Assembly: GCA_016935985.1 (NCBI GenBank) | Contig: JAFGPW010000004.1 | Location: 152,752-216,751 of the forward strand | DNA: 64,000 nt | Reading direction: 5' to 3' | From: Candidatus Woesearchaeota archaeon | GTDB lineage: Archaea > Nanobdellota > Nanobdellia > Woesearchaeales > JAFGPW01 | Shown: piece by piece, positions 1 through 64,000 of the stretch | Numbering within the stretch: position 1 is the first letter of the stretch | Layout: each line of letters starts with the position of its first letter | The notes under the pieces: generated by a model | The model's input: the letters and a program-made list of their open reading frames with translations, nothing else | What the model was told of the DNA's origin: nothing | Databases searched by the model: none | Translations under genes and position numbers: made by a program

Positions 1-921
1 AAGGTCTTCCGGCTGCAGCGGAGCGAGAGCCTCATCGTGGTGACCGACACGAAGCGCCGACGGCTCGCCGAGAAGTTCTTCGCGGTCGCGAAAGGAGCGA
101 CCCCGCACGCGGTGCTCGTCGAGATCCCTGAGCTCTCCCTCTCGGGCCAGGAGCCGCCGAGAGGGATCGCCGAGGCCATGGGAGGCTTCGACGCCGCGGT
201 CCTGATGACGACCGCCTCGCTCACCCACACCGTAGCCACCACGCTCGCCCGGAAGCGGGGCGCACGGATCGCATCCATGCCCGGCATCACCGAGACGATG
301 ATGAGGAGCGGCATCGTCACCGACCTCGTGCGCATCATCCGGACCAACCGCCGGCTCATGCCCTACCTATCCCGAGGGAAGACCATCACGATCACGGCGC
401 CAGGAGGCACTGACATCACGGCGTCGATCGCCGGCAGGAGGCCACATGCCGACGACGGCCTGCTGCATCGCAGGGGCGGGCTCATCAACATCCCGTCAGG
501 CGAGGTCTTCATCGCGCCGGTCGAGGGGACCGCGCACGGGCGGTACGTCGTCGACGCGACGATCGCCGGCGGCAGGGCGAAGTCGCTCAGCATCTCGGTC
601 GAGAGAGGGAGAGCGGCCGGCTTTTCCGGCGACCGGGCCCGCGAGGTCTCGGCGCTCTTCCGGCGACCGGAGCTCAAGAGGTACGGGAGAAGGGTTTACA
701 CCGTCGCCGAGATCGGCATCGGCACGAACCCGACGGCGCGGATCGTCGGCTCGACGCTGCAGGACGAGAAGGTTCTCGGGACCGCACACATCGCGCTCGG
801 CAAGAACACGGGCTTCGGCGGAAGGACCGAGGTGCCGGTGCACTACGACGGGGTGTTTAGGCGGCCTACGATCGCGATCGACGGCAGGGCTATCATGCAG
901 GACGGGCGGCTGCTCGTCTGA
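1..921 (+). CDS. Aminopeptidase, peptidase M29 (AmpS/aminopeptidase T-like), C-terminal ~300 aa; the N-terminus lies upstream of the window
   Basis: The ORF runs in frame from the window edge. Motifs GEVFIAP, EIGIGTNP and GTAHIALG..HYDGV are typical of thermophilic M29 aminopeptidases. Confidence 0.6.
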   Translation, partial: KVFRLQRSESLIVVTDTKRRRLAEKFFAVAKGATPHAVLVEIPELSLSGQEPPRGIAEAMGGFDAAVLMTTASLTHTVATTLARKRGARIASMPGITETMMRSGIVTDLVRIIRTNRRLMPYLSRGKTITITAPGGTDITASIAGRRPHADDGLLHRRGGLINIPSGEVFIAPVEGTAHGRYVVDATIAGGRAKSLSISVERGRAAGFSGDRAREVSALFRRPELKRYGRRVYTVAEIGIGTNPTARIVGSTLQDEKVLGTAHIALGKNTGFGGRTEVPVHYDGVFRRPTIAIDGRAIMQDGRLLV

Positions 922-953
922 TGCGCTCGCAAGGCTATCAGGAGTGATACCAT

Positions 954-1574
954 ATGGTCGACATCGAATGGATCGGACACGCATCGTTCAGGCTCGCCGG
1001 GAGCAAGGTCGTCTACATCGACCCGTATGAGATCGAGGAGACGAGGGAGGATGCGGACATCGTCCTCATCACGCACAGCCACTACGACCACTGCTCGCCC
1101 GGCGACATCGCGAAGGTGAGGAAGGGAGGAACGGCGATCATCGCCACCGCGGACTGCGCGGGCACGCTGAACGAGGATTTCACCGCGGTCGAGCCGGGAA
1201 GCGCGCTCGAGATCGAAGGCATCACGATCACTGCGGTCCCTGCCTACAACAGGGAGAAGCCCTTCCATCCGAAGAGGAAAAAGTGGGTCGGCTACGTCAT
1301 CGACATCGACGGCGAGCGCATCTACCACGCCGGCGACACAGACTTCATCCCCGAGATGAGGGAGCTGAAGAACGTCGACGTCGCGCTCGTCCCGATCGGC
1401 GGCGAGTACACCATGAACCCCGAGCAGGCGGCAGAGGCTGTCGCGAGCTTCAGGCCGCACAAGGCGATCCCCATGCACTGGGGCAAGATCATCGGCTCGC
1501 GGAACGACGCCCTGCGGTTCCAGAGCATCGCGACGGTGCCCGTCGAGATCCTCAGGAAGAACGACTTCCAGTAG
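954..1574 (+). CDS. Metallo-beta-lactamase-fold metal-dependent hydrolase (UPF0173-like)
   Basis: HxHxDH motif (ITHSHYDHCSP), a downstream His/Asp ligand pattern and ~206 aa length. Confidence 0.7.
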   Translation: MVDIEWIGHASFRLAGSKVVYIDPYEIEETREDADIVLITHSHYDHCSPGDIAKVRKGGTAIIATADCAGTLNEDFTAVEPGSALEIEGITITAVPAYNREKPFHPKRKKWVGYVIDIDGERIYHAGDTDFIPEMRELKNVDVALVPIGGEYTMNPEQAAEAVASFRPHKAIPMHWGKIIGSRNDALRFQSIATVPVEILRKNDFQ

Positions 1575-1613
1575 GGAGACTGAAGGGGACAGGATAGGAA
1601 GGCGCAGGAGCCT

Positions 1614-2288
1614 TCATTTCTTCGGCGGCGGCGCGGTCACCGCGCCCTTGATCGCGTTCGTCACGCGGGTGAGCTCGTTCACGTTCTCGGTGAAGGTCGG
1701 GAGCACCTTCGAGAAGACCTTCTCCATCGCCTTGAGCTCCGCCCCGATGTTGGTGATGTTCTGGTCGTACTCGCCGATGCGGCCGAGCACGCCCTTATGG
1801 AGCGCGTCGAACTCGGCGCGCATGTCCTTCATCTGCTGCTCGAGCTGGGCGATCTTCGCCTCGGTCTTGTTCTTCCACTCGATGATTTTGTTGATGTTCT
1901 TTACGAGCTCGTTCCACTTCTCGTCGATGATGGCCTCCGCGAGCTCCTCGATGCGCTCGACGTCGGTGCTGCCTGCCGAAGTGTAGGGCTGCTCCATGCC
2001 GCCTGCCTGGCCGTAGCCCTGCGACGCTGGCTGTGGGCTGAATATCATGGGATTCCCGGGGGCGGGATTGCTGAACTGGTCGGGTGGCATCTTCTCTACA
2101 CCTCCTTTTATGTCTGCCTGGTTGATCGCGTCGAAGACCTGCGTCTGGTTGTACCCCTCACGCTGGAGGGTCTGGATGATCTGGTTGTTCGAGAGCCCCT
2201 GCTGGCGCATCGCGACCACTGCCTCGAGCGGAAGCCCTGGCTGGAGCTGAGGAGCCGCCGTATTCCCATCCTTCTTCTTGCCGAACAT
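1614..2288 (-). CDS. Hypothetical coiled-coil protein (small N-terminal globular domain, P/Q/G-rich linker, C-terminal coiled coil)
   Basis: Heptad-like pattern in the C-terminal 110 aa, a low-complexity Pro/Gln linker and a K-rich tail. It is divergent from the pilus-like operon. Confidence 0.5.
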   Translation of the reverse strand: MFGKKKDGNTAAPQLQPGLPLEAVVAMRQQGLSNNQIIQTLQREGYNQTQVFDAINQADIKGGVEKMPPDQFSNPAPGNPMIFSPQPASQGYGQAGGMEQPYTSAGSTDVERIEELAEAIIDEKWNELVKNINKIIEWKNKTEAKIAQLEQQMKDMRAEFDALHKGVLGRIGEYDQNITNIGAELKAMEKVFSKVLPTFTENVNELTRVTNAIKGAVTAPPPKK

Positions 2289-2368
2289 GGCGCATGCACC
2301 TCAGAACGCGAGCACGATACAGAGCCCTGAACGAACGTCCCGGGAGAGAATTCAGTCGTCCTTGGTTT

Positions 2369-2857
2369 TTAAAGCTTTCGCTTCAGGAGGGCGCTCTCGA
2401 CCTCCTGCTCGACGATCCGCTCGACCTCGCGTTGGGTCACGAAGTTTATCGGCTCCCACATCTCGATGTACTTCTTCAGGATAGTCACATTGTCCTTCTT
2501 CGCGCAGGTCCGTAGCTCCTGGATGATGACCTTCATCTTCTCGCGCAGGTCGATGATGTCGCGGCGCAGTTCCTGGATGTCGAGGTTCGCGGTCTTGATC
2601 TCGTCGAGCGCCGTCCGATGCTGGTTGATCATGTTCTGCTCGGTCACCTGGAGCTTGCGCTGGAGGTTGGTGTAGCGCTCCTCCATGATCCGCATCCTGC
2701 GCAACAGGTCGTTTATTGAGTTCAGGATCTCCGCGAGGTCAGGTCCGGGAGCGGGCTTGCCGCCGCCGAAGAGGCCGTGCTTCGCCGGCTGGGCGGGCGC
2801 CCCCTGCGAGGGCTCCATGCTCGGGAACGGCGGCGGAAGGTTGTCTGCCATGGGCAT
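2369..2857 (-). CDS. Hypothetical coiled-coil protein with a P/G-rich N-terminus (possibly a FlaC/prefoldin-like coiled coil)
   Basis: ORF with continuous heptad periodicity (LRRMRIMEERYTNLQRKLQVTEQNM...). It lies in tandem with the 1614-2288 gene on the same strand. Confidence 0.5.
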   Translation of the reverse strand: MPMADNLPPPFPSMEPSQGAPAQPAKHGLFGGGKPAPGPDLAEILNSINDLLRRMRIMEERYTNLQRKLQVTEQNMINQHRTALDEIKTANLDIQELRRDIIDLREKMKVIIQELRTCAKKDNVTILKKYIEMWEPINFVTQREVERIVEQEVESALLKRKL

Positions 2858-2968
2858 AACCAGGTCGAGAGACCTCTTAAAGTTTGTGTTAGCATATGGC
2901 AGTGGTAAGCATGGCCGGCAGACGACGGCACCGCAAGATTAAAGAGAAGGATCTGCCACGCCGTTTCC

Positions 2969-3634
2969 ATGCCGTTCTCCTGCCTCCACTGCGGCGCCTG
3001 CTGCGAGCTCCCCGAGACCCAGATCGCGGTCACCCTGGGGGACATCAGGCGGCTCTCGCGGCACATCGGGAAGCCAGTGGCAGAGCTCTTCAGGGAGCGC
3101 ATCGGCTTACGGCCGTTCGCTGTCGATGGTTCCTGCACGGTCTTTAAGACCGGTCTCGGCCTGAGGATACCCTGTGCGAGCAGGGAGGGCAGGCGGTGCG
3201 CCGTTTATCCTGCGCGGCCGCTCAACTGCCGGCTCTTCCCATTCCACCTGCTCGCTCGGATGAGCCAGGAGGAGCTCGATGCCTTCGACGACCCTGCTGT
3301 CCGCTGCATGCAGGGCATCTCGATCTCAGCGGAGGAAAGGGGGAAGTACCGCCGGTATGTCGAGCGTCTCGCCGATATCCTCGCGAGGGAGCAGGCGGCG
3401 ACCGAAGCTCTGCTCAAGGAGCACGGCCTTCTCAGGACGGTCGACATCACCACGCATGAGGACATCTCCCGGCTGTGCGCCGGAAGCGGCAGGGAGAGGG
3501 ACAGGGAGCTCGTCCGGCTCGCGGTCCGGATGATCGAGGGGCAGCCCCTGCCAGACCTGCCGTCACTCGTCGCGGAGGCGATCAGGCGTCATGCGAAGAC
3601 GCTCGCCGACACGCTCCCTCCTAATCCCATCTGA
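2969..3634 (+). CDS. YkgJ/UPF0153 family Fe-S or Zn cluster protein (CxxCxxCC; the family includes flagellin N-methylase FliB)
   Basis: N-terminal CLHCGACC motif and a downstream RP..C..FPF motif. It lies directly upstream of the PilB/PilC-like operon. Confidence 0.65.
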   Translation: MPFSCLHCGACCELPETQIAVTLGDIRRLSRHIGKPVAELFRERIGLRPFAVDGSCTVFKTGLGLRIPCASREGRRCAVYPARPLNCRLFPFHLLARMSQEELDAFDDPAVRCMQGISISAEERGKYRRYVERLADILAREQAATEALLKEHGLLRTVDITTHEDISRLCAGSGRERDRELVRLAVRMIEGQPLPDLPSLVAEAIRRHAKTLADTLPPNPI

Positions 3635-3661
3635 TCCCCTCCCGATGTGCGTCGCCGATAG

Positions 3662-3680
3662 AAATATTTATAAATAACTA
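3662..3680 (+). promoter_or_regulatory. Archaeal BRE/TATA-like element (gaaatatttataaataact) for the RHH-pilB-pilC operon
   Basis: An AT-rich TATA box in otherwise GC-rich DNA, about 80 nt upstream of the first RHH GTG start codon; the predicted TSS lies near 3700. Confidence 0.45.
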
Positions 3681-3700
3681 AATTAACATATCCTAGTAAA

Positions 3701-3736
3701 GGAGCTTAGTTTGATTAACTAACTTAACTAAGCTCC
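3701..3736. repeat. 11-bp perfect inverted repeat GGAGCTTAGTT(n14)AACTAAGCTCC with internal TTAACTAA direct repeats; candidate operator
   Basis: Read directly from the sequence. It sits at the predicted TSS, between the TATA box and the RHH start codon. Confidence 0.6.
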
Positions 3737-3756
3737 CGCGACGAGGCGCGATCGGC

Positions 3757-3891
3757 GTGGGACGCATCAACATCGAGCTCGAGGACGAGGTCCATCGGAA
3801 GATACGCGCGGTTTCTGCCCTCAAGGGCATCACGCTCATCGAGTACATCAACCAGGCGCTGAAAGAGAGTGTGGGACAGGAGAGGATTTGA
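3757..3891 (+). CDS. Small ribbon-helix-helix (CopG/antitoxin-like) DNA-binding protein, 44 aa, GTG start
   Basis: VGRINIELEDEVHRKIRAVSALKGITLIEYINQALKE matches the beta-strand plus two-helix RHH pattern. A second copy follows immediately. Confidence 0.5.
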   Translation: MGRINIELEDEVHRKIRAVSALKGITLIEYINQALKESVGQERI

Positions 3892-4026
3892 GTGGGACGC
3901 ATCAACATCGAGCTGGACGACGCGGTGCACCGCAAGGCGAAGGCCGTCTGCGCGCTCAGAGAGATCACGCTCATCGAGTTTGTCAACCAGGCGCTGAAAG
4001 AGAAGATCGCGAAGGAGAAGATATGA
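3892..4026 (+). CDS. Small RHH-like protein, tandem paralog (about 68% identical to the upstream copy), GTG start, stop overlaps the ATPase start (ATGA)
   Basis: VGRINIELDDAVHRKAKAVCALREITLIEFVNQALKEKIAKEKI; it lies in a different frame from the ATPase, and the ORF-track 3888 start is an artefact. Confidence 0.5.
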   Translation: MGRINIELDDAVHRKAKAVCALREITLIEFVNQALKEKIAKEKI

Positions 4027-6317
4027 TGGCACTGTTCGGAAACAACCCGAAACCCGACTCGTATGAGATCGTCCGCGAGGGCGACGAGGACATCATGCGC
4101 ATCGACTATGAGGATGCGACGATACTCCCCTCTATCGAGGACAACCCCGTCGTGATGGGCAGGACGATCGACAAGCTGATGGAGTCGCCGAACGTCTCGA
4201 AGATCGTCTTCATCCAGAAGCGAGACTATGAGTACGACTTCGCCCAGACCCAGGTGCTCGCCGAGATCGCCCGCCTCTACAAGCAGCTGATCAAGCAGCG
4301 CGACCTCGTCGGCTACCAGGCGGTCGCCGGCGGCAGGGGACGGATGGCGGATGCGCGCTACACGCGCCTCCAGAACATCATCATGAACCTGATGAAGACT
4401 GACCCTGTCGGCGCCTACATCGAGCTCAAGCGCTTCGCGAGGAATGAGCGCATCGAGATGCAGAAGACAATCGAGACCGAGCACACCCGGCAGATGAACC
4501 GCTTCGTCCAGGTGCTCGACTACATCGTCGAGAAGCTCGAGGCGACGAGGCTCATCACGCTCGCGCGGCCGCACATCGCCGGCTATGAGGTGGGCGACCG
4601 CAGCGTCTACCGCAGGATCTTCACCCCGTTCATCAAGCCGGACTTCATGTTCACCAAGCTCATGTCGACCTACCCCGTCGACGCCGAGGAGATGGCGAAC
4701 TACACCGTCGGCGACGACATCGAGATTACGATCTTCAAGCAGCCGGACAACGTGCAGTACATCTACCATGTCATCCCGCCGGAGTTCAAGCTCGACGAGG
4801 ACAAGTACGAGCTGCTCGACATGGCGCGAAAGATCATGGCCGAGCACAAGCCCAAGAAGAGCGAGTTCGTGGACCCCAAGCGCATGCGCCAGGTGTTCTT
4901 CAACGTCGGCCACGACCTCCTCGAGGAGCTCGCCGATTACAAGAACATCCGCATGCGGGGCAAGGATCTCGACAAGCTCACGAACATCCTGGTCAGGTAC
5001 ACCGTCGGCTTCGGCCTCATCGAGGTGCTCCTCGCCGACGAGAAGATCCAGGACATCTCCATCAACTCACCCATGGGGAAGATCCCCATGTTCATCGTGC
5101 ATGGCGACTTCGACGACTGCACGACGAACATCGTGCCCACCCGCACCGAGGCGGAGAGCTGGGCGTCGAAACTCAGGCTCATTTCAGGCAGGCCCTTGGA
5201 CGAGGCTGATCCGATTCTGGACACCGAACTCGAACTCCCCGGAGCGTCCACACGCGTGTCAGTGATTGCTCCCCCACTCAATCCAACGGGCCTTGCCTAT
5301 TCTTTCCGGCGGCACCGCGACCGGCCGTGGACGCTGCCCCTCTTCATCAAGAACAGGACCATCAACGACCTCGCGGCGGGCCTCTACTCGTTCCTCATCG
5401 ACGGGACGAGGGCGATGCTGATCGCCGGCACCAGGAGCTCGGGCAAGACCTCGTTCCTCTCCGGGCTCCTCATCGAAATCATGCGGCGCTACAGGATGAT
5501 CACCATCGAGGACACGCTCGAGCTCCCCACGGGGTCCATGCGCGACCTCGGCTTCAACATCCAGCCGATGAAGGTCGCGAGCGCGCTCGCGCGCGGCGGC
5601 ACCGAGATGGACGCGACCGACGGCATCAGGTCGACGCTGCGCCTCGGCGACTCGGCACTGATCGTCGGCGAGGTGCGCAGCAAGGAGGCGGTGGCGCTCT
5701 ACGAGGCGATGCGGGTCGGCGCCGCCGCGAACGTCGTCGCCGGCACCATCCACTCCGACTCCCCCTACGGCGTCTTCGACCGCGTGGTGAACGACATAGG
5801 TGTGCCGAAGACGTCCTTCAAGGCGACCGACATCATCACCGTGGTGAACCCCATCAAGAGCGCGGACGGCATGCACAAGTTCCGCCGCGTCCTCTCCATC
5901 ACCGAGGTGCGCAAGTTCTGGAACGAGGATCCAGTGGCGGAAGGGGGCTTCGTCGACCTCATGAAGTACGACGCGCGGCAGGATACGCTCGTCCCCACCG
6001 ACGAACTCGTCAACGGCGATTCGGAGTGCCTCAAGACGATCGCGGGCAACGTCCGCGACTTCGCCGGCAACTGGGACGCGGTCTGGCAGAACATCCAGCT
6101 CCGCGCGAACATCAAGAAGGCGATCGTCGACGTCGCCGAGCAGTACAGCGACCCCGAGCTCCTCGAGGCCGAGTTCGTGATACGCTGCAACGACGCCTAC
6201 CACATCATCGCCGAGCGGGTGAAGGAGGAGACCGGCGTCTTCGACAACGACCGCATCTTCTACGAATGGATGGAGTGGCTGAAGCGGGACATCAAGAAGC
6301 GAAAGATGATAACGTGA
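4023..6317 (+). CDS. Type IV pilus/archaellum-family secretion ATPase (FlaI/PilB/VirB11 superfamily), unusually long at 764 aa
   Basis: Walker A motif GTRSSGKTSFL, Asp box and Walker B motif (ITIEDTLEL), and the His-box region. An N-terminal extension and a ~170-aa C-terminal extension flank the FlaI-like core. Confidence 0.8.
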   Translation: MMALFGNNPKPDSYEIVREGDEDIMRIDYEDATILPSIEDNPVVMGRTIDKLMESPNVSKIVFIQKRDYEYDFAQTQVLAEIARLYKQLIKQRDLVGYQAVAGGRGRMADARYTRLQNIIMNLMKTDPVGAYIELKRFARNERIEMQKTIETEHTRQMNRFVQVLDYIVEKLEATRLITLARPHIAGYEVGDRSVYRRIFTPFIKPDFMFTKLMSTYPVDAEEMANYTVGDDIEITIFKQPDNVQYIYHVIPPEFKLDEDKYELLDMARKIMAEHKPKKSEFVDPKRMRQVFFNVGHDLLEELADYKNIRMRGKDLDKLTNILVRYTVGFGLIEVLLADEKIQDISINSPMGKIPMFIVHGDFDDCTTNIVPTRTEAESWASKLRLISGRPLDEADPILDTELELPGASTRVSVIAPPLNPTGLAYSFRRHRDRPWTLPLFIKNRTINDLAAGLYSFLIDGTRAMLIAGTRSSGKTSFLSGLLIEIMRRYRMITIEDTLELPTGSMRDLGFNIQPMKVASALARGGTEMDATDGIRSTLRLGDSALIVGEVRSKEAVALYEAMRVGAAANVVAGTIHSDSPYGVFDRVVNDIGVPKTSFKATDIITVVNPIKSADGMHKFRRVLSITEVRKFWNEDPVAEGGFVDLMKYDARQDTLVPTDELVNGDSECLKTIAGNVRDFAGNWDAVWQNIQLRANIKKAIVDVAEQYSDPELLEAEFVIRCNDAYHIIAERVKEETGVFDNDRIFYEWMEWLKRDIKKRKMIT

Positions 6318-6373
6318 GCCCTGACAGCCGCGGACCGGCCGGCCGGGGAAGAAAAGAGAGGTGAGCGGGCGGC

Positions 6374-8614
6374 ATGCCTGAGATAGAGAGGAAGGAGATC
6401 GAGGATATCCTGAAGAAGTACCAGCGCAAGCTCGACGAGGATCTTGGCGAGGAGGAGGTGACCGCCGAAGTCAGGCCCGGGAGCTCCCGCGAGTACCGCC
6501 AGTTCAAGACCGAGATACTGCCGCCGCACATGACCGCCTATGAGACGCTGTGCAACCTCTCCGAGAGGATAATCAAGATACCCCCCGACAGGAGGAAGGA
6601 GGCGAGGCTCCTCGAGTCAATCGAGACCTGCCATCTCAACATCACGCCCACCGGCGTCACCACCTTCGCGATGGTCCTCCCGGTCCTCGTGCTCGTTCTC
6701 GGGTCCGGCATCTCCTTCCTCGTCTACGAGGAGGTCTTCTTCACCCTGTTCTTCGCGATTATCGCGGTCTCTCTCATCTTCCCGCTCTCGAACCTCCCTC
6801 ACACCCTCGCCGAGCGATGGCGGATGCGCGCCTCGAACGAGATGGTCCTCTCGATATTCTACATCGTGACGTACATGCGCCACACCTCGAACCTCGAGCG
6901 CGCCATCAACTTCGCGGCGGAGCACCTCAACGGCCCGCTCGCGCTCGACCTCAAGAAGGTCGTCTGGAACGTCGAGACCGAGAAGTACGAGTCGATCAAG
7001 GAGTCGCTCGACATGTACCTCGAGAGCTGGCGCAAGTACAACCTTGAGTTCATCGAGGCGTGCCACCTCATCGAGTCCTCGCTCTATGAGGGGTCGGAGG
7101 ACCGGCGCCTGCTGATGCTCGACAAGGCGCTCGCCGTCCTCCTCGAGGAGACGTACGAGAAGATGCTCCACTACGCGCAGAACCTCAAGAGCCCAATCAC
7201 GACGCTCCACATGCTGGGCATCATCCTGCCGGTGCTCGGCCTCGTCATCCTGCCGCTCGTCGTGAGCTTCATGGAGGGCGTCAGGTGGTACCACATCGCG
7301 ATGCTGTACGACGTCGCGCTCCCGGCGATCGTCTACTATATGGGGAAGAGCATCCTCGGGACGCGCCCCACCGGCTACGGCGAGGCGGACATATCGAAGC
7401 ACAGGCGCATGAAGAAGTACCGGGATATCCTCATCACCATCGCCGGCTTCGAGATCAGGCTCTCGCCGCTCTGGTTCGCTGTCATCATCTTCGCCGTGTT
7501 CTTCCTCCTCGGCCTCTCGCCCATCATGCTCAACGCGATGAACTGCAACTTCGACTACGTGGTCGCGTCGGAAGGCTCGAAGACCGTCTTCAAGACCGTC
7601 TTCTCCGACACGCCGCAGTGCGACGGCGTCGTCGAGCCGACGGCGACCTTCTACTTCCTCGGCTACCGCGAGGCCCAGAAGCCGGACGAGGAGTCAGGAG
7701 AGATACGGCCGATCGGCCCGTTCGGGTTCGGCGCCGCGGTCCTCTCGGTCTTCATCCCGGTGGCGCTGGGGATCGCCATTGGCTTCTATTACAAGAAGCG
7801 CTCGCAGAACCTGATCAAGATCAGGAAGGATGCCAAGCAGCTCGAGGACGAGTTCGCCTCAGCCCTCTTCCAGCTGGGCAACCGGCTCGGCGACGGGCTG
7901 CCTGCCGAGATCGCCTTCGACAAGGTGGCGGAGGTCATGGCCGACACCAAGTCCGGCGCGTTCTTCTCGATTGTCTCGGGCAACATCAAGAAGATGGGCG
8001 TCGGGGTCGAGCAGGCGATCTTCGACCCGCAGTTCGGGGCGATGAAGTACTACCCGTCGAACGTCATCGAGTCGAGCATGAAGGTGCTCATCGAGAGCAT
8101 CAAGAAAGGCCCGCAGATCGCGGCGCAGGCGCTCGTGAACGTATCGCAGTACATCAAGGAGATGCACCGCGTGGAGGAGCGGCTCAAGGACCTCCTCTCT
8201 GACATCATCTCGTCGATGAAGTCGCAGATCAGCTTCCTTACCCCAGTGATCGCAGGGATCGTCGTCGGCATCACGGCCATGGTCTCCGGCATCCTCGGCC
8301 AGCTCCAGATCCAGATGGCGCAGATCGCGGCCAAGACCGAAACCGGCGTGGGCTCGATCGTGTCGCTGTTCGGCGACGGGATCCCGACCTACTATTTCCA
8401 GGTCATCGTCGGCATCTATGTCGTCTCGCTCGTCTACATCCTGACCGTCATCACGAACGGCATCGAGAACGGGCAGGACAAGCTCAACGAGCGGTTCCTT
8501 CTCGGCAGGAACATGACCAAGAGCACGATGCTGTACACCGTCGTCTCGACGGTGATCATGCTGCTGTTCAACTTCATCTCCTCGCAGATACTCTCCGCGA
8601 CGCTCGCGCCATGA
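6374..8614 (+). CDS. FlaJ/TadC/PilC-like polytopic membrane platform protein (two T2SS-F-like domains), 746 aa
   Basis: Two repeated cytoplasmic helical domains, each followed by TM helix clusters. It lies immediately downstream of the ATPase, and a purine-rich SD-like stretch precedes the ATG. Confidence 0.75.
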   Translation: MPEIERKEIEDILKKYQRKLDEDLGEEEVTAEVRPGSSREYRQFKTEILPPHMTAYETLCNLSERIIKIPPDRRKEARLLESIETCHLNITPTGVTTFAMVLPVLVLVLGSGISFLVYEEVFFTLFFAIIAVSLIFPLSNLPHTLAERWRMRASNEMVLSIFYIVTYMRHTSNLERAINFAAEHLNGPLALDLKKVVWNVETEKYESIKESLDMYLESWRKYNLEFIEACHLIESSLYEGSEDRRLLMLDKALAVLLEETYEKMLHYAQNLKSPITTLHMLGIILPVLGLVILPLVVSFMEGVRWYHIAMLYDVALPAIVYYMGKSILGTRPTGYGEADISKHRRMKKYRDILITIAGFEIRLSPLWFAVIIFAVFFLLGLSPIMLNAMNCNFDYVVASEGSKTVFKTVFSDTPQCDGVVEPTATFYFLGYREAQKPDEESGEIRPIGPFGFGAAVLSVFIPVALGIAIGFYYKKRSQNLIKIRKDAKQLEDEFASALFQLGNRLGDGLPAEIAFDKVAEVMADTKSGAFFSIVSGNIKKMGVGVEQAIFDPQFGAMKYYPSNVIESSMKVLIESIKKGPQIAAQALVNVSQYIKEMHRVEERLKDLLSDIISSMKSQISFLTPVIAGIVVGITAMVSGILGQLQIQMAQIAAKTETGVGSIVSLFGDGIPTYYFQVIVGIYVVSLVYILTVITNGIENGQDKLNERFLLGRNMTKSTMLYTVVSTVIMLLFNFISSQILSATLAP

Positions 8615-8739
8615 GCAGGGGACGGGCGGCGGCAGGACGATAAGGAGGAAGGGGGAAACGGGGATGAGAACCGACGGTTCCGTCCGTTGAGACCGAAGGC
8701 CGGCATGCGCAGCACGCAGCCGACCGAAGAAGAAGGGAG

Positions 8740-8813
8740 TGGGAACGCGGGGATTTGAACCCCGGACCCCTACGTCTTCAGCGTAGTGCTCTCCCAGTCT
8801 GAGCTACGTTCCC
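8740..8813 (-). tRNA. tRNA-Phe (GAA)
   Basis: The reverse complement folds as a cloverleaf with acceptor GGGAACG/CGUUCCC, anticodon loop CUGAAGA, T-loop TTCAAAT and discriminator A. It is 74 nt long. Confidence 0.85.
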
Positions 8814-8846
8814 GGAAAGATGGAAAAGGGGTGGAAAGGGCGAGGC

Positions 8847-9278
8847 CTAGTCCTCGTCGGGGTCGTCGATGTCCTCCTCCTCGAGGTCAATGCCAGCATC
8901 GTCGTCCGGACCCTCATCCGGTTCGTCGGCAGGCGCAGGCTTCGACGCAGGAGCAGGCTTCACCGCCGGCGCGCCGGGGAGCGTCTCCTGCGCCTCGAGC
9001 ACCTCGATCTGACCGAACTTGCCGGTGCCGAGCTGCTTCTCGCCCTGCCACTCGCTCACATAACCATTCGTGATATGGACCTTGCAGCCGGGCTTCACGC
9101 GATCGATGTCGTCGTTCCAGAGCGTGAGCTTTATCTCGCCCGTCTCGTCCTTCGCGGTCGCGTTCGCCACGCGGCCGCTCTTCCCGAACTTCGAAAACTC
9201 GCGCACCTGGCCGACATCGGTCACCTCGACGATGATGTCGACGTTGCCCTGGCGCGCCTCGAGATCCTTGATTGCCAT
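8847..9278 (-). CDS. ssb: Single-OB-fold ssDNA-binding protein (SSB/RPA-like) with an acidic C-terminal tail
   Basis: The OB-fold region carries aromatic/basic ssDNA-contact residues, and the D/E-rich tail is DEPDEGPDDDAGIDLEEEDIDDPDED. A TATA-like box lies ~30 nt upstream. Confidence 0.65.
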   Translation of the reverse strand: MAIKDLEARQGNVDIIVEVTDVGQVREFSKFGKSGRVANATAKDETGEIKLTLWNDDIDRVKPGCKVHITNGYVSEWQGEKQLGTGKFGQIEVLEAQETLPGAPAVKPAPASKPAPADEPDEGPDDDAGIDLEEEDIDDPDED

Positions 9279-9327
9279 GGGTAATCCCTCCGTTTCTCGG
9301 CGATGGATTCGCTCATCATTTAAAAAA

Positions 9328-10833
9328 TTATTCCTTCATAAGCGCCGAGAAGGCGATGCCCCCTTCCAGGAGCCTGCCGAGGACCTCCGCGAGCTCCCTG
9401 GTCCTCACCCTTGCCTGCGCGGTCGTCTCGCGGTCCCGGACCGTCACGGTCCCGTCCTCGAGACCTTCGAAGTCGACGGTGACGCAGTAGGGGATGCCGA
9501 GCTCGTCGGCGCGGGCGTACCGCCTGCCGATGCTCCCTGAGCGGTCGAACTGGGCGACGAAGGCCTTCCTGAGGGTGCCGAAGACCTTCCGCGCCTCTGC
9601 GTCGAGCTTCCCCACGAGCGGGAAGACCGCGACCTTCGTGGGCGCGAGCTGGGGGTGGAAGCGCAAGACGATATTGCCCCGTTCCTTATCGTCGTCATAG
9701 GCCTCATAGAGGAACGCGAGCAGCGCGCGCTCGATGCCCTGCGAGGGCTCGGACGCGACATAGGGCCTGACCTTCTCGCGCGTCTCCTCGTCGAAGTAGG
9801 CGAGCTCCTTGCCCGAGAACTCGGCATGCCGGTCGAGGTCGAAGGTCGTCCGGTCGGCGTTGCCGTGGATCTCCTTCCAGCCGGACGGGAAGCGGTATTC
9901 TATGTCGAAGCAGGCCGCCGCATAATGGGCGAGCTCGTCCTTCGCGTGCTCCCGGAGCCTGAGGCTCTCCGGCCGGATGCCGTAATCGAGGAAGAACTGG
10001 CAGAATCCCGCGAGCCAGTAGGCGTGCCAGGGGCCCGCCTTCTTGCGCGCGACAAGCTCCTTGAAGGTGATCGTCTCCGCTTCCTTTGCCCCATCGAACA
10101 GGACCGCGACCGTGAGGTCGGCCACATCGGCAAGGAGCGGGCAGTCGTCCTTCTTTTTCCCGTCCACGAAGAACTCGATCTCGAACTGCTCGAACTCGCG
10201 GGAGCGGAAGAGGAAGTCCCGGGGGCTGATCTCGTTCCTGAAGGCCTTGCCGGTCTGGGCGATGCCGAACGGCAGCCTGACCCGAGCGGTGTCGAGCACC
10301 TGCTTGAAGTCGGTGAAGATGACCTGCGCGGTCTCGGGCCTGAGGTAGGCGACGCTTTTTGGGTCCTTCCCTGCGCCCACGTTCGTCTCGAACATGAGGT
10401 TGAAGGCTGCTCCTTTCGAGAGGGATTTATTGCATTTCGGGCAGGCGAGCCGCTCATTCTCGATGATATGGTCGATCCGCTCGATCGGGACGCCGTCGAC
10501 GTCCTTTCCGAGCACGTCAGCTATCAGCAGGTCTGCCCGGTACTTCTCCTTGCAGCCGGTGCAGACGAGCATGATGTCGTTGAATTTCTCGGTATGGCCG
10601 GAGGCCTCCCACACGCGCGGGTGGGTGATGATTGCGCCGTCGATGCCCACGATGTCCTCCCGCTCCCAGACGAATCGCTTCCAGAAGAGGCGCTTGATGT
10701 TGTTCTTGAGCTCGACACCTTGAGGTCCGAAGTCCCAGAAGCCCGCGAGCTTCCCGTATATCTCGGAGGAGGGATAGACAAGCCCTTTCTTCTTGGCGAA
10801 GGCCGCCATCTCCTCGATCGAGGGTTTTGCCAT
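9328..10833 (-). CDS. glyS: Glycyl-tRNA synthetase, archaeal/eukaryotic alpha2 type
   Basis: The WDFGPQGVELKNNI motif, class II motifs and an anticodon-binding C-terminal domain, ~500 aa. A TATA-like box (aatatata) lies ~30 nt upstream. Confidence 0.85.
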   Translation of the reverse strand: MAKPSIEEMAAFAKKKGLVYPSSEIYGKLAGFWDFGPQGVELKNNIKRLFWKRFVWEREDIVGIDGAIITHPRVWEASGHTEKFNDIMLVCTGCKEKYRADLLIADVLGKDVDGVPIERIDHIIENERLACPKCNKSLSKGAAFNLMFETNVGAGKDPKSVAYLRPETAQVIFTDFKQVLDTARVRLPFGIAQTGKAFRNEISPRDFLFRSREFEQFEIEFFVDGKKKDDCPLLADVADLTVAVLFDGAKEAETITFKELVARKKAGPWHAYWLAGFCQFFLDYGIRPESLRLREHAKDELAHYAAACFDIEYRFPSGWKEIHGNADRTTFDLDRHAEFSGKELAYFDEETREKVRPYVASEPSQGIERALLAFLYEAYDDDKERGNIVLRFHPQLAPTKVAVFPLVGKLDAEARKVFGTLRKAFVAQFDRSGSIGRRYARADELGIPYCVTVDFEGLEDGTVTVRDRETTAQARVRTRELAEVLGRLLEGGIAFSALMKE

Positions 10834-10982
10834 GGTAGGCTGCGTGTTTGCTGAGGGCTATATATTCTTTTCCCAAAGGGCGAGGGAGAGCGTGTGGATA
10901 AGGTTGTCCTAAAGTTTTATCACCATATAGGGACTACAAAATAGGAAGTTTTATATAGAAGATCTTCCTGCCCAACCCATCA

Positions 10983-11047
10983 GTATCTGTTCTCAACACC
11001 ACCCTCGTGCCAGGGTTCCCTGGAATCCTGGCACACCCCCTCTTTTC
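10983..11047 (+). ncRNA. Candidate small RNA: a TATA box (gttttatata at 10949-10958), then an 8-bp perfect hairpin GTGCCAGG(n12)CCTGGCAC, then a TCTTTT tract
   Basis: Seen in sequence only. It lies in the 300-nt glyS/PEP-protein intergenic region, and no homology was assessed. Confidence 0.2.
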
Positions 11048-11158
11048 TGCCGGATAACGCCCCAATCAGGCCGAAATACGGAAGATTAAAAAAGGCCGAT
11101 ACATCCCTGAATCCGAGCGGGGTGAACGGAGGGATATGCCAAAACAGCGGCTTTCCCC

Positions 11159-12706
11159 ATGAAAATGGCTGCAGAAAAGTGTTATACCGTCTATGACCAT
11201 TCATTCAACGCTAATATCCTCACTATAAACCTTCTCGTTCTCGGTTTCCATAAGAAGAAGCTCAGAACGACGCTTGGTGGTCATATAAAGGACAGTGTGA
11301 CTGAATTCTCGGAAGGAGAGGCCAGATGGAGCACCTCCGAGGTGCTCTGGGAGCGGCTCGCGAAGTCGGCGCTCTCCAAGGTCAAGAAGGACAAGCGCTA
11401 CTCGAAACGCATCGCAGCGACCGTCGATGAGGCAGGAGCCGAGATGCAGCGCATCTACAAGGAGTTCGTCAAGGTTGACATCGAGAAGGCGACGAGCCAG
11501 AAGATGCTCAATTATTACAAGAAGATCATCCATGCCCAGGAGAATCTCGGATTGGCCGTGATCGCCGTCAAGCTCCTCGATCCTGCTGGATCGCCGTTCG
11601 CCGATTTCCTCAAGGACCAGATAAAGCGGCAGAAGCGACGGCACCTGCGGCAGGGCACCATCGAGGAGCAGTACACGGCCCTAGTCAGGCCTGACGCAGC
11701 GGAATCCCTCATCCGCAAGGAGACAAAATCGATGCACCGGCTCGCGATCGCGGTCTGCAAGCAGAAGGAGCTCTACCGGAAGCTCCACTTCCTCAGGATC
11801 GACGACATCAACACGGTGCTCAACAAGAAGTACAAGAAGATCTACAAGCTGCTCGAGACCCACGCACACAGCTTCAAGTGGGTCCAGTACGGCTTCCAGG
11901 GGCCCTCGTTCGACAAGTACCATTATCTCATGGGCCTGAAGAAGATGGTGATGGGCTGCCATCCGAAGGACGAGCTCGCGCGCATCGAGGAGAGGGAGGA
12001 CAAGGCGAGGAAGCGGCAGAAGGCGCTCGAGAAGGAGCTCAGGCTCAGCGCCCAGCAGGAGGACCTCTTCGCTGCGGCGCGTGAGCTCAGCCATCTCAAG
12101 GAGTACGCGCAGCAGCTGTTCTACCTCTCGTTCTACATGGTCGACAAGATGCTCTGGGAGCTCTCGAGGAGGCACTCGCTCAGCCACCAGCAGGTGCGTA
12201 ACTGCACGATGCCTGAGGTCGAGCGGATGCTCACGAAGGAGGAGCATCCCGACCCTGCGGTTCTCGACCGGCGGCAGGATGGCTGCGTGCTCCTGATCGA
12301 GGACGAGAAGGGGAGCGTGCTATATGACAAGGAGGCCCGTGCCGCGCTCCGCGACCGCGGCTTCAAGACGAAGCCCCTGCGTCAGGCGAAAATCGTCCAG
12401 GGCACGACCGCGTACCAGGGCATGGTGAAGGGGAGGGCGAAGGTCATCAGGAGTCCGGCAGACCTCGAGAAGATCGAGGAAGGCGACATCGTCATCTGCC
12501 AGGCGACGACCCCTGAGTACCTGCCGTACCTGCGCCGTGCAGCCGCCTTCGTCACCGACAGCGACGGCCTGCAGTGCCACACCGCGCTGATGGCGAAGGA
12601 CCTCAAGAAGCCCTGCATCATCGCCGCCCAGAACGCGACGCAGATATTCGCGGACGACGACCTCGTCGAGGTCCATGGCGAGCAGGGGTTCGTCAAGAAG
12701 GCGTAG
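11159..12706 (+). CDS. PEP-utilizing enzyme mobile (swivel phosphohistidine) domain protein with a ~400-aa N-terminal region I cannot assign
   Basis: The C-terminal ~90 aa carries the TALMAKDLKKPCIIAA/GG..(C/S)H motif of PEP synthase/PPDK swivel domains. The N-terminus is K/E-rich and helical. Confidence 0.55.
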   Translation: MKMAAEKCYTVYDHSFNANILTINLLVLGFHKKKLRTTLGGHIKDSVTEFSEGEARWSTSEVLWERLAKSALSKVKKDKRYSKRIAATVDEAGAEMQRIYKEFVKVDIEKATSQKMLNYYKKIIHAQENLGLAVIAVKLLDPAGSPFADFLKDQIKRQKRRHLRQGTIEEQYTALVRPDAAESLIRKETKSMHRLAIAVCKQKELYRKLHFLRIDDINTVLNKKYKKIYKLLETHAHSFKWVQYGFQGPSFDKYHYLMGLKKMVMGCHPKDELARIEEREDKARKRQKALEKELRLSAQQEDLFAAARELSHLKEYAQQLFYLSFYMVDKMLWELSRRHSLSHQQVRNCTMPEVERMLTKEEHPDPAVLDRRQDGCVLLIEDEKGSVLYDKEARAALRDRGFKTKPLRQAKIVQGTTAYQGMVKGRAKVIRSPADLEKIEEGDIVICQATTPEYLPYLRRAAAFVTDSDGLQCHTALMAKDLKKPCIIAAQNATQIFADDDLVEVHGEQGFVKKA

Positions 12707-12712
12707 GGCAGG

Positions 12713-13936
12713 TCAGCGACGCTCCCTGAGCCAAGCGATCTCCTCTGAATCGAGGCCGTATTCCTCAGCGATCGCCACGGCCGCCACGGCGTCCTGCCTG
12801 CACACCGCCGCGAGGTAGGGCACCATATCCTGGATAACCCTTCTCGTCGAGCTGTGCGTGCCTGCCGCAATCTTCTCGGCGATCGACCGGCGCCTGAGGT
12901 AGCGCTGGTTCGCCTGCCAGATCTTCAGTGGCCGCATCGGCCGGCGATAGGAAGGGAAACCCTTATATTTCTCCTTCTTCGCGAGCGCGACCCCTACGGT
13001 CAGCAGCTCCCTGATGTAGACCAGGAACCGCCAGTGCTGCTGCCGGCGGATCCGGCCGCGGTAGACGTCGGCGCGCGAGAGCGCGTCGTAGGCGGCGGCG
13101 AGGTCTTCAGGCCTCCCGTATTCCCGCGGCAGGTTCTCGTCCAGCCACAGCAGGACCTCATCCAGGTCCTCGTCGGTGCTGTCGAGAGCCGCCCTCGCGA
13201 CCGCCTCATCGGTCGTCTTCAGGATGCGCATGATCGCCTGGGCGATGGGTTCGGTCTGGCGGCGTCCGCCGAGGAGCGCGAGGTCGCCAGCGGAGAACCG
13301 CCTCGTCTCCGACGATACGGTCTGGAGGTCGTTGATCGCGGCGCGGACATCCCCTCCGCTCGAGCGGGCGAGCGCAACAATCGCCGCATCGTCCGCCTCG
13401 ACCCCTTCCGCCAAGGCGATGCGGGAAAGGACCTTCGCGACGCTCTGGTAGGTAAGCGTCCTGAACTCGATGAGCTCGCACGTGGAGCGGAGGGACGAGA
13501 ACTTGCTGTCCCATATCTCGTTCGCAGTGAGGATGATGGGATGCGCGCTCGTGCGGATGAGCTTCGTGACCGCCGCGAGGCCGCCGCGGTCCTTCGTCCC
13601 TGAGAGGCCATCAATCTCGTCGAGCAGGATGAGCTTCCCCCTGAAGAAGAGCGACCGCTGGGAGAGGGCGGTCCCGACGCGCTCCCTGATCGCCGCCTCG
13701 TTGCGCACATCTGAGGCGTTCACCTCGAGGAGCTCGAGACCGAGGTCGCGGGAGATGGCGTGGACGGCGCACGTCTTCCCGCTGCCGGTGGGGCCGTACA
13801 GGAGCGCCGCCCGCTTCTTCTGGCTCCGGTAGCCGGTGAGGTACGCCTTCAGGCCTGCAATCGCTCTGTCATGACCCTGCACCTCTGCCAAGGTCTTCGG
13901 CGCGTACTTCCTGATCCAGGGAACGGTCGCCTGCAT
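12713..13936 (-). CDS. rfcL: Replication factor C large subunit
   Basis: N-terminal WIRKYAPKTL, Walker A GPTGSGKT, DEID(G) and sensor motifs, ~400 aa. Confidence 0.8.
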   Translation of the reverse strand: MQATVPWIRKYAPKTLAEVQGHDRAIAGLKAYLTGYRSQKKRAALLYGPTGSGKTCAVHAISRDLGLELLEVNASDVRNEAAIRERVGTALSQRSLFFRGKLILLDEIDGLSGTKDRGGLAAVTKLIRTSAHPIILTANEIWDSKFSSLRSTCELIEFRTLTYQSVAKVLSRIALAEGVEADDAAIVALARSSGGDVRAAINDLQTVSSETRRFSAGDLALLGGRRQTEPIAQAIMRILKTTDEAVARAALDSTDEDLDEVLLWLDENLPREYGRPEDLAAAYDALSRADVYRGRIRRQQHWRFLVYIRELLTVGVALAKKEKYKGFPSYRRPMRPLKIWQANQRYLRRRSIAEKIAAGTHSSTRRVIQDMVPYLAAVCRQDAVAAVAIAEEYGLDSEEIAWLRERR

Positions 13937-13938
13937 GG

Positions 13939-14898
13939 TCAGCCCCTCTCAGTCCCCTGGCCGCGGACGCCCGAGCGTCCCCTCATCGTCCGCCTCTTCG
14001 CCGTCCGCAGGCGCTCCGGCCTCGGGATGTCCTTCTTGTAGACGACCGTGCGGTACGGGAAGGGAATCTCGACCCCCTCACGATCGAAGCGCTCCTTGAT
14101 GCTCTTGCGCAGGTCGCACAGCATGGCGAATCCCTTCGCCGGCGTCTCCGCCCACGCCCAGGCGCGGAGGCTGATGGAGGAGTCGCCAAAGCCGATGACC
14201 CGTACCGGAACGATCGGTTCCCCCCTCCGCTTCTCCTCATCCGTCCGGTTGTCGATCAGGTCGGGATGCCGCCCGCACTCCTCACGCATGATCCGCATCG
14301 CGAGGTCGATGTCGGAGTCGTACGAGATGCCGATCTCCACGAACTTGCATATCTTCTCGTCCCCGATGTTGGAGTTCTCGATGACCTCCCGGTTGAGGAC
14401 CGCGTTCGGGATGATGATGCGCTTGTTCTCGAAGCTCTTGATGACCGTATGGCGCAGCGTGATGTCCTCTATCTTACCCGCAGGGTAGGTGCCGACCTGG
14501 ACCACGTCGCCCACGCGTATCGGCCTGAAGATCACGATGAAGACGCCCGAGACTATATTGGAGAACGCCTCCTGGCTCGCGAAACCGACGACGACCGCGA
14601 GGATGCCGGCGCCGGCGAAGACCGAGACCGAGAGCGTGCGGAGAGGGGGAATCACGTAGACCGCGAGCGAGAGGCCGAGGATGTAGGTGAGCGCGGAAAG
14701 GAAGTGGCGCATGAAGCGGTAGTGCGTCGGATCGACATGCATCTTGCGCGAGGCGCGCGTGAAGGACCGGTCGACGAGCTTCCGCACCACCTTCGCAGCG
14801 ATAATCGTCGCTATGATGATTAGCGCTATCACGATGATGCGTTCGAACGAGTCCAAGAAAAGGTCTCCGTAGTCGACAAGCGTGAGCATGCAAGCCAC
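13939..14898 (-). CDS. mscS: Small-conductance mechanosensitive channel (MscS family)
   Basis: Three N-terminal TM helices, then the conserved MscS beta domain (GDVVQVG..GKIEDITLRHTVIK..NKRIIIPNA). Confidence 0.8.
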   Translation of the reverse strand: MACMLTLVDYGDLFLDSFERIIVIALIIIATIIAAKVVRKLVDRSFTRASRKMHVDPTHYRFMRHFLSALTYILGLSLAVYVIPPLRTLSVSVFAGAGILAVVVGFASQEAFSNIVSGVFIVIFRPIRVGDVVQVGTYPAGKIEDITLRHTVIKSFENKRIIIPNAVLNREVIENSNIGDEKICKFVEIGISYDSDIDLAMRIMREECGRHPDLIDNRTDEEKRRGEPIVPVRVIGFGDSSISLRAWAWAETPAKGFAMLCDLRKSIKERFDREGVEIPFPYRTVVYKKDIPRPERLRTAKRRTMRGRSGVRGQGTERG

Positions 14899-15145
14899 CC
14901 CTTATTATACAGCGATGCGCGGATGGTTAATAAAGGTTATGCTGCTGAGCCATTTATTTTCAATATTGCAATCAATACAGGCAAAGTTTAAATACTTTCG
15001 GCTGTTTACTGCGGACCATGAGGCTCGCCAAGGACCACGTCACAGCAGTGGGTGTCGTCGTCGTAGCATGAGCCTGCTCGTTCTCTGGCGGTGCGGCACA
15101 GCGCTTCCTGACGCCTAAGGGCCCGCAAGGGAAGGGGTACAGCGT

Positions 15146-17593
15146 GTGGTGCGGACAATGGAACTTCAGAAATGGTATGACATCGCGGCCGAGGAGGCGA
15201 AGTGGCAGGCATTCTGGGAGGAGAAGAAGATATTCAGGTTCGACCCCGACGGCACGGGAGAGGTCTTTGCCGTCGACACCCCGCCGCCGACGGTCTCGGG
15301 CAAGATGCACCTCGGGCACGCGTTCTCCTATGCCCAGCAGGATTTCGTGGTCCGCTACCGGCGCATGCGCGGCATGCATGTCTACTTCCCGTTCGGCACG
15401 GACGACAACGGCCTTCCCACCCTGCGCCTGATCGAGAAGACGAAAGGGGTCAAGGCAGAAAAGATGGGGCGCGAGAGGTTCCGTAAGCTCTGCGTAGAGA
15501 CGCTCGAGAACGATCTCCGGCCCGGCTATATCAAGGACTGGAAGCGCATCGCGATGAGCTGCGACTTCGACTCCTTCTACACCACGATCAACAACCACTG
15601 CCGGCGCATCTCCCAGAAGTCCTTCATCGACCTTTACAAGGCGGGCCGCGAGTACCGGAAGGAAGCGCCGGCCATGTACTGCACCGAGTGCAGGACCGCG
15701 ATCTCCCAGGTCGAGCTCCAGGACGCTGAGCTCGACTCCTTCTTCAACGACATCGTCTTCGAGCTGGAGGACGGAAGCGACCTCATCATCGCGACGACCA
15801 GGCCCGAACTGCTCCCCGCCTGCGTCGCCATATTCGCGCATCCTGAGGACGAGCGCTACGCCAAGCTCTTCGGGAAGAGGGCGAAGGTCCCGCTCTTCGA
15901 CTTCTGGGTGCCGATCATGCCGTCCCCTCGCGCGGACCCTGAGAAGGGGACCGGCATCCTGATGTGCTGCACCTTCGGGGACCAGGATGACGTCGAGCAC
16001 TATCTCGAGCACAAGCTGCCGCTGAAGGTCGCGATCGACGGCGAGGGGAACATGACGGATCTCGCGGGAAGCTACAAGGGCATGAGCGTGAGCATCGCGC
16101 GCAGGATGATCATCGAGGACCTCAAGGGCCGGCGCAAGCTCCTCTCCCAGACGCCGATCAGGCACACGGTGAACGTGCACGAGCGCTGCGGCACCGAAGT
16201 GCAGATCCTCAACTCCAAGCAGTGGTTCATCAGGTATCTCGACCTCAAGGAGCAGATGCTCGCGTGGGGGCGGGAGCTCAACTGGTATCCCAACCACATG
16301 CGCGTCAGGTACGAGAACTGGGTGAACGGCCTCAGGTGGGACTGGTGCATCTCGCGGCAGATCTACTTCGGCATCCCCTTCCCGGTCTGGTACTGCGCCA
16401 AGTGCGAGGCCGTCATCCTGGCGCGCGAGGAGGACCTGCCGGTCGATCCGATAACTGACAGGCCGCCGGTGACAAAATGCCCGAAGTGCGGGCATGGCGA
16501 ATTCGTCCCCGAGACCGACATCATCAACACGTGGGCGACCTCCAGCCTGACGCCGCAGATAGCCGCAGACCTCTATAAGGGCCATCCCATTCACCAGAGG
16601 CTGTATCCGATGAGCATGCGGCCGCAGGCGCACGACATCATCACGTTCTGGCTGTTCAACACCGTGGTGAAGAGCAGGCTCCACAACGGCGTCAACCCAT
16701 GGAAGGACTGCGTGATCTCCGGCCATGCCCTCGACCCGAGGGGGAAGAAGATGAGCAAGAGCAAGGGCAATGTCGTCGAGCCGCAGAAGGTGATGGATGA
16801 GTACGGCGCCGACTGCCTGCGGTTCTGGGCTGCCTCGAGCAAGCTCGGTGAGGACCTGCCGTTCATGGAAAAAGACCTCGTCACCGGGCGGAAGTTCATT
16901 ACCAAGCTCTGGAACGCATCGAGGTTCGCGCTGATGCACCTCGGCGGCTATGCCGGCGCGCGGCCGAAGCGCCTCGCTCCGATCGATGCGTGGCTCCTCT
17001 CACGGCTGCACCGCCTCATCAAGGGGGCGACCGAGTCGTTCGAGAGGTATGAGTACGCGCGCACCAGGCTCGAGACCGAGAAGTTCTTCTGGCAGGTCTT
17101 CTGCGACAATTACCTCGAGTTCGTGAAAGAGCGGCTCTATAACAGCGAGGCCTTTGGCCCCGACGAAGTGCTCTCGGCGAAGTACACGCTCTACCAAGCG
17201 AACCTCGCGATCATCAAGCTGATGGCGCCGATCATGCCGCACATCACGGAAGCGGTCTTCCAGCTCTACTACGCCAAGCACGAGAACGAGAAGAGCATCC
17301 ATCTCTCCCAATGGCCCGCCTACGACGCGAAGCTGGTCGACGAGAAGGCGGAGAAGGCAGGCGACCTCGCGGTCGTGATAGTGGGGGCAGTGCGCCGCCA
17401 CAAGTCTGAGAACGCGCTCTCGCTCAAGACCGAACTCGCGATGATCACCGTCGAATGCACCAAGCAGGAGGAGGCGCTGCTGAGCGGGATCGAGAAAGAC
17501 CTCCTCGGCGTCACGAAGGCGAGGCGGATCGCGTTCGGCAAGGCGGATCAGGATATCCCTGACACCGCGCTCAGGATCTCTATCGAGCAGTAG
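15146..17593 (+). CDS. valS: Valyl-tRNA synthetase
   Basis: Class I HIGH (MHLGHAF) and KMSKS (KMSKSKGN) motifs, an editing domain, and 815 aa. Confidence 0.9.
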   Translation: MVRTMELQKWYDIAAEEAKWQAFWEEKKIFRFDPDGTGEVFAVDTPPPTVSGKMHLGHAFSYAQQDFVVRYRRMRGMHVYFPFGTDDNGLPTLRLIEKTKGVKAEKMGRERFRKLCVETLENDLRPGYIKDWKRIAMSCDFDSFYTTINNHCRRISQKSFIDLYKAGREYRKEAPAMYCTECRTAISQVELQDAELDSFFNDIVFELEDGSDLIIATTRPELLPACVAIFAHPEDERYAKLFGKRAKVPLFDFWVPIMPSPRADPEKGTGILMCCTFGDQDDVEHYLEHKLPLKVAIDGEGNMTDLAGSYKGMSVSIARRMIIEDLKGRRKLLSQTPIRHTVNVHERCGTEVQILNSKQWFIRYLDLKEQMLAWGRELNWYPNHMRVRYENWVNGLRWDWCISRQIYFGIPFPVWYCAKCEAVILAREEDLPVDPITDRPPVTKCPKCGHGEFVPETDIINTWATSSLTPQIAADLYKGHPIHQRLYPMSMRPQAHDIITFWLFNTVVKSRLHNGVNPWKDCVISGHALDPRGKKMSKSKGNVVEPQKVMDEYGADCLRFWAASSKLGEDLPFMEKDLVTGRKFITKLWNASRFALMHLGGYAGARPKRLAPIDAWLLSRLHRLIKGATESFERYEYARTRLETEKFFWQVFCDNYLEFVKERLYNSEAFGPDEVLSAKYTLYQANLAIIKLMAPIMPHITEAVFQLYYAKHENEKSIHLSQWPAYDAKLVDEKAEKAGDLAVVIVGAVRRHKSENALSLKTELAMITVECTKQEEALLSGIEKDLLGVTKARRIAFGKADQDIPDTALRISIEQ

Positions 17594-17608
17594 GGAGAGA
17601 AAGGACGC

Positions 17609-19012
17609 TCAGGCGCGCTTCCAGCGCACGCCCGTCTTGCCGTCCTCGAGGATGATACCTTTCTCTTTCAGCTCGTCGCGGATCCGGTCGGCGGTCTTCC
17701 AGTCCCGCGCCACCCGCGCCTTCTCGCGCTCCTCTATCAGCGCCTCGACCGCCGCGCCTATAGTCACCTCCTCGAAGTCGAGGATGCCGAGCACGATGTC
17801 GAACCGTTCCATCTGGGCCCTGACCTCCTTGGCGTCAGCCTTCGAGAGCTTCCCGTCCTGGAGGAGCTTGTTCACCCCCTTCATGAACGAGAAGACCGCG
17901 GCGAGCGCCTCGGATATCGAGAGGTCGTCGTCCATCGCGTTGCGGAATCCGGTATCCGCCTCCCTCACGAGCGCGTCCGTCCCCTTCGCGCCTGTCCCGT
18001 GCGCCGCGTCCAGGTTCGTCAGGAAATCGCGGAACTTCTTGACAGTCGACTCCGCCGCCGCAAGGCCGTCCTCGGTGAAGTTGAGCGGCACCTTGTAGTG
18101 CGTCGCGAGCAGCAGGTAGCGTATCGCCTTCGGTGAGTGGCCCATCCTGAGCACGTCGCGGAGCGTGTAGAAGTTCCCGAGCGACTTGCTCATCTTCTTC
18201 CCCTCGACGAGCAGCCACTCGTTGTGCAGCCAGTAGTTGACGAACGCGTGCCCTGAGCAGCCCTCGCTCTGGGCGATCTCGTTCTCGTGGTGGGGGAAGA
18301 CGAGGTCGACGCCGCCGGTGTGGATGTCGAAGTGGTCGCCGAGGTACTCCGTCGACATCGCGCTGCACTCGATATGCCAGCCTGGCCTGCCGGGCCCCCA
18401 TGGCGAGTCCCACTTCACGTCGCCGTCGTCCTTCGTGTACGCCTTCCAGAGCGCGAAGTCATTCGCCGATTCCTTCTCGTACTCGTCCTGCGTCACTCGC
18501 GCCCCCGCCTTCAGCCGGTCGACGTGGATCCGCGAGAGCTTGCCGTAGCCCTTGAACTTGCGGACATTATAGTAGACGCACCCGTCATCGCCGAGGTAGG
18601 CGATGCCCTTGTCCATCAGCCCCTTGATGATCAAGAACATCTGCTCCAGGTGCTCGGTCGCCTTCGGGAAGATGTCAGCCGGGTCGATGTTGAGCGTTTT
18701 AAGGTCCTCGAAGAACGCCTTGATGTACCTCTCGGTATACTGCTTGAGCGGAATCCCCTCTCTCTGGCTTCCCCGGATCGTCTTGTCATCCACGTCGGTG
18801 AGGTTCATCACATGCCGCACCGCATAGCCGAGGTAGGTCAGGTAGCGCTTGAGGACGTCGGCTGCCATGTACGCCCTGAAGTTCCCGACATGGGCGTAGT
18901 CGTAGACCGTCGGGCCGCAGGTGTACATCCTGACTTTCCCTTTCTCGATCTCCCTGAACGGTTCCTTCTTCCGCGAGAGCGTGTTATAGAGCATGAGCGC
19001 CATGTGCTTCAC
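17609..19012 (-). CDS. cysS: Cysteinyl-tRNA synthetase
   Basis: HIGH-like (HVGN) and KMSKS (KMSKSLGN) motifs, Zn-ligand cysteines and 467 aa. Confidence 0.9.
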   Translation of the reverse strand: MKHMALMLYNTLSRKKEPFREIEKGKVRMYTCGPTVYDYAHVGNFRAYMAADVLKRYLTYLGYAVRHVMNLTDVDDKTIRGSQREGIPLKQYTERYIKAFFEDLKTLNIDPADIFPKATEHLEQMFLIIKGLMDKGIAYLGDDGCVYYNVRKFKGYGKLSRIHVDRLKAGARVTQDEYEKESANDFALWKAYTKDDGDVKWDSPWGPGRPGWHIECSAMSTEYLGDHFDIHTGGVDLVFPHHENEIAQSEGCSGHAFVNYWLHNEWLLVEGKKMSKSLGNFYTLRDVLRMGHSPKAIRYLLLATHYKVPLNFTEDGLAAAESTVKKFRDFLTNLDAAHGTGAKGTDALVREADTGFRNAMDDDLSISEALAAVFSFMKGVNKLLQDGKLSKADAKEVRAQMERFDIVLGILDFEEVTIGAAVEALIEEREKARVARDWKTADRIRDELKEKGIILEDGKTGVRWKRA

Positions 19013-19704
19013 CTGCGTGCGGACCTCTTCACCACGAAGAGCGCGTGGTCCTTCTCGAACGGGTCGAGCTCCCGGTGGTCGACCACGGTTATCCTCTGCT
19101 CGAGCTCCTTGAGGACCGTCCGGTACAGCTGCTTCGGCTTCTTGGTGACGTCGATCGAGCGCGCCTTGACGCAGAGGACGGCGAAGCCCTCATCCTTGAG
19201 GAAGAGGTCACAGTTCTTGAGGAAGATCCGCACCTGGTCCTTCTGCGCGACGTCCATGTAGACGAAGTCGGCGAGGCAGACGCGCCGCGCGAGCTCCTTC
19301 GTGTCGTTCGCGTCGCAGAGGATGGGGACGACCGTCGGCCGCTTCTCTGCCATGAAGAGCAGGTCGCGCATGGTCCGGTACGCCATGTCGACCGCGAAGA
19401 CGAGGCCGCGCTTGCCGACGATGTCGGCGACGTGCGAGACAGTCGTCCCTGAGGCGGCGCCGAGGTAGAGGACATAGTCGCCTTCCCTGACCCCGATCTG
19501 GGATATCCCTTTCATGATGGCTGCCGCGAGCTTGCTCCGCGATGGGTCCCAGGAACGATACTCACTCTTGCCGTCCCTGAGGAGCTCTTCTCCGTAGACC
19601 GGCTCGCCAGGGACGAGGCTCTTCGTATAGAGCGCTTTCCGGTTCCCCTTTCTGCCGAGGAAGATGTTCGGGAACTTCTGCCCGAGCGGGCTCAGCTGCG
19701 GCAC
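19009..19704 (-). CDS. flpA: Fibrillarin-like rRNA/tRNA 2'-O-methyltransferase
   Basis: The SAM-MTase motif VLYLGAASGTTVSHVADIV, 231 aa, and a 13-nt overlap with the upstream nop5 gene. Confidence 0.9.
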   Translation of the reverse strand: MPQLSPLGQKFPNIFLGRKGNRKALYTKSLVPGEPVYGEELLRDGKSEYRSWDPSRSKLAAAIMKGISQIGVREGDYVLYLGAASGTTVSHVADIVGKRGLVFAVDMAYRTMRDLLFMAEKRPTVVPILCDANDTKELARRVCLADFVYMDVAQKDQVRIFLKNCDLFLKDEGFAVLCVKARSIDVTKKPKQLYRTVLKELEQRITVVDHRELDPFEKDHALFVVKRSARR

Positions 19705-20597
19705 AGCTTCACCTCCAGCTCCTCGTACAGGCGGTCGGCGACGTACGTGCCCTTGAAGTAGTCGACCCGCGCCGCGATCACGATCTTGTCGGCGAGCATC
19801 CTCGCCGCCCTGCCCTTGTCGCCCCGCTTCGCGCCGGAGACGAGCGGGTGCTGGGATATCAGGCCGTGCTTAGGTGGCGGCGCCTTGGTGCGCATGTGGC
19901 GAAAGAGCGCCTTCTCGGCGCCGAGCATCTGGAGCTTGGAGGCGGTCATGCGGACGATCGCGGCAAACGATCCCGCGTGCGCGAGCAGGCGGGCGCCGAC
20001 GGCGGCGCCGGCGAGGCGCGTGTAGTTCGGATAGAGCCGCTCCATGCCGGTCTTGATATACTCTGCCTGACACCTCTTGACATCAGCGAGCGAGACGATC
20101 ACTTCGGCGAGGGAGCGCACCGCACGGTCGTCGGCCTCCGGGAGGCCTACGCCGAGCGAGGAGCTATCGTCCATGCCGAGTGAGGCGAGAAGCTCGCTGC
20201 GCGAGGACCCTGCGATCCGCTTCGCGAGCGTCTCTGCTGCTGGTATCGCCTCGACGAGCTCGGGAAGCGTGATTGCGTACCATTCGGCGAGGCGCTTCCC
20301 CAGGAGGCCCATCGCCTTGTCGATCTCCTCGAGCAGGTGGGCGGCGTGGATGAGGAGGATGTCGTCATAGTGATGCCCCTTGATTGCTCTCCGGGTCTGC
20401 GCGGTGTTGGTGGTCCGGAACCGGTGAGCCGGCACTTGCGAGCGGAGCGCCGCAAGGAATTCGCGCAGGTGGCCTTCTGGCAAAGGGGGGAGGCCTTCTG
20501 TTCCTCTCACGCCGTCTGCCCCGACGATCGAGCCGTCGCCCGCCACCGCGTACGCGCCCGAGAGGTGGTTGAAACGGTATCTTGGTGCTGTCGCCAT
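19692..20597 (-). CDS. nop5: Nop5/Nop56/58 C/D box snoRNP protein (short form)
   Basis: The NOP domain (KALFRHMRTKAPPPKHGLISQHPLV..GKGRAARMLA..ARVDYF). The start is placed at the Met leaderless to a TATA-like box at ~20622-20633, and the upstream ORF-track extension is rejected. Confidence 0.75.
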   Translation of the reverse strand: MATAPRYRFNHLSGAYAVAGDGSIVGADGVRGTEGLPPLPEGHLREFLAALRSQVPAHRFRTTNTAQTRRAIKGHHYDDILLIHAAHLLEEIDKAMGLLGKRLAEWYAITLPELVEAIPAAETLAKRIAGSSRSELLASLGMDDSSSLGVGLPEADDRAVRSLAEVIVSLADVKRCQAEYIKTGMERLYPNYTRLAGAAVGARLLAHAGSFAAIVRMTASKLQMLGAEKALFRHMRTKAPPPKHGLISQHPLVSGAKRGDKGRAARMLADKIVIAARVDYFKGTYVADRLYEELEVKLCRS

Positions 20598-20639
20598 GGG
20601 CCTTGCGGAAGACCTCCTGCCTATATTATCTTTTCGCAA

Positions 20640-20896
20640 TAGGGGAGGAGCCCCCAACAATAGACCGCTCGTATGCTTCTTGGCAGATATAGAATTAAAG
20701 CAGATATTGACCTTTTTTAGACAAAAGAAAGCAAATTTTATCTTATTTATACTTACATTGTAAGTAGAAAAATCAAGCGAAATGGCTCGACAGCATGATG
20801 AAGTACGCGCAAATGGAAAGATTTATATATTTCATACCACCTTAGTATATCAATTCGTATATTGATTGGGTTTACCAATCAAGTATCCGAGAAAAA
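20640..20896. promoter_or_regulatory. AT-rich (~30% GC) divergent promoter region with three inverted repeats (CTTACAttGTAAG; ATCAATtcgtatATTGAT; TTGATTGGgtttaCCAATCAA)
   Basis: Read directly from the sequence. It separates nop5 (minus strand) from the glycoprotein gene (plus strand), and a TATA-like tttatatat lies at ~20820. Confidence 0.4.
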
Positions 20897-21769
20897 ATGA
20901 GAATTATACTGAAGCGACGGGACATCGCAGCCATGCTGCTCGCTCTCACCGCACTCTTCCTGGTCCCCTCAGCCCCTGACGCCCTCGCCGCGGTCACGAA
21001 CATCACCTTCACGGTCCACCTCACGGTCGGCAACTATCCGCCGACAATCGATTGGATTGTCACTGTCCCCGCCCAGGACCCGACCGAAGCTGCCAACACC
21101 ACGTTCTACGTCTGGTACAACGTCTCCGATCCTGACGGCGCCGGAACCATCAACAACAACACCGCCGAGGTCGTGATCAACCGGTCCGGCGTCTCGCTCA
21201 CCGCGATCAGCTGCTCGAACGCCACGATCAACGGCACCATGCAGACAATCAACTGCACCATGGAGATCGAGTATTACCGGAACGCCGGCGGCTGGGACAT
21301 CAACGTCTCTATCAGGGACATCAGCTCGGCGTTCGCGAACGACACATCCAACTCCTTCACGTACAACATGCTCTCCGCGCTCTGGATGAACACGACTGCG
21401 ATTAGCTTCGGGAGCGTCAACATCGGCCAGACGAACGTCGCGCCGAACTCCTCTCTCGTGCTCAACAATACGGGGAACGTCGACTTCACCGAGGTCAACA
21501 TAACGGCGTACGACCTCGTCGGCTTCACGAACCCCAGCTACTCGATCGCAGCCGACAACTTCACCGTCCGCCTGAACGCATCGACCCTCGGCGGCGATGT
21601 TCTCGACAACGTGACGAACACGACGGTCACCGGCGCGACGGTGCCGCACGGCGCGCCGCCGGCATCGAACGAATCGCTCTGGATCTACATCAACCAGGTC
21701 CCCGGCGGCCTGATCTCGCAGGACTACAACACCACAAACTCTCTCGATTGGTGGGTCCTCGTCGGATAA
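20897..21769 (+). CDS. Secreted protein with a Sec signal peptide and about 20 N-x-S/T sequons in 290 aa (predicted heavily N-glycosylated surface protein)
   Basis: The signal peptide is MRIILKRRDIAAMLLALTALFLVPSAPDALAA. The sequon count was made by eye. Confidence 0.6.
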   Translation: MRIILKRRDIAAMLLALTALFLVPSAPDALAAVTNITFTVHLTVGNYPPTIDWIVTVPAQDPTEAANTTFYVWYNVSDPDGAGTINNNTAEVVINRSGVSLTAISCSNATINGTMQTINCTMEIEYYRNAGGWDINVSIRDISSAFANDTSNSFTYNMLSALWMNTTAISFGSVNIGQTNVAPNSSLVLNNTGNVDFTEVNITAYDLVGFTNPSYSIAADNFTVRLNASTLGGDVLDNVTNTTVTGATVPHGAPPASNESLWIYINQVPGGLISQDYNTTNSLDWWVLVG

Positions 21770-21771
21770 GC

Positions 21772-22365
21772 ATGATGGTCTTTGGATACCAAACCCTGGC
21801 GCTACTCTGCACGCTCATCCTGGCGGCAATCCCGTCCGCTGTGGCTATTGGGGTCGCCGCCGACTACCTCGAGGGCGACGTTCTCGAGCTGCCGCAGGGC
21901 GGCTGGACGACGTATGGTATCAGGCTCCAGAACCCGACGTCGGGGACCTATGAGGTCGAGCTCGACTACGACGATTCCCTCGGGACAGTCATCGGCGGGC
22001 AGAAGCGCTTCATCCTCGAGCCCCAGACATACAGGAACGCGGTCACCTTCAACATCACTGGCCCGCCGGGAGCCCGGCCGGGCGACGAGTTCACCTTCTT
22101 CTACTCTATGGTGCCAATCGTCCAGCCCGATTCGGGGGCGATCTCCATCAAGACCCGGGTCGGCAACCGGTTCACGCTGCGGATCGTGGGGAATCCTGAC
22201 CTCATCCCTCCGGACGGGGAGCAAGCCTCATCCGGCGCAGCGACGGCGAACCCGTGGCTGCTCGTGGGCATCCTCGTCCTCGCGTCGGGAATCGCGTACG
22301 TCCTCGCCGGCAGGACCGTCAGCGACGGCGGACCCCTTCCTAGGCAAAAGCGAAGGATTAAATAG
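21772..22365 (+). CDS. Secreted protein with a C-terminal TM anchor and basic tail; second gene of the glycoprotein pair
   Basis: N-terminal hydrophobic signal MMVFGYQTLALLCTLILAAIPSAVA; C-terminal LLVGILVLASGIAYVLAG then RQKRRIK. The ATG lies 3 nt after the upstream stop codon. Confidence 0.55.
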   Translation: MMVFGYQTLALLCTLILAAIPSAVAIGVAADYLEGDVLELPQGGWTTYGIRLQNPTSGTYEVELDYDDSLGTVIGGQKRFILEPQTYRNAVTFNITGPPGARPGDEFTFFYSMVPIVQPDSGAISIKTRVGNRFTLRIVGNPDLIPPDGEQASSGAATANPWLLVGILVLASGIAYVLAGRTVSDGGPLPRQKRRIK

Positions 22366-22386
22366 GCCGCATCCCTCCTTCGGGCC

Positions 22387-23109
22387 ATGGCGAGGATCGC
22401 GAGGGAGAGGTGGAAGACCAGGGACGCGGTCTTCGACCAGTTCACGCTGCGCACCCTGTTCAGGCTCTCGGCGACGCTCGGCCTCTCAGAGGACATAAGC
22501 CCGATGAAGATCGGCAAGGAGGCGAATGTCTTCTCGGCGAGGACGGACGACCGGACGGTCGCGATCAAGATCTACCGGCTCGAGACATGCGACTTCAACC
22601 GCATGTACGACTACATCAGGTACGACCCCCGTTACGCGCACCTCAAGAACAACCGCCGCAAGACCATCTTCGCCTGGACGCAGCGCGAGTTCCGCAACCT
22701 GCAGAAGGCGCACGCCGCCGGCGTCACCGTCCCCCAGCCGTATGCGTTCTCGAACAATATCGTGGCGATGCAGTTCATCGGCGGGAGCGAGCCTGCCCCG
22801 CAGCTCAAGGACGCGCGGCCCTTGGACCCTGACAGGTTCTTCGCTGACACAGTCTCGTCGCTCCAGCTGCTCTACCGCGCCGGCCTCGTGCACGGCGATC
22901 TCTCCACATTCAACATCCTCAACGACGATGAGCGGCCGGTGCTGATCGACTTCTCCCAGGCGACACCGACGAACAGCGCGCGCGCCGACGAGCTCCTCGC
23001 AAGGGACGCGAAGAATCTCGCCGGATACTTCGCCAAGCTCGGCATACGGACCGACCCCGCCTCGTTCGCAGACAGGGTGCGGGCATCGGGGCCCATCCAC
23101 AAGATTTAA
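22387..23109 (+). CDS. rio1: RIO-type serine/threonine protein kinase (Rio1)
   Basis: RIO domain motifs: the VAIKIYR lysine, the catalytic loop LVHGDLSTFNIL, and DFSQA. Confidence 0.85.
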   Translation: MARIARERWKTRDAVFDQFTLRTLFRLSATLGLSEDISPMKIGKEANVFSARTDDRTVAIKIYRLETCDFNRMYDYIRYDPRYAHLKNNRRKTIFAWTQREFRNLQKAHAAGVTVPQPYAFSNNIVAMQFIGGSEPAPQLKDARPLDPDRFFADTVSSLQLLYRAGLVHGDLSTFNILNDDERPVLIDFSQATPTNSARADELLARDAKNLAGYFAKLGIRTDPASFADRVRASGPIHKI

Positions 23110-23134
23110 AAAAGGGGTTCGATTTGCCAGGGGC

Positions 23135-23704
23135 ATGACCCGGTTTTCCTATGAGCTCAAGGTCCCGAGAGAACGTATCGCGGTCCTCATCGGCAAGAAC
23201 GGCGAGGTGAAGCGGCAGCTCGAGGAGCTCACCCGTTCGACCATCAGGGTTGACTCCGAGGAAGGGGACGTCTTCGTCGAGGGCGACGATGCGCTCTCGC
23301 TCTACACCACGCGCGAGATAATCCAGGCGGTCTCCCGCGGCTTCAACCCTGAGGTGGCGACGCTCCTCCTCAAGCAGGACTACGCCCTCGAGATACTCTC
23401 CATCGCCGACTTCGCGAAGACCAAGAACCATCTGGTGCGGATCAAGGGACGCATTATAGGGAGCGAGGGGAAGGCCCGGCGGGCCATCGAGGCGCTCACC
23501 GACGCCCACATCTCGGTGTACGGCAAGACCGTCGCGATCATCGGCGAGACCGAGGCGGCACTCTACGCCAAGCGGGCGATCGAGATGCTGCTCTCGGGCA
23601 GCCCGCACACGAACGTCTACAAGATGCTCGAGAAGCGTCGCAAGGAGATGAAGCTGAAATGGATGCTGCCGCGGGACGATGGTAAGGGGGACGAAGAGCC
23701 ATGA
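23135..23704 (+). CDS. KH-domain RNA-binding protein (Dim2/Pno1-like partner of Rio kinase)
   Basis: Two KH-like segments with GKNG/GSEG loops ([17 protein letters not shown]), placed immediately after rio1. Confidence 0.7.
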
Positions 23705-25380
23705 GCGCTGATATGGACAGCATCAAGACGAAGGCGCAGGAGATGGCGACCAAGCAGCGCGAGATATCGGTCGCCGAGTTCTTCGCCAAGAACCGCCACC
23801 TGCTCGGCTTCGACAACAAACGCAAGGCCCTGATGACGACGGTGAAGGAGGCGGTCGACAACTCGCTCGACGCGTGCGAGGAGGCAGGGATACTCCCTGA
23901 GGTCTCTATCGATATCATCGACATGAAGGAGGACCGGTACCGGATCATCGTCGAGGACAACGGGCCGGGCATCGTCAAGCAGCAGATTCCGAAGATCTTC
24001 GCGAAACTCCTCTATGGCAGCAAGTTCCACCGGCTGAAGATGAGCCGCGGCCAGCAGGGGATCGGCATCTCGGCGTCGGTCATGTACGCCCAGATGACGA
24101 CCGGCAGGCCCGCGAAGATCGTCTCCAAGATCCACCCGAACGAGCCGGCACACTACTACGAGCTCCATATCGATACCGAGAAGAACCGGCCCGACATCGT
24201 CAAGGAAGACACGGTCGAGTGGGCGAAGGAGCACGGGACCAAGATTGAGCTCGACCTCGAAGGCACCTACCAGGTTGGGAACCAGTCGGTCGACGAGTAC
24301 CTCAAGGAGACCGCGATCACGAACCCCCATATCACCATCATCTACACCAATCCCAAGGCCCAGCAGCTGATATTCCCGCGCGCGACCGAGACGCTGCCCG
24401 ACGAGCCGAAGGAGATCGCGCCGCACCCGTACGGCGTCGAGCTCGGCATGCTCTTCAAGATGATGCAGCAGACGCAGTACCGGACGCTCCAGGCGTTCCT
24501 GACGAACGAGTTCTCGCGCGTCGGCGCGGGCACCGCGAAGCAGATTTGCGAGAACGCTGCGCTGCTCCCGAACGCCGCCCCCTCCAAGCTCTCGCGCGTG
24601 CAGGCGGAGCAGCTGCTCAAGGGGATCAACGCGACGAAGATCATGGCGCCGCCGACCGATTGCATCAGCCCGATCGGCGCCGACCCCCTTGAGAAGGGCC
24701 TGCGGAAGGAGATCAACGCCGAGTTCTACGCGACGACGACCCGGTCGCCGGCGGTCTATCGCGGCAATCCCTTCATCATCGAGGTGGGCATCGCCTACGG
24801 CGGCGACCAGCCGGGCGACACGCCGGTCAGGCTCATGCGGTTCGCGAACAGGGTGCCGCTCCTCTACCAGCAGGGCGCGTGCGTCATGAACAAGGCGACG
24901 GTCGGCACGGCCTGGCGGTCCTACGGCCTCTCCCAAAGCCAGGGGGCGCTTCCCGTCGGACCGATGACGATCATCATCCACATCGCGAGCGTATGGGTGC
25001 CGTTCACCTCGGAGTCGAAAGAGGCGATCGCGCACTACCCGGAGATCTACAAGGAGATGAGGCTCGCTCTCCAGGAGGTCGGGCGCAAGCTGTCGAGCTA
25101 CGTGAACCGGAAGAGGCGGGTGCGCGACGAGCTCAACAAGCGCTCGTTCATCGAGAAGTACATCCCGCATGTCGCTGAGGCGCTCAAGGAGCTCGTCGGC
25201 GCGAAGGGGTTTGACGGGCGCGCGGTCGAGGAGTCGCTCAAGAAGATCCTCGAGAAAAAGCGCGGCACGGTCGAGCCGCTGGAGTTCGACAAGGAGGCGA
25301 ACGTCGATTTCGACGAGGAGTTCGCGCGGATAGGGAAGGAAGGCGATGAGGAAGGAGAGGGAGGCGATGACGATGAGTGA
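23701..25380 (+). CDS. top6B: DNA topoisomerase VI subunit B
   Basis: GHKL ATPase Bergerat fold ([20 protein letters not shown]), 559 aa, and an acidic C-terminal tail. Confidence 0.9.
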
Positions 25381-26458
25381 GGAGACCGGGAAGCGGATAC
25401 AGGGCATCGCGAAGGGCATCTACGACGACATCCTCAGGAAGAAGCAGCCCCACGTCGACATGCCGCTGCGCTCTCTCCAGAACGTCACCTACGACCCGAA
25501 GGAGGGGTATTTCCAGCTCGACGGCAAGGTCAAGCAGCGCACGCTCACGGCATCCACCATCAAGACCTTCGCCCAGACGCTGCGCATGATGGCGCTCTCC
25601 AAGGACCTGGTCTCGGCCGATGACATCGCGACGAAGAGGGAGGTCTACTACGTCTCCAAGAACTGGGACGAATGCCGATTCAACGAGCAGGCCGAGTCGG
25701 ACAACGTGATGGACGACATCGAGGCGATGCTCATGATGAACCGCGAGCAGATGGGCTTCATCCCTGAGGAGAAGGGAGGGGCGGTCGCCGGACGGCTCAC
25801 GGTCATCGACAAGGATCCGGAGACGGGAAAAGAGATCAAGATTGATTGCACCAAGATGGGATCGGGCGCGTACTCCATCCCGAACAGCGTCGAGGAGCTG
25901 CAGTTCGAGACCAAGGCCGACTTCATCCTCGCGATCGAGACCGCCGGTATGCACCAACGGCTGGTCAAGCATCTCTTCTGGAAGAAGAAGAACTGTATCC
26001 TCATCTCCCTCGGCGGTGTCCCCACGCGCGCCTGCAGGAGGTTCATCAGGCGCCTCGCCGACGAGCATAGGATCCCGGTCTACGGCTTCGTCGACGGCGA
26101 TATGTACGGCTGGACGAATATCTACCGGACGCTGAAGGTGGGGTCGGGCAACGCCGCGCACATCAACAAGTATTTCTGCGTGCCGCAGGCGAGCCTCTTC
26201 GGCATCACCGCCCAGGACATCGTCGACTACAAGCTGCCGACACACCCTCTGAAGGAGGTCGACATCAAGAGGGGCAAGGACGCGCTCAAGAACGACCCGT
26301 TCATCATCCAGCACAAGGAATGGCAGAAGTGCATCAAGGACCTCATCGCGATGCGGAAGAGGGCGGAGCAGCAGGCTCTCGCCAAGCACGGCCTCAATTT
26401 CGTGATCAGCGATTACTTGCCGGCGAAGCTCGAGAACGACCAGACCTGGCTGCCGTGA
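25346..26458 (+). CDS. top6A: DNA topoisomerase VI subunit A (Spo11 homolog)
   Basis: The Spo11/TopoVIA catalytic Tyr region and a Toprim domain (E..DGD). It overlaps the 3' end of top6B, and the true start may be the Met at 25367. Confidence 0.9.
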
Positions 26459-26505
26459 CGGATCCCGGGCAACATTTATAAATGGACCCTGCATCCTCCG
26501 GTCAT

Positions 26506-26618
26506 GGACCTGTAGCCCAGCCTGGATAAGGCGCCGGCCTTCTACGCGAGGATCGGAGCTCTCGGGCTCTCCTTGCAAAGAGAGCCGGAGATCGGGGGTT
26601 CGAATCCCTCCAGGTCCA
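26506..26618 (+). tRNA. tRNA-Arg (UCU) with a ~38-nt intron at the canonical 37/38 position
   Basis: Acceptor GGACCTG/CAGGTCC; anticodon stem CCGGC/GCCGG with loop C-U-UCU-A interrupted by the intron; T-loop TTCGAAT; discriminator A. A TATA box (tttataaa) lies ~30 nt upstream. Confidence 0.7.
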
Positions 26619-26673
26619 TTAACGGCAAATCAAAACTTTTATTAACGTGCATGGTGTTGCCGTGCCTACGAAT

Positions 26674-26799
26674 GCGGGGGTAGCCAAGCGGCTAAGGCGA
26701 TCGGCTGCAGAGCCGGTACCGCGATCGGTACGACGGGTCCTGCGGGACGATGACTGCGCTGATACCGATTATTCGGGGGTTCGAATCCCCCCCCTCGCT
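26674..26799 (+). tRNA. tRNA-Cys (GCA) with a ~53-nt intron at the 37/38 position
   Basis: Acceptor GCGGGGG/CCCTCGC (one G-U pair); anticodon stem ATCGG/CCGAT with loop C-U-GCA-G then the intron; T-loop TTCGAAT; discriminator U, the Cys identity element. An oligo-T tract follows. Confidence 0.65.
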
Positions 26800-26806
26800 T
26801 TTTTCT
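26799..26806 (+). terminator. Oligo-T tract (TTTTTTCTTC) after tRNA-Cys; archaeal-type terminator
   Basis: Poly-T immediately 3' of the tRNA. Confidence 0.4.
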
Positions 26807-26865
26807 TCTCTCTCACTCCATGAGCAACAGATTTAAATAGCACCATCGCGGGTATCACCATCGGG

Positions 26866-28083
26866 ATGGACTGGCATCATCACAAGGAACTGGTCATGCT
26901 GCTCTTGTTCCTCATGGCGGCGTTCGTCCTCAGCGCGCTTGTCGTCATCCTCAAGGTGACCCCCGGTTATCTCGGCCATCTGGTCGCGGAAGGCGGCAAC
27001 ATGACGAGCTTGAACATCAGCCAGCGCGAGCAGGCCGCAAGCTGGGAGGGAGTGTATGGGAACATCAGCGTCGGCGGCAGCGCCATGAGCGTCTCGGTCG
27101 GAGGCGGCGCGATCCAGCGGGTCGACATCGTCACCGCTGACAGCGGATACGCGAACGGCTCATTCAATGTCTATGCCTCCAACCAGTCGAGCCTCGACTT
27201 CGCCTGTCTCGAGCCGGCGGCGCCGTCCGACGTGGACCTCCACCTCGGCGTGGGCGCCGGCAGCCTCGGCTCCGGCACCGGCACCTTCACCGCGCAGGCG
27301 CTCTTCATGGTCTATGGCCAGAACGCGAGCCACCTGCTCAACGCGACCCTCACAAACCCGCCATCGAGCGGGTTCTGGGAAGGCATCATGCGCGACAACA
27401 GCACCGGCAACCTCGTGTTCGTCGGGAAAGTGCTGCCCGCAGGCGTCGCCTACAACGGCGAGACCGTCAACTATCAGCTGCTGCTACCGGTGAGCCCCAG
27501 CGGGAACGACACATACCATTTCTTCCTCGACCAATACGGCTGCACCGAGGAGATCGAGATCGAGCTCGCCGACAACCTCATCTCGTTCGTGTGCAACCCT
27601 ACCGACCCGAACATCTCGGTGGTTCTCGCGCCGATCGACGGCGAGTACGAGTCTGCGCACCACTACGACGACGAGGACCCGATCGACCATTGGAAGGTCT
27701 ACAACCCGGCGCTGCCCGGCTGGGTCGTGCAGGACCTCGCGACGCTCAACAGCTCGATGGGATTCTGGCTCAAGATGAACGCCTCTGACAACCTGACCGT
27801 CACCGGCTCCATGACCGGGAATAAGTTCCAGCCTCTCGGACTCGACTACAACATGGTGGGCTATCCGACGACCGTGCCGATGGCGATTAACCTCTCGCTC
27901 GCGAGCATCGAGAACAACTACACATCGATCCACATGTACAACGCATCTGACACTGCGGACCATTGGAAGGTCTACAACCCGGCGCTGCCCGGCTGGGTCG
28001 TGCAGGACCTCACGCGGACGGTGCCGCACCAAGGGTACTGGATACGCATGAACCAGACCGAGGTCTGGGAGATTATGTGGTGA
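26866..28083 (+). CDS. N-terminally membrane-anchored surface protein with two ~50-aa repeats of the form (S.H.YNA.D.ADHWKVYNPALPGWVVQDL...G(F/Y)W(I/L)(R/K)MN)
   Basis: A TATA box (gatttaaata) ~30 nt upstream, a leaderless ATG, an N-terminal hydrophobic segment MLLLFLMAAFVLSALVVIL, and repeats at aa ~265-315 and ~355-405. Confidence 0.6.
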   Translation: MDWHHHKELVMLLLFLMAAFVLSALVVILKVTPGYLGHLVAEGGNMTSLNISQREQAASWEGVYGNISVGGSAMSVSVGGGAIQRVDIVTADSGYANGSFNVYASNQSSLDFACLEPAAPSDVDLHLGVGAGSLGSGTGTFTAQALFMVYGQNASHLLNATLTNPPSSGFWEGIMRDNSTGNLVFVGKVLPAGVAYNGETVNYQLLLPVSPSGNDTYHFFLDQYGCTEEIEIELADNLISFVCNPTDPNISVVLAPIDGEYESAHHYDDEDPIDHWKVYNPALPGWVVQDLATLNSSMGFWLKMNASDNLTVTGSMTGNKFQPLGLDYNMVGYPTTVPMAINLSLASIENNYTSIHMYNASDTADHWKVYNPALPGWVVQDLTRTVPHQGYWIRMNQTEVWEIMW

Positions 28084-28086
28084 GTA

Positions 28087-28898
28087 TGAGAACGGCCCTG
28101 TCACGCATCGGCATCTGCATCCTTCTCATGCTTGCAGCGACCGGGATGACGCAGGCCACTGACACACCAATCCTCTCGGCAGAGCTGTATGGCACCCTAA
28201 CGATCAACGGCGAGGACGCTCCGATCGGCGCTGAGGTCGTGGTCACTGACCCCTCGGGCACGGTCTGCGGCAGGTTCACGGTCGAGACGATCGGCAGGTA
28301 TGGGCTGCTTTCGTGCCATGGCGACATCGGAACGACGCCCGAGGATGAGGGGGCGGTTCCGGGAGAGACGCTGAGCTTCGCCGTCGAGGGAACGGTTGCC
28401 GTCCCGGCAGCGCCGGTCGCGTACGCTGCAGGCGAATTCATCGAGGTCGGCATCGCCGCCGACATCCCTGGCTATTGGGACGTGCCAGCCGTTCCATCGG
28501 ACCGGTCTCCGGAAGAGAAGGAAGACGGCGACAGCGTCGGCAGGGGGGCGCCTTCGGGGAGCGTGCCCTTTCCACGGGAGCGGCAGATCGGCGGCACTGT
28601 TCCAAGCGATGAGAATCGCTCGGATTTTGAGATCCTCCTCGAGAGCGGTGGGGTTGCGACCGAAGAGCCGCGCGCGGTGGAGGGCGAGTCAGGCCTCGAT
28701 TTCTCGATCCTCAAGCTCTTCGGCCAGGACAAGGAAGGCAAGAGCAGGAACCCGTTCAGGGATCCGTTCGCCGGGCTCTGGATCCCGCTCATCCTCAGTT
28801 TCGCAATCCTGGTGATCTATCTGGTCGCACGGATGGTCCGTCTCGAGCGGCGACTCAGGCGGAAAGAGAGGGAATCCGAAGCGCGCACGCTCGAGTAG
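28087..28898 (+). CDS. Secreted, C-terminally membrane-anchored surface protein carrying a shared ~100-aa N-terminal module (paralog of the 30218 and 30736 genes)
   Basis: A Sec signal (cleavage after TQA), the module LYGTLTINGEDAP..GRFTVETIGRYGLLSCHGD..EDEGAVPGE, and a C-terminal TM helix plus R/K-rich tail. Confidence 0.6.
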
Positions 28899-28962
28899 CC
28901 GTCGCATCTCTCCATTGTCGTCTTTTCAGACCGAAAGGTATAAATAGGAGCGAATCCACTTT

Positions 28963-28975
28963 TCTGATTATCAGA
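28963..28975. repeat. 13-bp perfect palindrome TCTGATtATCAGA (operator-like site 1), just downstream of a TATA-like ggtataaatagg at 28938-28949
   Basis: Read directly from the sequence. Confidence 0.6.
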
Positions 28976-29026
28976 TATTAATTTAGAAAGAGTAATAAAA
29001 TTTCGTATAATCATATTTAAAAATAT

Positions 29027-29061
29027 ATTATCAGATATTATCTCTGATTATCAGAATATAT
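29027..29061. promoter_or_regulatory. Operator-like array ATTATCAGATATTAtctcTCTGATtATCAGAATATATT; the second TCTGATtATCAGA palindrome abuts a TATA-like aatatatt upstream of the AbrB-like gene
   Basis: Half-site ATCAGA occurs three times and TCTGAT twice within 28963-29055. The array overlaps the core promoter of the 29108 gene. Confidence 0.5.
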
Positions 29062-29107
29062 TCCTAGGTATGGACCAGGAAAAGAAGCGAAAAAAAGAGG
29101 CGCCCAG

Positions 29108-29398
29108 GTGAAGAGGTATCCCCGTATTGTCCAGAGCGACAGACGCGGCCAGATCGTCATCCCAAAGGACATCAGGGCAGAGCTCGGCATCGAGGAAGGA
29201 TCCGGATTCTGGGTCTACGCGATAGAGGGCGAAGGGATCCTTCTCAGGAAGATCGATGACGAGGAGCTCTCCGAAGACAACCCGGTCGTCAGGAAGCTGA
29301 AGGAGAAATCCGACAAGACATCCCTTTCTTATAAGAAGATCGACGCGACCGTGAAGCGGTACAAGCGGACGAGGAAGGGAAACCTCGAGGTGGTATGA
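29108..29398 (+). CDS. AbrB/MazE/SpoVT-family (swapped-hairpin) DNA-binding transcriptional regulator, 96 aa
   Basis: The N-terminal motif RRGQIVIPKDIRAELGIEEGSGFWVYAIEGEGILLRKI is typical of SpoVT/AbrB domains. The gene has a GTG start and a K/R-rich C-terminal tail. Confidence 0.6.
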   Translation: MKRYPRIVQSDRRGQIVIPKDIRAELGIEEGSGFWVYAIEGEGILLRKIDDEELSEDNPVVRKLKEKSDKTSLSYKKIDATVKRYKRTRKGNLEVV

Positions 29399-30049
29399 GT
29401 GCGGCCTCTCCTGCTCATCACGATCATGCTCCTCATCACCGCCTGCGCCGCCAGCGTCGCTCTCAGCCAGGGCCTTCCGCTCGGCGTATCCCTCTTCATT
29501 ATTGGCGCGAACCAGACCGAATTCGACTTCGATCTCGACTGGAACCTCGCCTCGCTCCAGATCATCCCCAACGACACGAACGTCTCACGCATGCTCACGC
29601 CCATCCTCGGCAAGTACATCTCGGTCCATTACTACAACGCGACCGACATGGCGGACCACTGGAAGGTCTACAACCCGAGCCTGCCAATATGGGTCACCCA
29701 GGACCTCACGAATCTCGATGAGAAGAAGGGATTCTGGATACGGATCAACGAGTCGGTCAACCTGACCGTCAACGGATCGCAGAACTCATACAACGATATC
29801 CCGATACAGCCCGACTGGAACATGGTCGGCTACCCATCCCTCTTCAAGAGGAACGTTACGGTCGCGCTCACATCAATCTGGGGGAATTTCAGCTCAGTCC
29901 ATATGTACAACGCGACCGACATGGCGGACCACTGGAAGGTCTACAACCCGGCGCTGCCCGACTGGGTCGTGCAGGACCTCCTTTGGTTGGTTCCCAAACA
30001 CGGCTACTGGATAAGAGGAAACGACACGGACACATGGAGGGTGGAATAG
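29399..30049 (+). CDS. Secreted protein with two DHWKVYNP(A/S)LPxWVxQDL repeats and multiple N-x-S/T sequons
   Basis: A GTG start gives the signal peptide MRPLLLITIMLLITACAASVALS. Repeats occur at aa ~75-125 and ~160-210. Confidence 0.55.
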   Translation: MRPLLLITIMLLITACAASVALSQGLPLGVSLFIIGANQTEFDFDLDWNLASLQIIPNDTNVSRMLTPILGKYISVHYYNATDMADHWKVYNPSLPIWVTQDLTNLDEKKGFWIRINESVNLTVNGSQNSYNDIPIQPDWNMVGYPSLFKRNVTVALTSIWGNFSSVHMYNATDMADHWKVYNPALPDWVVQDLLWLVPKHGYWIRGNDTDTWRVE

Positions 30050-30217
30050 GTGAGATGATGGGGCGCTCCTGAAACTGCAGGATGAGGGATTCCTCGCGGT
30101 TGCAATCGGCCTCGTCGCTGCAGTGGCGTGCGCTGTGCCCCCAATCCCTAGGGAGATGTACCGGCAAGCCGCCGAGGAAGATGGATATGATGGTGAGAGC
30201 ACATGAGAGATGACCAC

Positions 30218-30739
30218 ATGAGCAAAGCAGTGGCCCTGCTGGCGATCGCGCTCCTCGCGGCTCCTGCAGCGGCCGCGGTGCCGCCGATAGCGATGGAGAT
30301 TTATGGCGGGATCACGATCGACGGCGAGGACGCGATCGAAGGGATCCTCGTAGAGGCGTACGGCGAGGACGGCCGGCTCTGCGGCCGGTTCGTCGTCGAA
30401 GTGCCGGGAAAATACGGCCTGCTCTCCTGCAATGCCGACGATCCCGACACCGAGGAGGACGAGGGAGCGTCGCCGGGCGAGGCGATCGTGTTCAGGATCA
30501 ATCGGCAGGCGGCCGTCGCTGAGCGGCAGGTCCTCTTCGAGGCAGGAGAGTTCGCTGAGGTGAGGCTTGCCGCGTCGCTCCCTGACGGCCAGCAGCCGTT
30601 TATGGAGGTGCCGGCAGACGATGAGGGCGGCGCGCCATGGAAGACCATCTTCGTCGCGATCATCGTCGTCCTCGCCCTCATCGTATGGAACAAGCGGCTC
30701 GAGCTCCGGATAAAGGATCTCACCAGGAAACGCGAATGA
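30218..30739 (+). CDS. Secreted, C-terminally anchored protein carrying the shared N-terminal module (IYGGITIDGEDA..GRFVVEVPGKYGLLSCNAD..EDEGASPGE)
   Basis: Signal peptide MSKAVALLAIALLAAPAAAA; a C-terminal TM helix plus a basic tail; the stop overlaps the next start (ATGA). Confidence 0.6.
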   Translation: MSKAVALLAIALLAAPAAAAVPPIAMEIYGGITIDGEDAIEGILVEAYGEDGRLCGRFVVEVPGKYGLLSCNADDPDTEEDEGASPGEAIVFRINRQAAVAERQVLFEAGEFAEVRLAASLPDGQQPFMEVPADDEGGAPWKTIFVAIIVVLALIVWNKRLELRIKDLTRKRE

Positions 30740-33666
30740 GGAAGAGCAGCTCACAGCGGACCGTGCAGGCGATCTTGGTAGCAGTCGCCCTCATCATGGT
30801 CATGCGTCTCGCCTCGGCGGTGCCGCCGATACCTGCGTCCTTCTCAGGAACGCTCACCATCGACGGCGCGAACGCGCCTCCCGGCACGAACGTATCGGCG
30901 TTCGACCCCGACGGCGTGATGTGCGGCCAGTTCATCTCCACTGTCGTCGGCTTCTACGGCCTGCTCGACTGCGAGGGCGACGACACGGACACCGGCCCTG
31001 ATGAGGGAGCCGAGGACGGCGACACGATAACATTCTACGTCGACGGCGACCTCGCGGACGCCGTCGGGAGCACGACCTGGACCGCAGGAGGGTTCCCGGT
31101 GGCGAACCTGAACGCGCAGAACGACCCGCCGACGATTTCGTCGATATCCGGGCTCTCGGGGACCGTGCCGGCAGGCTCCCTGCAGACCGTCGACTCGGTG
31201 ACGAGCGACCCGAACCCGACCTTCGGGACTAAGGACCAGGTGCGGCTCATCATCTGCACGACGAACTCCGCGTCTGACGGCTCCGGCTGCGACGCCGCGA
31301 CCGTCTGTAGCGGCGCGCTCGCCGCCGACGACCCGAGCTGCTCATTCAACGTCGAAGGCAGCACCGGCTCCTGGACGCGCTACGTCTTCGCCATGGACGA
31401 GCACGACGAGGTCTCGCTCTCATCGCGGCAGCTCACCTATTCGACCGACGGATCGCCGCCCTCGATCACGGGCATCACGCCGACGAACAACTCCTGGCAG
31501 AACGCGACCCCGCTCCCGCTCAACGTCAACACCGACGAGAACGGCTGGTGCAAGTACGACTTCGCCGTGGGGATCGCGTTCGCGGCTAAGGCGAACCTCA
31601 TGACCGGCGGCGGGTCATCGGCCCACGATGGCAACGTCGCGCTCGCGCCGGGGAACAACGATTTCTACATCCAGTGCAACGACACTTTCGGCAACGTCAT
31701 GGCGCTCGCCGACGAGGTCCACCACCGCCTCCGGTACGATGACGCTAACCCCACCTCCGGCGGCGCGACCGTGTGGATCGACGGCGGCGACCCGAACAGC
31801 ACGATCGGGAACGTCTACGTCAACTGGACTGGCTTCACCGACGCGCAGTCGGGCATCATGGGCTACTACTACAACACCGCCAACAACCAAGGAACGATCG
31901 GCGGGACCTACACCGCGAACACCTTCGCGAGCATGGCCCTGCCTGAGGGCGCGGCGCCCGCGGTCTACGTCTGGCCGATTGACATTTCCTATCGCATCGG
32001 AAACGCCGCGTCAGACACCATCATGGTCGACCTTACCCCACCCACCCTCTCCAATTGGGCGGAATCGCCGCCTGACCTCAACTCGAGCTCACCCGAGAAC
32101 TTCACCGTGTCGGTGACCGCGGCAGATGCGGTCTCAGGCCTCAACGGCAGCCCCCAGCTGCGGTACCGCAGGGGGAGCTACGACTCCTCATACACCTCCT
32201 GGCAGACGATGTCAGGCGCCGGCCCCTCTTACAGCCATACCATCCCGCAGCCGACCGGCGGCTGGTTCACGATCATCGACGAGTATGTCTATTACCAGGT
32301 CAGGGTCTGGGACCGCGTCGGTTGGAACCAGACGACCGGCATCCTCTCCGAGCGCGTGAACCGCATGAACTACCCGCCGGTCTTCGACGCGATCGGCAAC
32401 AAGGTCGCCCAGGAGGACGAGCTCATCTGGTTCTATATCCATGCTGCCGACAACGACAACGACACGCTCGCCTTCACGAGCAACCTCTCCGTCCTTTCCA
32501 TCGCCACTGTGAATCGGACCACCGCGAACGTCAGCTGGACGCCCGGCTACGCGTACAACGGCGACAACCATATCTATTTCACCGCGGATGACGGGACCGT
32601 CGCCGTGAACTCCTCGACGGTCAACATCTGGGTGAACGCGACGAACGATGCCCCTGTGCTCGCAACGATCGCTGACCAGACCGTCTACGTGCACGAGGAG
32701 CTGAGCATCCAGGCCATGGCGACCGATGAGGACAACGAGACGATCACCTATCATCAGGATCCCGGCTCGAGGAGCGTCTTCAGAATCGATCCGGCGACAG
32801 GGTGGATCAACTTCACCGCGCTCCTCGGCTATGTCGGACGCCGGAACGTCACCATCTACGCCTCCGACGGGAAGGTCAACGACTCCGAGAACTTCACGCT
32901 CACAATCTACTACTGCGGAGATGACATCTGCAACACGAACGAGAACTGCTCGTCCTGCCCGCAGGACTGCGGCAGCTGCAGCTCCCAGCGCCCTGACCGG
33001 CTCGCCATTGTCATCCAGCCGCGCAACTGCCTGAACCAGACCATGCTCATCAAGGTGTATGACATGACGGTGCGTGCGAACTGCACGACGATGGGGCTGA
33101 TCTATGAGGGCTATGAGGTGTGCGGCAACCTGAGCGATGTCGGGCTCACCATCTCCATCAAGGACGAGGGAACCGGCACCTACAACGAGAGCGCGGAGCT
33201 CTCCACCGACGATCTCGGCGAGGCGACATTCACGCCGATGATCCCCGGCCACTATCGGATCGTCGCGAAGAAGTCGGACTATCCCGACACCCTGATGCAC
33301 TTCGAGGCCGACTACTGCTACGCCAACGAGACGCTCAACGAGACGACGGCGCCGGCGGCCGTGAACCAGACCGGCGAGCCCACGACGGAGCCCGCCACGA
33401 AGCCGCCGGAGACCGAGGGGCCGGAGGAGGTTCTCCCCAAAGAGGAGACGAGCCTCTTCCTCTTCATCCTGTACTATGTCATCATCCCGATACTCCTCCT
33501 CTCGCTCTTCACCGCGAGCGCCTGGTACTACCAGAAGGAGAAGGACAACAGCATCGCGATCCTGAAGGCTCGGATATCGGTGAAGCGCCAGTACCTCGTG
33601 CTCGCGAAGTACGCCGAGTACTACTGGCACCTGCTCCTCGAGAGGATCGGGCTCGGCAAGAAATGA
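30736..33666 (+). CDS. Large (976 aa) secreted surface protein: shared N-terminal module, a long beta-rich N-glycosylation-rich region, a Cys-rich segment (YYCGDDICNTNENCSSCPQDCGSCSS), a Thr/Pro-rich stalk, and a C-terminal TM anchor
   Basis: Signal peptide cleavage after ASA; the shared module FSGTLTIDGANAP..GQFISTVVGFYGLLDCEGD..PDEGAEDGD; C-terminal LFLFILYYVIIPILLLSLFTASAWYY. Confidence 0.65.
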   Translation: MRKSSSQRTVQAILVAVALIMVMRLASAVPPIPASFSGTLTIDGANAPPGTNVSAFDPDGVMCGQFISTVVGFYGLLDCEGDDTDTGPDEGAEDGDTITFYVDGDLADAVGSTTWTAGGFPVANLNAQNDPPTISSISGLSGTVPAGSLQTVDSVTSDPNPTFGTKDQVRLIICTTNSASDGSGCDAATVCSGALAADDPSCSFNVEGSTGSWTRYVFAMDEHDEVSLSSRQLTYSTDGSPPSITGITPTNNSWQNATPLPLNVNTDENGWCKYDFAVGIAFAAKANLMTGGGSSAHDGNVALAPGNNDFYIQCNDTFGNVMALADEVHHRLRYDDANPTSGGATVWIDGGDPNSTIGNVYVNWTGFTDAQSGIMGYYYNTANNQGTIGGTYTANTFASMALPEGAAPAVYVWPIDISYRIGNAASDTIMVDLTPPTLSNWAESPPDLNSSSPENFTVSVTAADAVSGLNGSPQLRYRRGSYDSSYTSWQTMSGAGPSYSHTIPQPTGGWFTIIDEYVYYQVRVWDRVGWNQTTGILSERVNRMNYPPVFDAIGNKVAQEDELIWFYIHAADNDNDTLAFTSNLSVLSIATVNRTTANVSWTPGYAYNGDNHIYFTADDGTVAVNSSTVNIWVNATNDAPVLATIADQTVYVHEELSIQAMATDEDNETITYHQDPGSRSVFRIDPATGWINFTALLGYVGRRNVTIYASDGKVNDSENFTLTIYYCGDDICNTNENCSSCPQDCGSCSSQRPDRLAIVIQPRNCLNQTMLIKVYDMTVRANCTTMGLIYEGYEVCGNLSDVGLTISIKDEGTGTYNESAELSTDDLGEATFTPMIPGHYRIVAKKSDYPDTLMHFEADYCYANETLNETTAPAAVNQTGEPTTEPATKPPETEGPEEVLPKEETSLFLFILYYVIIPILLLSLFTASAWYYQKEKDNSIAILKARISVKRQYLVLAKYAEYYWHLLLERIGLGKK

Positions 33667-33676
33667 GCATGGAAGC

Positions 33677-34423
33677 GTGAATCAGACCATGGCACGCCAA
33701 CCCGTACGACGGATCCTGATCCATAGCGGCTCGGTCTTCTATGTCCGTGACCTCTCTTCCGACTACCACTGCCAGCACGGCAGGATCGCGAAGGCTGACC
33801 TCATGAAACGGGCGGGCTCGCGCATCAGGAGCAACACGGGCAGGGAGTTCGTGCTGCTGCGTCCGGGCTTCCGCGACCAGCTGGCGAGGATGCGGCGCGG
33901 CCCCCAAATCATCCCAGCGAAGGACGTGGGGGCGATTCTCGCGATGACCGGCATCGGCAAGACGAGCGCGGCGGTCGATGCCGGCTGCGGCAGCGGCGCG
34001 CTCGCCCTCTCTCTCTCCCAGGTGGCAAAAAGGGTCACGAGCTACGAGGTGCGGGAGGACTTCTTCAGGATCGCGGAGGAGAACAAGCGCCTCCTCAAGG
34101 CCGCCAACCTCACGCTCAAGAATCAGGACATCACGCTCGGCATCGACGAGCGTTCGGTCGACCTCGTCACCCTCGACCTCCCGGAGCCCTGGAAGGCGAT
34201 CCCGCACGCGCACGCGGCGCTCAAGCCCGGCGGGTGGCTCGTCTCCTACAGCCCGAGCGTCCCGCAGGCGATGGACTTCCTCGCGTCGCTCGGGGAGCGG
34301 TTCATGCATGTCCGGACGATCGAGCTCATCGAGCGCGAGTGGGAATTCGAGGGCAGGAAGGTGCGCCCCAGGAGCAGGATGCTCGGCCATTCGGGATTCC
34401 TCTCGTTCTGCCGAAAGGTTTAA
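33677..34423 (+). CDS. trmI: tRNA (adenine-N1)-methyltransferase TrmI/Gcd14-like
   Basis: The SAM-binding motif VDAGCGSGALALSL, the DLPEPW motif, and ~250 aa. Confidence 0.75.
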   Translation: MNQTMARQPVRRILIHSGSVFYVRDLSSDYHCQHGRIAKADLMKRAGSRIRSNTGREFVLLRPGFRDQLARMRRGPQIIPAKDVGAILAMTGIGKTSAAVDAGCGSGALALSLSQVAKRVTSYEVREDFFRIAEENKRLLKAANLTLKNQDITLGIDERSVDLVTLDLPEPWKAIPHAHAALKPGGWLVSYSPSVPQAMDFLASLGERFMHVRTIELIEREWEFEGRKVRPRSRMLGHSGFLSFCRKV

Positions 34424-34460
34424 ATCGGTCGCCCGCCTACCCCCTGTTGGGGGTGCAGCC

Positions 34461-34688
34461 ATGCTGGCATATGTCTTGGTGGCGCTCGCGACGAACCGGG
34501 AGAAGGACGTCTTCGACGCTCTATCCAATCTTCCGCAGGTGCGCAAGATCCACATCCTCTTCGGCGAATGGGACATGATCGTCGAGGTGCAGTGCGCTAG
34601 CCCTGAGGACCTCGCGGACTTCGTCATGAACAGCATTCGCACCACGAAGGACGTCAAGCTCACGAGCACGCTGATCGTCGCGCAGTGA
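34461..34688 (+). CDS. Stand-alone Lrp/AsnC C-terminal (RAM) regulatory domain protein, 75 aa
   Basis: A beta-alpha-beta-beta-alpha-beta pattern (VLVAL.T..EKDVFDALSNLPQVRKIHILFGEWDMIVEV) with no HTH region. Confidence 0.55.
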   Translation: MLAYVLVALATNREKDVFDALSNLPQVRKIHILFGEWDMIVEVQCASPEDLADFVMNSIRTTKDVKLTSTLIVAQ

Positions 34689-34743
34689 CGATCGCGCCGG
34701 GGGTTGGAAAGGTTTTAATAGGATAGGATCCCCTGTAGGGTGC

Positions 34744-35748
34744 ATGTCCATCGAGCTCATCCTCAAGCCGCTCTCGCTCGAACGGCGGCCGCGAAACATC
34801 TTCCCCTTCGGGCTCCTGTTCGCGACAATCGCAGTCATCCTCACGCTCCTCGCATTCCCCAGGGACAGCTCGATCCTGGTGGTCACTTTCACCGTCATCC
34901 CGCTCGTCCCTATCTTCATCAAGATCATCGAGATCGAGGAGCGGGACTACGAGCGGCGGCCGCGGCGGCTCTTCTTCAGGCACAACATCCTGCAGGTGTA
35001 CGCGTGGCTCTTCCTCTCGCTCATCATCGGCTTCTCGCTCTGGTACGGCTTCCTGCCCGAGGAGACGTCCTCGCGTGTCTTCGGCTCGCAGCTGCGGGCG
35101 CTCTACGACTCTTCCGAGGGGACCCCTGGGCAGCAGGGGAGCGCGAACTACGGCGCAGGACCGGTCTCGGCGCGCCTCTGCGACAGCTCGCTCCTCTCCG
35201 GACTCCTCATATCCCACGACATCACCGACTGCGTCGTCTCCGACGTCGACCATGACGGGGCCGCCGAGTACCTCGTCTATGAGCGTCAGGAGGGAAGGCC
35301 CTTCATCGTCTACCTGACGGCGGCGGGCGAGTACGTCTCGTACCGCACCTTCATGTCGAGAGTCATCATCCTGAACAACCTGCAGCTCCTGCTCTTCATC
35401 TTCCTCACCTCGTTCATCTTCGGCGCCGGCGCGCTCTTCGCCCTGATATGGAACGCCTCGATCATCGGCGTCTTCGTCGGCGCGAGCATGAGGGGGCTCT
35501 CCGGCACGCTCCCGCCGCTCGCCGCATATGCCCACTCGCTCGGGCTCTCGCTCTGGACGATCGCGCTCCACGGCGTCCCTGAGATGCTCGGCTTCTTCAT
35601 CGGGGCGCTTTCCGGCGGCATCGTGAGCGTCGCGGTCGTCAGGCACGGGCTATCGAGGCAGAGCCTGCCGGTCCTAAAGGATTCGCTCTGGCTCTTCGCG
35701 CTGGCGGTCGGCCTGATAGCCATCGCTGGCGTCATCGAGGTGCTCTGA
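34744..35748 (+). CDS. Integral membrane protein (6-7 TM; possibly DUF95/SpoIIM-like)
   Basis: Hydrophobicity pattern only. Confidence 0.4.
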   Translation: MSIELILKPLSLERRPRNIFPFGLLFATIAVILTLLAFPRDSSILVVTFTVIPLVPIFIKIIEIEERDYERRPRRLFFRHNILQVYAWLFLSLIIGFSLWYGFLPEETSSRVFGSQLRALYDSSEGTPGQQGSANYGAGPVSARLCDSSLLSGLLISHDITDCVVSDVDHDGAAEYLVYERQEGRPFIVYLTAAGEYVSYRTFMSRVIILNNLQLLLFIFLTSFIFGAGALFALIWNASIIGVFVGASMRGLSGTLPPLAAYAHSLGLSLWTIALHGVPEMLGFFIGALSGGIVSVAVVRHGLSRQSLPVLKDSLWLFALAVGLIAIAGVIEVL

Positions 35749-35750
35749 CG

Positions 35751-36320
35751 ATGCGGACGAAGCCCCAGATGCGCGTGCTCGGGATCGACGACGCGCCGTT
35801 CGACCGCAGCAGGAAGGGGGCGCGGGTGCGGCTCGTGGGGGTGGTCGTCCGCGGCGCGGACTACCTCGATGGCATCCTCTCCACCTCTGTGACGGTCGAC
35901 GGCAGGAACGCGACCGCTCGAATCGCCACCATGGTCAACGGCTCGAAGTGGAAGAGGCAGCTCCAAGCGATATTCCTCGACGGCATCGCGGTCGCCGGCT
36001 TCAATGTGATCGACATACGACGATTGCATGCGGAGACCGGCATCCCGGTGGTCGTGGTGATGCGGCGGCAGCCCGACATCGCGGCGATCCGCCGCGCGCT
36101 CGAGAGATCGGGGATGCCGGAGCGGATGCGGGTCATCGGCCGCGCGCCCCAACCCGAGAAGGTCGGCGACATCTATGTCCAGGCGATAGGCACGGAACGG
36201 GAGGAGATGAGGCGCGTGCTCAGGATATGCTGCGCGCATGCGAAGGTTCCTGAGGCGCTGCGGCTCGCGCACATCATCGCGTCAGGCGTGACCGACGGTG
36301 AGAGCAGGGGCCGCGCCTAG
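35751..36320 (+). CDS. UPF0215/DUF99 family protein
   Basis: The N-terminal motif MRVLGIDDAPF is characteristic of archaeal DUF99 proteins, ~190 aa. Confidence 0.55.
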   Translation: MRTKPQMRVLGIDDAPFDRSRKGARVRLVGVVVRGADYLDGILSTSVTVDGRNATARIATMVNGSKWKRQLQAIFLDGIAVAGFNVIDIRRLHAETGIPVVVVMRRQPDIAAIRRALERSGMPERMRVIGRAPQPEKVGDIYVQAIGTEREEMRRVLRICCAHAKVPEALRLAHIIASGVTDGESRGRA

Positions 36321-36322
36321 GA

Positions 36323-38077
36323 TCAGGTATAATAGCGTTTCCCGGCCTCCTTCTGCCTGCGGTCCATCACCGACCCTTCCTTGTTGATGCGGGGACGGTG
36401 CGACTCCTGGTCGCGCCGCATGGTGATGTCGAGGTCGCCGAGGAAGCGGTTCATGCCTTCCCCCATCGTGAACGGGCCGGTGACAGCGCCTCTCCTCGCC
36501 GGTTCGCCGTCGAAGACGATGAGCTTCTCTGAGAGGTAGTCGATGAAGAGGAGGTCGTGGTCGATGACCAAGACAGTCTTTCCCGCCTGCTCGGCGAAGT
36601 CGCGCAGCACCTTCGAGACGATGAGCCGCTGCTCGACGTCGAGGTAGGCAGAGGGCTCGTCGAGGAGATAGAGGTCTGCTTGCTGGGCGAGGCAACGGGC
36701 GATCGCGACGCGCTGGAGCTGGCCGCCGGAGAGCTCGGCAAGGGTCTTGTCCATGAGCCGGTCGAGCCCGAGCGGCCTGACGACCGTTGTCTGGTGTTTC
36801 GCGACCGCGTCGGCGAGGATCATGGCGGCAGGAGCGTCGCCTGCCTCGAGGTACTGCGGCTTATACGACACCTTCCCGGTGTCGGAGAGCTCGCCCGCGT
36901 CCGGCTGTATCTCGCCCGCGAGGATGCGCGCGAAGGTGGTCTTGCCGATGCCGTTCTCGCCGAGGATGCCGAGCACCTGCTCCCGCTGCGCCTCTCCCCC
37001 TTCTGCGGTGAGCTCGAAGTCGCCGAGCGTCTTCTTGAGGCCCTTCCAGGCGAGCAGCGTCTCGGTCCTCCTGGCGGATTCGGAGGGACGTGTCGAGAAG
37101 GCGATCGCACTGTCGCGGAAGCGCACGTTCTCTTCCTTCAGGTAGCCTGAGAGGTAGGTGTTGATGCCGGCCTTCGTCGCCTTCGGGCCGGACACGATGC
37201 CGTAGGCGTTCTCGGCGCCGTACATCAGGTGCACGAGGTCGGTCATGTAGTCGAGGATGATCAGGTCGTGCTCGACCACCAGGACCGCGGTCTCCTCATC
37301 GGCGAGCGAGCGTATGAACCGCGCGACCCTGATGCGCTGCTTGATGTCGAGGTGGGACGACGGCTCGTCGAAGACGAGCAGGTTCGCCCGCTTGAGGACC
37401 GTCGCCGCGATCGCGACGCGCTGGAGCTCGCCGCCGGAGATGTGCGTGATGTCCCGGTCGAGGATTTTCTCCAGCTGGAGCAGGGGGACGATCTCGTCGA
37501 GCATGCCGCGCTCGTCGGCCTTGGTGAGGAGGTCGCGGACCCTGCCGCTAAAGGCCTTCGGGATCTGGTCGATGTTCTGCGGTTTGTAGCCGATCCTGAT
37601 GCCGCCTGCCTTTACCTCCTCGAAGAAGCGCTGCATCTCGCTCCCCTTGAAGCGCTCGATCAGCTCCTCATGGCTCGGCTCCCCCCAGAGGTTGCCGAGG
37701 TTGGGCTTTAGCGTGCCGGCGAGGATCTTTATCGCGGTCGACTTGCCGATGCCGTTCCTGCCGAGGATGCCGACGACCTTGCCGAAGATGGGTATGGGGA
37801 GGTTGTAGAGGTGGAAGCCGTTCTCGCCGTACTGGTGGATCGGCGCTGAGCCGAGCTCCTCGGGCAGGTTGATTATGTGGATCGCGCCGAAGGGGCAGCG
37901 CTTGGGGCAGATGCCGCAGCCGGTGCAGAGCGCTTCGTCTATCCTGGCCTTGCCGTCCTCCCCTTGTGTGATGCAGTCGGTGCCGGTCCTGTTGACTGGG
38001 CAGAGCTTCCTGCAGAGGAAGTCGCCGCATTTTACGGGGAAGCACCGGTCCTTCTCGACGACAGCGATGCGTGCCAT
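36323..38077 (-). CDS. abcE1: ABCE1 / RNase L inhibitor-like ribosome recycling ATPase
   Basis: N-terminal 4Fe-4S ferredoxin cysteine clusters (CFPVKCGDFLCRKLCP; CTGCGICPKRCP) followed by two ABC ATPase domains with Walker A/B motifs and LSGGELQR/LSGGQLQR signatures. Confidence 0.9.
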   Translation of the reverse strand: MARIAVVEKDRCFPVKCGDFLCRKLCPVNRTGTDCITQGEDGKARIDEALCTGCGICPKRCPFGAIHIINLPEELGSAPIHQYGENGFHLYNLPIPIFGKVVGILGRNGIGKSTAIKILAGTLKPNLGNLWGEPSHEELIERFKGSEMQRFFEEVKAGGIRIGYKPQNIDQIPKAFSGRVRDLLTKADERGMLDEIVPLLQLEKILDRDITHISGGELQRVAIAATVLKRANLLVFDEPSSHLDIKQRIRVARFIRSLADEETAVLVVEHDLIILDYMTDLVHLMYGAENAYGIVSGPKATKAGINTYLSGYLKEENVRFRDSAIAFSTRPSESARRTETLLAWKGLKKTLGDFELTAEGGEAQREQVLGILGENGIGKTTFARILAGEIQPDAGELSDTGKVSYKPQYLEAGDAPAAMILADAVAKHQTTVVRPLGLDRLMDKTLAELSGGQLQRVAIARCLAQQADLYLLDEPSAYLDVEQRLIVSKVLRDFAEQAGKTVLVIDHDLLFIDYLSEKLIVFDGEPARRGAVTGPFTMGEGMNRFLGDLDITMRRDQESHRPRINKEGSVMDRRQKEAGKRYYT

Positions 38078-38323
38078 GGCGCGGGGAAAGGAGGGGGAGG
38101 ATTAAAAAGGTTTGCTGGTATTAATTATTTTCAATATAGTAAAAAAATGAGTACGCGAGGAAGACGACCTGACGACTCAAGCACGTCCCTCTCCCACGAG
38201 GCCGTGCGATTGACACAGAGAATCGGGGACCTGGACTGATCGCGGCGCTTGCGCGGTCCGGTAACGGCAGCCGCAGGCAAATCTTAAATAGAGAGACGCA
38301 CGATAGGGAATGTTACGATACAA

Positions 38324-38863
38324 ATGATGAGCATGGCCCTGCTTTTGGCTGGTGCTGTCGTCGCAGGCATCATCATCTATTATTCCGTATCAAAGGAGGG
38401 ACCGGTAGGAAGGATGGGAAAGGAAAAGAGGAAAAGCGTCGTCATGATCTGGATCTTGGGCATCTTCCTTGCAGCCATGATCTCAGGGTTCGTCAACCTC
38501 GGCATCGAGGTTTTTTACCCTTCACCGAAATACGAAGCGTACTGCACACCAGAGATCGTGAGCGACGAGGTGAGCAAAGAGGGGGATTATTATCCGAAGC
38601 AATGCGATCTCGAGTACCAAAGCGCCAGGGACGGATACAACCAGAACATCTTCTGGGTGCTCGCCCCCATCGGGTTCGTGCTGGTCGTGGCAGGGATATT
38701 CTATTCGAACCTGCTGATCAATCTGATAGGCGTTTTCGGCGGCAGCTTCCTGGTGATCGAGAGCATCATACGGAACCTGAGCAACAAGGTCATCGCGTTC
38801 ATCACGCTTGGCCTTATAATTATCCTCATAGGATACTTCGCGTTCAAGAAATACAAGGAATGA
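38324..38863 (+). CDS. Hypothetical small membrane protein (4 TM)
   Basis: An ORF with hydrophobic segments; AT-rich upstream region. Confidence 0.4.
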   Translation: MMSMALLLAGAVVAGIIIYYSVSKEGPVGRMGKEKRKSVVMIWILGIFLAAMISGFVNLGIEVFYPSPKYEAYCTPEIVSDEVSKEGDYYPKQCDLEYQSARDGYNQNIFWVLAPIGFVLVVAGIFYSNLLINLIGVFGGSFLVIESIIRNLSNKVIAFITLGLIIILIGYFAFKKYKE

Positions 38864-39025
38864 ACCAGGCGCTGCCCTCACATCCCCATCCCTATTTTTT
38901 TATAGGGTATAGGGCATGAGCTCCGTTAACGGGGCCTGTCCATGCGGATATTAATCCTTGAGTAGTATCATTTATATACAACCTCGATTCTGCCTACTGA
39001 TTACGGAGACGCGTCGTTGAGATGC

Positions 39026-40990
39026 ATGGCGAAACGCACACTGTGGAGAACACTGCTCCGGAGACTCAACGGAGATACGAACCGCAGCAAGGACCTGGAC
39101 ATCCTCTATGAACGGTTCCCTGCCATGAAAGGGCTGGTCAGGACCAGCCTCTACTTCGGGATCTTCAGGGGGCTCATGGATCTTTCGGTCGGCGCCAAGC
39201 TCTACATGAACCTGCCGGACATCGGCGTGCTGAGCACGCTGACCAGCTTTTCCTTCAACGTCCCCGGCGACTATCTCGGCGAGGTGCGGGGCACCGACTT
39301 CGTCAACGAGAGGGTCAACGCCATCAGCCCACGGAGCAAGGTCGCGTCCCTTCTCGAGAGCAGCTGCGGTTTCCTCGAAGACGCACCGATGAAGGCGCGG
39401 ATCTCCCTTGAGGAGTACCTAAAGGAAAAATATTTCGAGACAGACGCCGAGTTCGAGGAGCGCTATCTGAGGAATTTCAGCAGGATCGATTCCATACTGC
39501 AGCGGCATCCGGAGGGCGGGCAGGCAGCAAGGGAGATCGGCGACGTGCTCTTCGGCACGAGGTCGCCCTTGCCGTGCAAGGACCAAACCCTCATCTCGCT
39601 GCTTCAGGACCTCCGGCCGATCGATGCCGACGAGATAGAGCAGTCCTTGCGGAAATTCTACGGCCAGATATCCGCGATCCCAGCGAACATCCCAACCTCG
39701 AGCCGGCTGTGGACGAGGGGACGGTACATCGATCTGGTGCGGGGCTTTGCCAGCGTCGCGAAGAACGGCTTCTACGACGAGATGGACGAGGAGCTGAAGG
39801 TGATCCGCGAGGCCGAGGAGACCATCAAGGACATCAAGGAAGGGAAGAAGCTTTCCAGAGATGACTATGCCGACCTCGACCGGATCGCGAGGGAGTACCT
39901 GGCGTTCCTGATGACCACGCAGGTGGTTTTCCATGAGGGTGAGGAGAATCTGAACCGGGTCGCGAGGATCCTCGACGCCGTCAAGCGGGGGCATAACCTC
40001 GAGCCCGGCAGCAAGAGGTACCTCGGCGCCTTCATCGCTGAGTACCGGCGCTTCCTCGACCTGAGCAGGGCCTGTTTCCCCGACGCGGATCTCGCGAGCC
40101 TCGAATCCAAGCTGCACGCTGCAGGAACGTTCATGAACGGATGCGTGGAAACAAGACAAGGCAGTCCTGACGACGCGATCGGCCTCTTCACCGACTACAT
40201 GGCGAAGCTGCGCAGGGTGGACGCCTCGATGGACAAGGAGACGCTGGAGAGCAAGATACGGTCGGTCAGGGACCTTATCAGGAAGATCGGGTCGAAGGAG
40301 ATACACCAGAAGACCGAGGAGCTCGACGAGCTCCTCGCCTACATAGACTCCCGTGAGTATGCCATGAAATCCGCCGGCGTCTCGGAGAAACGGGCCTATT
40401 GCCCGCTGGCCGAAGCGAAGCGGCGGTTCATCGATTCCCCGCTCGCCGAATTCACTAGGGACCTGACGAAGGCGGAGACCGATTCGATCATCGGCCTCTG
40501 CTTTTCCGAGGCGGAACGGACCACGAAGTATGAGATAGCGACTCAAGGGACGCTCTTCGGGCTGCTCGGCCTCAGCTGGATCAGGCCGGAGTTCTCCGAG
40601 ACCACTTTAGTCAACGCGATCGCGTGGGGGCTCCCGCTTGCGGGCAGGTCGCTCATGGAGAGCTATTACACCACGAAAGGAGGCAGGGTGATGACCGCTG
40701 CCATGACCCATATCTTCTTCAAGAGCTTCGAAAAAGAGGGCATCAACGCCGAGACGGCGTTCAGCGAGTACGACTCGACCATGATGCAGGCATATAACAG
40801 GGGATATTTCGGAGCGATGGCAGGCTCGCTCCTTCCCGCCTACTACGCGACGAGCTCCGCCAACCCCTTGCCCCTCACGGTCCCTATCTTCGGCTCCCTG
40901 GTCTTCTTCGGCCTGGCATACAGGTCATGGTTCAGTTCAGTGCGGGCCTTGAAGTCCCAGATTTACGAGCACGCGAAAGGGCTCGCATAA
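39026..40990 (+). CDS. Hypothetical 654-aa protein: mostly alpha-helical and soluble-looking, with a hydrophobic C-terminal quarter
   Basis: A long ORF with balanced composition. The first ATG lies in frame 9 nt after the ORF-track TTG, and no domain is recognised. Confidence 0.5.
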   Translation: MAKRTLWRTLLRRLNGDTNRSKDLDILYERFPAMKGLVRTSLYFGIFRGLMDLSVGAKLYMNLPDIGVLSTLTSFSFNVPGDYLGEVRGTDFVNERVNAISPRSKVASLLESSCGFLEDAPMKARISLEEYLKEKYFETDAEFEERYLRNFSRIDSILQRHPEGGQAAREIGDVLFGTRSPLPCKDQTLISLLQDLRPIDADEIEQSLRKFYGQISAIPANIPTSSRLWTRGRYIDLVRGFASVAKNGFYDEMDEELKVIREAEETIKDIKEGKKLSRDDYADLDRIAREYLAFLMTTQVVFHEGEENLNRVARILDAVKRGHNLEPGSKRYLGAFIAEYRRFLDLSRACFPDADLASLESKLHAAGTFMNGCVETRQGSPDDAIGLFTDYMAKLRRVDASMDKETLESKIRSVRDLIRKIGSKEIHQKTEELDELLAYIDSREYAMKSAGVSEKRAYCPLAEAKRRFIDSPLAEFTRDLTKAETDSIIGLCFSEAERTTKYEIATQGTLFGLLGLSWIRPEFSETTLVNAIAWGLPLAGRSLMESYYTTKGGRVMTAAMTHIFFKSFEKEGINAETAFSEYDSTMMQAYNRGYFGAMAGSLLPAYYATSSANPLPLTVPIFGSLVFFGLAYRSWFSSVRALKSQIYEHAKGLA

Positions 40991-41036
40991 TTATTATTTT
41001 CTATATAGAAAATAAAAACCATGAAATAGGAGCTCA

Positions 41037-41708
41037 ATGCAATTAACAGGTATGGATCTCGGCACCAACTTCGTCGCGGTGCGGACCGCGATCCGCGAAG
41101 CGCTCCTGCGGAGCGGGAGACAGGGCGACGTGCAGATATGCGCAGCCACAAAATATGTCGGACCTGAGGAAATCGTCGCGCTCGGGCGGCTCGGCATCCG
41201 CCACATCGGCGAGAACCGCGTCCAGGACGCGGAGGAGAAGTTCGCCGATCTTCCGGACGGACTGCAGATGACGAAGCATCTCATCGGCACGCTCCAAGCG
41301 GGCAAGATCAACCGGGCGCTGAAGATATTCGACTGCATCCAGAGCGTGGACTCGCTCGGGCTCGCCGAAGCGATGGACGCGCGCGTCCCTGAGGAGAAGC
41401 GCCCGTTCCCGATATTCTTCCAGATCAACATTGCGGCTGACTTGCACAAGGCAGGAACCGCGCCCGAGGGCGCGCAGGATTTCTATCGGCAGCTTCAGGG
41501 GCTGCAGAACCTCGACGTCCGCGGCATCATGACGATCGCGCCGCTCGTCAGGGAGCCTGAGGAGCTGCGCGGCCTGTTCTCGAGGATGCGCGCCATCCGC
41601 GACGCGCTCGGCCTCCTGGATCTCTCGATGGGCATGTCGAACGACTACGTGATAGCGGTCGAAGAAGGCGCAACCATGGTGCGCATCGGCTCCGCGCTCT
41701 TTCAGTGA
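41037..41708 (+). CDS. YggS-family pyridoxal-phosphate homeostasis protein (alanine racemase N-terminal fold)
   Basis: The Lys motif ICAATKYV, and HIGENRVQ and GTLQ.NK motifs, ~223 aa. Confidence 0.8.
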   Translation: MQLTGMDLGTNFVAVRTAIREALLRSGRQGDVQICAATKYVGPEEIVALGRLGIRHIGENRVQDAEEKFADLPDGLQMTKHLIGTLQAGKINRALKIFDCIQSVDSLGLAEAMDARVPEEKRPFPIFFQINIAADLHKAGTAPEGAQDFYRQLQGLQNLDVRGIMTIAPLVREPEELRGLFSRMRAIRDALGLLDLSMGMSNDYVIAVEEGATMVRIGSALFQ

Positions 41709-42229
41709 CGCCGCAGCCGCGAGAGGAGCAGCAGCACTAATATGCCGGCAAAGGCGGTCATCGCCATGAACGGGATCGTGATGAACCCATAGGAGGTGAT
41801 GTATCTCGCTGAGCACTCAGCGCCAGCCGTGCACAAGATCGCGATCTCTGCCATCTGGCTCGCATAATGGTAGAGGGCGAGGAGGAGGCCGCCGACCGCG
41901 AACGGCGCCGCGTAATCGATCACCCCGCGGTCGCCTTTCATGAGCGCGATTCCGAATACCAGCACGAGCGGGTACATCAGGATGCGCTGGTACCAGCAGA
42001 GCGTGCAGGGCGTGAGCATCTCGACATTAGAGTAGAAGAGGCTGCCGAGCATCGAGGCGAGGGCGAGCGTGAACGCTCCCGGTATCGCAGAGGGGGCGAG
42101 CCGTCTGAGGAATACCTTCGCTGACGGATTCCTGCTCGCCGCCAACAGCGCGATGAGGGCTACGATCGCTATATCCGCGACTAGGACCGCAGTCGGGATG
42201 AGCCAGCCTATGAGGGGGACGTGCGCCAT
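41702..42229 (-). CDS. DsbB/BdbC-like disulfide bond formation membrane protein
   Basis: Four TM helices and the signature CTLCWYQRI followed by a second Cys pair (CTAGAEC). The ORF-track extension to 42553 is rejected because it is antisense to tRNA-Thr. Confidence 0.65.
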   Translation of the reverse strand: MAHVPLIGWLIPTAVLVADIAIVALIALLAASRNPSAKVFLRRLAPSAIPGAFTLALASMLGSLFYSNVEMLTPCTLCWYQRILMYPLVLVFGIALMKGDRGVIDYAAPFAVGGLLLALYHYASQMAEIAILCTAGAECSARYITSYGFITIPFMAMTAFAGILVLLLLSRLRRH

Positions 42230-42281
42230 CTGATGACGAACCGCGCGTCCGTATTTAAACTTTTTTGGGGTAAGTTTATAA

Positions 42282-42464
42282 ATGAAAGCGGTTTCCAACG
42301 GCAGCATGAAATGCGCGATCTGCAAGGCAGGGATCGGGGAGACATTCCTGAAGAAGATGATCGGGACGATAATCAAGGATGCGAAAGGGAAGAGGTACCC
42401 CGTCTGCCCAGCCTGCCAGCAGAAGCACCAGAACGACAAGAAGGAGATGCTCAAGGCACTCTGA
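42282..42464 (+). CDS. Small zinc-ribbon protein (C..C...C..C), 52-60 aa
   Basis: The motif CAICKAG...CPACQQ and a TATA-like element upstream. An alternative start lies at the Met at 42306. Confidence 0.4.
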   Translation: MKAVSNGSMKCAICKAGIGETFLKKMIGTIIKDAKGKRYPVCPACQQKHQNDKKEMLKAL

Positions 42465-42486
42465 AGAGTAGCGTGGACAGCACCGC

Positions 42487-42558
42487 GCCCTTGTAGCTCA
42501 GTGGTAGAGCGTCTGCCTCGTAAGCAGAAGGTCGGGGGTTCGATTCCCTCCAAGGGCT
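42487..42558 (+). tRNA. tRNA-Thr (CGU)
   Basis: A cloverleaf with acceptor GCCCTTG/CAAGGGC, D-arm GCTC/GAGC, anticodon loop CTCGTAA, T-loop TTCGATT and discriminator U. It is 72 nt long. Confidence 0.85.
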
Positions 42559-42596
42559 TGCATCATCATGGCCGTCATGCGGCCCCAGCAACGAGA

Positions 42597-43061
42597 ATGA
42601 GAGCGGAGACCATACGCACCAGGTGCAGGGAATGCGAAGCGTCGTGCTGCAGGCTCGGCGGCGTCGATGTCACCGGCAGGGAGCGGACCCGGATCCTCGC
42701 TGCAGGCCACCCCAACTTCTTCGTCCGCATCGGCCCTGACCACTATGAGATGCGGAGCGTCCGCGGCGTCTGCCCGTATCTCACCGAGGACCACGAGTGC
42801 TCGATCCACGCGGTCCGGCCGCTCATGTGCGAATGCTGGCCGGTGGACGTCGAGCTCGTCGAGGGGAAGCGCGAGTATGTCGTCAACGCCTGCCCGATCG
42901 CGGCCCTGTTCGATGAGGAGGAGCTGCAGGCGTCGAAGGAACGGCTCGCCGACGTCCCGGAGCGGATCCTCGCCGCCGGTATGCGGGACTCGCAGCTCCC
43001 GGCCGAGGACCTCGACCTCATCGAGATGCGCTCGGCGCGGTTCCGGTCGCGCAGGCTCTGA
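42597..43061 (+). CDS. YkgJ/UPF0153 family Fe-S or Zn cluster protein (second paralog)
   Basis: The motif CRECEASCC and a downstream RPLMCECWP motif resembling the 2969 gene (RPLNCRLFPF). The ORF-track start inside the tRNA is rejected. Confidence 0.55.
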   Translation: MRAETIRTRCRECEASCCRLGGVDVTGRERTRILAAGHPNFFVRIGPDHYEMRSVRGVCPYLTEDHECSIHAVRPLMCECWPVDVELVEGKREYVVNACPIAALFDEEELQASKERLADVPERILAAGMRDSQLPAEDLDLIEMRSARFRSRRL

Positions 43062-43077
43062 TAGCGGCATCACCATC

Positions 43078-44091
43078 TCAGAGGCGCTTTCCCTCGTACT
43101 GGGCGATATGCCGCAGACCGCCCATGAGCCGGGAGAAATGCTCGACCGTTATCGTCTGCGCCGCATCCGAGACCGACCGCTCGGGATCGGTGTGCACCTC
43201 GACCATGATGCCGTCGGCGCCTGCCGCTATCGCCGCCTTGCTCATCGGAATGATGTACTCCGGCCTGCCGGTCCCGTGCGAGGGATCGACGATGATCGGG
43301 AGGTGGGAGAGCTGCTTCACCGCAGGCACGACGCACAGGTCGAGGGTGTTGCGCGTGTAGTCGTTGAAGGTCCTGATACCCCGCTCGCACAGGATCACGT
43401 CAGGATTCCCCTCCTTCATGACGTACTCGGCGCTCATCAGGAACTCCTCGAGCGTCGCGCTCATCCCGCGCTTGAGCAGCACCGGCCGCCTGGCCTGCCC
43501 GACCGCACGGAGGAGATCGTAGTTCTGCATGTTGCGCGCGCCTATCTGGAGGATGTCGGCGTACTCGGCGACGAGCGGCACCAGCGCAGGGGTCATCACC
43601 TCGGTGACGACCGGAAGGCCGGTCGCCTCGCGCGCCTGCGCGAGATACACGAGTCCCTTCTCGCCAAGACCGTTGAAGGAATAGGGGCTGGAGCGCGGCT
43701 TGAAGGCGCCGCCGCGGAGCACTGTCGCCCCGACGTCCTTAACCGCATGGGCGATCTCGACGATCTGGTCCCTGCTCTCGACCGCACAGGGGCCAGCCAT
43801 CACGCAGAGCGTGCCGTTTCCGACGCTCGCGGCTCCCGCCGTGACGAGCGTGTCCTCGGCCTTCGTCTCCCGCGAGACGAGCTTGTACTGCGCGAGCACC
43901 CGTTTCACGTCCTCGACGCCGTGCATCGCCTGGAACGCCTCGACGTCGAGAGTGCGTTCATCACCGATGATCGCGATCACCGTCCGTTCGATGCCGTAGA
44001 GCGGCCGCGGCTCGAGCCCGACGCCGTTCACCCTATCGATGACATGCTGGATATCCGCTTCGTTCGCTCCCTTCTTCATGGTTATTATCAT
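43078..44091 (-). CDS. 3-deoxy-7-phosphoheptulonate (DAHP) synthase, type I-beta with an N-terminal ferredoxin-like regulatory domain (or the closely related KDO8P synthase family)
   Basis: A DAHP/KDO8PS TIM-barrel with the motifs [20 protein letters not shown] and DPSHG, plus a ~70-aa N-terminal ACT-like domain. The start is placed at MIITMKKG. Confidence 0.75.
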
Positions 44092-44348
44092 GGCATTCCA
44101 CCGTGTCCTTGAGGCGTCGAGAGCGTCCAATCTAGGTTTGTTCCGCATGGCCCCGCTTCCGGAATGATCAGAAGGGAGCCTTATTGATAGAAGAAAAACC
44201 CGAAGAACGCGCTCTGCCAGCTCGCACTGCATGCATGGTCCTGCCCGGGCTGGCTGCCACTCATGCCTCCCTGAAGCGCTGCAGTCATATAAATAAGTTT
44301 CGGGACCGAAGGCCAAGGCTTATATACGGACCCCTTTTCCGGCCACGC

Positions 44349-45383
44349 ATGGAGAATCTTCCCGCTGATCACGAGGAGACGGTCAGGAGAGCCGGAGAAG
44401 TCTTCAGAGGACGCTTCCCACCGACGACACGCTTCGAGCGCGCGCTGTTCTACGGCTGGTACTGCAGCATCGGCGACTGCGGTTTCTGCTACATGTCCCT
44501 CCCCCACAACCGGACGCGCCCTGGCGCGAGGCGGAGCGTCCACTCGCTCGTCGCCGAGACCGTCCTGTGCAGGGAGCTCGGCTGGAATCTCGGCTTCCTC
44601 TCAGGCGGCCATGACGCCCATACCCTCATCGACTTCCGGCGATTGGTGCGGGCGGTGAGCGAGGCCTATGGGGAAAAGGTATGGATCAACGCAGGCCCGC
44701 TCATGGCAGGAGATCTCAGGCCGCTGCTGCCGTACCTCAAAGGCATCGTGGCATCGATCGAGACGGCCAATCCAGGGATTCACGAACGAGTCTGCCCTTC
44801 AAAGCCGATGGGGCCTTTCGAGGAGTCGCTCAAGGCCGCCACTGGATTCGGCCTCGCGCGCGCGATGACGATCATCCTCGGGCTCGGCGAGACGACTGAC
44901 GACTATCCGCTGCTCAAGGAATTCATCACGAAGCACGGCATCTCCAAGATCCATTTCTACGGGCTCAACCCGCATCCAGGCACGGTCTTCGAGGACGCGA
45001 AGCCGCCGTCTGCCGCCTACCACTCCTGGTGGATCGCGAAGACCAGGATCGATTTCCCGGGAATCGACATCCAGGCAGGCATCTGGGAGGACCGTGCGGG
45101 AAATGTCGCAGAGCTCCTGCGCGCCGGCGCGAACTCGATCTCGAAGTTCCCTGCGATACGCCGGTTCGGAGGCGTCGCCGCGCGTGAGATCGAGCGGCAG
45201 GCGGCAGCCGCGGGAAGACGGTTCGAAGGAACGCTCACCGCGCTTCCTGAGGTCGACTGGCAGGCCCGCGTGGATGCGCTCGCGCTCCCGGAAGAGGACA
45301 GGGCGCTCGTCAGTGCGAAACTCCGCGCGTATCTGCAGAGGATGCGATCAGGGAGTCCCCGCCCGGATACAGCTCGAGCGTGA
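44349..45383 (+). CDS. Radical SAM-like protein with non-canonical Cys spacing (CSIGDCGFC = Cx4Cx2C); function not assigned
   Basis: A Cys triad near the N-terminus followed by a GG.D-like motif and a TIM-barrel-like pattern. A TATA box (catataaata) lies ~60 nt upstream, and the upstream ORF extension is rejected. Confidence 0.45.
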   Translation: MENLPADHEETVRRAGEVFRGRFPPTTRFERALFYGWYCSIGDCGFCYMSLPHNRTRPGARRSVHSLVAETVLCRELGWNLGFLSGGHDAHTLIDFRRLVRAVSEAYGEKVWINAGPLMAGDLRPLLPYLKGIVASIETANPGIHERVCPSKPMGPFEESLKAATGFGLARAMTIILGLGETTDDYPLLKEFITKHGISKIHFYGLNPHPGTVFEDAKPPSAAYHSWWIAKTRIDFPGIDIQAGIWEDRAGNVAELLRAGANSISKFPAIRRFGGVAAREIERQAAAAGRRFEGTLTALPEVDWQARVDALALPEEDRALVSAKLRAYLQRMRSGSPRPDTARA

Positions 45384-46767
45384 TCCCGGCATTCTGATAG
45401 AACAGGTAGGCGCTGCCCTTCGGCAGGATGACATGGAAGGGATTGTCGTCGTACGCCATCGGGGTCCAGGTACCGAAGAACTGGGGGTTGAGCGCCTTGA
45501 ACGAGTCCAGGGCGATGCCCGCATGCCGCGCGAGGTCGGCGATGCGCATCCGCTTCGGCACCATGACGATCTCGAGGCTGTCCCTCACGCCCTCGTCGAC
45601 CATGAAGCCGAACCTTGCGGGATCGGTCGCGATGACGTAGCCGGCGGCCATGATAAGGGGGTAGTTCTGATTCTCGAAGGTCCTGAAATGCGGCTGGAAA
45701 TCCATGAAGTCGACCGTGCCGTAATAGCCGTTCCAAGTGAAGAAGTCCTGTATCCCTTCGACGGGCGTCCCTCTCCGTGCCTCGGTGATGAGATAGTCCC
45801 AATAGCGGTTGTCGGGATCGATGTGGTACCGTGCCTGCACCGCAGGATCGCGGAGCGCTGCGTCGAGGTCCGCGATGAGGCCGCTTTTCCCCCGGTTGTA
45901 GCCTTCGAGCGCGAGGTGCCAGTCGCCCACGAGCGCGAAGAGCTCCCGCTTGTGGCCCGCAGCCGCGACGGTCGACCTGACGAGGTCGTAGCGCCCGTCG
46001 TACCGGTCGGCGTAGCCGTTCCTCTGGTCGCCGATGGCGATGCCGCTGCTCCTGGCGGTGCTGTACTTGAACTGCCACCAGCCCTTGGCACGCGCTCCCG
46101 ATTCCGCCGTGCCGTCGAATCCTGATTCGAAGAGCGCGTTCCAGGCGAGGGCGCTCGGCAGGCCGGCGACTGAGAAGAGCTGTTCCATGAAGCCGATGTA
46201 GGGCTGGGCTGCGGCGAGCGATTCGCCGGTCCTCCCGCGCATGCCACGCTTGTAGAAGAGGTCGTCGAAAGGTATGCCGAGCTCGCGCGAAAGCGCCGTC
46301 TTCTTCGCCCGCATGATCCGCTGGTCGACGGTGGTCGTGTCCCGCCAAGGGTCGGTGATGAGGTAGGGCCTGATCCCCCGCTTCTCGTAGACCTCGAGCG
46401 TGCGGTTGTTGTAGAAGAACACGCTGTCCTCGGTCGTGGTGAGGACGTCGATCCAGAAGTCGACCTTTGGGCCGGCGAGCGGCCGGTAGGCCTGGAAGGA
46501 CCCCTTCTCGAGGGCCGACACGTTTCGTGCAGGGAAGGATATCGTGATCGGGGAGCCATGCTCTGGCGCAGGGGCGTCCGCGGCGACAGAGTCGATCGAC
46601 CGCTCGATCACCGTCGGGAGGGAGGGAGAGGGGAGGTCAGGATAAGTCTTCTTAGGGAGTATCGAAGGAAGGTTCACGAGGAGATAGAGCCCGACGACGA
46701 CGGCGAGCGAGGAGAGCCCCGCCTTCGCGATCCTCCCGCTGTCCATGGCTACCTTCGGAGGGTCCAT
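45310..46767 (-). CDS. Membrane-anchored lytic transglycosylase-like protein (family 1 SLT catalytic domain)
   Basis: An N-terminal TM helix and the SLT motifs E-S (FESGFDGTAESG), GWWQF (GLMQ-like) and EGYNRGKSG (AYNxG-like). Its 3' end overlaps the convergent radical SAM gene by ~74 nt. Confidence 0.6.
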   Translation of the reverse strand: MDPPKVAMDSGRIAKAGLSSLAVVVGLYLLVNLPSILPKKTYPDLPSPSLPTVIERSIDSVAADAPAPEHGSPITISFPARNVSALEKGSFQAYRPLAGPKVDFWIDVLTTTEDSVFFYNNRTLEVYEKRGIRPYLITDPWRDTTTVDQRIMRAKKTALSRELGIPFDDLFYKRGMRGRTGESLAAAQPYIGFMEQLFSVAGLPSALAWNALFESGFDGTAESGARAKGWWQFKYSTARSSGIAIGDQRNGYADRYDGRYDLVRSTVAAAGHKRELFALVGDWHLALEGYNRGKSGLIADLDAALRDPAVQARYHIDPDNRYWDYLITEARRGTPVEGIQDFFTWNGYYGTVDFMDFQPHFRTFENQNYPLIMAAGYVIATDPARFGFMVDEGVRDSLEIVMVPKRMRIADLARHAGIALDSFKALNPQFFGTWTPMAYDDNPFHVILPKGSAYLFYQNAGITLELYPGGDSLIASSADTRGVSH

Positions 46768-46817
46768 GCGCGACAGGGAGCGCGAGGCACTATAAAAAAG
46801 TTGCGCGCGAGGGGACC

Positions 46818-48029
46818 TCACTCATACCGCAGCGCGTCGACCGGCTGCTGCCTGGATGCCTGCATCGCGGGAAGCACGCCGGAACCCGCGCCGACGACGA
46901 AGGCGAAGAGGATGCAACCGGCGGAGAGGTACCAAGGGAAAATCGGCTGGAGCGCGGAATAGCCGACCGCGGCGGCGATCGCGCCGGCAGCCGAGGAGAC
47001 CAGGTAGCCGGAGAGGACGCCGAGGACGCCGCCGATCATGCCGAGGACGCCTGCCTCGAAGATGAAGATGAAGAGGATATCCTCGTTCCGCGCGCCAATC
47101 GCCTTCATGATGCCGATCTCCTTGGTCCGCTCGAGGACGGCGGTGTACATAGTGTTCATGATGTTGACCGAGGCCACGACAACCGAGATGAGGGCTATCA
47201 GGATCAGCATGCCGACGATCACGTCGATCACCGTCCCGAAGGTCTCGAGGAGGTCCGCGTAGGTCTGGACATAGAAGGACTCTTTCCCCACATCCTCGCC
47301 GCGGCGCTTGCGCAGCTTGTCCTCGATGGTCTTGGCGAGCCCTTCGGGATCCGTGCCCTTGTCCGCCTCGATCAGCGCGTAGCCGAACTTGTCCGCCTTG
47401 TCCGGGAACATGCTCTCGAACATATCGAAGGAGAGGTAGACGTTCCCGTCGTCCTGAGGGTTGCCCACTTCCTCGTAGAACCCGACGATGGAGAATGGCT
47501 CGCCGTTAATCTCTACCCTCTCACCGAGCCGCAGCCCGCGCTTGAAGATCTTGTCATCGAGGAGGTAGTTGTAGCCGAGCACCACATTGTTCATGTCGCC
47601 GTCCTCGAGATTCCTGCCCTTGTCTACCTTGACCGTCATCGCCCGGTCGATGAAGTCGATGCTATCCGGGTCGAGGCCCGCGATGAAGTTATAGGCCTTC
47701 TCCTTGCCGGAGACGATCTCGCCGACGCCCATGTACATCCCGGTGGCCTGCGAGACGCCGTTGATGCGCTCGACGAAGTCGAGATCGGCCCCGGTCACGT
47801 AGAAGTTCGTGTCCATCCCAGGGGCGGCCGCGCCCTTCGACATCAGGAAGAGCATGCTCGCCCCCGCCTCGTCGGCGAGGGTGTTGACATAGTTGTTGAT
47901 GCCGAGGCCGAACGAGATGAGGGCATAGATTGCCATCACGCCGATGAGGATGGAGAGGACGGTGAGGAAGCTCCGCGTCTTGCGGTGCACGAGGTTCTGC
48001 AGGGAATAGCGCATCTCGTCGGCTCTCAT
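46818..48029 (-). CDS. ABC transporter permease, FtsX/MacB-like (N-terminal TM helix, large extracytoplasmic domain, three C-terminal TM helices)
   Basis: Topology and the conserved C-terminal FtsX region (IGIMKAIGARN...). Confidence 0.75.
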   Translation of the reverse strand: MRADEMRYSLQNLVHRKTRSFLTVLSILIGVMAIYALISFGLGINNYVNTLADEAGASMLFLMSKGAAAPGMDTNFYVTGADLDFVERINGVSQATGMYMGVGEIVSGKEKAYNFIAGLDPDSIDFIDRAMTVKVDKGRNLEDGDMNNVVLGYNYLLDDKIFKRGLRLGERVEINGEPFSIVGFYEEVGNPQDDGNVYLSFDMFESMFPDKADKFGYALIEADKGTDPEGLAKTIEDKLRKRRGEDVGKESFYVQTYADLLETFGTVIDVIVGMLILIALISVVVASVNIMNTMYTAVLERTKEIGIMKAIGARNEDILFIFIFEAGVLGMIGGVLGVLSGYLVSSAAGAIAAAVGYSALQPIFPWYLSAGCILFAFVVGAGSGVLPAMQASRQQPVDALRYE

Positions 48030-49255
48030 TTGACGAACCTCAGCGCGTCGACCGGCTGCATGCGGGACGCCTGGAGCGCAGGGACGATGCCTGCGGAAAG
48101 GCCGATGACGAAGGAGAAGATGAGCGCTCCCAATATGAGCATCGGGCTCACGTTCGCCTGGATGAGGTCAAACCCGAAGGCCGCACGCCCGGCCGCCGCC
48201 CCGCCGTAGGCGAGGAGCATGCCGAGCAGGATGCCGATGAGGCCGCCGACCATGCCCATCAGGCCTGACTCGATGGCAAAGAGCGAGAAGATCACCGAGT
48301 TCTTCGCGCCGATCGCCTTCATGATGCCGATCTCCCGGGTGCGCTCGAGGACGGCGGTGTACATCGTGTTCGTGATGCCGATGCCGCCGACGACGAGGGA
48401 GATCGACGCGATGATGTAGACGAAGAGCTGGATAGCGAACAGCGTCGAGTTGAGCGACTCGATCGCGTTCTGGGGGGATTCGACCGTGAAGTCCTCCTCG
48501 CCCTTCTTCACGCTCCGCTCCTTCCTGAGGACCTTCTCGATGTCCTCCTTGACGCGGTCCATCCTTGAGACGTCCTGGACCTTCACGCCGAGGATGTTGA
48601 TGTCGTCGCGGCTCCCGTTCCTGAAGAGGTCGAGCATGACATCCTCTTCCATCACCACGATGTTGTCGAAGAGGAAGCTCCCCTTCTTCTCCATGATGCC
48701 GACGACCTCGAACGGTCTGCCGCTGATGAGCACGCGGTCACCGGCATTGATGGGCTTGCCGAACGCGTCGCTCGAAAGGAAATTGTTGCCGAGCAACACA
48801 AGGTAGGTGTCGCCTTCCTTGAGGAGGCGTCCCTGCACCACCTTCATGTTGATCATCGTCTCGACAAGCTTGCGGTTCTTCCCGCCGGGCATCGACATGG
48901 CGTATCCGATGCCCTGGACGTCGTTGAACTCGAGCGTGCCGCTCTCGACGTAGCGGGGGATGACCGCCTCGACGCCGTTCACCCCCTCGATCGGCTTGAT
49001 GAGGTCCTCGGTGAGCGGCTCGACGACGCCGATGCCCGGCGGGCCCGCGAAGTCGAGCCCCTGCGCGCGCACTGAGAGGACGTCGGTGCCGAGGAAGCCG
49101 AACTGGGCTGAGATCGCGGTGCGTAGTCCCTCGCCGAGGCCGATGAGCCCCACCACCGCGGCGATGCCGATGAAGATGCCGAGCATGGTCAGCCAGGAGC
49201 GCAGTCGCCGCCTCGTGATGTTCGCGAGCGACATGAGGAGGTAGTCCTTGAGCAT
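48026..49255 (-). CDS. ABC transporter permease, FtsX/MacB-like (paralog)
   Basis: The same architecture (IGIMKAIGAKN...) and a 4-nt overlap with the downstream permease. Confidence 0.75.
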   Translation of the reverse strand: MLKDYLLMSLANITRRRLRSWLTMLGIFIGIAAVVGLIGLGEGLRTAISAQFGFLGTDVLSVRAQGLDFAGPPGIGVVEPLTEDLIKPIEGVNGVEAVIPRYVESGTLEFNDVQGIGYAMSMPGGKNRKLVETMINMKVVQGRLLKEGDTYLVLLGNNFLSSDAFGKPINAGDRVLISGRPFEVVGIMEKKGSFLFDNIVVMEEDVMLDLFRNGSRDDINILGVKVQDVSRMDRVKEDIEKVLRKERSVKKGEEDFTVESPQNAIESLNSTLFAIQLFVYIIASISLVVGGIGITNTMYTAVLERTREIGIMKAIGAKNSVIFSLFAIESGLMGMVGGLIGILLGMLLAYGGAAAGRAAFGFDLIQANVSPMLILGALIFSFVIGLSAGIVPALQASRMQPVDALRFVK

Positions 49256-49305
49256 CTCTCAGCACCGGGGCATGATGGAGGGGAAAAGAAAGGAAAGGGG
49301 GATGG

Positions 49306-50565
49306 TCACTTCTTCATCCCGTTGTGGTTGCGCCGCTTCTTGCGCCAGCGCCGCCAGAGCACGAAGCCCACGACGAGCACCACGACGACGCCGAGGTAGA
49401 TACCGACACCGCTCTTTTGGACGAGGCCGTACTGCTCCAGCTGCTCCGCCGTGTAGAGCGGGACCTTGAGCTCCACCCGCATGGAGTATTCCTTGTTGTT
49501 CGGGTCGAGGTAGGTCACCTGGAGGGGGAGCGTCACCGCGCCGGAGGCCGCCTTCTCGATGTAGAGGTCGAAGTCAGCGGTCTCGTAGTCATCGGAGTCA
49601 ATGTTGCCGAGGTAGAGCTCGGTGGGCGAGAAGACCTTGTAGAGGTCTGACCCTTCGAGCACGACGTTGACGAACTTGACGTCCGAGAGCCCGCGGTTGA
49701 CGAACTTGACCGTGACCTCTCCCTTCGAGCCGGAAGATCGGATGTCTGTGGTGTCGAGGATGACCGAGAGGTCGGGCGTGCTCCCCACCACGAGACTCGT
49801 CACCGCGGCCATGGTGTAGTCCTCGCCGTCCATGTCGCTGTAGGTGATGGCGACGGGGATCTTGTAGACGCCGGAAGCGGCGTCAGATTCCGCGATGAGC
49901 TTGAACTCGACCGCCTGCTCCTTGCCGGGGTCGAGCCGCTTGATGACCTTCTCGTTCGTCGAGTCGACCGGCGCGAACGGCACGTCAGTGCCCGAGAGCC
50001 CGAGGGAGACCTTGATGTCCTTGAGGCCGGTCCCGACCATGTTCTTCAGCCGCATGGAGACGTCGACCGTGTCGCCGGGGGAGACATGGGAGGGGTCTGC
50101 GGTGACGTCGACAATCGAGATGACGGCGTTCGATGAGCCGACCCTGACGTCGAAGTCGTCGGTGGGGTGCCAGATGTCGTCAGCCCCCTTCTTGTACCTG
50201 AGGCTGAGCTTGGAGATCCCGTCGATCGCGTCGGCATCGACCCTGAGCCGGTAGGCCATGATGGCCTCCTGGTCCTCGTCCGCGCTCGCTCGGATCGACC
50301 CGTAGTAGCGCATCGCCGAGGCGCCGGGATCGAGGGAGAATGGATAGTTGTATATGAGCTCGAAGCTCACGTCCTCCGCCTGCTGCGTGCCGACGTTCTC
50401 GATCAGGAACCTGACGTCGACGTAGCCGCCGGGCTCCGCCGGGAAGGGGTCCTGGTTGAGCAGGGTGACCGTGAGCTTCGATGCTGTCGGGGTCGCCCCG
50501 AACGCCGGCACGATGCCTATCATCATCATGACTGTCAATGCCATCGCGAATGCTGTCTTACGCAT
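49306..50565 (-). CDS. Secreted, C-terminally anchored protein built of repeated beta-sandwich (CARDB/COG1361-like) domains
   Basis: A signal peptide MRKTAFAMALTVMMMIGIVPAFGA; three to four ~100-aa repeats with alternating hydrophobic beta patterns; a C-terminal TM helix plus RRWRKKRR. Confidence 0.6.
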   Translation of the reverse strand: MRKTAFAMALTVMMMIGIVPAFGATPTASKLTVTLLNQDPFPAEPGGYVDVRFLIENVGTQQAEDVSFELIYNYPFSLDPGASAMRYYGSIRASADEDQEAIMAYRLRVDADAIDGISKLSLRYKKGADDIWHPTDDFDVRVGSSNAVISIVDVTADPSHVSPGDTVDVSMRLKNMVGTGLKDIKVSLGLSGTDVPFAPVDSTNEKVIKRLDPGKEQAVEFKLIAESDAASGVYKIPVAITYSDMDGEDYTMAAVTSLVVGSTPDLSVILDTTDIRSSGSKGEVTVKFVNRGLSDVKFVNVVLEGSDLYKVFSPTELYLGNIDSDDYETADFDLYIEKAASGAVTLPLQVTYLDPNNKEYSMRVELKVPLYTAEQLEQYGLVQKSGVGIYLGVVVVLVVGFVLWRRWRKKRRNHNGMKK

Positions 50566-51298
50566 GTGATTCACCTCGTCTGCTGGTGGGATTCGATGAG
50601 TGTGCATGGTTGTTCTTGGTGTCCTTGACGATCGCGCCGTCCTTCAGGTAGACCACCCGGTCGGCGTATTTCGCCAGGTTCTGGTCGTGCGTGACCATGA
50701 TGATCGTCTTGTGCTTCTCGCGGTTGAGCTTCTTCATGAACTCCATCACGTTGATGCCGGTCTTGGAGTCGAGGTTGCCGGTCGGCTCGTCGGCGAGGAT
50801 GACGTCGGGGTCGTTCACGAGCGAACGGGCGATCGCGACCCGCTGCTGCTGCCCGCCGGAGAGCTCGGTCGGCTTGTGGCCTATCCGGTCGCCGAGCCCG
50901 ACGAGCTCGAGCACTTCCCGCGCCTTCACGATGCGCTCCTCGTGCGGGACGTCCTGGAATGTCATGGGAAGCATCACGTTCTCGAGCGCCGTGAGCGTCG
51001 CTATCAGGTTGAAGTTCTGGAAGATGAAGCCGATTGTCTGGCCGCGGATCTGGGCGAGGTCGGACTCGTCCATCTCGGAGATGTCATCGCCGTTGAGGAA
51101 GATATGCCCTTCGGTCGGGATGTCGAGGCAGCCCACCATGTTCATCATGGTCGACTTGCCGCTGCCCGACGGGCCTTCGATCACGAGGAACTCGCCGGGA
51201 TAGATATCAAGGTTAGCATTGCAGACTGCCATCACATTGACCTCTCCCATCTGGTAGGTTTTGCATACGTCCTTGAGCCTGATGATCGGGTGCGCCAT
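50558..51298 (-). CDS. ABC transporter ATP-binding protein (MacB/LolD-like)
   Basis: Walker A GPSGSGKST, the signature LSGGQQQRVAIARSL, Walker B ILADEPTGNLD and an H-loop. Confidence 0.85.
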   Translation of the reverse strand: MAHPIIRLKDVCKTYQMGEVNVMAVCNANLDIYPGEFLVIEGPSGSGKSTMMNMVGCLDIPTEGHIFLNGDDISEMDESDLAQIRGQTIGFIFQNFNLIATLTALENVMLPMTFQDVPHEERIVKAREVLELVGLGDRIGHKPTELSGGQQQRVAIARSLVNDPDVILADEPTGNLDSKTGINVMEFMKKLNREKHKTIIMVTHDQNLAKYADRVVYLKDGAIVKDTKNNHAHSSNPTSRRGESHA

Positions 51299-51303
51299 GA
51301 TTC

Positions 51304-51786
51304 TCACATCCTCTCGATTTTCGCTTGCATCTCCTTCATGATGGCATCGAACCTCATCAGCTGCGTGTAGTAGTCGGTGATGATCTGGAGCTTCTTGCGC
51401 TCGATATCGGTGAGCTTCGCCTTTCTCGCGCTCTCGATGATGGGGGGGATGGTCCGCTTCGCCGGCTCGATGAAATGGGCAGTGAAGGCGTCCATCTTGC
51501 TGCGCAGGAGGGTAGGCAAATCGCTCTCTATATGATAGTAGACCTTCTTCGATCCCGGCCTCTTGGTCCGCTGGACCTGGCCGATGCTCTCGAAGAGCTT
51601 GAGCTTGCTCGAGACCGAGGCGAGAGAGTAGCCGGTCCGCTCCGCGAGCTCGTGTATCGATATCTCCCCCGGTTCCAGGAACAGTACGCCGACGAGCTTC
51701 GCGCCGAGCATATCCATGCCGAAACTCCTGAAAACCTGGATGATGAAATCCTGGAACTCCTTCTCGAATGCCGCCATTTTCACCAT
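51304..51786 (-). CDS. Winged-helix transcriptional regulator (MarR/TrmB-like) heading the ABC operon
   Basis: An HTH region (ISIHELAERTGYSLASVSSKLKLFESIGQV) followed by a wing (RTKRPGSKKVYY). Confidence 0.55.
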   Translation of the reverse strand: MVKMAAFEKEFQDFIIQVFRSFGMDMLGAKLVGVLFLEPGEISIHELAERTGYSLASVSSKLKLFESIGQVQRTKRPGSKKVYYHIESDLPTLLRSKMDAFTAHFIEPAKRTIPPIIESARKAKLTDIERKKLQIITDYYTQLMRFDAIMKEMQAKIERM

Positions 51787-51930
51787 TTATCGAATTTTCA
51801 GTATAATCTGGATATGATGATTATTGAGGTATATAAAGGTTATGAAAGGACATACAGTTTTCAGTATTGAAAACAATCCATGCCGCAGCCACCGTAAAGA
51901 ATAAATAGTGCAGAGCCGTTCGCGGGCAGA

Positions 51931-52536
51931 ATGCGGCGCAAAAGGAAGGACACGCTCCTGTCCGGCAAGAACCTCATGGCAGGATTCATCGTCAGCATCA
52001 TGGTGCTCTCGGTGCTCGGCTTCATGTGGGGCAGGGAGGCTGACACCCAAGGGAGCCTCACTTATGATGGCATCGTGTTCGACAGGGTCCAGGAAGGCTG
52101 GCAGACGGAGGTCGGCGGCAGCAGCCACCTTTTCCAGTATTTCCCCGGCGAGGTGGATGCAATCGACTTCTCGTCCGCTGACGCCGTGATGGTCCGTGAC
52201 GCGAGGATGATGGTCTTCCTCTTCGACCCTGATGACCCCGACCTCGTGACTCTCGACACCCTGCGGCTCGACCTTTCGGACGCCTTCGCGACCGGCTTTG
52301 ACAGCTATCTCTCGAGCGCGACGACCGCGGCATCCGACCTATACGCGCTTCCGGTCCTCGGCTGCGCGAACGCCTCGCAGTATATCCCCTTCATCTATTT
52401 CACGCGCGGCAACGAGACGGGGATCGCGCCATCGGCCGAGAGCCCGTACTGCCTGGTGCTCTCTGGCAGCTCAGGGATGCACTATGTCCAGCTCAAGGAC
52501 CGGCTCCTCTACGGCATGCTCGGGGTGATCGGATGA
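51931..52536 (+). CDS. Hypothetical N-terminally anchored extracytoplasmic protein
   Basis: An ORF with a single N-terminal TM helix; no motif recognised. Confidence 0.4.
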   Translation: MRRKRKDTLLSGKNLMAGFIVSIMVLSVLGFMWGREADTQGSLTYDGIVFDRVQEGWQTEVGGSSHLFQYFPGEVDAIDFSSADAVMVRDARMMVFLFDPDDPDLVTLDTLRLDLSDAFATGFDSYLSSATTAASDLYALPVLGCANASQYIPFIYFTRGNETGIAPSAESPYCLVLSGSSGMHYVQLKDRLLYGMLGVIG

Positions 52537-53258
52537 AAGCCGGGAAGAAGGGCGAGGTGAAGGAAGGGCGTCCTGAAGAGAAGGATGAGAAGGCCACCGG
52601 GAAAGGCGATACCAATCTCTACCTGCTCGGAGGGACGATCGTCGTCGTGATCCTCGCCATCGCGGGCGTCGCCTGGTACGCGATGACCCATCAGGAGCCC
52701 CAGACCATCAACGACCGTTTCCAGGAGCTTGAGGAGGAGGGCCCGGCAGCGGTCGACGATGACAACCTCATCTACAACAACTTCGTGTTCATCAGGTACG
52801 ACGGCCTCTGGTACACGAAGGTGCGGACCCAGAGCGCGGAGTATGAGATCCCGCTCCACTTCAGCCCGCCCGAGGTGATGGATGTCCCGGTGACCGGCGA
52901 CATCATGCGATTCTTCCGCGACAGCCACCAGCTGTGGGGCGGGCGCGCCTTCATCACCTTCGATCCTGCCGCGACCGACCTCTCCTATGTCGCGCTCGCG
53001 AACGGCGAGCTCTCGATGAGCCTTATCAAGGCGATCGAGATACGGCTGTTTGCCGCGTGCACCGAGAACATCACCGGCATCTGCCAGACGGTCCCGACCG
53101 TCACCTGCGGGACCAATCGGACGGTCATCTACCTCAAGCAGGACCCGGAGACAGCGGTCATCGTCGACGGCAGCTGCCTGATTCTGCAGGGCGCAGGACC
53201 GGGGCTCGTCAAGGCGGTCGACCGGGTCCTCTACACGATCTACGGCATCATGCCCTAG
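52533..53258 (+). CDS. Hypothetical N-terminally anchored extracytoplasmic protein (four Cys in the C-terminal half)
   Basis: A charged N-terminus then a TM helix, with the start overlapping the upstream stop (ATGA). Confidence 0.4.
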   Translation: MKAGKKGEVKEGRPEEKDEKATGKGDTNLYLLGGTIVVVILAIAGVAWYAMTHQEPQTINDRFQELEEEGPAAVDDDNLIYNNFVFIRYDGLWYTKVRTQSAEYEIPLHFSPPEVMDVPVTGDIMRFFRDSHQLWGGRAFITFDPAATDLSYVALANGELSMSLIKAIEIRLFAACTENITGICQTVPTVTCGTNRTVIYLKQDPETAVIVDGSCLILQGAGPGLVKAVDRVLYTIYGIMP

Positions 53259-53262
53259 GACG

Positions 53263-53856
53263 ATGGCGCATTACTTCTCCCCCAAGCAGGACTCGGAACT
53301 GCGGACGAGGGAGTTCAGGGTGCGGCTACGGGGGGAGGGGATAACGCTCTTAGCGGGGTCGGGAGTCTTCTCGATGCACAGGGTCGATCCCGGCTCGAGG
53401 CTCCTCATCGAGAGCGCGGAGATACGGCCCGGCACGCGCGTCCTCGACCTCGGTTGCGGTTATGGGCCGATGGGGATCGCGATCGCGAGGGCGTTCCCGG
53501 ATTGCGAGGTCGTGATGACCGACGTGAACGAGCGGGCGGTAGCGCTCGCGAGGAAGAACGCGAAGCTGAACCGGATCGAAGCGACGATTCTCTCAGGCGA
53601 CGGTTTCGCGAAGGTCGAGGGACCGTTCGACGCCATCCTCCTCAACCCGCCGCAGTCGGCCGGAAAGGAGGTCTGCTTCTCGCTCATCGGTCAGGCGAAG
53701 GGGTTCTTGAGGAAGGGAGGCACGCTGCAGGTCGTCGCGCGCCACAACAAGGGCGGCAAGACGCTCTCTGCGAAGATGGGGGAGGTCTTCGGCGACGTGC
53801 GCGACGTCGCGAAGTCCGGCGGCTACAGGGTCTATATATCCGAGAAGTCACGGTAG
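53263..53856 (+). CDS. Class I SAM-dependent methyltransferase (RsmC/RlmG-like small-domain MTase)
   Basis: SAM motif I VLDLGCGYGPMG, acidic motif II (MTDVN) and the NPP substrate motif (ILLNPPQ). Confidence 0.75.
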   Translation: MAHYFSPKQDSELRTREFRVRLRGEGITLLAGSGVFSMHRVDPGSRLLIESAEIRPGTRVLDLGCGYGPMGIAIARAFPDCEVVMTDVNERAVALARKNAKLNRIEATILSGDGFAKVEGPFDAILLNPPQSAGKEVCFSLIGQAKGFLRKGGTLQVVARHNKGGKTLSAKMGEVFGDVRDVAKSGGYRVYISEKSR

Positions 53857-54489
53857 GGCGTCATACCCCGGCTTCCAAGGGATGCCGCCCTTCTTGAACT
53901 CTGCCTTCAGCTTGCGCTTGAGGACCTTGAGCATCCCTCCCAGTTCAGGGAAGGCCTTGACCGCGTCGTCGGCGTAGTTGGCTATGAATTCCGGCTTGTC
54001 GTAGATGGTATGGCCGGTCTCATAGAGCTGGGTGGTCGTCTCGATCTTGTCAAGAGCGTTCACGAAGCGGGCCTCAGGCGATTCCTGACGCGCGTATTCG
54101 TCCCACAGGGAAGAGAGCTCTGCCGCCGATCTCGGCGGGAGCAGCCCGCGAAGGGTGGCAATCGCCTCGGCTTCGAGCGCACGCTTCCGCTCGCGGGAGA
54201 ATGACCCCTCATAGAACTTGATAGCGTCGATGTCGCCGGTGATGGCTTCCGGAAGGTCATGGATGAGGGCGAGCTTCATCGTGCGCAGCACATCGACCTG
54301 CAGGCTGAGCTCCTCTGCGACGACAAAGGAGGTGAGCGCAAGGCGCCATGAGTGCTCGGCGCTCGACTCCTTCCGTCCTGAGGTGGTGGAGGAATACCTG
54401 AGCGTGGACTTGAGGCTCTCGATAGTATGGAGGAATGAGAATATCCGCCCGAGGGTCTGCTCGGTGACGGCAGGGTCGGTGCCTGGCAT
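53848..54489 (-). CDS. HD-domain phosphohydrolase (YfbR-like 5'-deoxynucleotidase family)
   Basis: The motifs H..R..HD (AEHSWRLAL ... IHDLPEAITGD). Confidence 0.7.
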   Translation of the reverse strand: MPGTDPAVTEQTLGRIFSFLHTIESLKSTLRYSSTTSGRKESSAEHSWRLALTSFVVAEELSLQVDVLRTMKLALIHDLPEAITGDIDAIKFYEGSFSRERKRALEAEAIATLRGLLPPRSAAELSSLWDEYARQESPEARFVNALDKIETTTQLYETGHTIYDKPEFIANYADDAVKAFPELGGMLKVLKRKLKAEFKKGGIPWKPGYDALP

Positions 54490-54496
54490 GCTGCCG

Positions 54497-54853
54497 TCAC
54501 ACCTCCCGCGGGCCCTCGTCGGTCATCCCGACGAGGCGGAACCCGACACCGAGCCGCATCACCGCCGAGAGCACCGCCATATGCTCCTTCCCGGTGCCGC
54601 TCGCGAGGTTGATGCCGACCTCAGTTCCGAGGACCCGGCCTTTGAGCGCCTTGCGGATGTCATCGACGAGCGCGGGCAACGGCTTTGAGGGGTCGATGAT
54701 CACGAGCGTCACGCTCTTGCCGCTCGAGAACTTCTCTTTTCCGAACTCGTTCGTGATCAGGAATATCTGGTCCCACCCGATGCCGTCGATCACCCGGGCG
54801 ACGTCGCCCCAGGTGCCCTTGCCGGTCGAGAGGCAGGCGATGAGGTCGGTCAT
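54497..54853 (-). CDS. Hypothetical 118-aa protein
   Basis: An ORF in an operon-like array with the HD and acidic-repeat genes; no motif recognised. Confidence 0.35.
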   Translation of the reverse strand: MTDLIACLSTGKGTWGDVARVIDGIGWDQIFLITNEFGKEKFSSGKSVTLVIIDPSKPLPALVDDIRKALKGRVLGTEVGINLASGTGKEHMAVLSAVMRLGVGFRLVGMTDEGPREV

Positions 54854-54925
54854 GGGGCCGGATAGTGAAGGGGATTATATAAAAGTTTAGAATAGGGAAA
54901 AAGGAGAAAAAAAGGAAGAAGGGGT

Positions 54926-56050
54926 TCAGCGGACCCCGAGCCTGCGGCACTCCGTCTTGACGTCGTCCTCGTAGTCCTCGGCGTCCTCGAGGTCATCCTC
55001 GAGATCCTCGAGGTCATCCTCGAGATCCTCGAGATCCTCTTCCTCATTGTCGAGGTCATCCTCGGCGCTCTCGAGCTCATCCTCGGCGTCCTCGAGGTCA
55101 TCCTCGAGGTCGCGGATCTCGTCGGCGTCAGTCGCGTTCGCGAGCAGCGCCTCGATCCCCGAGACCTCGTATTCCCAGTAGTTCACGTCGTCCTGGGCAG
55201 CATCGATGTCTTCCTCCTGGTCCTCAATGTCGTCCTCGGTGGTGTCGATGTCGTCCTCGAGGTCCTCGACAAGCTGACCGGCGTCGCGGATTGCCTGCGG
55301 GCAGGCCGCTGCGGTGAGCTCGGAGACGGTGAGGTAGGCCGCCGTCCCGCTGGCGCCGGGCGAGGTGTAGCCGCGCTCGAGCACCTTGCAGACCGCCTCG
55401 ATGTCGTCGATCAGGTCCTCCTGGTCCCCGATGTCGTCCTGGATGTCATCGAGGTTGTCCTCCTCGTCCTCCAGATCGTCCTCCAGATCGTCGAGCTCGT
55501 CCTCCCACTCCTCGAGGTCGTCGCGGAGCCGCTCCCGCTCGTCGGGGTCGGTCTCGTTCGCGAGCAGCGACTGCAGGCGGCCAATCTCATCCTCGGCGTC
55601 CTGGATGTCGCGCTCGATGTCCTTGATGTCGTCCTTGGAAGTGTCCTCGTCGTCCTCGAGGTCCTCGAGGTCGTTCTCGGCGTTCCTCAGCTCCTGGTCG
55701 CAGTTGACGGCGGTGAGCGTGAGCTCCTCGCCGCGGTAGGTGATGATGGTCTGGGAAGGGATGTCCGATTCCTCCTCAGGCTCTTCTTCTTCCTCAGGCT
55801 CCTGGAAGGGGACTGGCTCCTGCTCTTCAGGCTCCTCCTCAGGCTGCGCAGCGAAGACCTCATACTTCACCACGGTCGGCTGCTGCGTGTACTGGAGCTG
55901 CGAACCGGTCGGCATGGTCGTTACGTACGAGCCGGTGACCGAGGCTGTCCCGCCCTCGAACTCGAGCAGCTGCTGGACCGTGAAGTAGCCGAGGCCCAGC
56001 ACGATGATTATCAAAATGACCAACAGAATCGTCAAGAGTGCTTTCTTCAT
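54926..56050 (-). CDS. N-terminally membrane-anchored, extremely acidic repeat protein (LEDLEDD/DDLEDxEDEL repeats; internally duplicated ~115-aa module containing a Cys and a LLAN(E/A)TD(P/A)DE motif)
   Basis: A TM helix MKKALLTILLVILIIIVLGLGYF followed by >45% D+E. DNA-level tandem repeats gaggtcatcctcgagatcctc are visible. Confidence 0.5.
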   Translation of the reverse strand: MKKALLTILLVILIIIVLGLGYFTVQQLLEFEGGTASVTGSYVTTMPTGSQLQYTQQPTVVKYEVFAAQPEEEPEEQEPVPFQEPEEEEEPEEESDIPSQTIITYRGEELTLTAVNCDQELRNAENDLEDLEDDEDTSKDDIKDIERDIQDAEDEIGRLQSLLANETDPDERERLRDDLEEWEDELDDLEDDLEDEEDNLDDIQDDIGDQEDLIDDIEAVCKVLERGYTSPGASGTAAYLTVSELTAAACPQAIRDAGQLVEDLEDDIDTTEDDIEDQEEDIDAAQDDVNYWEYEVSGIEALLANATDADEIRDLEDDLEDAEDELESAEDDLDNEEEDLEDLEDDLEDLEDDLEDAEDYEDDVKTECRRLGVR

Positions 56051-56140
56051 TGTTCATCCACCCCTAAGTGTTGATGCCAGGCCGGATACACGCTCCTGTC
56101 ATATATAAATTTTACTATTTTAAAGAAGTAAAAAATCTGG

Positions 56141-56581
56141 CTAGTCGGAAGACGCGTCCTTGATCTCCTTGAGCGTGAGCCTGAAGTGCAGGGTCTTGCC
56201 AGCGAGCGGGTGGTTGAGGTCGATCGTCACCTTGGCATCGTCCGCCTTCATGATGCGCGCGGGGATGATCTGGCCGTTCGGCGCCTTGAGCGCGAGGACG
56301 ACGCCTTCCTTCACCTCGATCTGAGCGGGGACCGCATCGCGTGGGACCTCTTGGGTAAGCCTCTCGTCACGCTCGCCGTAGGCCTTCTCAGGCGGGAGCG
56401 TGATCTCCGTCGACCCTCCAGGCTCAAGAGACAAGACCGCCTCCTCGAACCCGGGGATGACCGCGTTCGCGCCGAGCGGGAACTCGATCGGATCCTTGCC
56501 GTCGGTGGTGTCGAACATCGTACCGTCGTCGAGCGTCCCGACATACTCGACAACAGCCACCTTCTTCGTCTCTTCAGCCAT
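56141..56581 (-). CDS. slyD: FKBP-type peptidyl-prolyl cis-trans isomerase (SlyD-like with an IF insert)
   Basis: FKBP motifs (VEYVGTLDDGTMFDTT, AVIPGFEEAVLSLEPG) and ~147 aa. The ORF-track upstream extension is rejected. Confidence 0.75.
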   Translation of the reverse strand: MAEETKKVAVVEYVGTLDDGTMFDTTDGKDPIEFPLGANAVIPGFEEAVLSLEPGGSTEITLPPEKAYGERDERLTQEVPRDAVPAQIEVKEGVVLALKAPNGQIIPARIMKADDAKVTIDLNHPLAGKTLHFRLTLKEIKDASSD

Positions 56582-56741
56582 CGTGATAGACCTCCCCGGC
56601 ACAGGTGAGCCAGCGCCGTATCCCTCATTGGGCGAGAATATGGTGCAGAGCCGTATACGTGCCGCGAATGGGCCATCATATTTAAAGCTACCCCATCGGT
56701 GCACCGCAAACGATAAATACACGGCCGGGTTCCTGCAGGTC

Positions 56742-57314
56742 ATGTTCTCCCTCGCCGAGACCATCGACCTCGTCATCATGACCGTGTTCGTTGGATTCAT
56801 CTTCTCAGGGGTCTTCACGCGTCCTGACCGCCGCGAGCTCGATGTCATGGCGATGTACCGGAAGCGGCGTTTCGACTGGGACGGCTTCACGACCGCGGTC
56901 ATCATCACCGCCCCCGCCATAATCCTCCATGAGATGGGGCACAAGTTCGTCGCGATCGGCTTTGGCCTGAACGCGGTTTTCCACGCCTCCTACACCTGGC
57001 TTGGCCTCGGCGTGCTGCTCAGGCTCCTCAATTTCGGCTTCATCTTCTTCGTCCCCGGCTACGTCTCGATACCTCTTCTCGGAAGCCCGCTCCAGCACGC
57101 GGCAATCGCGTTCGCAGGCCCAGGCATCAACCTGCTCATCTGGCTCATCGCGTTCGCCGTGCTCAAGTCAGGGGTCTCGCTCTCGCGAAACGGAAGGTAT
57201 ATCCTCACGGTCACCAAGCAAATCAACCTCTTCCTCTTCTTCTTCAACATGATCCCGATCCCGCCGTTCGACGGGTTCTCGGTCTTCTCGTCGCTGTGGC
57301 GCGCGGTCGCCTGA
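56742..57314 (+). CDS. Small intramembrane metalloprotease, peptidase M50 (S2P)-like
   Basis: HExxH in a TM helix (ILHEMGHKFVA), a downstream ligand Asp (FFNMIPIPPFDG), and TATA-like boxes at ~56680 and ~56712. Confidence 0.6.
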   Translation: MFSLAETIDLVIMTVFVGFIFSGVFTRPDRRELDVMAMYRKRRFDWDGFTTAVIITAPAIILHEMGHKFVAIGFGLNAVFHASYTWLGLGVLLRLLNFGFIFFVPGYVSIPLLGSPLQHAAIAFAGPGINLLIWLIAFAVLKSGVSLSRNGRYILTVTKQINLFLFFFNMIPIPPFDGFSVFSSLWRAVA

Positions 57315-57404
57315 GCGACGGGCCTCGACGCGCCATCCACCCTATGCCAACATATAGGTTCCGGGCGAGAAATGCATAAATATATCCCAGCATGCCGTCA
57401 GGAA

Positions 57405-59057
57405 ATGCCCCACAGAAAGACGCGGTACATAGTCGTCACCGGCGGCGTGCTCTCCGGATTGGGGAAGGGCGTCGTCGTCTCCTCGATCGGCAGGATACTC
57501 TCGTTTCTCGGCTATAAGGTGACGGGCGTCAAGATAGACCCGTACATCAACATGGACGCCGGCACCATGCGCCCGACCGAGCACGGCGAGGTGTTCGTGA
57601 CGTACGACGGCGGCGAGACCGACCAGGATATCGGGACGTACGAGCGCTTCTTCGCGGGCAGGCTCTCCCGCACGGCGAATATCACGACCGGCCAGGTCTA
57701 CGATACGGTGATCAGGCGCGAGCGGAACCTCGAGTACGCCGGGAAGTGCGTCGAGGTCATCCCTCACATCCCCGAGGAGGTGCGCAGGCGCATCTACGGC
57801 GCGGCGAGGGCGAACGACGCCGACTTCGTGGTCATCGAGATCGGCGGAACGGTAGGCGATTATCAGAACGTCCTCTTCCTCGAGGCGGCGCGCCACATGA
57901 AGATCACGCGGAACAATGTCGTGTTCGTGCACGTCGTCTATCTCCCGGTGCCGAACAACATCGGCGAGATGAAGACGAAGCCGGCGCAGCACTCGGTCAG
58001 GCAGCTGATGGAGAACGGCATCCAGCCCGACTTCCTCGTCGCGCGCTCGAGCAGGCCGGTGGACGAGATCAGGAAGGAGAAGCTCTCGATATTCTGCAAC
58101 ACGCCGAAGGGGAACGTGATATCCGCGCCGGACGTCGAGTCCATCTACGAGCTCCCGCTCATCTTCCTCGGCCAGGGCTTCCACACGAGCCTGCTCAAGA
58201 AGTTCCATGCCTCCCTGCGCCCGCTGAGGAGCGCCGAGGTCGCCTCGTGGAAGCGCCTCGTCAGGCGAATCAAGACCGTGAAGGATGAGGTCACTGTCGG
58301 CATCATCGGCAAGTACTTCGACATCGGCGACTTCACGCTCGAGGATTCCTATGTCTCGGTCATCGAGGCGGTCAAGCACGCCGCCTGGCACTGCGGCATG
58401 AGGCCGGTGGTACGATGGATCGACTCCAAGGCGTATGAGAAGAGCCGGGCGAGGCTCTCTGAGCTCGATGGGTGCGACGCGGTCATCGTCCCCGGCGGCT
58501 TCGGCGCGAGCGGGGTGGAAGGGAAGATCATGGCGATCACGTACGCCCGGGAGAAGCGCATCCCCTACCTCGGCCTGTGCTATGGCATGCAGCTCGCGGT
58601 TGTCGAGTACGCGCGTCATGCGGCAGGGCTCAAGGGAGCGCACACGACCGAGATCGACCCCAAGACCCGGCACCCGGTGATCGATATCCTTCCTGAGCAA
58701 AAGGAGCTGCTCGCGAAGAGCGACTACGGCGCGACCATGCGGCTCGGCGAGTATCCGGCGCGGCTCGCCGAGGGGACGCTCGTCCGGCGGCTCTACGGAA
58801 AGCCCCTCGTGCATGAGCGGCACCGCCACCGCTATGAGGTCAATCCTGACTACATCGGCCGCCTCGAGGCGGCAGGCCTCGTCTTCTCGGGCAAATCCCC
58901 AGACCGGACGCTCATGGAGTTCATGGAGATCCCGGACCATCCCTACTTCATCGGGACCCAGGCGCATCCTGAGTTCACCTCCCGGCCGATGCGGCCGAAC
59001 CCCCTCTTCTTCGGGCTGCTCCAGGCAGCGAAAAGCCGCAGGCGATCCCGCCGGTAA
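57405..59057 (+). CDS. pyrG: CTP synthase
   Basis: N-terminal YIVVTGGV.SGLGKG, a synthetase domain and a C-terminal glutamine amidotransferase domain (GLCYGMQ, HRHRYE). A TATA box (gcataaatata) lies ~25 nt upstream. Confidence 0.9.
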   Translation: MPHRKTRYIVVTGGVLSGLGKGVVVSSIGRILSFLGYKVTGVKIDPYINMDAGTMRPTEHGEVFVTYDGGETDQDIGTYERFFAGRLSRTANITTGQVYDTVIRRERNLEYAGKCVEVIPHIPEEVRRRIYGAARANDADFVVIEIGGTVGDYQNVLFLEAARHMKITRNNVVFVHVVYLPVPNNIGEMKTKPAQHSVRQLMENGIQPDFLVARSSRPVDEIRKEKLSIFCNTPKGNVISAPDVESIYELPLIFLGQGFHTSLLKKFHASLRPLRSAEVASWKRLVRRIKTVKDEVTVGIIGKYFDIGDFTLEDSYVSVIEAVKHAAWHCGMRPVVRWIDSKAYEKSRARLSELDGCDAVIVPGGFGASGVEGKIMAITYAREKRIPYLGLCYGMQLAVVEYARHAAGLKGAHTTEIDPKTRHPVIDILPEQKELLAKSDYGATMRLGEYPARLAEGTLVRRLYGKPLVHERHRHRYEVNPDYIGRLEAAGLVFSGKSPDRTLMEFMEIPDHPYFIGTQAHPEFTSRPMRPNPLFFGLLQAAKSRRRSRR

Positions 59058-59143
59058 GGCCTCCCCTTCTCCTCGATATCCCTGGCCTGGCATCCTCCCT
59101 GGATACAGTAAGGTTTATAAATGACACCCGGTTCCCTGAGGCC

Positions 59144-60163
59144 ATGTCGAGGAAGTCCCGGTTCAAGCGGATGCTGCGCAGGCAGCAGGAGTATGCCCCG
59201 GCTGATGAGGGGACCGGAGGCGCAGGGCAGACGCCTGATGCGACGCATGAGCATCAGGAGCGCCACGCGCACGCCCGGCGGAGCGAACACGCGGGATTCC
59301 TAGGGTTCTTCGATTCCAATTGGAAGCTGCTCATGACCATCCCGCTCGCTATGCTGATCGTAGCGCTCCTCTTCCTCAGCGCGAAGTTCGCGATGACCGG
59401 TGACGTCATCGACAAGGGAGTCTCGTTGAAGGGAGGGGTCACGATCACCATCGCGGAAATCGGCGACCTGACGGTCCTGACGCTTGAGGAAGGGCTCCGA
59501 TCCCGGTTCGCTGGCTCCGACCTTTCCGTGCGGAGCATAAGCCAGGCGGGGACGCCGATCGGCATCATCATCGAGGCGACCGATATCGATCCCAGAGACC
59601 TCTCGGACCACCTGGAGGGCCGGTACGGCCTCGGGCCTGACAGCTATTCGGTCGAGACCATGGGCTCCTCGCTCGGCGCGTCCTTCTTCAAGGAGACGAT
59701 CATCGCAGTCCTCATCGCCTTCGTCTTCATGGGGATCGTCGTGATCCTCTATTTCAAGAACTTCGTCCCGAGCGTCGCGGTGATCCTCGCGGCGTTCTCG
59801 GACATCGTGGTGACGCTCGCCGTCATCTCCGCCCTCGGAATCAAGCTCTCGACGGGCGGCGTCGCCGCGTTCCTCATGCTGATCGGCTACTCGGTCGACA
59901 CCGACATGCTCCTCACTACCAGAGTGCTCAAGAAGAAGGAGGGAAGCGTCTTCGAGCGCATCCTCGGGGCGGCGAAGACCGGGCTCACCATGAACGTCAC
60001 CACCATGATTGCGATCAGCGTCGCGCTCATATTCACCGACTCTGAGGTCATCGGCCAGATCATGACGATCCTGCTCATCGGCCTCTTCGTCGATATCATC
60101 AACACCTGGATCCAGAACGCAGGGATCCTCCGCTGGTACCTGGAACGGAAGAAGCCGGAGTGA
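59144..60163 (+). CDS. secF: Protein-export membrane protein SecF
   Basis: SecD/F family TM core (six TM helices), a periplasmic-like domain and a K/R-rich N-terminus. A TATA box (gtttataaat) lies ~25 nt upstream. Confidence 0.8.
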   Translation: MSRKSRFKRMLRRQQEYAPADEGTGGAGQTPDATHEHQERHAHARRSEHAGFLGFFDSNWKLLMTIPLAMLIVALLFLSAKFAMTGDVIDKGVSLKGGVTITIAEIGDLTVLTLEEGLRSRFAGSDLSVRSISQAGTPIGIIIEATDIDPRDLSDHLEGRYGLGPDSYSVETMGSSLGASFFKETIIAVLIAFVFMGIVVILYFKNFVPSVAVILAAFSDIVVTLAVISALGIKLSTGGVAAFLMLIGYSVDTDMLLTTRVLKKKEGSVFERILGAAKTGLTMNVTTMIAISVALIFTDSEVIGQIMTILLIGLFVDIINTWIQNAGILRWYLERKKPE

Positions 60164-61905
60164 GGACAAGGACGATGGGAAAGCTCAAGAGGATGCTCAC
60201 GAACGTCAGGGTGATCATACTCCTGATAGCCCTCGTCTTCGCGGTCGTCGCCATCCACCCCAACCCCGACGCGAGCGGCGTCGCGGTGCGCTCGGTCATC
60301 TCGAACAGCTCGGCATCGGTCGCAGGCTTCGTCTCGCCGAAGCCCTCGACGCCGCCCATGTCACGGGAGCTCATCGTCGGGATCGACTCGAAGCCGATCG
60401 AGACCCTGCAGGATTATTACCAAGCGGTCGAGGACTTCGTGCCGAACAGGACCTACCGCCTCAAGACCGCGGCCGAAGCGACCTACCTGGTGACGACGAG
60501 ACCGATAACGGAGACCATCATGCTCAACGAGACCGAGGAGATCGTCCTCCCGGAGATGGTGACCTTCGTCGAGGAGATCGACGGCGAGAACGTCTCGGTG
60601 AACATGACTGTCAATACGACGCTAACGGTCAACAAGACCCTGACACGGGTCATCGGCACGCAGGACATCGGCCTCTCGGTCTACGAGGCCCCGACGACGA
60701 ACCTGCGCAAAGGGCTCGACCTGCAGGGCGGGACGAGGGTGCTCCTCCAGCCCCAGGAGGAGGTGTCGGCGGATGACATGGCGACCATCATCGACAATAT
60801 GAAGGAGCGCCTGAACGTCTTCGGCCTCTCCGACGTCATCGTGCGCGAGGCGCGCGACCTCTCGGGGGACACGTTCATCCTCGTCGAGATCGCGGGAGCG
60901 AACAAGGAAGAGGTCGACGAGCTGCTCGCCAAGCAGGGCAAGTTCGAGGCGACCATCAGGAACGAGACGGTCTTCGTCGGCGGCAGGGACATCACGTATG
61001 TCTGCCGCTCCGCCGACTGCTCGGGGATAGACCCGATGCGCGGCTGCGGCCAGACCGGCGACGGGACTTGGGCATGCAGGTTCCGCTTTTCCATATCGCT
61101 CACGCCGGAAGCCGCGCAGCGCCAGGCCGACCTCACCAAGGACCTGCAGGTGACCACCGAGAACGGCCAGGAATACCTCAACGAGTCGCTCGTGCTGTAT
61201 CTCGACGACCAGGTGGTCGACTCTCTCAACATCGGCGCCGACCTCCGCGGCCGGGCGGTGACCGACATCGAGATCTCAGGGAGCGGTGTGGGATCGAACC
61301 AGCAGGAGGCGACGTTCGACTCGCTCAAGAACATGAAGCGCCTGCAGACAATCCTCATCACCGGGTCGCTCCCCATCAAGCTCGACGTCGTCAAGAGCGA
61401 CAGCATCTCGCCGGTGCTCGGCGGCGAGTTCATCAGGAACGCGCTCCTTGTGGGCGCGCTCGCGATTGTCGCGGTGGCGCTCGTCATATTCGCCCGGTAC
61501 CGCAGGTTCACGGTCGTTATCCCGATCATCATCACCAGCTCATCCGAGATCATCCTCCTGCTCGGCCTCGCCGCGCTCATCGGCTGGAACCTCGACCTCG
61601 CGGCTATCGGCGGCATCATCATCGCTATCGGCACGGGAGTCGACCATCAGATCCTCATCACCGACGAGGTCCTCGCAAAGAGGCGGGAGACGTTCACCAA
61701 CTGGAAGGAACGGATCAGGAACGCCTTCTTCATCATCATGGGCACGTATTTCACCACGCTCGTCGCGATGCTGCCGCTCTGGTTCGCCGGTGCCGGCCTC
61801 CTCAAGGGCTTCGCCATCACCACCATCTTCGGCATCACGTTCGGCGTCTTCATCACCAGGCCCGCGTACGCGGCGGTCATCGAGCTTCTCCTCAAGGAGG
61901 AGTGA
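60160..61905 (+). CDS. secD: Protein-export membrane protein SecD
   Basis: A large extracytoplasmic domain and a C-terminal SecD/F TM core; the start overlaps the secF stop. Confidence 0.8.
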   Translation: MRTRTMGKLKRMLTNVRVIILLIALVFAVVAIHPNPDASGVAVRSVISNSSASVAGFVSPKPSTPPMSRELIVGIDSKPIETLQDYYQAVEDFVPNRTYRLKTAAEATYLVTTRPITETIMLNETEEIVLPEMVTFVEEIDGENVSVNMTVNTTLTVNKTLTRVIGTQDIGLSVYEAPTTNLRKGLDLQGGTRVLLQPQEEVSADDMATIIDNMKERLNVFGLSDVIVREARDLSGDTFILVEIAGANKEEVDELLAKQGKFEATIRNETVFVGGRDITYVCRSADCSGIDPMRGCGQTGDGTWACRFRFSISLTPEAAQRQADLTKDLQVTTENGQEYLNESLVLYLDDQVVDSLNIGADLRGRAVTDIEISGSGVGSNQQEATFDSLKNMKRLQTILITGSLPIKLDVVKSDSISPVLGGEFIRNALLVGALAIVAVALVIFARYRRFTVVIPIIITSSSEIILLLGLAALIGWNLDLAAIGGIIIAIGTGVDHQILITDEVLAKRRETFTNWKERIRNAFFIIMGTYFTTLVAMLPLWFAGAGLLKGFAITTIFGITFGVFITRPAYAAVIELLLKEE

Positions 61906-61959
61906 GCCATCACGCGTCCAGCGCCGTTGCGGCGCCCAACGAGAGAATGAGGTGAGACC

Positions 61960-62640
61960 ATGGGAAAGCTAGCCGTCATATCGCTCGGCGGATCCCTCAT
62001 CATGCCGGGCGAGGTCGATGTGGCCTACCTCAGGCGGTTCAGGAGGACGGTCCTGCGTCTTGTAGGCGAGGGCTACCGGTTCATCCTCGTCTGCGGCGGC
62101 GGCGCGGTGTGCAGGAAGTACCAACGCGCGCTCGAGCTGATCCGCGGCAAGGACCACTACACCCTGGACATGCTCGGCATCTACGCCACCTACCTCAACG
62201 CCAAGCTCGTCCAGCTCATGTTCTCCGACGTCGCGGAGCCCGAGATCGTGCGGGACCCGACGAAGCCGAAGCGCTTCGCCGCGAAGGTTCTCGTCGCGTC
62301 CGGCTGGAAGCCGGGATGGAGCACCGACTATGTCGCTGCCGTCCTCGCGAGGCGCTACGGGGCGCGGGAGGTCATCAACCTCAGCGACATCGCGCACGTG
62401 TATTCTGCGGACCCGAAGAGGGACCCGTCCGCGAAACGCTACCGCAGGCTCACCTGGGACGAGTATATCGGCATCATCGGCCAGGAGCGCATGCCGGGCA
62501 TGAACACGCCGTTCGACCCTGTCGCCGCGATGTTCTGCAGGCAGCACCGGCTCCGGGCGGTGACGCTCGACGGGAAGCGGCTCGTCCAGCTCGCGAGGCA
62601 TCTCAAGGGCGAGCGGTCCGCCGGCACGCTCATCGGCTGA
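61960..62640 (+). CDS. pyrH: UMP kinase (archaeal type)
   Basis: The amino acid kinase fold motifs ISLGGS and VCGGG, ~226 aa. Confidence 0.85.
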   Translation: MGKLAVISLGGSLIMPGEVDVAYLRRFRRTVLRLVGEGYRFILVCGGGAVCRKYQRALELIRGKDHYTLDMLGIYATYLNAKLVQLMFSDVAEPEIVRDPTKPKRFAAKVLVASGWKPGWSTDYVAAVLARRYGAREVINLSDIAHVYSADPKRDPSAKRYRRLTWDEYIGIIGQERMPGMNTPFDPVAAMFCRQHRLRAVTLDGKRLVQLARHLKGERSAGTLIG

Positions 62641-62714
62641 ATCGGCGGCGATAAGCACTGCGCTGCAATAGCTTTATAAACTCCGGCATCAGCACTCCCG
62701 GCGGTGGGGTGACA

Positions 62715-64000
62715 ATGGGCCTGATCAACCTTCTCAAGGACATCAAGGACATACGGCGCTTCGAGCAGATCCTCCACGCGCTCATCAAGCATGAGCTCGG
62801 CTTCGTCGTCGACCGGCTGAAGCTTCGCGCCTACCTGCCGCTGCCGAAGATCATGGACAAGGAGAAGTACATCGAGCGCGAGACCCAGCCGCAGCGGATC
62901 AGGATGGTGCTGGAGGACCTCGGCGGCGCCTTCATCAAGCTCGGCCAGCTGCTCTCCCTGCGCCCTGACCTCATCCCCCAAGAATACTGCGACGAGCTCG
63001 CGAAGCTGCAGGACAAGGTCCCGCCCTTTCCGACCGAGAAGGCGCGCGAGATCGTCGAGCTGGAGCTGGGAAGGCCCATCGAGAAGGTCTTCGCCTACTT
63101 TTCCGAGAGGCCGATCGCCGCTGCGTCGGTCTCGCAGGTGCATGAGGCGGTCCTGAAGAACGGCACGAAGGTCGTGGTCAAGGTCCAGCGACCTGGCATC
63201 AGGAAGGTCTTCCAGACCGACATCGACATCCTGTCCTTCTTCGCGCGTAGGATCGAGGCGCAGTACAAGCCGGAGATCATCAACCCGATCGACATCGTCA
63301 AGGAGTTCGAGTCCTATACCGAGAGCGAGCTCGACTTCGAGCGCGAGCGGCGCAACGTCGAGCGCTTCTACGAACGCTACCTGCAGGACAAGGCCGTGAC
63401 CATCCCGAAGGCATACAAGGAATCCTCCACCTCACGCGTGCTCACCCTCAGGCACATCCAGGGACCGACGGCAGGGGAGGTCATCAGGCATCCTGAGGGG
63501 TTCGACCGCAAGGGGGTCGCCTCGGCGATCACCAACGCCATGTTCAAGCAGGTGTTCCTCTTCGGCTTCTTCCACGCTGACCCGCACCCCGGGAACATCC
63601 TCGTGCTCAAACGCAACCGCATCGTCTTCCTCGACTTCGGCATCGTCGGCTCGATCTCCGACACGCTGCGGGAGAAGACCCAGAACCTCTTCATCGCGAT
63701 GATCCAGGCCGACGCCGACGCCATGGCCGATGCCATCATCGACATGGGCATCGCCGAGACGCGCGTTGATCGGGAGCGCCTGCGCGACGACCTCAAGCTC
63801 AATCTCTCGCAGTACTACGGGACCGCGATCAAGCGGATCAACATATCGGTCCTGTTCTTCAGCCTGCTGACGCTCGCGAAGCGCAACCGGATCAGGCTGC
63901 CGGCGAACTTCGTGCTGCTGGGGAAGGCCATCATCACCATCGAAGGCATCGCGCGCAGCCTCAATCCCGACTTCGACTTCGTCACCGAGGCCCAGCCGTT
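62715..64000 (+). CDS. ABC1/UbiB (AarF-domain) atypical kinase family protein, N-terminal ~428 aa; it continues past the window end
   Basis: An ORF open to the window edge (absent from the ORF track because it has no stop). The motifs AAASVSQVH, KVQRPG, HADPHPGN and DFG. A TATA box (gctttataaact) lies ~35 nt upstream. Confidence 0.75.
   Translation, partial: MGLINLLKDIKDIRRFEQILHALIKHELGFVVDRLKLRAYLPLPKIMDKEKYIERETQPQRIRMVLEDLGGAFIKLGQLLSLRPDLIPQEYCDELAKLQDKVPPFPTEKAREIVELELGRPIEKVFAYFSERPIAAASVSQVHEAVLKNGTKVVVKVQRPGIRKVFQTDIDILSFFARRIEAQYKPEIINPIDIVKEFESYTESELDFERERRNVERFYERYLQDKAVTIPKAYKESSTSRVLTLRHIQGPTAGEVIRHPEGFDRKGVASAITNAMFKQVFLFGFFHADPHPGNILVLKRNRIVFLDFGIVGSISDTLREKTQNLFIAMIQADADAMADAIIDMGIAETRVDRERLRDDLKLNLSQYYGTAIKRINISVLFFSLLTLAKRNRIRLPANFVLLGKAIITIEGIARSLNPDFDFVTEAQP

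Follow-up and report, generated by a model that had tools for sequence, protein, structure and literature searches.

The locus described here raises the question of what is built by a motor of the type IV filament kind whose genes are not accompanied by any filament gene. It lies in a MAG of Candidatus Woesearchaeota, and the window, which is the whole stretch of DNA analyzed, comprises 64 kb. Four tightly packed genes at 3757-8614 of the forward strand encode two ribbon-helix-helix (RHH) proteins, a 764-aa ATPase and a 746-aa membrane protein (Table 1), all four with the coding signature of the genome (GC3 0.87-0.94). A first-pass annotation of this DNA had described a pilin-less module of oversized motor subunits headed by two RHH genes. 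Its RHH-ATPase-platform part stands, but the two conserved divergent coiled-coil genes upstream (1614-2857) had been missed, so that the gene order reads coiled-coil A <-, B <-, then RHH ->, ATPase ->, platform ->. The RHH genes indeed head the operon behind an AT-rich promoter with a palindrome, and a crude class-III-signal scan together with Pfam detected no pilin, archaellin or prepilin peptidase in the 64 kb. Here, we suggest with moderate confidence that Woesearchaeota have in this locus their version of a type IV filament-type motor module that is spread across DPANN.

Table 1. Features of the motor locus, in window coordinates
Feature	Position	Strand	Basis or context
Coiled-coil protein A, 224 aa	1614..2288	-	GC3 0.88; synteny; alignment
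Coiled-coil protein B, 162 aa	2369..2857	-	Synteny; alignment
TATA-box-like TTTATAAATA, putative archaeal promoter of the RHH-ATPase-platform operon	3667..3676	+	Sequence
Three TAACTAA repeats (3675, 3716, 3725), candidate RHH binding sites	3675..3731	+	Counts
Perfect 11-nt inverted repeat GGAGCTTAGTT-N14-AACTAAGCTCC	3701-3711 + 3726-3736		Between TATA-like box and RHH1 start
RHH1, 44 aa, GTG start, ParD/ParG-like	3757..3891	+	Pfam ParD
RHH2, 44 aa, GTG start, RHH1 paralogue (68% identical)	3892..4026	+	Tandem with RHH1
FlaI/GspE/CpaF-type assembly ATPase, 764 aa	4023..6317	+	Pfam, NCBIfam, PDB matches, homologues, Foldseek
PilC/GspF/TadC/FlaJ-kind (T2SSF) polytopic platform, 746 aa	6374..8614	+	Transitive homology, predicted structure

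The ATPase matches Pfam T2SSE (PF00437) with 49.3 bits at a gathering cut-off of 24.9, and among PDB sequences it is matched best by archaeal GspE (2OAP, 2e-25), CpaF (7e-24) and FlaI (1e-15). These alignments begin at ATPase residues 297-322, equivalent to positions 109-119 in the structures, which comprise ~510 aa, and stop at residue ~657 of 764. This means that ~200 N-terminal and ~35 C-terminal residues are additional to the solved structures. The N-terminal extension of ~200 aa comprises a small α/β domain (13-71) and a helical bundle (73-200), and the C-terminal one (~660-764) is helical. Walker A (GTRSSGKT, 469-476, with G469, K475 and T476), the Asp box (E496/D497), Walker B (G549/E550) and the His box (H577) do not vary among 25 homologues and, as judged from the aligned sequences, the catalytic motifs are all intact. 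The predicted structure is of moderate quality (pLDDT 72); in Foldseek it retrieves 2OAP (1.9e-13), FlaI (3.8e-13) and CpaF (1.7e-8), which suggests a two-domain fold like that of the solved members. The 120 best homologues are equally long (714-792 aa, 63-69% identical, at least 94% query coverage) and invariant columns of the homologue alignment start already at residue 19; therefore the start of the gene is not mis-set.

The gene of the membrane protein follows after a gap of 56 nt and is preceded by GGTGA 10 nt upstream. Its product has no Pfam or NCBIfam match at E 0.01 (PF00482 included) and no PDB sequence match, so that its early recognition as a platform was not trivial. The best 150 hits of a profile search among 1.84 billion proteins all fall within the platform family, and the link to T2SSF came from a Pfam scan, which found this domain in 8 of 10 divergent full-length relatives. 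One of them (P0293) reaches 40.5 bits against a threshold of 25.2 in two stretches, with domain 1 at ~150-300 and domain 2 at ~470-610; weak precomputed T2SSF matches are found on P0395 and P0347. The protein from the window has ~9 TM helices and cytoplasmic helical bundles at ~141-270 and ~476-615, among them a bundle of the GspF/PilC type. Structure and transitive homology together establish that this membrane protein of 700-770 aa, universally annotated as “hypothetical”, is a PilC/TadC-type platform. Its 120 best homologues comprise 710-773 aa and are 55-60% identical.

The first-pass annotation had proposed a type IV filament ATPase and platform on which extensions and an insert account for the unusual size. 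The pairing is borne out by the T2SSE match, by T2SSF in the platform relatives and by the fold comparison. The lengths are genuine as well, being kept in hundreds of full-length homologues at 55-69% identity, and so are both ATPase extensions. For the platform the explanation holds in part: the Cys-containing insert exists as a β-rich extracytoplasmic loop (~390-451) between helices 365-389 and 452-475, but with ~60 aa here, a variable length among homologues and two Cys that are not conserved it makes up a minor share, and much of the extra length is contributed by the N-terminal ~140 residues. Both motor proteins thus carry conserved extra domains, and both represent long, strongly conserved DPANN-specific subfamilies.

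Of the two divergently encoded neighbours, protein A begins with a small helical domain (..QGLSNNQIIQTLQREGY..), which a low-complexity linker connects to a coiled coil at the C terminus. Neither A nor B has a TM segment or a signal peptide. Homologues of A are found at the same place and in the same orientation in 39 of 83 related loci, and those of B lie between A and the ATPase in 44 of the 83. Pfam and PDB give just weak coiled-coil-type matches for A, the weak coiled-coil matches of B include reovirus sigma-1 (6GAO/6GAJ), and a match of a coiled-coil protein to DUF5798 stays below threshold (20.7 bits, cut-off 27). PDB profile matches to tail fibres, sigma-1 and designed coils were rejected as signs of homology, being coiled-coil noise. 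A and B are not recognizable as paralogues of each other either (hhalign probability 0.9%).

The platform occurs in at least 570 species genomes and the profile search gave 1256 clusters at 50% identity. ATPase and platform genes adjoin each other in 70 of 82 loci, and in 46 of these 82 the platform is followed downstream by an SSB-like OB-fold gene (8847-9278 in the window; Pfam Ssb-like_OB, 34.5 bits); together with GlyRS this gene belongs to the housekeeping genes with which the module is syntenic. A triplet of genes for ~195-aa membrane proteins is linked to the module in ~35 loci and in one locus from Aenigmarchaeota. What had looked like a one-off oddity is in fact a widespread locus type that many of the tiny, symbiotic DPANN share, real and uncharacterised, the basic layout of which has been reported before. 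For pilus genes, the conservation is unusually high.

For the Woesearchaeota homologues, genes for filament subunits or prepilin peptidases are almost absent up to a distance of 8 kb. The platform family also has members from Aenigmarchaeota and “Nanohaloarchaeota” MAGs, and the long platforms of one Aenigmarchaeota MAG (L086) and one “Nanohaloarchaeota” MAG (L085, here beside a 761-aa ATPase) are followed by class-III-signal genes. The class III signal peptides at these places are textbook examples, e.g., MKG|IALEY.. and MSKKG|MSALEIV... Their presence makes a pilus role plausible for the platform family.

The head of the operon is organized very compactly. RHH2 starts with the base directly after the RHH1 stop, and the start ATG of the ATPase overlaps the RHH2 stop as ATGA. 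With Pfam ParD, RHH1 reaches 27.8 bits (cut-off 27.3) and RHH2 17.7, which is below the cut-off; a profile of this RHH type matches ParG (1P94, 1.8e-4) and also ParD, VapB30 and RelB. Tandem pairs of the same type precede the ATPase in three further loci (L012, L020 and L047). A small gene is located directly before the ATPase in 46 of ~70 loci, namely a CopG-like one in 42 and ParD-like tandem pairs in 4. Between the two types there is no detectable homology, and the assignment of the CopG-like type to RHH rests on its pattern (KKPISATID..YRNKSHLIE), since it gives no Pfam match and a weak full-length CopG/ParD match (E ~0.5). An RHH-type gene is therefore a frequent built-in component of the locus that exists in two unrelated forms, possibly through non-orthologous displacement. 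It is not obligatory, since about one third of the loci contain no RHH gene. To our knowledge, no type IV filament locus characterised so far includes RHH proteins.

The region 3640-3740 in front of these genes has a GC content of 0.36 in a 62% GC genome. Its TATA-like TTTATAAATA is also present upstream of the RHH pair in L020. The TAACTAA repeats are the only three in the 64 kb (0.42 expected), and the promoters of L020 and L047, two loci with the same RHH type, likewise contain TAACTAA/AGTTA motifs. The inverted repeat is the sole one of this kind in the window, and local shuffling generated such a repeat in 12 of 20000 trials. It could be an operator or, alternatively, a 5'-UTR hairpin; as RNA it has -23 kcal/mol with a z of -2.9. 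Thus, a concrete promoter/operator candidate is now identified, and the arrangement suggests that the RHH pair may have a regulatory role.

An origin of the RHH genes outside the motor has to be weighed against this regulatory role. They might be orphan antitoxins, i.e. remnants of ParDE or VapBC systems, that came to lie upstream by chance, and both the best family matches (ParD, VapB, RelB) and the occurrence of the ParD-like type in so few loci agree with this. We regard it as improbable because no toxin adjoins the pair (the next gene is the ATPase, with no ParE or PIN ORF), because the same tandem pair occupies the same position in three other genomes with ATPases of only 65-68% identity, because elsewhere the other RHH-like gene holds that position and because the overlap of stop and start ties RHH2 to the ATPase; in addition, the promoter motifs are common to related loci. 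The motor itself could belong to a canonical archaellum (FlaI/FlaJ) with the other genes just outside the window, as some homologues are labelled “archaeal flagellar protein FlaI” by public pipelines and FlaI is among the best structural matches. This reading is effectively refuted, in agreement with the first-pass annotation: the ATPase scores 127.4 bits with the FlaI/ArlI equivalog (NCBIfam NF058587) at a cut-off of 550, archaeal GspE and CpaF are better sequence matches, the platform stays below even the generic T2SSF threshold, and neither flaH/F/G nor archaellin genes occur in the 64 kb or within 10 kb on either side of the relatives L001 and L002. A competence-like pilus that feeds nucleotide-auxotrophic DPANN with DNA would give the SSB-like OB-fold protein a task in handling incoming ssDNA, and DNA import via pili has been proposed for DPANN (PMC9563170). 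The frequent position of the OB-fold gene downstream of the platform fits as well. Nevertheless we consider DNA uptake very improbable, given that no ComEC-like channel, DprA or nuclease is present in the locus and that the OB-fold gene, on the opposite strand beside GlyRS, resembles an ordinary replication/repair gene in a housekeeping block.

The lack of pilin genes can also be taken literally, with the ATPase-platform pair of cluster-2 DPANN exapted for an essential task that is not pilus formation, for instance powering secretion or the import of host material through the contact between two cells, and with the coiled-coil proteins and the membrane triplet as its specific parts. The window contains no pilins and nearly all loci of Woesearchaeota lack them, the module is distributed over hundreds of species, its lineage-specific extensions on ATPase and platform are conserved, and the triplet is linked even in the Aenigmarchaeota locus. 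An essential non-pilus function would also fit the high conservation (63-69% for the ATPase, 55-60% for the platform) combined with the housekeeping synteny. However, every characterised pair of ATPase and T2SSF platform known to us acts on pilin-like subunits, and in other DPANN lineages pilin genes directly follow homologous long platforms. Moreover, genes of the archaellin/pilin type are reportedly present elsewhere in Woesearchaeota and strongly expressed (PMC11606122). A machine that is independent of pilins is therefore possible but not likely. Rather unlikely, too, is the more specific proposal that ATPase/platform, coiled coils, membrane triplet and a dedicated RHH regulator form an essential DPANN machine that no longer builds pili but powers host exchange or attachment, e.g., by opening or feeding a cell-cell bridge.

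Returning to the preferred type IV filament motor, its probable mode of action can be sketched from knowledge of PilB/PilC, TadA/TadBC and FlaI/FlaJ. The ATPase hexamer would dock on the cytoplasmic bundles of the platform, and ATP-driven movements of the latter would lift pilin-like subunits with class III signals from the membrane into a surface filament. These subunits would be encoded elsewhere in the genome and the filament would most likely serve contact with host or partner cells, as proposed for DPANN. Coiled-coil proteins and the extra N-terminal domains of the ATPase would most likely form a scaffold or a regulatory layer on the motor in the cytoplasm, comparable to FlaC/D/E or arCOG07564. 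From the gene packing, RHH1 and RHH2 are expected to be co-translated with the ATPase. They may bind the TAACTAA/palindrome sites, which extend from about the predicted transcription start onwards, and by such binding we propose that the operon is autoregulated.

Compared with known systems, the RHH proteins resemble CopG/ParD-type autorepressors in their size of 44 aa, their strand-helix-helix pattern, their position at the operon head and the promoter repeats and palindrome as candidate sites, but here they form a tandem pair. With the archaellum motor FlaI/FlaJ (ArlI/ArlJ) the locus shares the superfamily, the two-gene core and a top structural match, whereas FlaH, FlaF/G, FlaC/D/E and archaellins are missing from it, the extensions are different and the ATPase fails the FlaI equivalog. 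The Tad/Flp motor (CpaF/TadA, TadB/TadC) and A. fulgidus GspE (2OAP) provide the best matches of the ATPase core in sequence and structure, and GspF/PilC-type platform bundles as well as adjacent ATPase and platform genes are common to them and our locus. In contrast, the ATPase described here exceeds theirs by ~250 aa, the platform is a single fusion protein of 746 aa with ~9 TM helices, and the locus includes neither pilin nor peptidase nor secretin-type genes. That nanoarchaea have ATPases for which no cognate pilins could be identified was already noted by Makarova, Koonin and Albers (2016, PMC4858521), who described a subclade 4F in which the ATPase has an extra N-terminal domain and an intracellular coiled-coil partner (arCOG07564). 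In these described features our locus is similar to subclade 4F, although its N-terminal extension is not Cys-rich and its coiled-coil protein has just the sub-threshold DUF5798 match.

The closest counterparts were reported for cluster-2 DPANN including Woesearchaeota (Hamm et al. 2024, Nat Commun 15:6449, PMC11291902, Fig. 4), namely a pair of conserved loci that resemble those of type IV pili and encode CpaF, TadC and coiled-coil proteins; filament genes are found in one of the two only, and the proteins were detected by proteomics. Window positions 1614-8614 present the same picture, in that this cluster-2 DPANN genome likewise has coiled-coil genes flanking those of the ATPase and the TadC-like protein. 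From architecture and lineage we infer that our locus corresponds to these loci: both come from the same set of lineages, coiled-coil genes accompany those of a CpaF/TadA-like ATPase and of a TadC-like platform, one of the two reported loci is without filament genes, and the weak sigma-1 (6GAO) coiled-coil resemblance reported there was recovered here. Hamm et al. proposed attachment or nucleoporin-like roles for the coiled coils, which here have no export signal; in another DPANN co-culture, nanotubes observed by cryo-ET were attributed to the host (PMC11329633). An RHH gene, the unusual lengths and the membrane triplet are not mentioned by Hamm et al. Accordingly, the RHH component with a ParD-like tandem pair replacing the usual CopG-like gene, the TAACTAA/palindrome promoter and the linked membrane-protein triplet seem to be undescribed. 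The kind of system is left unchanged by this comparison, but a known and uncharacterised one is sharpened, and the module stands as one of few conserved, lineage-specific candidates for the way in which DPANN attach to their hosts and draw resources from them.

The genes RHH1, RHH2, ATPase and membrane protein (platform) are arranged head-to-tail on the + strand. All four show the high GC3 (0.8-0.95) by which real genes of the window, with its GC content of 62%, were recognisable in an ORF and codon-position scan. For a Woesearchaeota genome, a GC of 62% and a GC3 of about 0.9 are strikingly high values, and L001 and similar related loci have AT-rich intergenic regions in contrast with the high GC of the window.

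Coordinates of the motor module and its surroundings in the window
Feature	Position	Strand	Remarks
Coiled-coil A	1614-2288	-	counterpart at conserved place in relatives (tblastn)
Coiled-coil B	2369-2857	-	counterpart at conserved place in relatives (tblastn)
CxxCxxCC gene (PF03692, YkgJ-type)	2969-3634	+	221 aa, between coiled-coil B and RHH operon
TATA-like box, TTTATAAATA	3667-3676		within 36% GC island; read from sequence
RHH1	3757-3891	+	44 aa, GTG start
RHH2	3892-4026	+	44 aa, GTG start, first base directly after RHH1 stop
ATPase	4023-6317	+	764 aa; ATG overlaps RHH2 stop (ATGA)
Membrane protein (platform)	6374-8614	+	746 aa; 56-nt gap after ATPase; GGTGA 10 nt upstream
tRNA-Phe	8739-8813	-	3' of platform, glycyl-tRNA synthetase further on
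SSB-like OB-fold gene	8847-9278	-	near platform
GlyRS	9328-10833	-	near platform

The ATPase matches Pfam T2SSE with 49 bits and remains far under every NCBIfam equivalog cut-off (FlaI 127 vs 550 bits, TadA 116 vs 373), which bears out the first-pass annotation in separating it from the canonical archaellum ATPase. Among solved structures A. fulgidus GspE (2OAP, 2e-25), CpaF (7e-24) and FlaI (1e-15) are closest to it by sequence, and Foldseek with the AlphaFold model (pLDDT 72) returned the same three. These PDB alignments span residues ~300-657, corresponding to residues ~110-440 of ~510-aa proteins; since they start only at query ~300, the enzyme has ~200 additional N-terminal residues. The extensions proposed for both termini reappear in the model as a small α/β domain (13-71) followed by a helical bundle (73-200) and as a helical C-terminus. 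Because the best 120 homologues are equally long (714-792 aa, 63-69% identity, at least 94% query coverage) and invariant columns begin at residue 19, the unusual length is genuine and no artefact of a mis-set start. Residues of Walker A, Asp-box, Walker B and His-box are invariant.

The platform has no sequence match in Pfam, NCBIfam or PDB, and its more than 3000 homologues are all labelled “hypothetical”. Searched with a profile, 1.84 billion representatives gave 1256 clusters, and Pfam T2SSF was matched by eight of ten divergent full-length relatives (one above threshold) in regions that coincide with both predicted cytoplasmic bundles. The protein is of PilC/GspF/TadC type according to two independent lines, one of them transitive homology, as its earlier FlaJ/PilC-like assignment had implied. 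The Cys-containing insert suggested at the same time is only partly sustained: a beta-rich outside loop (~390-451) exists, but its length varies among homologues, its cysteines are not conserved, and the N-terminal ~140 residues contribute the larger share of the extra length. Altogether the initial observation is confirmed, and its reading was largely right on identity and distinctness.

That two 44-aa RHH-like genes head the operon also holds: RHH1 exceeds the Pfam ParD gathering score (27.8 vs 27.3), RHH2 follows in tandem (3757-4026), and a profile of this type matches ParG, ParD, VapB and RelB. The pair is not specific for the window since three related loci (L012, L020, L047), with 65-68% ATPase identity to the window, carry it at the same position. 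At this place 42 other loci have a different, highly conserved gene of 46-50 aa (MKKPISATIDxELIKWI..YRNKSHLIEIAL); its pattern is strand-helix-helix, it matches CopG weakly over the full length, and it has no detectable homology to the tandem type. Thus, an RHH-type gene in one of two forms heads the ATPase in ~2/3 of loci and none in ~1/3.

The putative promoter region (3640-3740) is an island of 36% GC. The heptamer TAACTAA occurs three times in the window (0.42 expected), each time within this region. The palindrome reported upstream of RHH1 proved to be a perfect 11-nt inverted repeat (3701-3711 / 3726-3736), the sole one of its kind in the window and equalled in 12 of 20000 local shuffles. 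As the archaeal TATA-to-start distance is usually ~25 nt, this repeat would begin near the predicted transcription start. It may also have a 5'-UTR role because as RNA it would fold into a stable hairpin (-23 kcal/mol, z -2.9, predicted). L020 and L047 have promoters with the TATA-like box, AACATAT and TAACTAA/AGTTA motifs in common with that of the window.

ATPase and platform are each 100% identical to an entry of a Candidatus Woesearchaeota MAG. Platform relatives occur in at least 570 genomes (scanned with one genome per species) of Woesearchaeota and Nanoarchaeia, and remoter ones in Aenigmarchaeota and a “Nanohaloarchaeota” MAG. Many loci of species-representative MAGs (L004, L005, L007 and others) are of Woesearchaeota type, yet the MAG title reads “uncultured Methanosarcinales archaeon”; the source records probably have the taxonomy wrong in these cases. 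Among 83 related loci compared by tblastn the kept gene order is coiled-coil A (<-), coiled-coil B (<-), ATPase (->) and platform (->). Two minus-strand genes often follow: of 82 loci, 46 have the SSB-like OB-fold gene and 27 have GlyRS in synteny with the platform. This linkage is an unusually stable housekeeping neighbourhood for a pilus-type module. Both coiled-coil proteins lack TM segments and signal peptides, no paralogy between them was detectable, and their database matches are weak and of coiled-coil type only. The CxxCxxCC gene has no counterpart in the 83 loci and is an insertion in the window genome alone. Upstream of coiled-coil A about 35 relatives contain three paralogous ~195-aa multi-TM genes (e.g., L001 6555-8397; motif ..LPFLLxFxxxFAxLxxxxxLG), and a relative of them adjoins the Aenigmarchaeota platform (L086 6191-6778). 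This triplet, absent from the 64-kb window, is probably an unrecognised part of the motor system.

Elsewhere in the window, six consecutive secreted or membrane-anchored proteins (20897-33666, +; 290, 205, 405, 216, 178 and 1009 aa) have no Pfam match and may be surface or S-layer-type. A cluster at 46818-51307 (-), labelled from the ORF scan only, starts with a small regulator-like gene ahead of the rest: a pair of permease-like multi-TM paralogues (~405 aa each), a secreted protein of 433 aa and a gene resembling ABC-type ATPases.

When the 64 kb were examined with a class-III-signal scan and Pfam, neither a pilin or archaellin nor an A24 peptidase came up, so the reported lack of a prepilin near the locus stands; around the Woesearchaeota homologues, up to 8 kb away, there were almost none either. 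One weak pilin-like N-terminus, the only one of the window, belongs to a 374-aa protein (54926-56050, -) with an N-terminal membrane anchor (MKKALLTILLVILIIIVLGLGYF) and a long coiled coil; this N-terminus resembles an anchor more than a prepilin. [quoted passage not shown] Judged by their textbook KG|hydrophobic..E N-termini, several per locus, these are pilins. The platform family is thus pilin-associated in some DPANN lineages, and the Woesearchaeota locus is pilin-less.

We slightly favour a mechanism in which an ATP-driven PilB/PilC-type motor would act on pilin-like subunits encoded elsewhere, with a cytoplasmic scaffold that would consist of the coiled-coil proteins and the extensions of the ATPase, and with an operon that would be under autoregulation by its RHH proteins. 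The main rival, in which the same motor serves a pilin-independent, essential and DPANN-specific use, we consider rather improbable.

Metagenomic papers list “flaI, flaJ, flaK” for Woesearchaeota without analysis. Nanoarchaeal T4P ATPases without identifiable pilins were described by Makarova et al. 2016 (PMC4858521), whose subclade 4F has an additional N-terminal ATPase domain and a cytoplasmic coiled-coil partner. For cluster-2 DPANN, Woesearchaeota among them, Hamm et al. 2024 (PMC11291902) reported two type IV pilus-like loci that are conserved; CpaF, TadC and coiled-coil proteins occur in both, filament genes in only one, and an RHH component is not mentioned there. In its architecture the window locus agrees with these loci. 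The locus belongs to a known, uncharacterised system type, to which the RHH and promoter layer is a modestly new addition.

Follow-up and report, generated by a model that had tools for sequence, protein, structure and literature searches.

Several ribbon-helix-helix (RHH) regulators offer points of comparison for the locus described here. CopG (RepA) of plasmid pMV158 is a protein of 45 aa that represses its own promoter from a binding site which overlaps it, and CopG, omega and ParG are all operon-leading, minimal RHH autorepressors. The omega protein of pSM19035 and MetJ form RHH dimers that bind cooperatively to tandem repeats, 7-bp heptads in direct or inverted orientation in the first case and 8-bp metboxes in the second. 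TraY of the F plasmid carries two tandem RHH repeats on one polypeptide, forming a pseudo-heterodimer, and AmrZ of Pseudomonas aeruginosa controls type IV pilus-dependent twitching. Archaeal repressor sites usually lie at the TATA box or just 3' of it, toward the start codon. ParG (TP228, parFG/parH) is reported to bind arrays of short degenerate boxes with AT-rich spacers and to autoregulate an ATPase-encoding operon (PMC3130281). AmrZ is reported to be a transcription factor of the Arc-like RHH type with motility and virulence genes under its control (PMC3325190). In Halobacteria, cdrS and ftsZ2 share a transcript, and CdrL binds to the promoter ahead of this cdrS-ftsZ2 unit; CdrS is reported to be absent from DPANN archaea (PMC7439475).

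The locus considered here lies in a stretch of 64,000 nt (the window) of contig JAFGPW010000004.1 from a high-GC Candidatus Woesearchaeota archaeon (assembly GCA_016935985.1), where two short paralogous genes, RHH1 and RHH2, stand directly ahead of a gene for a pilus-type secretion ATPase. Like CopG, the predicted products of RHH1 and RHH2 comprise nothing but the RHH domain and are encoded first in their operon. The CopG system differs in having a single gene, a homodimer or tetramer, a 13-bp pseudo-palindrome and a bacterial plasmid replication initiator as its target, whereas the window has two paralogous genes, an array of TAACTWA heptads, a presumed archaeal TATA promoter and a pilus-type ATPase operon. 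No significant sequence similarity was found between the RHH proteins and CopG itself; the CopG-like ORF56 of pRN1 is among the matches of both the family profile and the fold. ParG is the closest solved homologue by sequence and by fold, and both the A-C-A motif in helix A and a conserved His are shared with it. ParG differs in that it serves plasmid partition and works on ParF, a ParA-type ATPase, through a flexible N-terminal tail; the proteins of the window have no such tail, and theirs is a chromosomal locus with an ATPase of the secretion/pilus class.

The parallel here to the tandem repeats of omega and MetJ is the set of 7-bp TAACTWA units, some direct and some inverted, phased at 9 bp; the sequence and period of the repeats are different in those systems, both of which have single genes, and MetJ needs a co-repressor. 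The CdrL-CdrS-ftsZ2 locus is likewise archaeal and places two RHH-domain genes ahead of a structural NTPase gene, but CdrL and CdrS belong to distinct RHH clades rather than being recent paralogues, CdrL carries a zinc ribbon, and the target is cell division. AmrZ differs in being a bacterial global regulator, encoded away from the pilus genes and larger, with N- and C-terminal extensions. TraY is the fused counterpart of a would-be RHH1/RHH2 heterodimer; it is a bacterial relaxosome accessory protein, whereas the modules of the window are separate genes. Our literature search found no earlier report that places RHH genes in Woesearchaeota or at archaeal type IV pilus loci. The RHH regulator class itself is well known; the TAACTAA/TAACTWA array is a new element.

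The RHH1 and RHH2 genes

RHH1 (3757..3891, + strand) and RHH2 (3892..4026, + strand) each encode 44 aa from a GTG start and read VGRINIELEDEVHRKIRAVSALKGITLIEYINQALKESVGQERI and VGRINIELDDAVHRKAKAVCALREITLIEFVNQALKEKIAKEKI, respectively. The proteins are identical at 30 of 44 residues (68%, with 86% positives; BLASTP E 1e-22), so that the two consecutive, ~68% identical ORFs of an earlier sequence-only reading are present as described. Codon-position identity is 88/79/60% at positions 1/2/3, the differences falling mainly in the third position. The DNA is 75% identical, with identical runs of 16-23 nt; either recent gene conversion or strong GC3 codon bias alone could yield such runs. The genes are closely packed: the stop codon of RHH1 (TGA, 3889-3891) abuts the GTG of RHH2 at 3892 with a 0-nt gap, and the stop codon of RHH2 (4024-4026) overlaps the ATPase start codon (ATG, 4023-4025) in the ATGA at 4023-4026, a -4-nt junction that the same reading had placed correctly. 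Putative Shine-Dalgarno-like sequences precede both genes, GAGG at 3743..3746 (+ strand), 10 nt 5' of the RHH1 GTG, and AGGAGAGG at 3878..3885 (+ strand), within the end of RHH1 and 6 nt 5' of the RHH2 GTG. The ATPase ATG at 4023 is preceded by AAGGAG at 4012-4017.

A mechanically called ORF (3888..6317) extends the ATPase frame upstream to a TTG start, in a frame different from that of RHH2. Across 3892-4023, GC1/2/3 is 0.91/0.58/0.28 and the codon log-likelihood -1.40 per codon in the ATPase frame, compared with 0.59/0.27/0.89 and +0.82 per codon in the RHH2 frame. Because codon and GC3 bias favour the RHH2 frame and homologues of the ATPase align from the 4023 start, the 3888 extension is an artefact; this is what the sequence-only reading had claimed, and the comparison of codon usage and GC3 between the two frames that it proposed agrees.

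ORFs this short, with GTG starts, could in principle be chance open frames in GC-rich DNA or part of the 5' leader of the ATPase mRNA, the more so as spurious ORFs are common in high-GC DNA and overlapping ones are listed on both strands here. What speaks against such an origin is that the gene-like codon bias is confined to the RHH1 and RHH2 frames: the codon score is positive solely in these, and their GC3 (0.80 and 0.89) resembles that of neighbouring genes (0.84-0.94). The protein is also conserved across genomes of 26-60% GC, with the homologue N-terminus fixed at an MGR[IV]NIE start in dozens of metagenomic contigs, and it significantly matches RHH proteins in both profile and structure searches. 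A second, independent assembly of this organism (L103) has both genes called at the same positions (P0001 and P0004), and P0001 is identical to the RHH1 protein. A chance origin is hardly credible on this evidence; RHH1 and RHH2 are real genes.

Ribbon-helix-helix fold

RHH1 matches the Pfam family ParD (PF09386) with E 3.4e-6 and 27.8 bits, at the cut-off of 27.3; the Pfam search also gave weak ParG, HicB, VapB and PSK_trans_fac matches. For RHH2 the Pfam matches (ParD, ParG, VapB and PSK_trans_fac) are weak and below cut-offs (E 4e-3 to 1e-2). A search of NCBIfam gave no match for RHH1 and only a weak RelB/DinJ match for RHH2. A profile built from 61 family sequences matches ParG (1p94) with E 1.8e-7, in an alignment limited to ParG residues 31-75, and also matches the RHH protein 2kel (4.9e-4), ParD, omega (weakly) and CopG-family chains. 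The AlphaFold (AF2) monomer model (pLDDT 89.8) has an extended N-terminus followed by helix A (10-22) and helix B (27-40). Its best Foldseek matches are all RHH proteins, including Arc (TM 0.80-0.85), ParG (TMq 0.88, rmsd 1.0 A), PutA, CopA, ORF56 and AmrZ (3qoq). Taken together, Pfam, the family profile and the AF2 model show RHH1 and RHH2 to be minimal ribbon-helix-helix domains, 44 aa long and with no sensor domain. The strand-helix-helix pattern that had been read from the translations holds up in both profile and model, and the profile search suggested with it does return RHH families, ParD at the cut-off for RHH1 and ParG with the family profile.

The beta-strand G-R-I-N-I-E-L, with its alternating polar and hydrophobic residues, is common to RHH1 and RHH2. 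Family-wide, the residues of this strand predicted to face the DNA, R3 and N5, hardly vary or do not vary at all, as would suit a DNA target that is conserved too. The copies differ in the turn between helices A and B, K-G-I-T in RHH1 and R-E-I-T, with no Gly, in RHH2.

The best Pfam and NCBIfam labels (ParD, VapB, HicB and RelB/DinJ) would suit type II antitoxins of the ParD, VapB or RelB type, and an antitoxin-like role had been raised as an alternative in the sequence-only reading. However, the ParD match spans only profile positions 1-37 of 80, the N-terminal DNA-binding part, and the protein ends where a toxin-binding tail would start. Nor is there an adjacent toxin-like gene: the gene upstream of RHH1 encodes a CxxCxxCC protein, and downstream lies the ATPase. 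The synteny of the pair with the ATPase and platform genes is conserved in 12 loci (see below), and the surrounding genes are housekeeping ones. We therefore disfavour the antitoxin alternative as very improbable.

The ATPase operon and its neighbourhood

The gene at 4023..6317 (+ strand, ATG start) encodes a FlaI/TadA/CpaF-like secretion ATPase of the type IV pilus/archaellum class, 764 aa long and with an N-terminal extension of ~300 aa. It matches Pfam T2SSE (3.7e-13) and, among PDB entries, the A. fulgidus GspE-like protein 2oap (2e-25), CpaF (7e-24) and FlaI (1e-15). Against the FlaI and TadA models of NCBIfam it scores far short of the equivalog cut-offs, which places it in a distinct subfamily. 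In 80 Woesearchaeota and Nanoarchaeota loci the ATPase is 60-69% identical, with homologues aligning from residue 1-15 of the 4023 start. The last gene of the operon (6374..8614, + strand) encodes a polytopic membrane protein of 746 aa, presumed to be a TadC/FlaJ-like platform; its T2SSF match is weak (E 0.017 and 15.5 bits, below the cut-off of 25.2). This partner adjoins the ATPase in 69 related loci and is 55-59% identical and syntenic among the top-listed ones. Both the ATPase and this membrane partner are of a kind typical for Woesearchaeota and Nanoarchaeota.

When every ORF of the window was screened with a simple regular expression, a crude test, no convincing pilin with a class III signal peptide turned up beside the operon. 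Such a scan leaves room for pilins encoded elsewhere, and 'pilus' is used here as a family-level label. A tRNA-Phe gene (8739-8813, - strand) lies 3' of the platform gene, and the surrounding genes have housekeeping functions (aminoacyl-tRNA synthetases, RFC, MscS). We rejected a mobile-element reading of the locus despite the adjacent tRNA-Phe, given these neighbours and the conservation of the ATPase/platform/coiled-coil cluster in 55-69 related loci.

Conservation of the gene pair

A protein search with RHH1 alone returned 3 proteins; synteny was taken from a DNA scan with the ATPase and from the family alignment. Exactly two copies of the family (family A) stand directly 5' of the ATPase orthologue or its conserved neighbourhood in all 12 independent loci that carry the family, namely the window (the same organism as L103), L002, L007, L012, L081, L098, L102, L106, L107, L108, L109 and the P0012 contig. 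In these loci the genes lie close together or overlap. The search for orthologous synteny that the earlier reading had recommended thus finds the small ORFs conserved at 11 further independent ATPase loci. In 46 of 69 related ATPase loci, we detected no RHH-like gene of family A or of a second small-gene family, 'B'. The latter reaches E 0.73 against CopG and 5% probability in an hhalign comparison with family A, and a Pfam search of it gave no match. At other loci, one, two or three relatives of RHH1 and RHH2 precede genes for giant surface proteins. The family is also found at the start of ATPase-less operons whose products are giant secreted or pilin-like proteins, which argues for a transcription factor rather than a dedicated ATPase subunit.

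This distribution bears on whether the RHH proteins might serve, instead of or besides transcriptional control, as partners or adaptors that tether or stimulate the ATPase in the manner of ParG and ParF. ParG is reported to be both an autorepressor and an ATPase partner (PMC3130281, PMC7308502), and the RHH genes strictly adjoin the ATPase gene, to which they are probably translationally coupled. On the other side, RHH1 and RHH2 are bare RHH domains lacking the ~30-residue N-terminal tail of ParG, and the ATPase belongs to the hexameric secretion ATPases rather than to the ParA type. An adaptor would also sit poorly with the ATPase-less operons headed by the same family and with the many related ATPase loci in which neither family was detected. 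We consider an adaptor role quite improbable.

A candidate operator upstream of the pair

In the AT-rich intergenic region 3635-3756, GC drops to 0.37-0.45, and a TATA-like box, TTTATAAATA (3667..3676, + strand), is presumed to mark the archaeal promoter of the operon. Overlapping its 3' end is operator-like site 1, the heptad TAACTAA at 3675-3681 (+ strand), within the repeated 13-mer TAACTAAATTAAC (3675..3687). Operator-like site 2, TAACTAACTTAACTAA (3716..3731, + strand), lies 41 nt from site 1 and has heptads at 3716 and 3725, a 9-bp spacing, together with an overlapping TAACTTA at 3720. The heptads of the window thus cover the stretch between the 3' edge of the TATA-like box and a point ~30 nt 5' of RHH1. 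An inverted repeat, GGAGCTTAGTT / AACTAAGCTCC (3701..3736, + strand), is perfect over 11 bp (100% complementary) with a 14-nt gap and contains an inverted pair of heptad cores; it corresponds to the upstream palindrome singled out in the sequence-only reading. The RNA from 3692-3762, if transcribed, would fold into a hairpin (-24.4 kcal/mol, z -2.58). An Rfam scan of the window found only tRNAs and nothing in the leader, and a sigma-70 promoter scan, whose model is not applicable to archaea, gave no match.

With both strands counted, the heptad TAACTAA occurs just three times in the 64-kb window, each time within 3675-3731, where 0.42 copies would be expected in the window as a whole. Its degenerate form TAACTWA is present in 2-7 copies within 170 nt 5' of the first family gene at 12 of 12 loci tested, L108 and L109 likewise bearing arrays, and the enrichment is significant in 11 of the 12 (shuffle P <= 0.002). 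By contrast, the same position in 69 control ATPase loci without the family holds four heptads in total, despite the more AT-rich regions there. Heptad spacings cluster at 9, 18 and 9n+5, in direct and inverted orientation, and L012, L081, L098, L102, L108 and L109 all have a heptad after a TATA-like TTTATAAATA or TTTATTAATA. The TAACTWA heptad is itself AT-rich and sits in AT-rich promoters; the statistics and controls argue against chance, not against another factor. The array co-occurs with the RHH family in every locus examined and is most likely the operator of that family, for which we propose it as a candidate. The earlier proposal that the RHH pair regulates the pilus-like operon gains backing from this conserved, operator-like array.

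The geometry of the array is not uniform. Heptads that begin at the TATA-like box or immediately 3' of it and run toward the start codon are a feature of the window, L012, L081 and L108, but in L098, L102 and L109 they lie 130-330 nt 5' of the first gene, ahead of a long conserved leader. Sites so far 5' of the coding region would suit a pair that activates the operon, and RHH factors are able to do so: CdrS activates ftsZ2 (PMC7439475), and AmrZ is reported to be both activator and repressor of virulence genes (PMC3325190). Two copies with the same DNA specificity could, moreover, compete for sites, one copy antagonising the other as a repressor/anti-repressor couple. The arrangement in the window, L012, L081 and L108 is nevertheless the usual position of an archaeal repressor, and the operon-leading minimal RHH proteins CopG, omega and ParG are the autorepressors with which we began. 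Activation or an anti-repressor couple thus seems rather unlikely to us, and the pair is probably a repressor, a sign of regulation read from the position of the sites only.

Proposed function of the pair

We think it likely that RHH1 and RHH2 are paralogous CopG/ParG/omega-like autoregulators, probably repressors, of the pilus-like operon. RHH1, RHH2, the pilus-type ATPase and the membrane platform would form a four-gene, presumably co-transcribed operon. RHH dimers would reach into the major groove with their shared two-stranded ribbon (GRINIEL, its R3, N5 and E7 turned to the DNA), and the putative targets of the ribbon are the TAACTWA heptads with their ~9-bp phasing. Occupancy of the heptads would hinder TBP, TFB and RNA polymerase, so that the pair most likely represses its own promoter. 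Such negative feedback would set the level of the ATPase and the platform, much as CopG does for copG-repB and ParG for parFG. Because the four genes are tightly packed, autorepression would extend to the ATPase and platform, whose output the 0-nt gap and the ATGA overlap would tie to the RHH promoter, probably with translational coupling.

How the two copies divide this task, as a heterodimer or as two cooperating homodimers, is a separate matter. A tentative possibility for the DNA-binding unit is an obligate RHH1/RHH2 heterodimer, equivalent to a TraY-like tandem RHH protein divided into two chains. This reading refines the autoregulator explanation and does not exclude it. The invariable presence of exactly two abutting or overlapping copies in the 12 ATPase-linked loci favours equimolar synthesis, and the copies carry partly distinct residues: position 20, Ser in RHH1 and Cys in RHH2, is Ser or Ala in 11 of the 12 copy-1 proteins and Cys in 10 of the 12 copy-2 proteins. 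In one clade, the copies also have specific C-terminal tails (KRMKKWEE, RRMNKWEE and similar). Natural fusions of two to four RHH modules exist among distant relatives (P0080 and P0087, both of 86 aa, P0068 and P0096, with four modules in P0076 and P0091), and the TAACTWA heptad is non-palindromic. However, the DNA-reading strand is the same in both copies, so homodimers and heterodimers would read the same site, and single-copy family members at other loci must act as homodimers. The Ser/Cys signature, moreover, has exceptions in L108 and L109 and is not a universal marker of the copies. To our knowledge, a separately encoded obligate heterodimeric RHH repressor would have no precedent. A broader version, in which a split obligate heterodimeric repressor reads the non-palindromic TAACTWA as an asymmetric dimer and the DPANN-specific family defines a surface and host-attachment regulon of these episymbiotic archaea, comprising the pilus-type ATPase operon and giant adhesin-like and pilin-like proteins, we consider unlikely. 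Our preferred explanation is paralogous autoregulation.

Implications

RHH1 and RHH2 leave the accepted view of RHH regulator action unchanged. They belong to a family of regulators of ~45 aa that annotation often misses or leaves as 'hypothetical', and TAACTWA, with its ~9-bp phasing, gives this family a concrete candidate operator motif. In the loci examined, it is a rule that two paralogues accompany the family-bearing ATPase operon. DPANN archaea are mostly uncultured and host-dependent, and little is known of their gene regulation. The ATPase/platform pair is conserved across Woesearchaeota and Nanoarchaeota and is plausibly part of an attachment apparatus. The RHH pair and its array may provide an entry point to the regulation of DPANN surface structures, as well as a simple natural system for asking why RHH paralogues stay paired.

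The two small genes

The forward strand ahead of the pilus-type ATPase gene carries two 44-residue genes, RHH1 (3757-3891, VGRINIELEDEVHRKIRAVSALKGITLIEYINQALKESVGQERI) and RHH2 (3892-4026, VGRINIELDDAVHRKAKAVCALREITLIEFVNQALKEKIAKEKI), each opening with GTG and separated by no gap. They are identical at 30 of 44 residues (about 68-69%, E 1e-22), and the RHH2 stop codon (4024-4026) overlaps the ATG (4023-4025) of the 764-aa ATPase ORF; abutting genes and stop/start overlap are present just as a sequence-only reading had claimed. Shine-Dalgarno-like motifs on the same strand precede all three starts: GAGG (3743-3746) before RHH1, AGGAGAGG (3878-3885) before RHH2 and AAGGAG (4012-4017) before the ATPase.

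A mechanically called ORF, 3888-6317, begins at a TTG further upstream in the ATPase frame. Across RHH2 the composition of that frame is non-coding (GC1/2/3 of 0.91/0.58/0.28, codon score -1.40 per codon), whereas the RHH1 and RHH2 frames are gene-like, with GC3 of 0.80 and 0.89 against 0.84-0.94 in the window's genes and codon scores of +0.59 and +0.82, every other frame scoring negative or near zero. Codon usage and third-position GC therefore favour the RHH frames, and the extension to 3888 is an artefact, as had been proposed. The copies diverge mostly in the third base of their codons (88/79/60% identity for codon positions 1/2/3), and both genes are called at matching positions (P0001 and P0004) in L103, which is the same organism assembled independently.

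Protein family and fold

RHH1 matches Pfam ParD at threshold (E 3.4e-6, 27.8 bits against a gathering score of 27.3 bits), with the match confined to the first 37 of the 80 profile positions, and both proteins have weak Pfam matches to ParG, HicB, VapB and PSK_trans_fac, all ribbon-helix-helix (RHH) families. Searched against solved structures, a profile of 61 family sequences finds ParG (1p94) with E 1.8e-7 across its RHH domain (residues 31-75), 2kel, an RHH protein of an archaeal virus, with E 4.9e-4 and, more weakly, ParD, omega, RelB and CopG-family chains. An AlphaFold2 model from the 61-member alignment (pLDDT 89.8) starts with an extended stretch, and helices follow at residues 10-22 and 27-40. 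Its leading Foldseek matches are all RHH proteins, including PutA, CopA, pRN1 ORF56 and AmrZ, with Arc at TM 0.80-0.85 and ParG at TMq 0.88 and 1.0 A. The Pfam, profile and structural matches together uphold the strand-helix-helix pattern first read from the sequence: RHH1 and RHH2 belong to the RHH superfamily and, at 44 residues, are bare RHH domains. Membership of the ParD antitoxins or the ParG partition family was rejected because the extra features that define each are missing here.

Conservation of the pair

A scan of one genome per species recovered 80 loci with ATPase relatives (59-69% identical), nearly all labelled Woesearchaeota or Nanoarchaeota, some others being evidently mislabelled records. 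A family HMM run over six-frame translations of these loci showed the ATPase gene of L002, L007 and L012 to be immediately preceded by the family, as two tandem copies each time, and a metagenome scan with exact-protein look-ups added L081, L098, L102, L106, L107, L108, L109 and the contig encoding P0012. The synteny thus extends to 11 further loci, and all 12 independent ATPase-type loci with the family have exactly two copies, abutting or overlapping. Gene finders missed copy 1 in L106 (501-620) and L109 (3532-3660); the family, and small RHH genes generally, are under-annotated in public assemblies. Position 20 is Ser or Ala in copy 1 at 11 of 12 loci and Cys in copy 2 at 10 (the exceptions are L108 and L109), and the tails of one clade differ by copy, so the duplication is older than much of this radiation. 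Identity between the window copies, 69%, is unusually high next to the 31-64% of the six other pairs examined, and could reflect gene conversion or codon bias.

Another 69 ATPase loci had enough upstream sequence for examination: a single small gene of a different family, family B, holds the same position in 23, and 46 have neither family. Family B (about 46-56 aa, MKKPISATIDxxLIKWIxxELKD..YRNKSHLIEIAL, also seen as MKKPISATID...NKSHLIEIAL) immediately precedes the orthologous ATPase gene at 25 of the 80 loci (L003, L005 at 331-498, L016, L018, L023 and about 20 more). It has a strand-helix-helix-like pattern; a Pfam search gave no match, and its full-length CopG match is weak (E 0.73).

Candidate operator

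The 122-bp intergenic region before RHH1 is AT-rich, with a TATA-like putative promoter element, TTTATAAATA, at 3667-3676 on the forward strand. The heptad TAACTAA occurs three times in all (3675, 3716 and 3725) when both strands of the 64-kb window are counted, against 0.42 expected, and a 13-mer, TAACTAAnTTAAC, has two copies 41 nt apart. The palindrome noted earlier, GGAGCTTAGTT / AACTAAGCTCC (3701-3736), holds an inverted pair of heptad cores; this 11-bp palindrome would also fold into an RNA hairpin if transcribed (z -2.58), but other loci do not conserve it. TAACTWA is present in 2-7 copies within 170 nt upstream of the first family gene at all 12 loci tested, with shuffle P <= 0.002 in 11; L108 and L109 also carry it, and loci with the motif span 26-60% GC. 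By contrast, the equivalent region of the 69 control ATPase loci without the family holds 4 heptads in total despite higher AT content. Spacings are 9, 18 and 9n+5, and across loci the heptad typically adjoins a TATA-like box.

Family B promoters have a different recurring AT-rich motif, ATATTATAAAATAT, in place of TAACTWA. In one clade a long 5' leader with a conserved element, GAAAGACCCCCAATCTTCGACAAC, separates the heptad array from copy 1 (L098:4760-4830, L102:4880-4950 and the roughly 130 nt leading up to copy 1 in L109, where the element is a variant); the window lacks it.

The strand residues predicted to face DNA, R3, N5 and E7, are shared by the two window copies and hardly vary across the family, which fits one conserved DNA target. 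Identical DNA-reading strands, together with the existence of functional single-copy relatives, argue against a heterodimer of RHH1 and RHH2, which is nevertheless possible given the strict pairing of copies, their copy-specific residues, the non-palindromic heptad and natural relatives with 2-4 RHH modules fused in one polypeptide.

Whether as hetero- or homodimers, RHH1 and RHH2 are most likely an operon-leading pair of autoregulators. They would bind TAACTWA arrays overlapping the core promoter and, through presumed co-transcription and translational coupling, set expression of the ATPase and of the presumed membrane platform gene that follows it. Repression would be the likelier sign, because the heptads sit at or downstream of the TATA-like box, where bound sites block the archaeal pre-initiation complex, and because the autorepressors CopG, omega and ParG work that way. 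Repression of this type is treated in PMC3130281 and PMC3413123.

Genomic neighbourhood

The ATPase belongs to the secretion superfamily (Pfam T2SSE 3.7e-13); its nearest solved relatives are an A. fulgidus GspE-like protein, CpaF and FlaI, and it scores far under the FlaI and TadA equivalog cut-offs. The presumed platform follows, a polytopic protein of 746 aa whose T2SSF match is sub-threshold, and then tRNA-Phe on the opposite strand. Divergent from the operon, on the reverse strand, lie genes for coiled-coil proteins of 224 aa (1614-2288) and 162 aa (2369-2857). Among fetched loci the platform accompanies the ATPase in 69, and since the coiled-coil genes keep their positions in 55 and 66 respectively, their products probably share its machinery. 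A CxxCxxCC (PF03692) gene (2969-3634, forward strand) intervenes before the RHH pair in this organism alone (the window and L103), so that here the RHH and coiled-coil genes no longer share a divergent promoter.

Beyond this neighbourhood the window is made up of chromosomal housekeeping genes (aminoacyl-tRNA synthetases, RFC, MscS). The ATPase matches and the shared gene order mark it as coming from a relative of these DPANN archaea, and its GC3 of 0.84-0.94 and overall GC of about 0.6 (e.g. 4023-8614), against 30-53% GC in related loci, make it an unusually GC-rich case within or beside the Woesearchaeota/Nanoarchaeota group. Two forward-strand tRNA genes found by Rfam and missed by ARAGORN (26506-26618, 113 nt; 26674-26799, 126 nt) have lengths that fit archaeal intron-containing tRNAs. 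A candidate surface adhesin is encoded at 30203-33666 (forward strand) by genes for a protein with a signal peptide and one of 1009 aa carrying Big_9 and Cadherin-like domains; these genes have no TAACTWA heptads nearby.

Novelty and possible wider role of the family

RHH1 and RHH2 match CopG in size, the proposed manner of working would be that of CopG-RepB, ParG-ParF and omega, and the haloarchaeal cdrL-cdrS-ftsZ2 locus has a like architecture (PMC7439475). The principal survey of type IV pilus loci in archaea reports several associated regulators, none of them RHH, and leaves DPANN unmentioned (PMC4858521); full-text literature searches found no description of this family. The pair thus adds a new, lineage-specific example to a well-known type of regulator, together with an operator candidate defined here for the first time.

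Run against a library of 1.84 billion representatives, the family profile matches 46 clusters with E <= 1e-10, a number that rises to 2146 with E <= 1e-3. Some distant relatives are single polypeptides of tandem RHH modules (four in P0076 and P0091, three in P0078, two in P0080, P0087, P0068 and P0096). Away from ATPase loci the family stands as one, two or three tandem copies ahead of genes for large proteins that have an N-terminus of signal or class-III-like type, a Laminin_G_3 or CARDB domain, or long stretches of coiled coil. On the low-GC DPANN contigs L104 and L105, consecutive operons are each headed by 1-2 small RHH genes (on L105, for example, 284-409 and 3869-4129), with giant surface proteins (850 to >1850 aa) of Laminin_G_3 or coiled-coil type encoded next, a pairing that suggests a family-wide tie to surface-protein expression.

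Follow-up and report, generated by a model that had tools for sequence, protein, structure and literature searches.

Two adjoining genes, termed g1 and g2, lie within the window, i.e., the whole stretch of 64,000 nucleotides of Candidatus Woesearchaeota DNA that was analyzed. According to the ORF list of the window, g1 starts with ATG and encodes a product of 290 amino acids. For its part, g2 starts either at TTG 21748, overlapping g1 by 22 nt, or at ATG 21772, 2 nt past the g1 stop codon, and ends at 22365. The features recognized at the locus are the following:

20824..20831, + strand: putative archaeal TATA box, TTTATATA, lying 66 nt ahead of the ATG of g1 (read from the sequence)
20862..20882, + strand: inverted repeat with two perfect 8-nt arms, TTGATTGG-5 nt-CCAATCAA, located past the TATA box and ahead of g1 (palindrome search)
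20897..21769, + strand: g1, predicted secreted protein with 20 N-x-S/T sequons and no membrane anchor (ORF, sequence, profile search, AlphaFold model)
20897..20989, + strand: predicted signal peptide of g1, residues 1-31, with a KRR n-region, a hydrophobic core and an A-L-A cleavage motif (by eye; helix 7-21 in the model)
21002..21034, + strand: amphipathic N-terminal beta-strand and linker of g1, residues 36-46 (ITFTVHLTVGN), followed by PPTI (alignment, model)
21044..21364, + strand: g1 domain 1, beta-sandwich, residues 50-156 (model pLDDT 93-98; invariant columns)
21380..21763, + strand: g1 domain 2, beta-sandwich, residues 162-289 (alignment and model)
21748..22365, + strand: g2, membrane-anchored partner, of 205 aa if started at TTG 21748, in which case the n-region is PRR, or of 197 aa if started at ATG 21772 (ORF, sequence, homology)
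21850..22191, + strand: g2 ectodomain, a single 7-8-stranded beta-sandwich, PapD/MSP-like (model pLDDT 67, Foldseek, conserved columns)
22252..22362, + strand: predicted C-terminal membrane helix of g2 (residues 161-182 of the 197-aa form) and cytoplasmic basic tail GRTVSDGGPLPRQKRRIK (...PRQKRRIK) (model, homologues)

The candidate TATA box is located in an AT-rich intergenic region, just after a purine-rich GAAAGA, and forms part of a palindrome. The inverted repeat downstream of it could, speculatively, be an operator or a 5' UTR hairpin; HTH regulator genes adjoin g1 genes in relatives. With stop and start codons either 2 nt apart or overlapping, g2 is, judged from the sequence, translationally coupled to g1.

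Distribution and gene contexts of the g1 family

A word-indexed homology search returned one relative of g1 and none for g2 alone, and the family surfaced through an exhaustive search with a g1 profile and through a g2 profile. The g1 profile matches at least 1172 protein clusters at 50% identity, 879 of them at an E value of ≤ 1e-10, and all the named relatives come from Candidatus Woesearchaeota genomes. The first-pass annotation had recognized neither sequence. This stands insofar as neither belongs to a Pfam or NCBIfam family, but g1 is no orphan. Apart from a Bactofilin match at E 0.067, which was discarded as spurious, neither protein matched Pfam or NCBIfam at E ≤ 1, and Pfam scans of homologues (20 of g1, 5 of g2 and 14 of g3, the latter described below) rendered nothing above the cutoff. 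Profile searches of PDB sequences gave only insignificant matches for g1 and g2, and those of g3 were rejected as poly-Gly linker artifacts. The ten family clusters checked (eight of g1 and two of g2) bear the name "hypothetical protein" or none, and a literature search found no description of the g1/g2 family.

Homologues of both genes, at 30 to 40% identity and in the same order, occur in dozens of metagenomic and genomic loci with G+C contents of 31 to 62%. Among 44 distinct g2 genes, 41 had room to see the upstream gene, and a g1-domain ORF lay directly upstream in 35 of these 41, bearing out the two-gene module that the first-pass annotation had proposed. A high G+C content such as that of the window yields many long shadow ORFs, and g1 and g2 might have been chance neighbors, or genes that are not real or not expressed. 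We consider this extremely improbable: it is effectively refuted by the synteny and the conservation just described, and the high confidence of the g1 structural model (see below) also speaks against it.

In relatives, the usual unit is a triad in which g1-g2 is followed by a further gene, g3, whose product is a type I membrane protein with Ig domains and a coiled-coil tail. No g3 was found in the window by tblastn and HMM searches over all its ORFs, the best match (E 0.002, 11 bits) being noise. The same arrangement, with g1-g2 present and g3 absent, was observed at loci L051 and L053, which contain two of the closest g1 relatives (39% identity), suggesting that the pair can do without g3. 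Subthreshold matches to HYDIN and Cep192 were obtained with the first Ig domain of g3, and the start of g3 resembles the N-terminal strand motif of g1 (hhalign probability, 46%). No significant relationship was found between g2 and g3 (hhalign probability, 4.9%), and the possibility that g2 is a paralogue of g1 was rejected (2.6%).

The g1 domain is not confined to small proteins. Among the best 150 matches it constitutes the extreme C terminus of all 90 standalone proteins and of 45 of the 60 fused ones. In the remaining 15 fused proteins its last strand runs directly into a membrane helix, followed by a cytoplasmic tandem HTH; the g1 domain is thus the ectodomain of membrane-bound HTH regulators in 15 of the 150 family members. 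A g1 domain also terminates giant proteins with beta-helix, laminin-G or RCC1 domains, whose lengths are at least 1957 aa, at least 2249 aa and up to 2787 aa, and giant adhesin-like proteins of this kind adjoin g1-g2-g3 clusters. None of the best 150 matches is a g1-g2 fusion, the long C-terminal tails being membrane helix plus HTH domains, and fusion was therefore dropped as a proof of interaction. An HTH gene, either of the g1-domain-TM-HTH type or separate, is located just upstream of a standalone g1 in L001, L011, L049 and L051/L052. The size of the family, the triad, the adhesin and HTH contexts of the g1 domain, and the PapD/MSP-like fold of g2 had all escaped the first-pass annotation.

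Several clusters can occur in one small genome, as in Woesearchaeota NC_groundwater_435. Such multiplicity is more characteristic of loci for adhesins or pili than of a single dominant coat protein, and it counts against the coat role considered below.

Predicted fold and sequon content of g1

The N terminus of g1, MRIILKRRDI-AAMLLALTALFLV-PSAPDALA followed by AV, looks like a Sec signal peptide when judged by eye, without a predictor, and its N-terminal motif is kept in the alignment of relatives. Inspection of the sequence revealed neither a membrane segment nor a PGF motif, the protein ending in ...DWWVLVG. These results agree with the secreted, anchor-free protein envisaged in the first-pass annotation, and the alternating beta-like segments that it had noticed correspond to an all-beta AlphaFold2 monomer model (pLDDT 87). 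That annotation had hesitated between a beta-helix and an Ig-like fold; two Ig-like beta-sandwich domains were predicted for g1, and a PapD/MSP-like fold for g2. Alignment of relatives showed in domain 1 two invariant cysteines (C106 and C120) and a D-x-D-G motif, and in domain 2 invariant N-x-G-N and N-x-T (N201) motifs. The chain stops directly past the last strand of domain 2 (W285). A faint similarity of domain 1 to Cadherin-23 in the profile search of PDB sequences was not significant (E 0.4), and g1 gave no Big or Cadherin match in Pfam.

The mature part of g1 (258 aa) contains exactly 20 N-x-S/T sequons (x not being P), one per 12.9 residues, and none lies outside it, in line with the first-pass estimate of some 20 in the 290-aa protein, at about one per 13 residues. 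Shuffling the mature sequence 5000 times rendered 6.8 ± 2.2 sequons; the richest shuffle had 15, and none attained 20. Thus, the sequon richness exceeds what composition would give. Asn accounts for 33 of the 258 residues despite the G+C content of about 62% of the window. The sequon density of g1, 6.5 per 100 aa, is the highest among the window ORFs of at least 150 aa, ordinary genes showing 1.5 or less. Similarly, 150 domains of the g1 family have a median of 16 sequons versus 6.4 after shuffling (z = 4.3). Eight alignment columns are occupied by a sequon in at least 50% of these domains, and that of residue N136 of the window protein in 90%. The sequon excess is, at the level of sequence, a trait of the whole g1 family and is partly conserved in position. 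With a domain that is predicted to be exported and holds N-x-S/T sequons beyond chance, g1 shows the sequence pattern expected of an AglB substrate. The first-pass annotation had pointed to aglB as a gene to look for; searched as the WWDxG motif, it was not found within the 64-kb window.

Mature g1 is acidic, with no Lys and 4 Arg, and Lys plus Arg amount to just 3% across the 150 family domains. Halophily was discarded as the cause of this composition, since the housekeeping proteins of the window are Lys/Arg rich and the avoidance is family wide, including AT-rich genomes.

This composition also bears on whether g1 builds a structure at all. A secreted g1 might instead bind, as a ligand or decoy, to g2 or homotypically to g1-domain-TM-HTH regulators in the membrane, reporting cell contact or density. 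Twenty predicted glycans and a family-wide avoidance of Lys and Arg point, however, to a bulk structural surface protein, and no g1-domain-TM-HTH protein is encoded in the window. A signaling role would account for the 15 HTH-fused members among 150, for the HTH genes just upstream of standalone g1 and for the perfect palindrome in the g1 leader, but the association with regulators may equally well reflect feedback control of a structural operon. We hold such a role to be very unlikely.

The membrane-anchored partner and the g1 N-terminal strand

The product of g2 comprises a signal peptide followed by a single beta-sandwich, with a membrane helix and a basic tail at the C terminus, which bears out the earlier description of a partner with a signal peptide, a C-terminal TM helix and an RQKRRIK tail. 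The membrane helix and a Lys/Arg-rich tail are found at the C terminus of all the g2 homologues listed. FNIT is the one conserved sequon of the ectodomain, whose last strand, with alternating hydrophobic residues, is preceded by a long flexible loop. Its AlphaFold model, built from 5 sequences, is of moderate confidence (pLDDT 67). Foldseek matched it to the N-domains of FaeE, FimC, Caf1M and CsuC, to VAP MSP domains and to the PapD-like domain of HYDIN, with E values of 5e-5 to 5e-4. With the four pilus chaperones the probability was 1.00, with E values of 6e-5 to 5e-4 and TM scores (query) of 0.32 to 0.39. The modeled g2 thus resembles a PapD-like N-domain at the level of fold, with a model pLDDT of 67 and with MSP/ASH proteins matching equally well; target-normalized TM scores reached 0.61 against the VAP MSP/HYDIN/Cep192 superfamily. 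With this PapD-like/MSP/ASH superfamily, g1 domain 2 shares the typical L-x-N-x-G-N strand motif, but no match reaches the Pfam threshold. As modeled, the PapD/MSP-like Ig fold of g2 is generic and says little about its function.

In the 15 HTH-fused proteins the passage of the last g1-domain strand into a membrane helix places the C-terminal end of the domain at the membrane and indicates that the domain works when tethered there. In our estimation there is about an even chance that g1 is a hyperglycosylated surface building block that g2 keeps on the cell. One archaeal promoter would transcribe g1 and g2, with coupled translation, and both products would leave via the Sec pathway. The signal peptide of g1 would be removed, and the protein would receive N-glycans at as many as 20 sites, presumably through AglB, and fold into two beta-sandwich domains of the Ig-like type, one of them holding a disulfide. 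Lacking an anchor of its own, g1 would depend on g2, which would stay in the membrane via its C-terminal helix, with the basic tail inside, and display one PapD/MSP-like Ig domain near the membrane. g2 would thereby be an in trans membrane anchor for the g1 domain, whose C-terminal end would be membrane proximal. Standalone g1 anchored in this way would form a dense, acidic, almost Lys/Arg-free glycoprotein coat, and in relatives the giant adhesin-like proteins with a C-terminal g1 domain would be mounted on the same g1-g2 base.

The amphipathic strand at the N terminus of g1 deserves separate consideration. Residues 36-46 start a few residues past the predicted cleavage site between A31 and A32, and in the monomer model they are an unplaced coil with a pLDDT of about 52. 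Nevertheless, positions 40, 42 and 44 are hydrophobic in 87 to 98% of the 90 standalone members, with polar residues in between. The conservation of this strand is not explained by anchoring through g2, against which it counts, and fits a strand-exchange polymer better.

Such a polymer is the basis of the main rival to the anchor reading. In this donor-strand fiber, an archaeal analogue of chaperone-usher or thread pili, g1 would polymerize with its N-terminal strand inserted in the next subunit, the giant g1-domain proteins would be tip adhesins, g2 would be a tethered PapD-like chaperone or basal anchor, and g3, where present, would be the assembly platform. Besides the strand itself and the similar start of g3, the matches of g2 to the N-domains of FaeE, FimC, Caf1M and CsuC, with its flexible loop and alternating-hydrophobic last strand, are in accordance with this proposal. 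So is the layout of the loci, in which the order of subunit(s), PapD-like protein and large membrane protein, the tandem g1 paralogues, and an adhesin sharing the subunit domain all resemble fimbrial operons. Heavily N-glycosylated donor-strand filaments are known in archaea, with Sec-exported beta-sandwich subunits, an N-terminal donor strand and densely N-glycosylated threads, their assembly factors being unknown (PMC9715654, PMC12518558). On the other hand, both g1 domains are predicted with high confidence to be complete without the N-terminal strand. Moreover, a strand plus N..P.I motif also precedes the g1 domain inside the fused giant proteins and there has the look of a normal boundary between domains. 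Whereas PapD-family chaperones have two domains, g2 has one, and neither it nor four homologues matched PapD_N or PapD_C (PF00345 and PF02753; Pfam, E ≤ 0.5). g3 is lacking in the window, in L051 and in L053. Finally, g1 shows no detectable sequence similarity to the subunits of Sulfolobus threads (Saci_0406), Pyrobaculum bundling pili (TasA-like) or Pyrodictium cannulae, and none of these is among its top fold matches; g1 also differs from archaeal donor-strand subunits in having two domains, and a conserved anchored partner and giant adhesin fusions are not described for them. We regard a donor-strand fiber as unlikely.

Comparison with known surface systems

Chaperone-usher systems (FimA/FimH, FimC and FimD; Caf1/Caf1M) parallel the locus in several respects: g2 resembles the N-terminal domain of a PapD-family chaperone at the fold level, subunit(s) are followed by an Ig-fold partner and a large membrane protein, adhesins carry the subunit domain C-terminally, as in FimH, and g1 has an N-terminal strand. 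In contrast to the soluble two-domain boomerang of PapD-family chaperones, g2 shows one beta-sandwich (residues ~37-139), joined by a linker to its membrane helix. Both an outer membrane and a beta-barrel usher are lacking, no usher-like gene (PF00577) was found, PapD and Usher matches in Pfam were absent, and both Ig domains of g1 are predicted to be complete. It is a rather improbable proposition that g1-g2(-g3) is an archaeal, outer-membrane-free counterpart of the chaperone-usher pathway, in which giant lectin or beta-helix proteins with a terminal g1 domain would, as tip adhesins, let DPANN cells grasp their hosts, and assembly or contact would be sensed by membrane-bound g1-domain-HTH proteins that in turn act back on transcription.

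The two-component S-layer of the Sulfolobales is made up of a secreted, glycosylated SlaA and a membrane stalk, SlaB. By analogy, g1 might form a paracrystalline glycoprotein lattice and g2 its membrane stalk, with the giant g1-domain proteins as occasional lattice inserts. The genes are likewise adjacent, encoding an anchor-free, heavily sequon-bearing beta-sandwich protein and a smaller one with a single C-terminal helix that would tether it in trans, an operon logic like that of slaA-slaB. A strong consensus TATA box, the acidic nature of mature g1 and the fact that no other S-layer candidate was recognized in the window also suit a lattice. However, g1 is small for an S-layer protein (28 kDa of protein), about five times smaller than SlaA, and paralogous clusters occur, several in some genomes. 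g2 has one PapD/MSP-like domain, without a coiled-coil stalk. In relatives there are, in addition, HTH-fused variants, giant adhesin fusions and a third membrane protein (g3), which are not known for Sla. There is no sequence or family match to SlaA/SlaB, and homology to a characterized S-layer or sheath family, which the first-pass annotation had named as what would overturn its reading, was not found in Pfam, NCBIfam or PDB sequences; the S-layer families considered, namely, SlaA/SlaB, S_layer_MJ, DUF1608/Methanosarcina and halobacterial csg with PGF-CTERM, matched neither g1 nor g2 (Pfam and NCBIfam, E ≤ 1), nor 20 g1 and 5 g2 homologues (Pfam). We judge a lattice of this kind to be improbable.

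Looser resemblances concern g1 alone. As a tandem beta-sandwich protein it recalls tandem Ig/FnIII matrix and adhesion proteins, and RbmA of Vibrio cholerae and streptococcal pilins were among its best fold matches, but with TM scores of 0.3 or less and E values of only 1e-5 to 1e-3. A cadherin-like N..P.I linker and the D-x-D-G motif of domain 1 recall cadherin repeats, with the sequence match being nonsignificant, as stated above.

Returning to g1 as a surface protein held by g2, we give roughly equal weight to the proposal, and to its negation, that the core of a DPANN-specific cell-surface assembly consists of two subunits, g1 and g2. The pair is probably the base unit for outer surface buildup and for the mounting of giant adhesins. 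DPANN archaea, such as Woesearchaeota, are mostly uncultured, have tiny genomes and are thought to live attached to other cells. The present analysis defines a widespread gene set for which Pfam and NCBIfam offer no model and the sources checked give no informative name. g1 alone numbers at least 1172 clusters, as a rule accompanied by g2 and usually also by g3. The set ties together three things without a known connection, namely, a small sequon-dense surface protein, single-pass membrane HTH regulators and the module at the C terminus of giant adhesin-like proteins. If the glycosylation is real, g1, with one sequon per 13 residues, would rank with the most densely N-glycosylated proteins of prokaryotes, and its domain offers a handle for finding the attachment apparatus in metagenomes.

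The gene pair and its relatives

In the window, which is archaeal and of ~62% G+C, g1 (the gene for the secreted, sequon-rich protein) and g2 (the gene for its membrane-anchored partner) are flanked by a divergent Nop5/fibrillarin/CysRS operon and a co-directional row of housekeeping genes.

Features of the g1-g2 locus; flanking genes were named by eye from their translations
17609-19012, minus strand: CysRS, divergent operon beside g1
19009-19704, minus strand: fibrillarin, same operon
19692-20660, minus strand: Nop5, same operon
20824-20831, spacer upstream of g1: candidate archaeal TATA box, consensus TTTATATA
20862-20882, 3' of the candidate TATA box and 5' of the g1 start codon: TTGATTGG N5 CCAATCAA, a perfect 8-nt inverted repeat
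20897-21769, plus strand: g1, 290 aa
TTG 21748 or ATG 21772 to 22365, plus strand: g2, two possible starts
22387-23109, plus strand: Rio-type kinase, housekeeping row
23135-23704, plus strand: KH protein, same row
23701-25380, plus strand: topoisomerase VI B, same row

The TTG start of g2 overlaps g1 by 22 nt and gives a signal-peptide n-region with PRR, comparable to homologues starting MK or MR, while the ATG lies 2 nt past the g1 stop. A 236-nt AT-rich spacer precedes g1, and the inverted repeat within it may act as an operator or form a hairpin in the leader. The Rio kinase gene begins only 21 nt past g2, and no terminator-like site was found in this gap. Elsewhere in the window, two plus-strand ORFs, 6374-8614 (746 aa, a polytopic membrane protein) and 39017-40990 (657 aa), matched no Pfam family at E ≤ 1e-5.

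Neither protein had been recognized in the first-pass annotation, and scans of Pfam (2025) and NCBIfam (2026) likewise returned no family for g1 or g2, though both proteins do have families. A word-indexed search yielded a single g1 relative (P0002, 38% identity), and a g2 relative (32% identity, E 1e-20) is encoded just downstream of it. An exhaustive profile search from two g1 sequences rendered 1172 cluster representatives at E ≤ 1e-3, 879 at E ≤ 1e-10 and 171 at E ≤ 1e-30. No Pfam model covered the 20 g1, 5 g2 and 14 g3 members scanned (g3 being a membrane protein gene described below), and the source names of 10 family clusters checked (8 g1, 2 g2) gave nothing beyond "hypothetical protein". 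All nine relatives in GTDB contigs (one genome per species) belong to Candidatus Woesearchaeota (DPANN), one of them, with a g1 40% identical to that of the window, in a genome of 62% G+C. The nine do not include the window itself, which by these relatives would come from a Woesearchaeota-like DPANN archaeon.

HMMs for g1, g2 and g3 were built and mapped on 50 fetched loci. The fetched sequence reached far enough 5' for 41 of the 44 distinct g2 genes, and in 35 of these the ORF directly 5' encodes a g1 domain, a count that includes the window and L011, where the ORFs overlap (33 without these two). Sequence comparison establishes g1-g2 as a conserved, translationally coupled gene pair, and a merely fortuitous adjacency of the two genes is exceedingly improbable.

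In most relatives g2 is followed by g3 (directly 3' in 30/37 cases), a conserved, unannotated type I membrane protein of 600 to 720 aa. After a signal peptide and an N-terminal part that varies (sometimes Asp-rich and calcium-binding-like) come a poly-Gly linker and two Ig-like domains with sub-threshold hits to HYDIN and Cep192; a membrane helix then leads to a cytoplasmic coiled-coil tail, which closes with a SHOCT-like motif.

Examples of g3, with about 25 further loci
L008:7500-9350
L001:2386-4542
L005:853-2700
L006:3289-5079

No g3 was found in the window by tblastn or HMM, and it could lie elsewhere in the genome. The two-gene form also occurs in L053 (34% G+C) and L051 (55% G+C), which carry two of the closest g1 relatives (39% identity). 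Because g3 is missing in these three loci, g1-g2 is the core and g3 a frequent addition.

Several loci showed further peculiarities. In L006 (1304-2112), a toxin-antitoxin-like pair (DUF3368/UPF0175) and a 114-aa ORF stand between the g1-domain gene and g2, and a PemK/MazE-type pair occurs near the clusters of L005 and L053. In L045 (1811-4750), the g2 domain forms the N terminus of a 980-aa ORF instead of the usual ~180-aa protein, a result either of fusion or of an artefact in assembly or frame.

The window also contains a second group of sequon-rich exported proteins (26866-33666, plus strand), whose genes may share a surface regulon with g1-g2.

ORFs of the second sequon-rich group
26866-28083, plus strand
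~28086-28898, plus strand
29399-30049, plus strand
30637-33666, plus strand

Two proteins of this group, of 405 and 216 aa (18 and 11 sequons, respectively), have in common the repeat HMYNA(S/T)D.ADHWKVYNPALP.WV.QDL...GYWIR.N and are homologous to the gene directly 3' of g1-g2 in L051 (E 1.5e-13 and 2.6e-11). A 1009-aa protein with a Big_9 domain and a C-terminal membrane helix shares an N-terminal domain (TLTI.G..AP.G..V...DP.G..CG.F) with the ~270-aa membrane protein at 28086-28898. Two plus-strand matches to the 71-position Rfam tRNA model, 26506-26618 (113 nt) and 26674-26799 (126 nt), neither reported by ARAGORN, are probably intron-containing archaeal tRNA genes.

Sequons and predicted folds

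The number of sequons in g1 is no composition effect: the 258 mature residues carry 20 N-x-S/T sequons, versus 6.8 ± 2.2 in shuffled mature sequences, and none of 5000 shuffles reached 20. This density was the highest among the ORFs in the window; g2 has one sequon. Mature g1 contains 33 Asn, 4 Arg and no Lys. Among the 150 best-hit domains of the family, the median was 16 sequons per ~280 residues versus 6.4 after shuffling (z mean 4.2, median 4.3), with 11% Asn and only 3% Lys plus Arg, though most relatives come from AT-rich genomes. In eight alignment columns, half or more of the domains held a sequon, and window residues in such columns are N136 (90%), N238 (79%), N190 (68%), N221 (67%) and N201 (63%); other sites were lineage-specific. 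This is the pattern expected if the sites were kept by selection, modification itself being only predicted, and such selection would imply a working N-glycosylation system. The aglB search proposed in the first-pass annotation covered the 64-kb window, where no AglB motif was found.

The AlphaFold2 model of g1 (20-sequence alignment; mean pLDDT 87, pTM 0.71) consists of two beta-sandwich domains, residues 50 to 156 and 162 to 289, which, on the earlier question of a beta-helix or an Ig-like fold, favors Ig-like domains. Foldseek hits in the PDB were confined to tandem Ig/FnIII proteins of a generic kind (RbmA, Fab light chains, streptococcal pilins; E 1e-5 to 1e-3, TM ≤ 0.3). Invariant positions are C106 and C120, likely a disulfide, W133, N136, D141, N191-x-G193-N194, N201-x-T203 and W285. 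As judged from these data, g1 is an exported all-beta protein selected for sequons. Residues 28 to 48 are conserved yet not placed by the model (pLDDT about 52). Of the 90 standalone members, 87 to 98% have hydrophobic residues at positions 40, 42 and 44, with polar ones in between; then come N46, which is strongly conserved, and P49, which is nearly invariant. The same strand motif precedes the g1 domain inside fused proteins, and a similar one starts mature g3 (hhalign probability 46%).

The g2 model (5 sequences, pLDDT 67) shows a signal helix, a 7- to 8-strand sandwich (37 to 139) with a low-confidence loop (123 to 129) ahead of the last strand, and a helix (161 to 182) before the RQKRRIK tail. 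The earlier description of a sequon-dense secreted protein beside a membrane-anchored one was accurate, and throughout the g2 family the C terminus is predicted to be a membrane helix plus basic tail. By Foldseek, the fold of g2 belongs with the PapD/MSP group: among its matches (E 5e-5 to 5e-4, target-normalised TM up to 0.61) are the chaperone N-domains of FaeE, FimC, Caf1M and CsuC, the PapD-like domain of HYDIN and VAP MSP domains. The possibility that g2 is a paralogue of g1 was rejected, homology between them not being detectable.

In the main rival to a coat, g1 would form a donor-strand fibre and g2 would be its tethered chaperone or anchor. This would account for the orphan N-terminal strand of g1, the PapD-like fold of g2 and the operon order. 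However, the Ig folds of g1 are predicted to be complete, g2 has a single domain and g3 is absent in the window, and we consider such a fibre unlikely.

Adhesin-like and HTH-containing proteins

Among the best 150 of the 1172 g1 matches, 90 were standalone proteins of about 280 to 340 aa with a signal peptide, 45 were larger proteins with the g1 domain at the extreme C terminus, and 15 had an additional C-terminal tail of 70 to 340 aa. The larger proteins contain beta-helix/NosD, laminin-G/ConA-like, RCC1 or Big domains, by sequence adhesin-like architectures. Giant g1-domain genes adjoin the g1-g2-g3 triad: in L008 such a gene precedes it on the same strand, in L011 it lies inside the cluster, and in L012 it is divergent relative to L010, on one contig.

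In the 15 long tails, a membrane helix directly continues the last g1 strand and is followed by a Lys/Arg-rich stretch and an HTH made of one or two sigma-70-region-4-like units (motif RDERTIWTxY). The 1639-aa giant protein of L011 ends in the same tail, and some of these proteins bear a giant adhesin-like ectodomain (>1000 aa) ahead of the g1 domain.

Single-pass proteins with g1 domain, membrane helix and HTH
P0113, P0110, P0033, P0084, P0088 and P0106: relatives
L011:2159-7075
L049:1277-2908, upstream of a standalone g1

The g1 domain is thus, from its predicted architectures, reused at the C terminus of giant adhesin-like proteins and ahead of a membrane helix. The variants with a membrane helix place the C terminus of the domain at the membrane. 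They also suggest homotypic sensing of g1-type domains, and the proteins resemble membrane-bound transcription factors that sense contact or assembly. In L001 and L051/L052, the HTH is encoded by a separate gene just 5' of g1; the window contains no g1-linked HTH gene of either kind, and a purely regulatory role for the pair is very unlikely.

A proposed surface coat and its anchor

The g1-g2 pair is closest in function to SlaA/SlaB-type two-component envelopes and has some features in common with chaperone-usher systems and with archaeal thread systems (PMC9715654, PMC12518558), but is a member of none of them. Profiles for S-layer families, PapD chaperones, ushers and cadherin/Big domains gave no membership, the fold-level PapD/MSP resemblance of g2 being the sole positive result.

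We propose that g2 would serve as an anchor in trans, the counterpart of the cis anchor in the HTH variants, that standalone g1 would form a glycan-rich, acidic, protease-resistant coat, and that giant adhesins would be mounted on the same g1-g2 base. This reading as a whole, which is computational only, has about an even chance of being correct; a regular S-layer, a special case of it, is decidedly unlikely. The first-pass interpretation, a glycan-shielded surface layer or sheath component with an anchored partner, is supported in part: the conserved pairing, the predicted secretion of g1 and the membrane helix of g2 agree with it, a layer or sheath being a possibility. The g1-g2 pair is a genuine DPANN surface module, conserved though unannotated, in which an archaeal surface glycoprotein goes together with a partner anchored in the membrane, its function being assigned by computation only.
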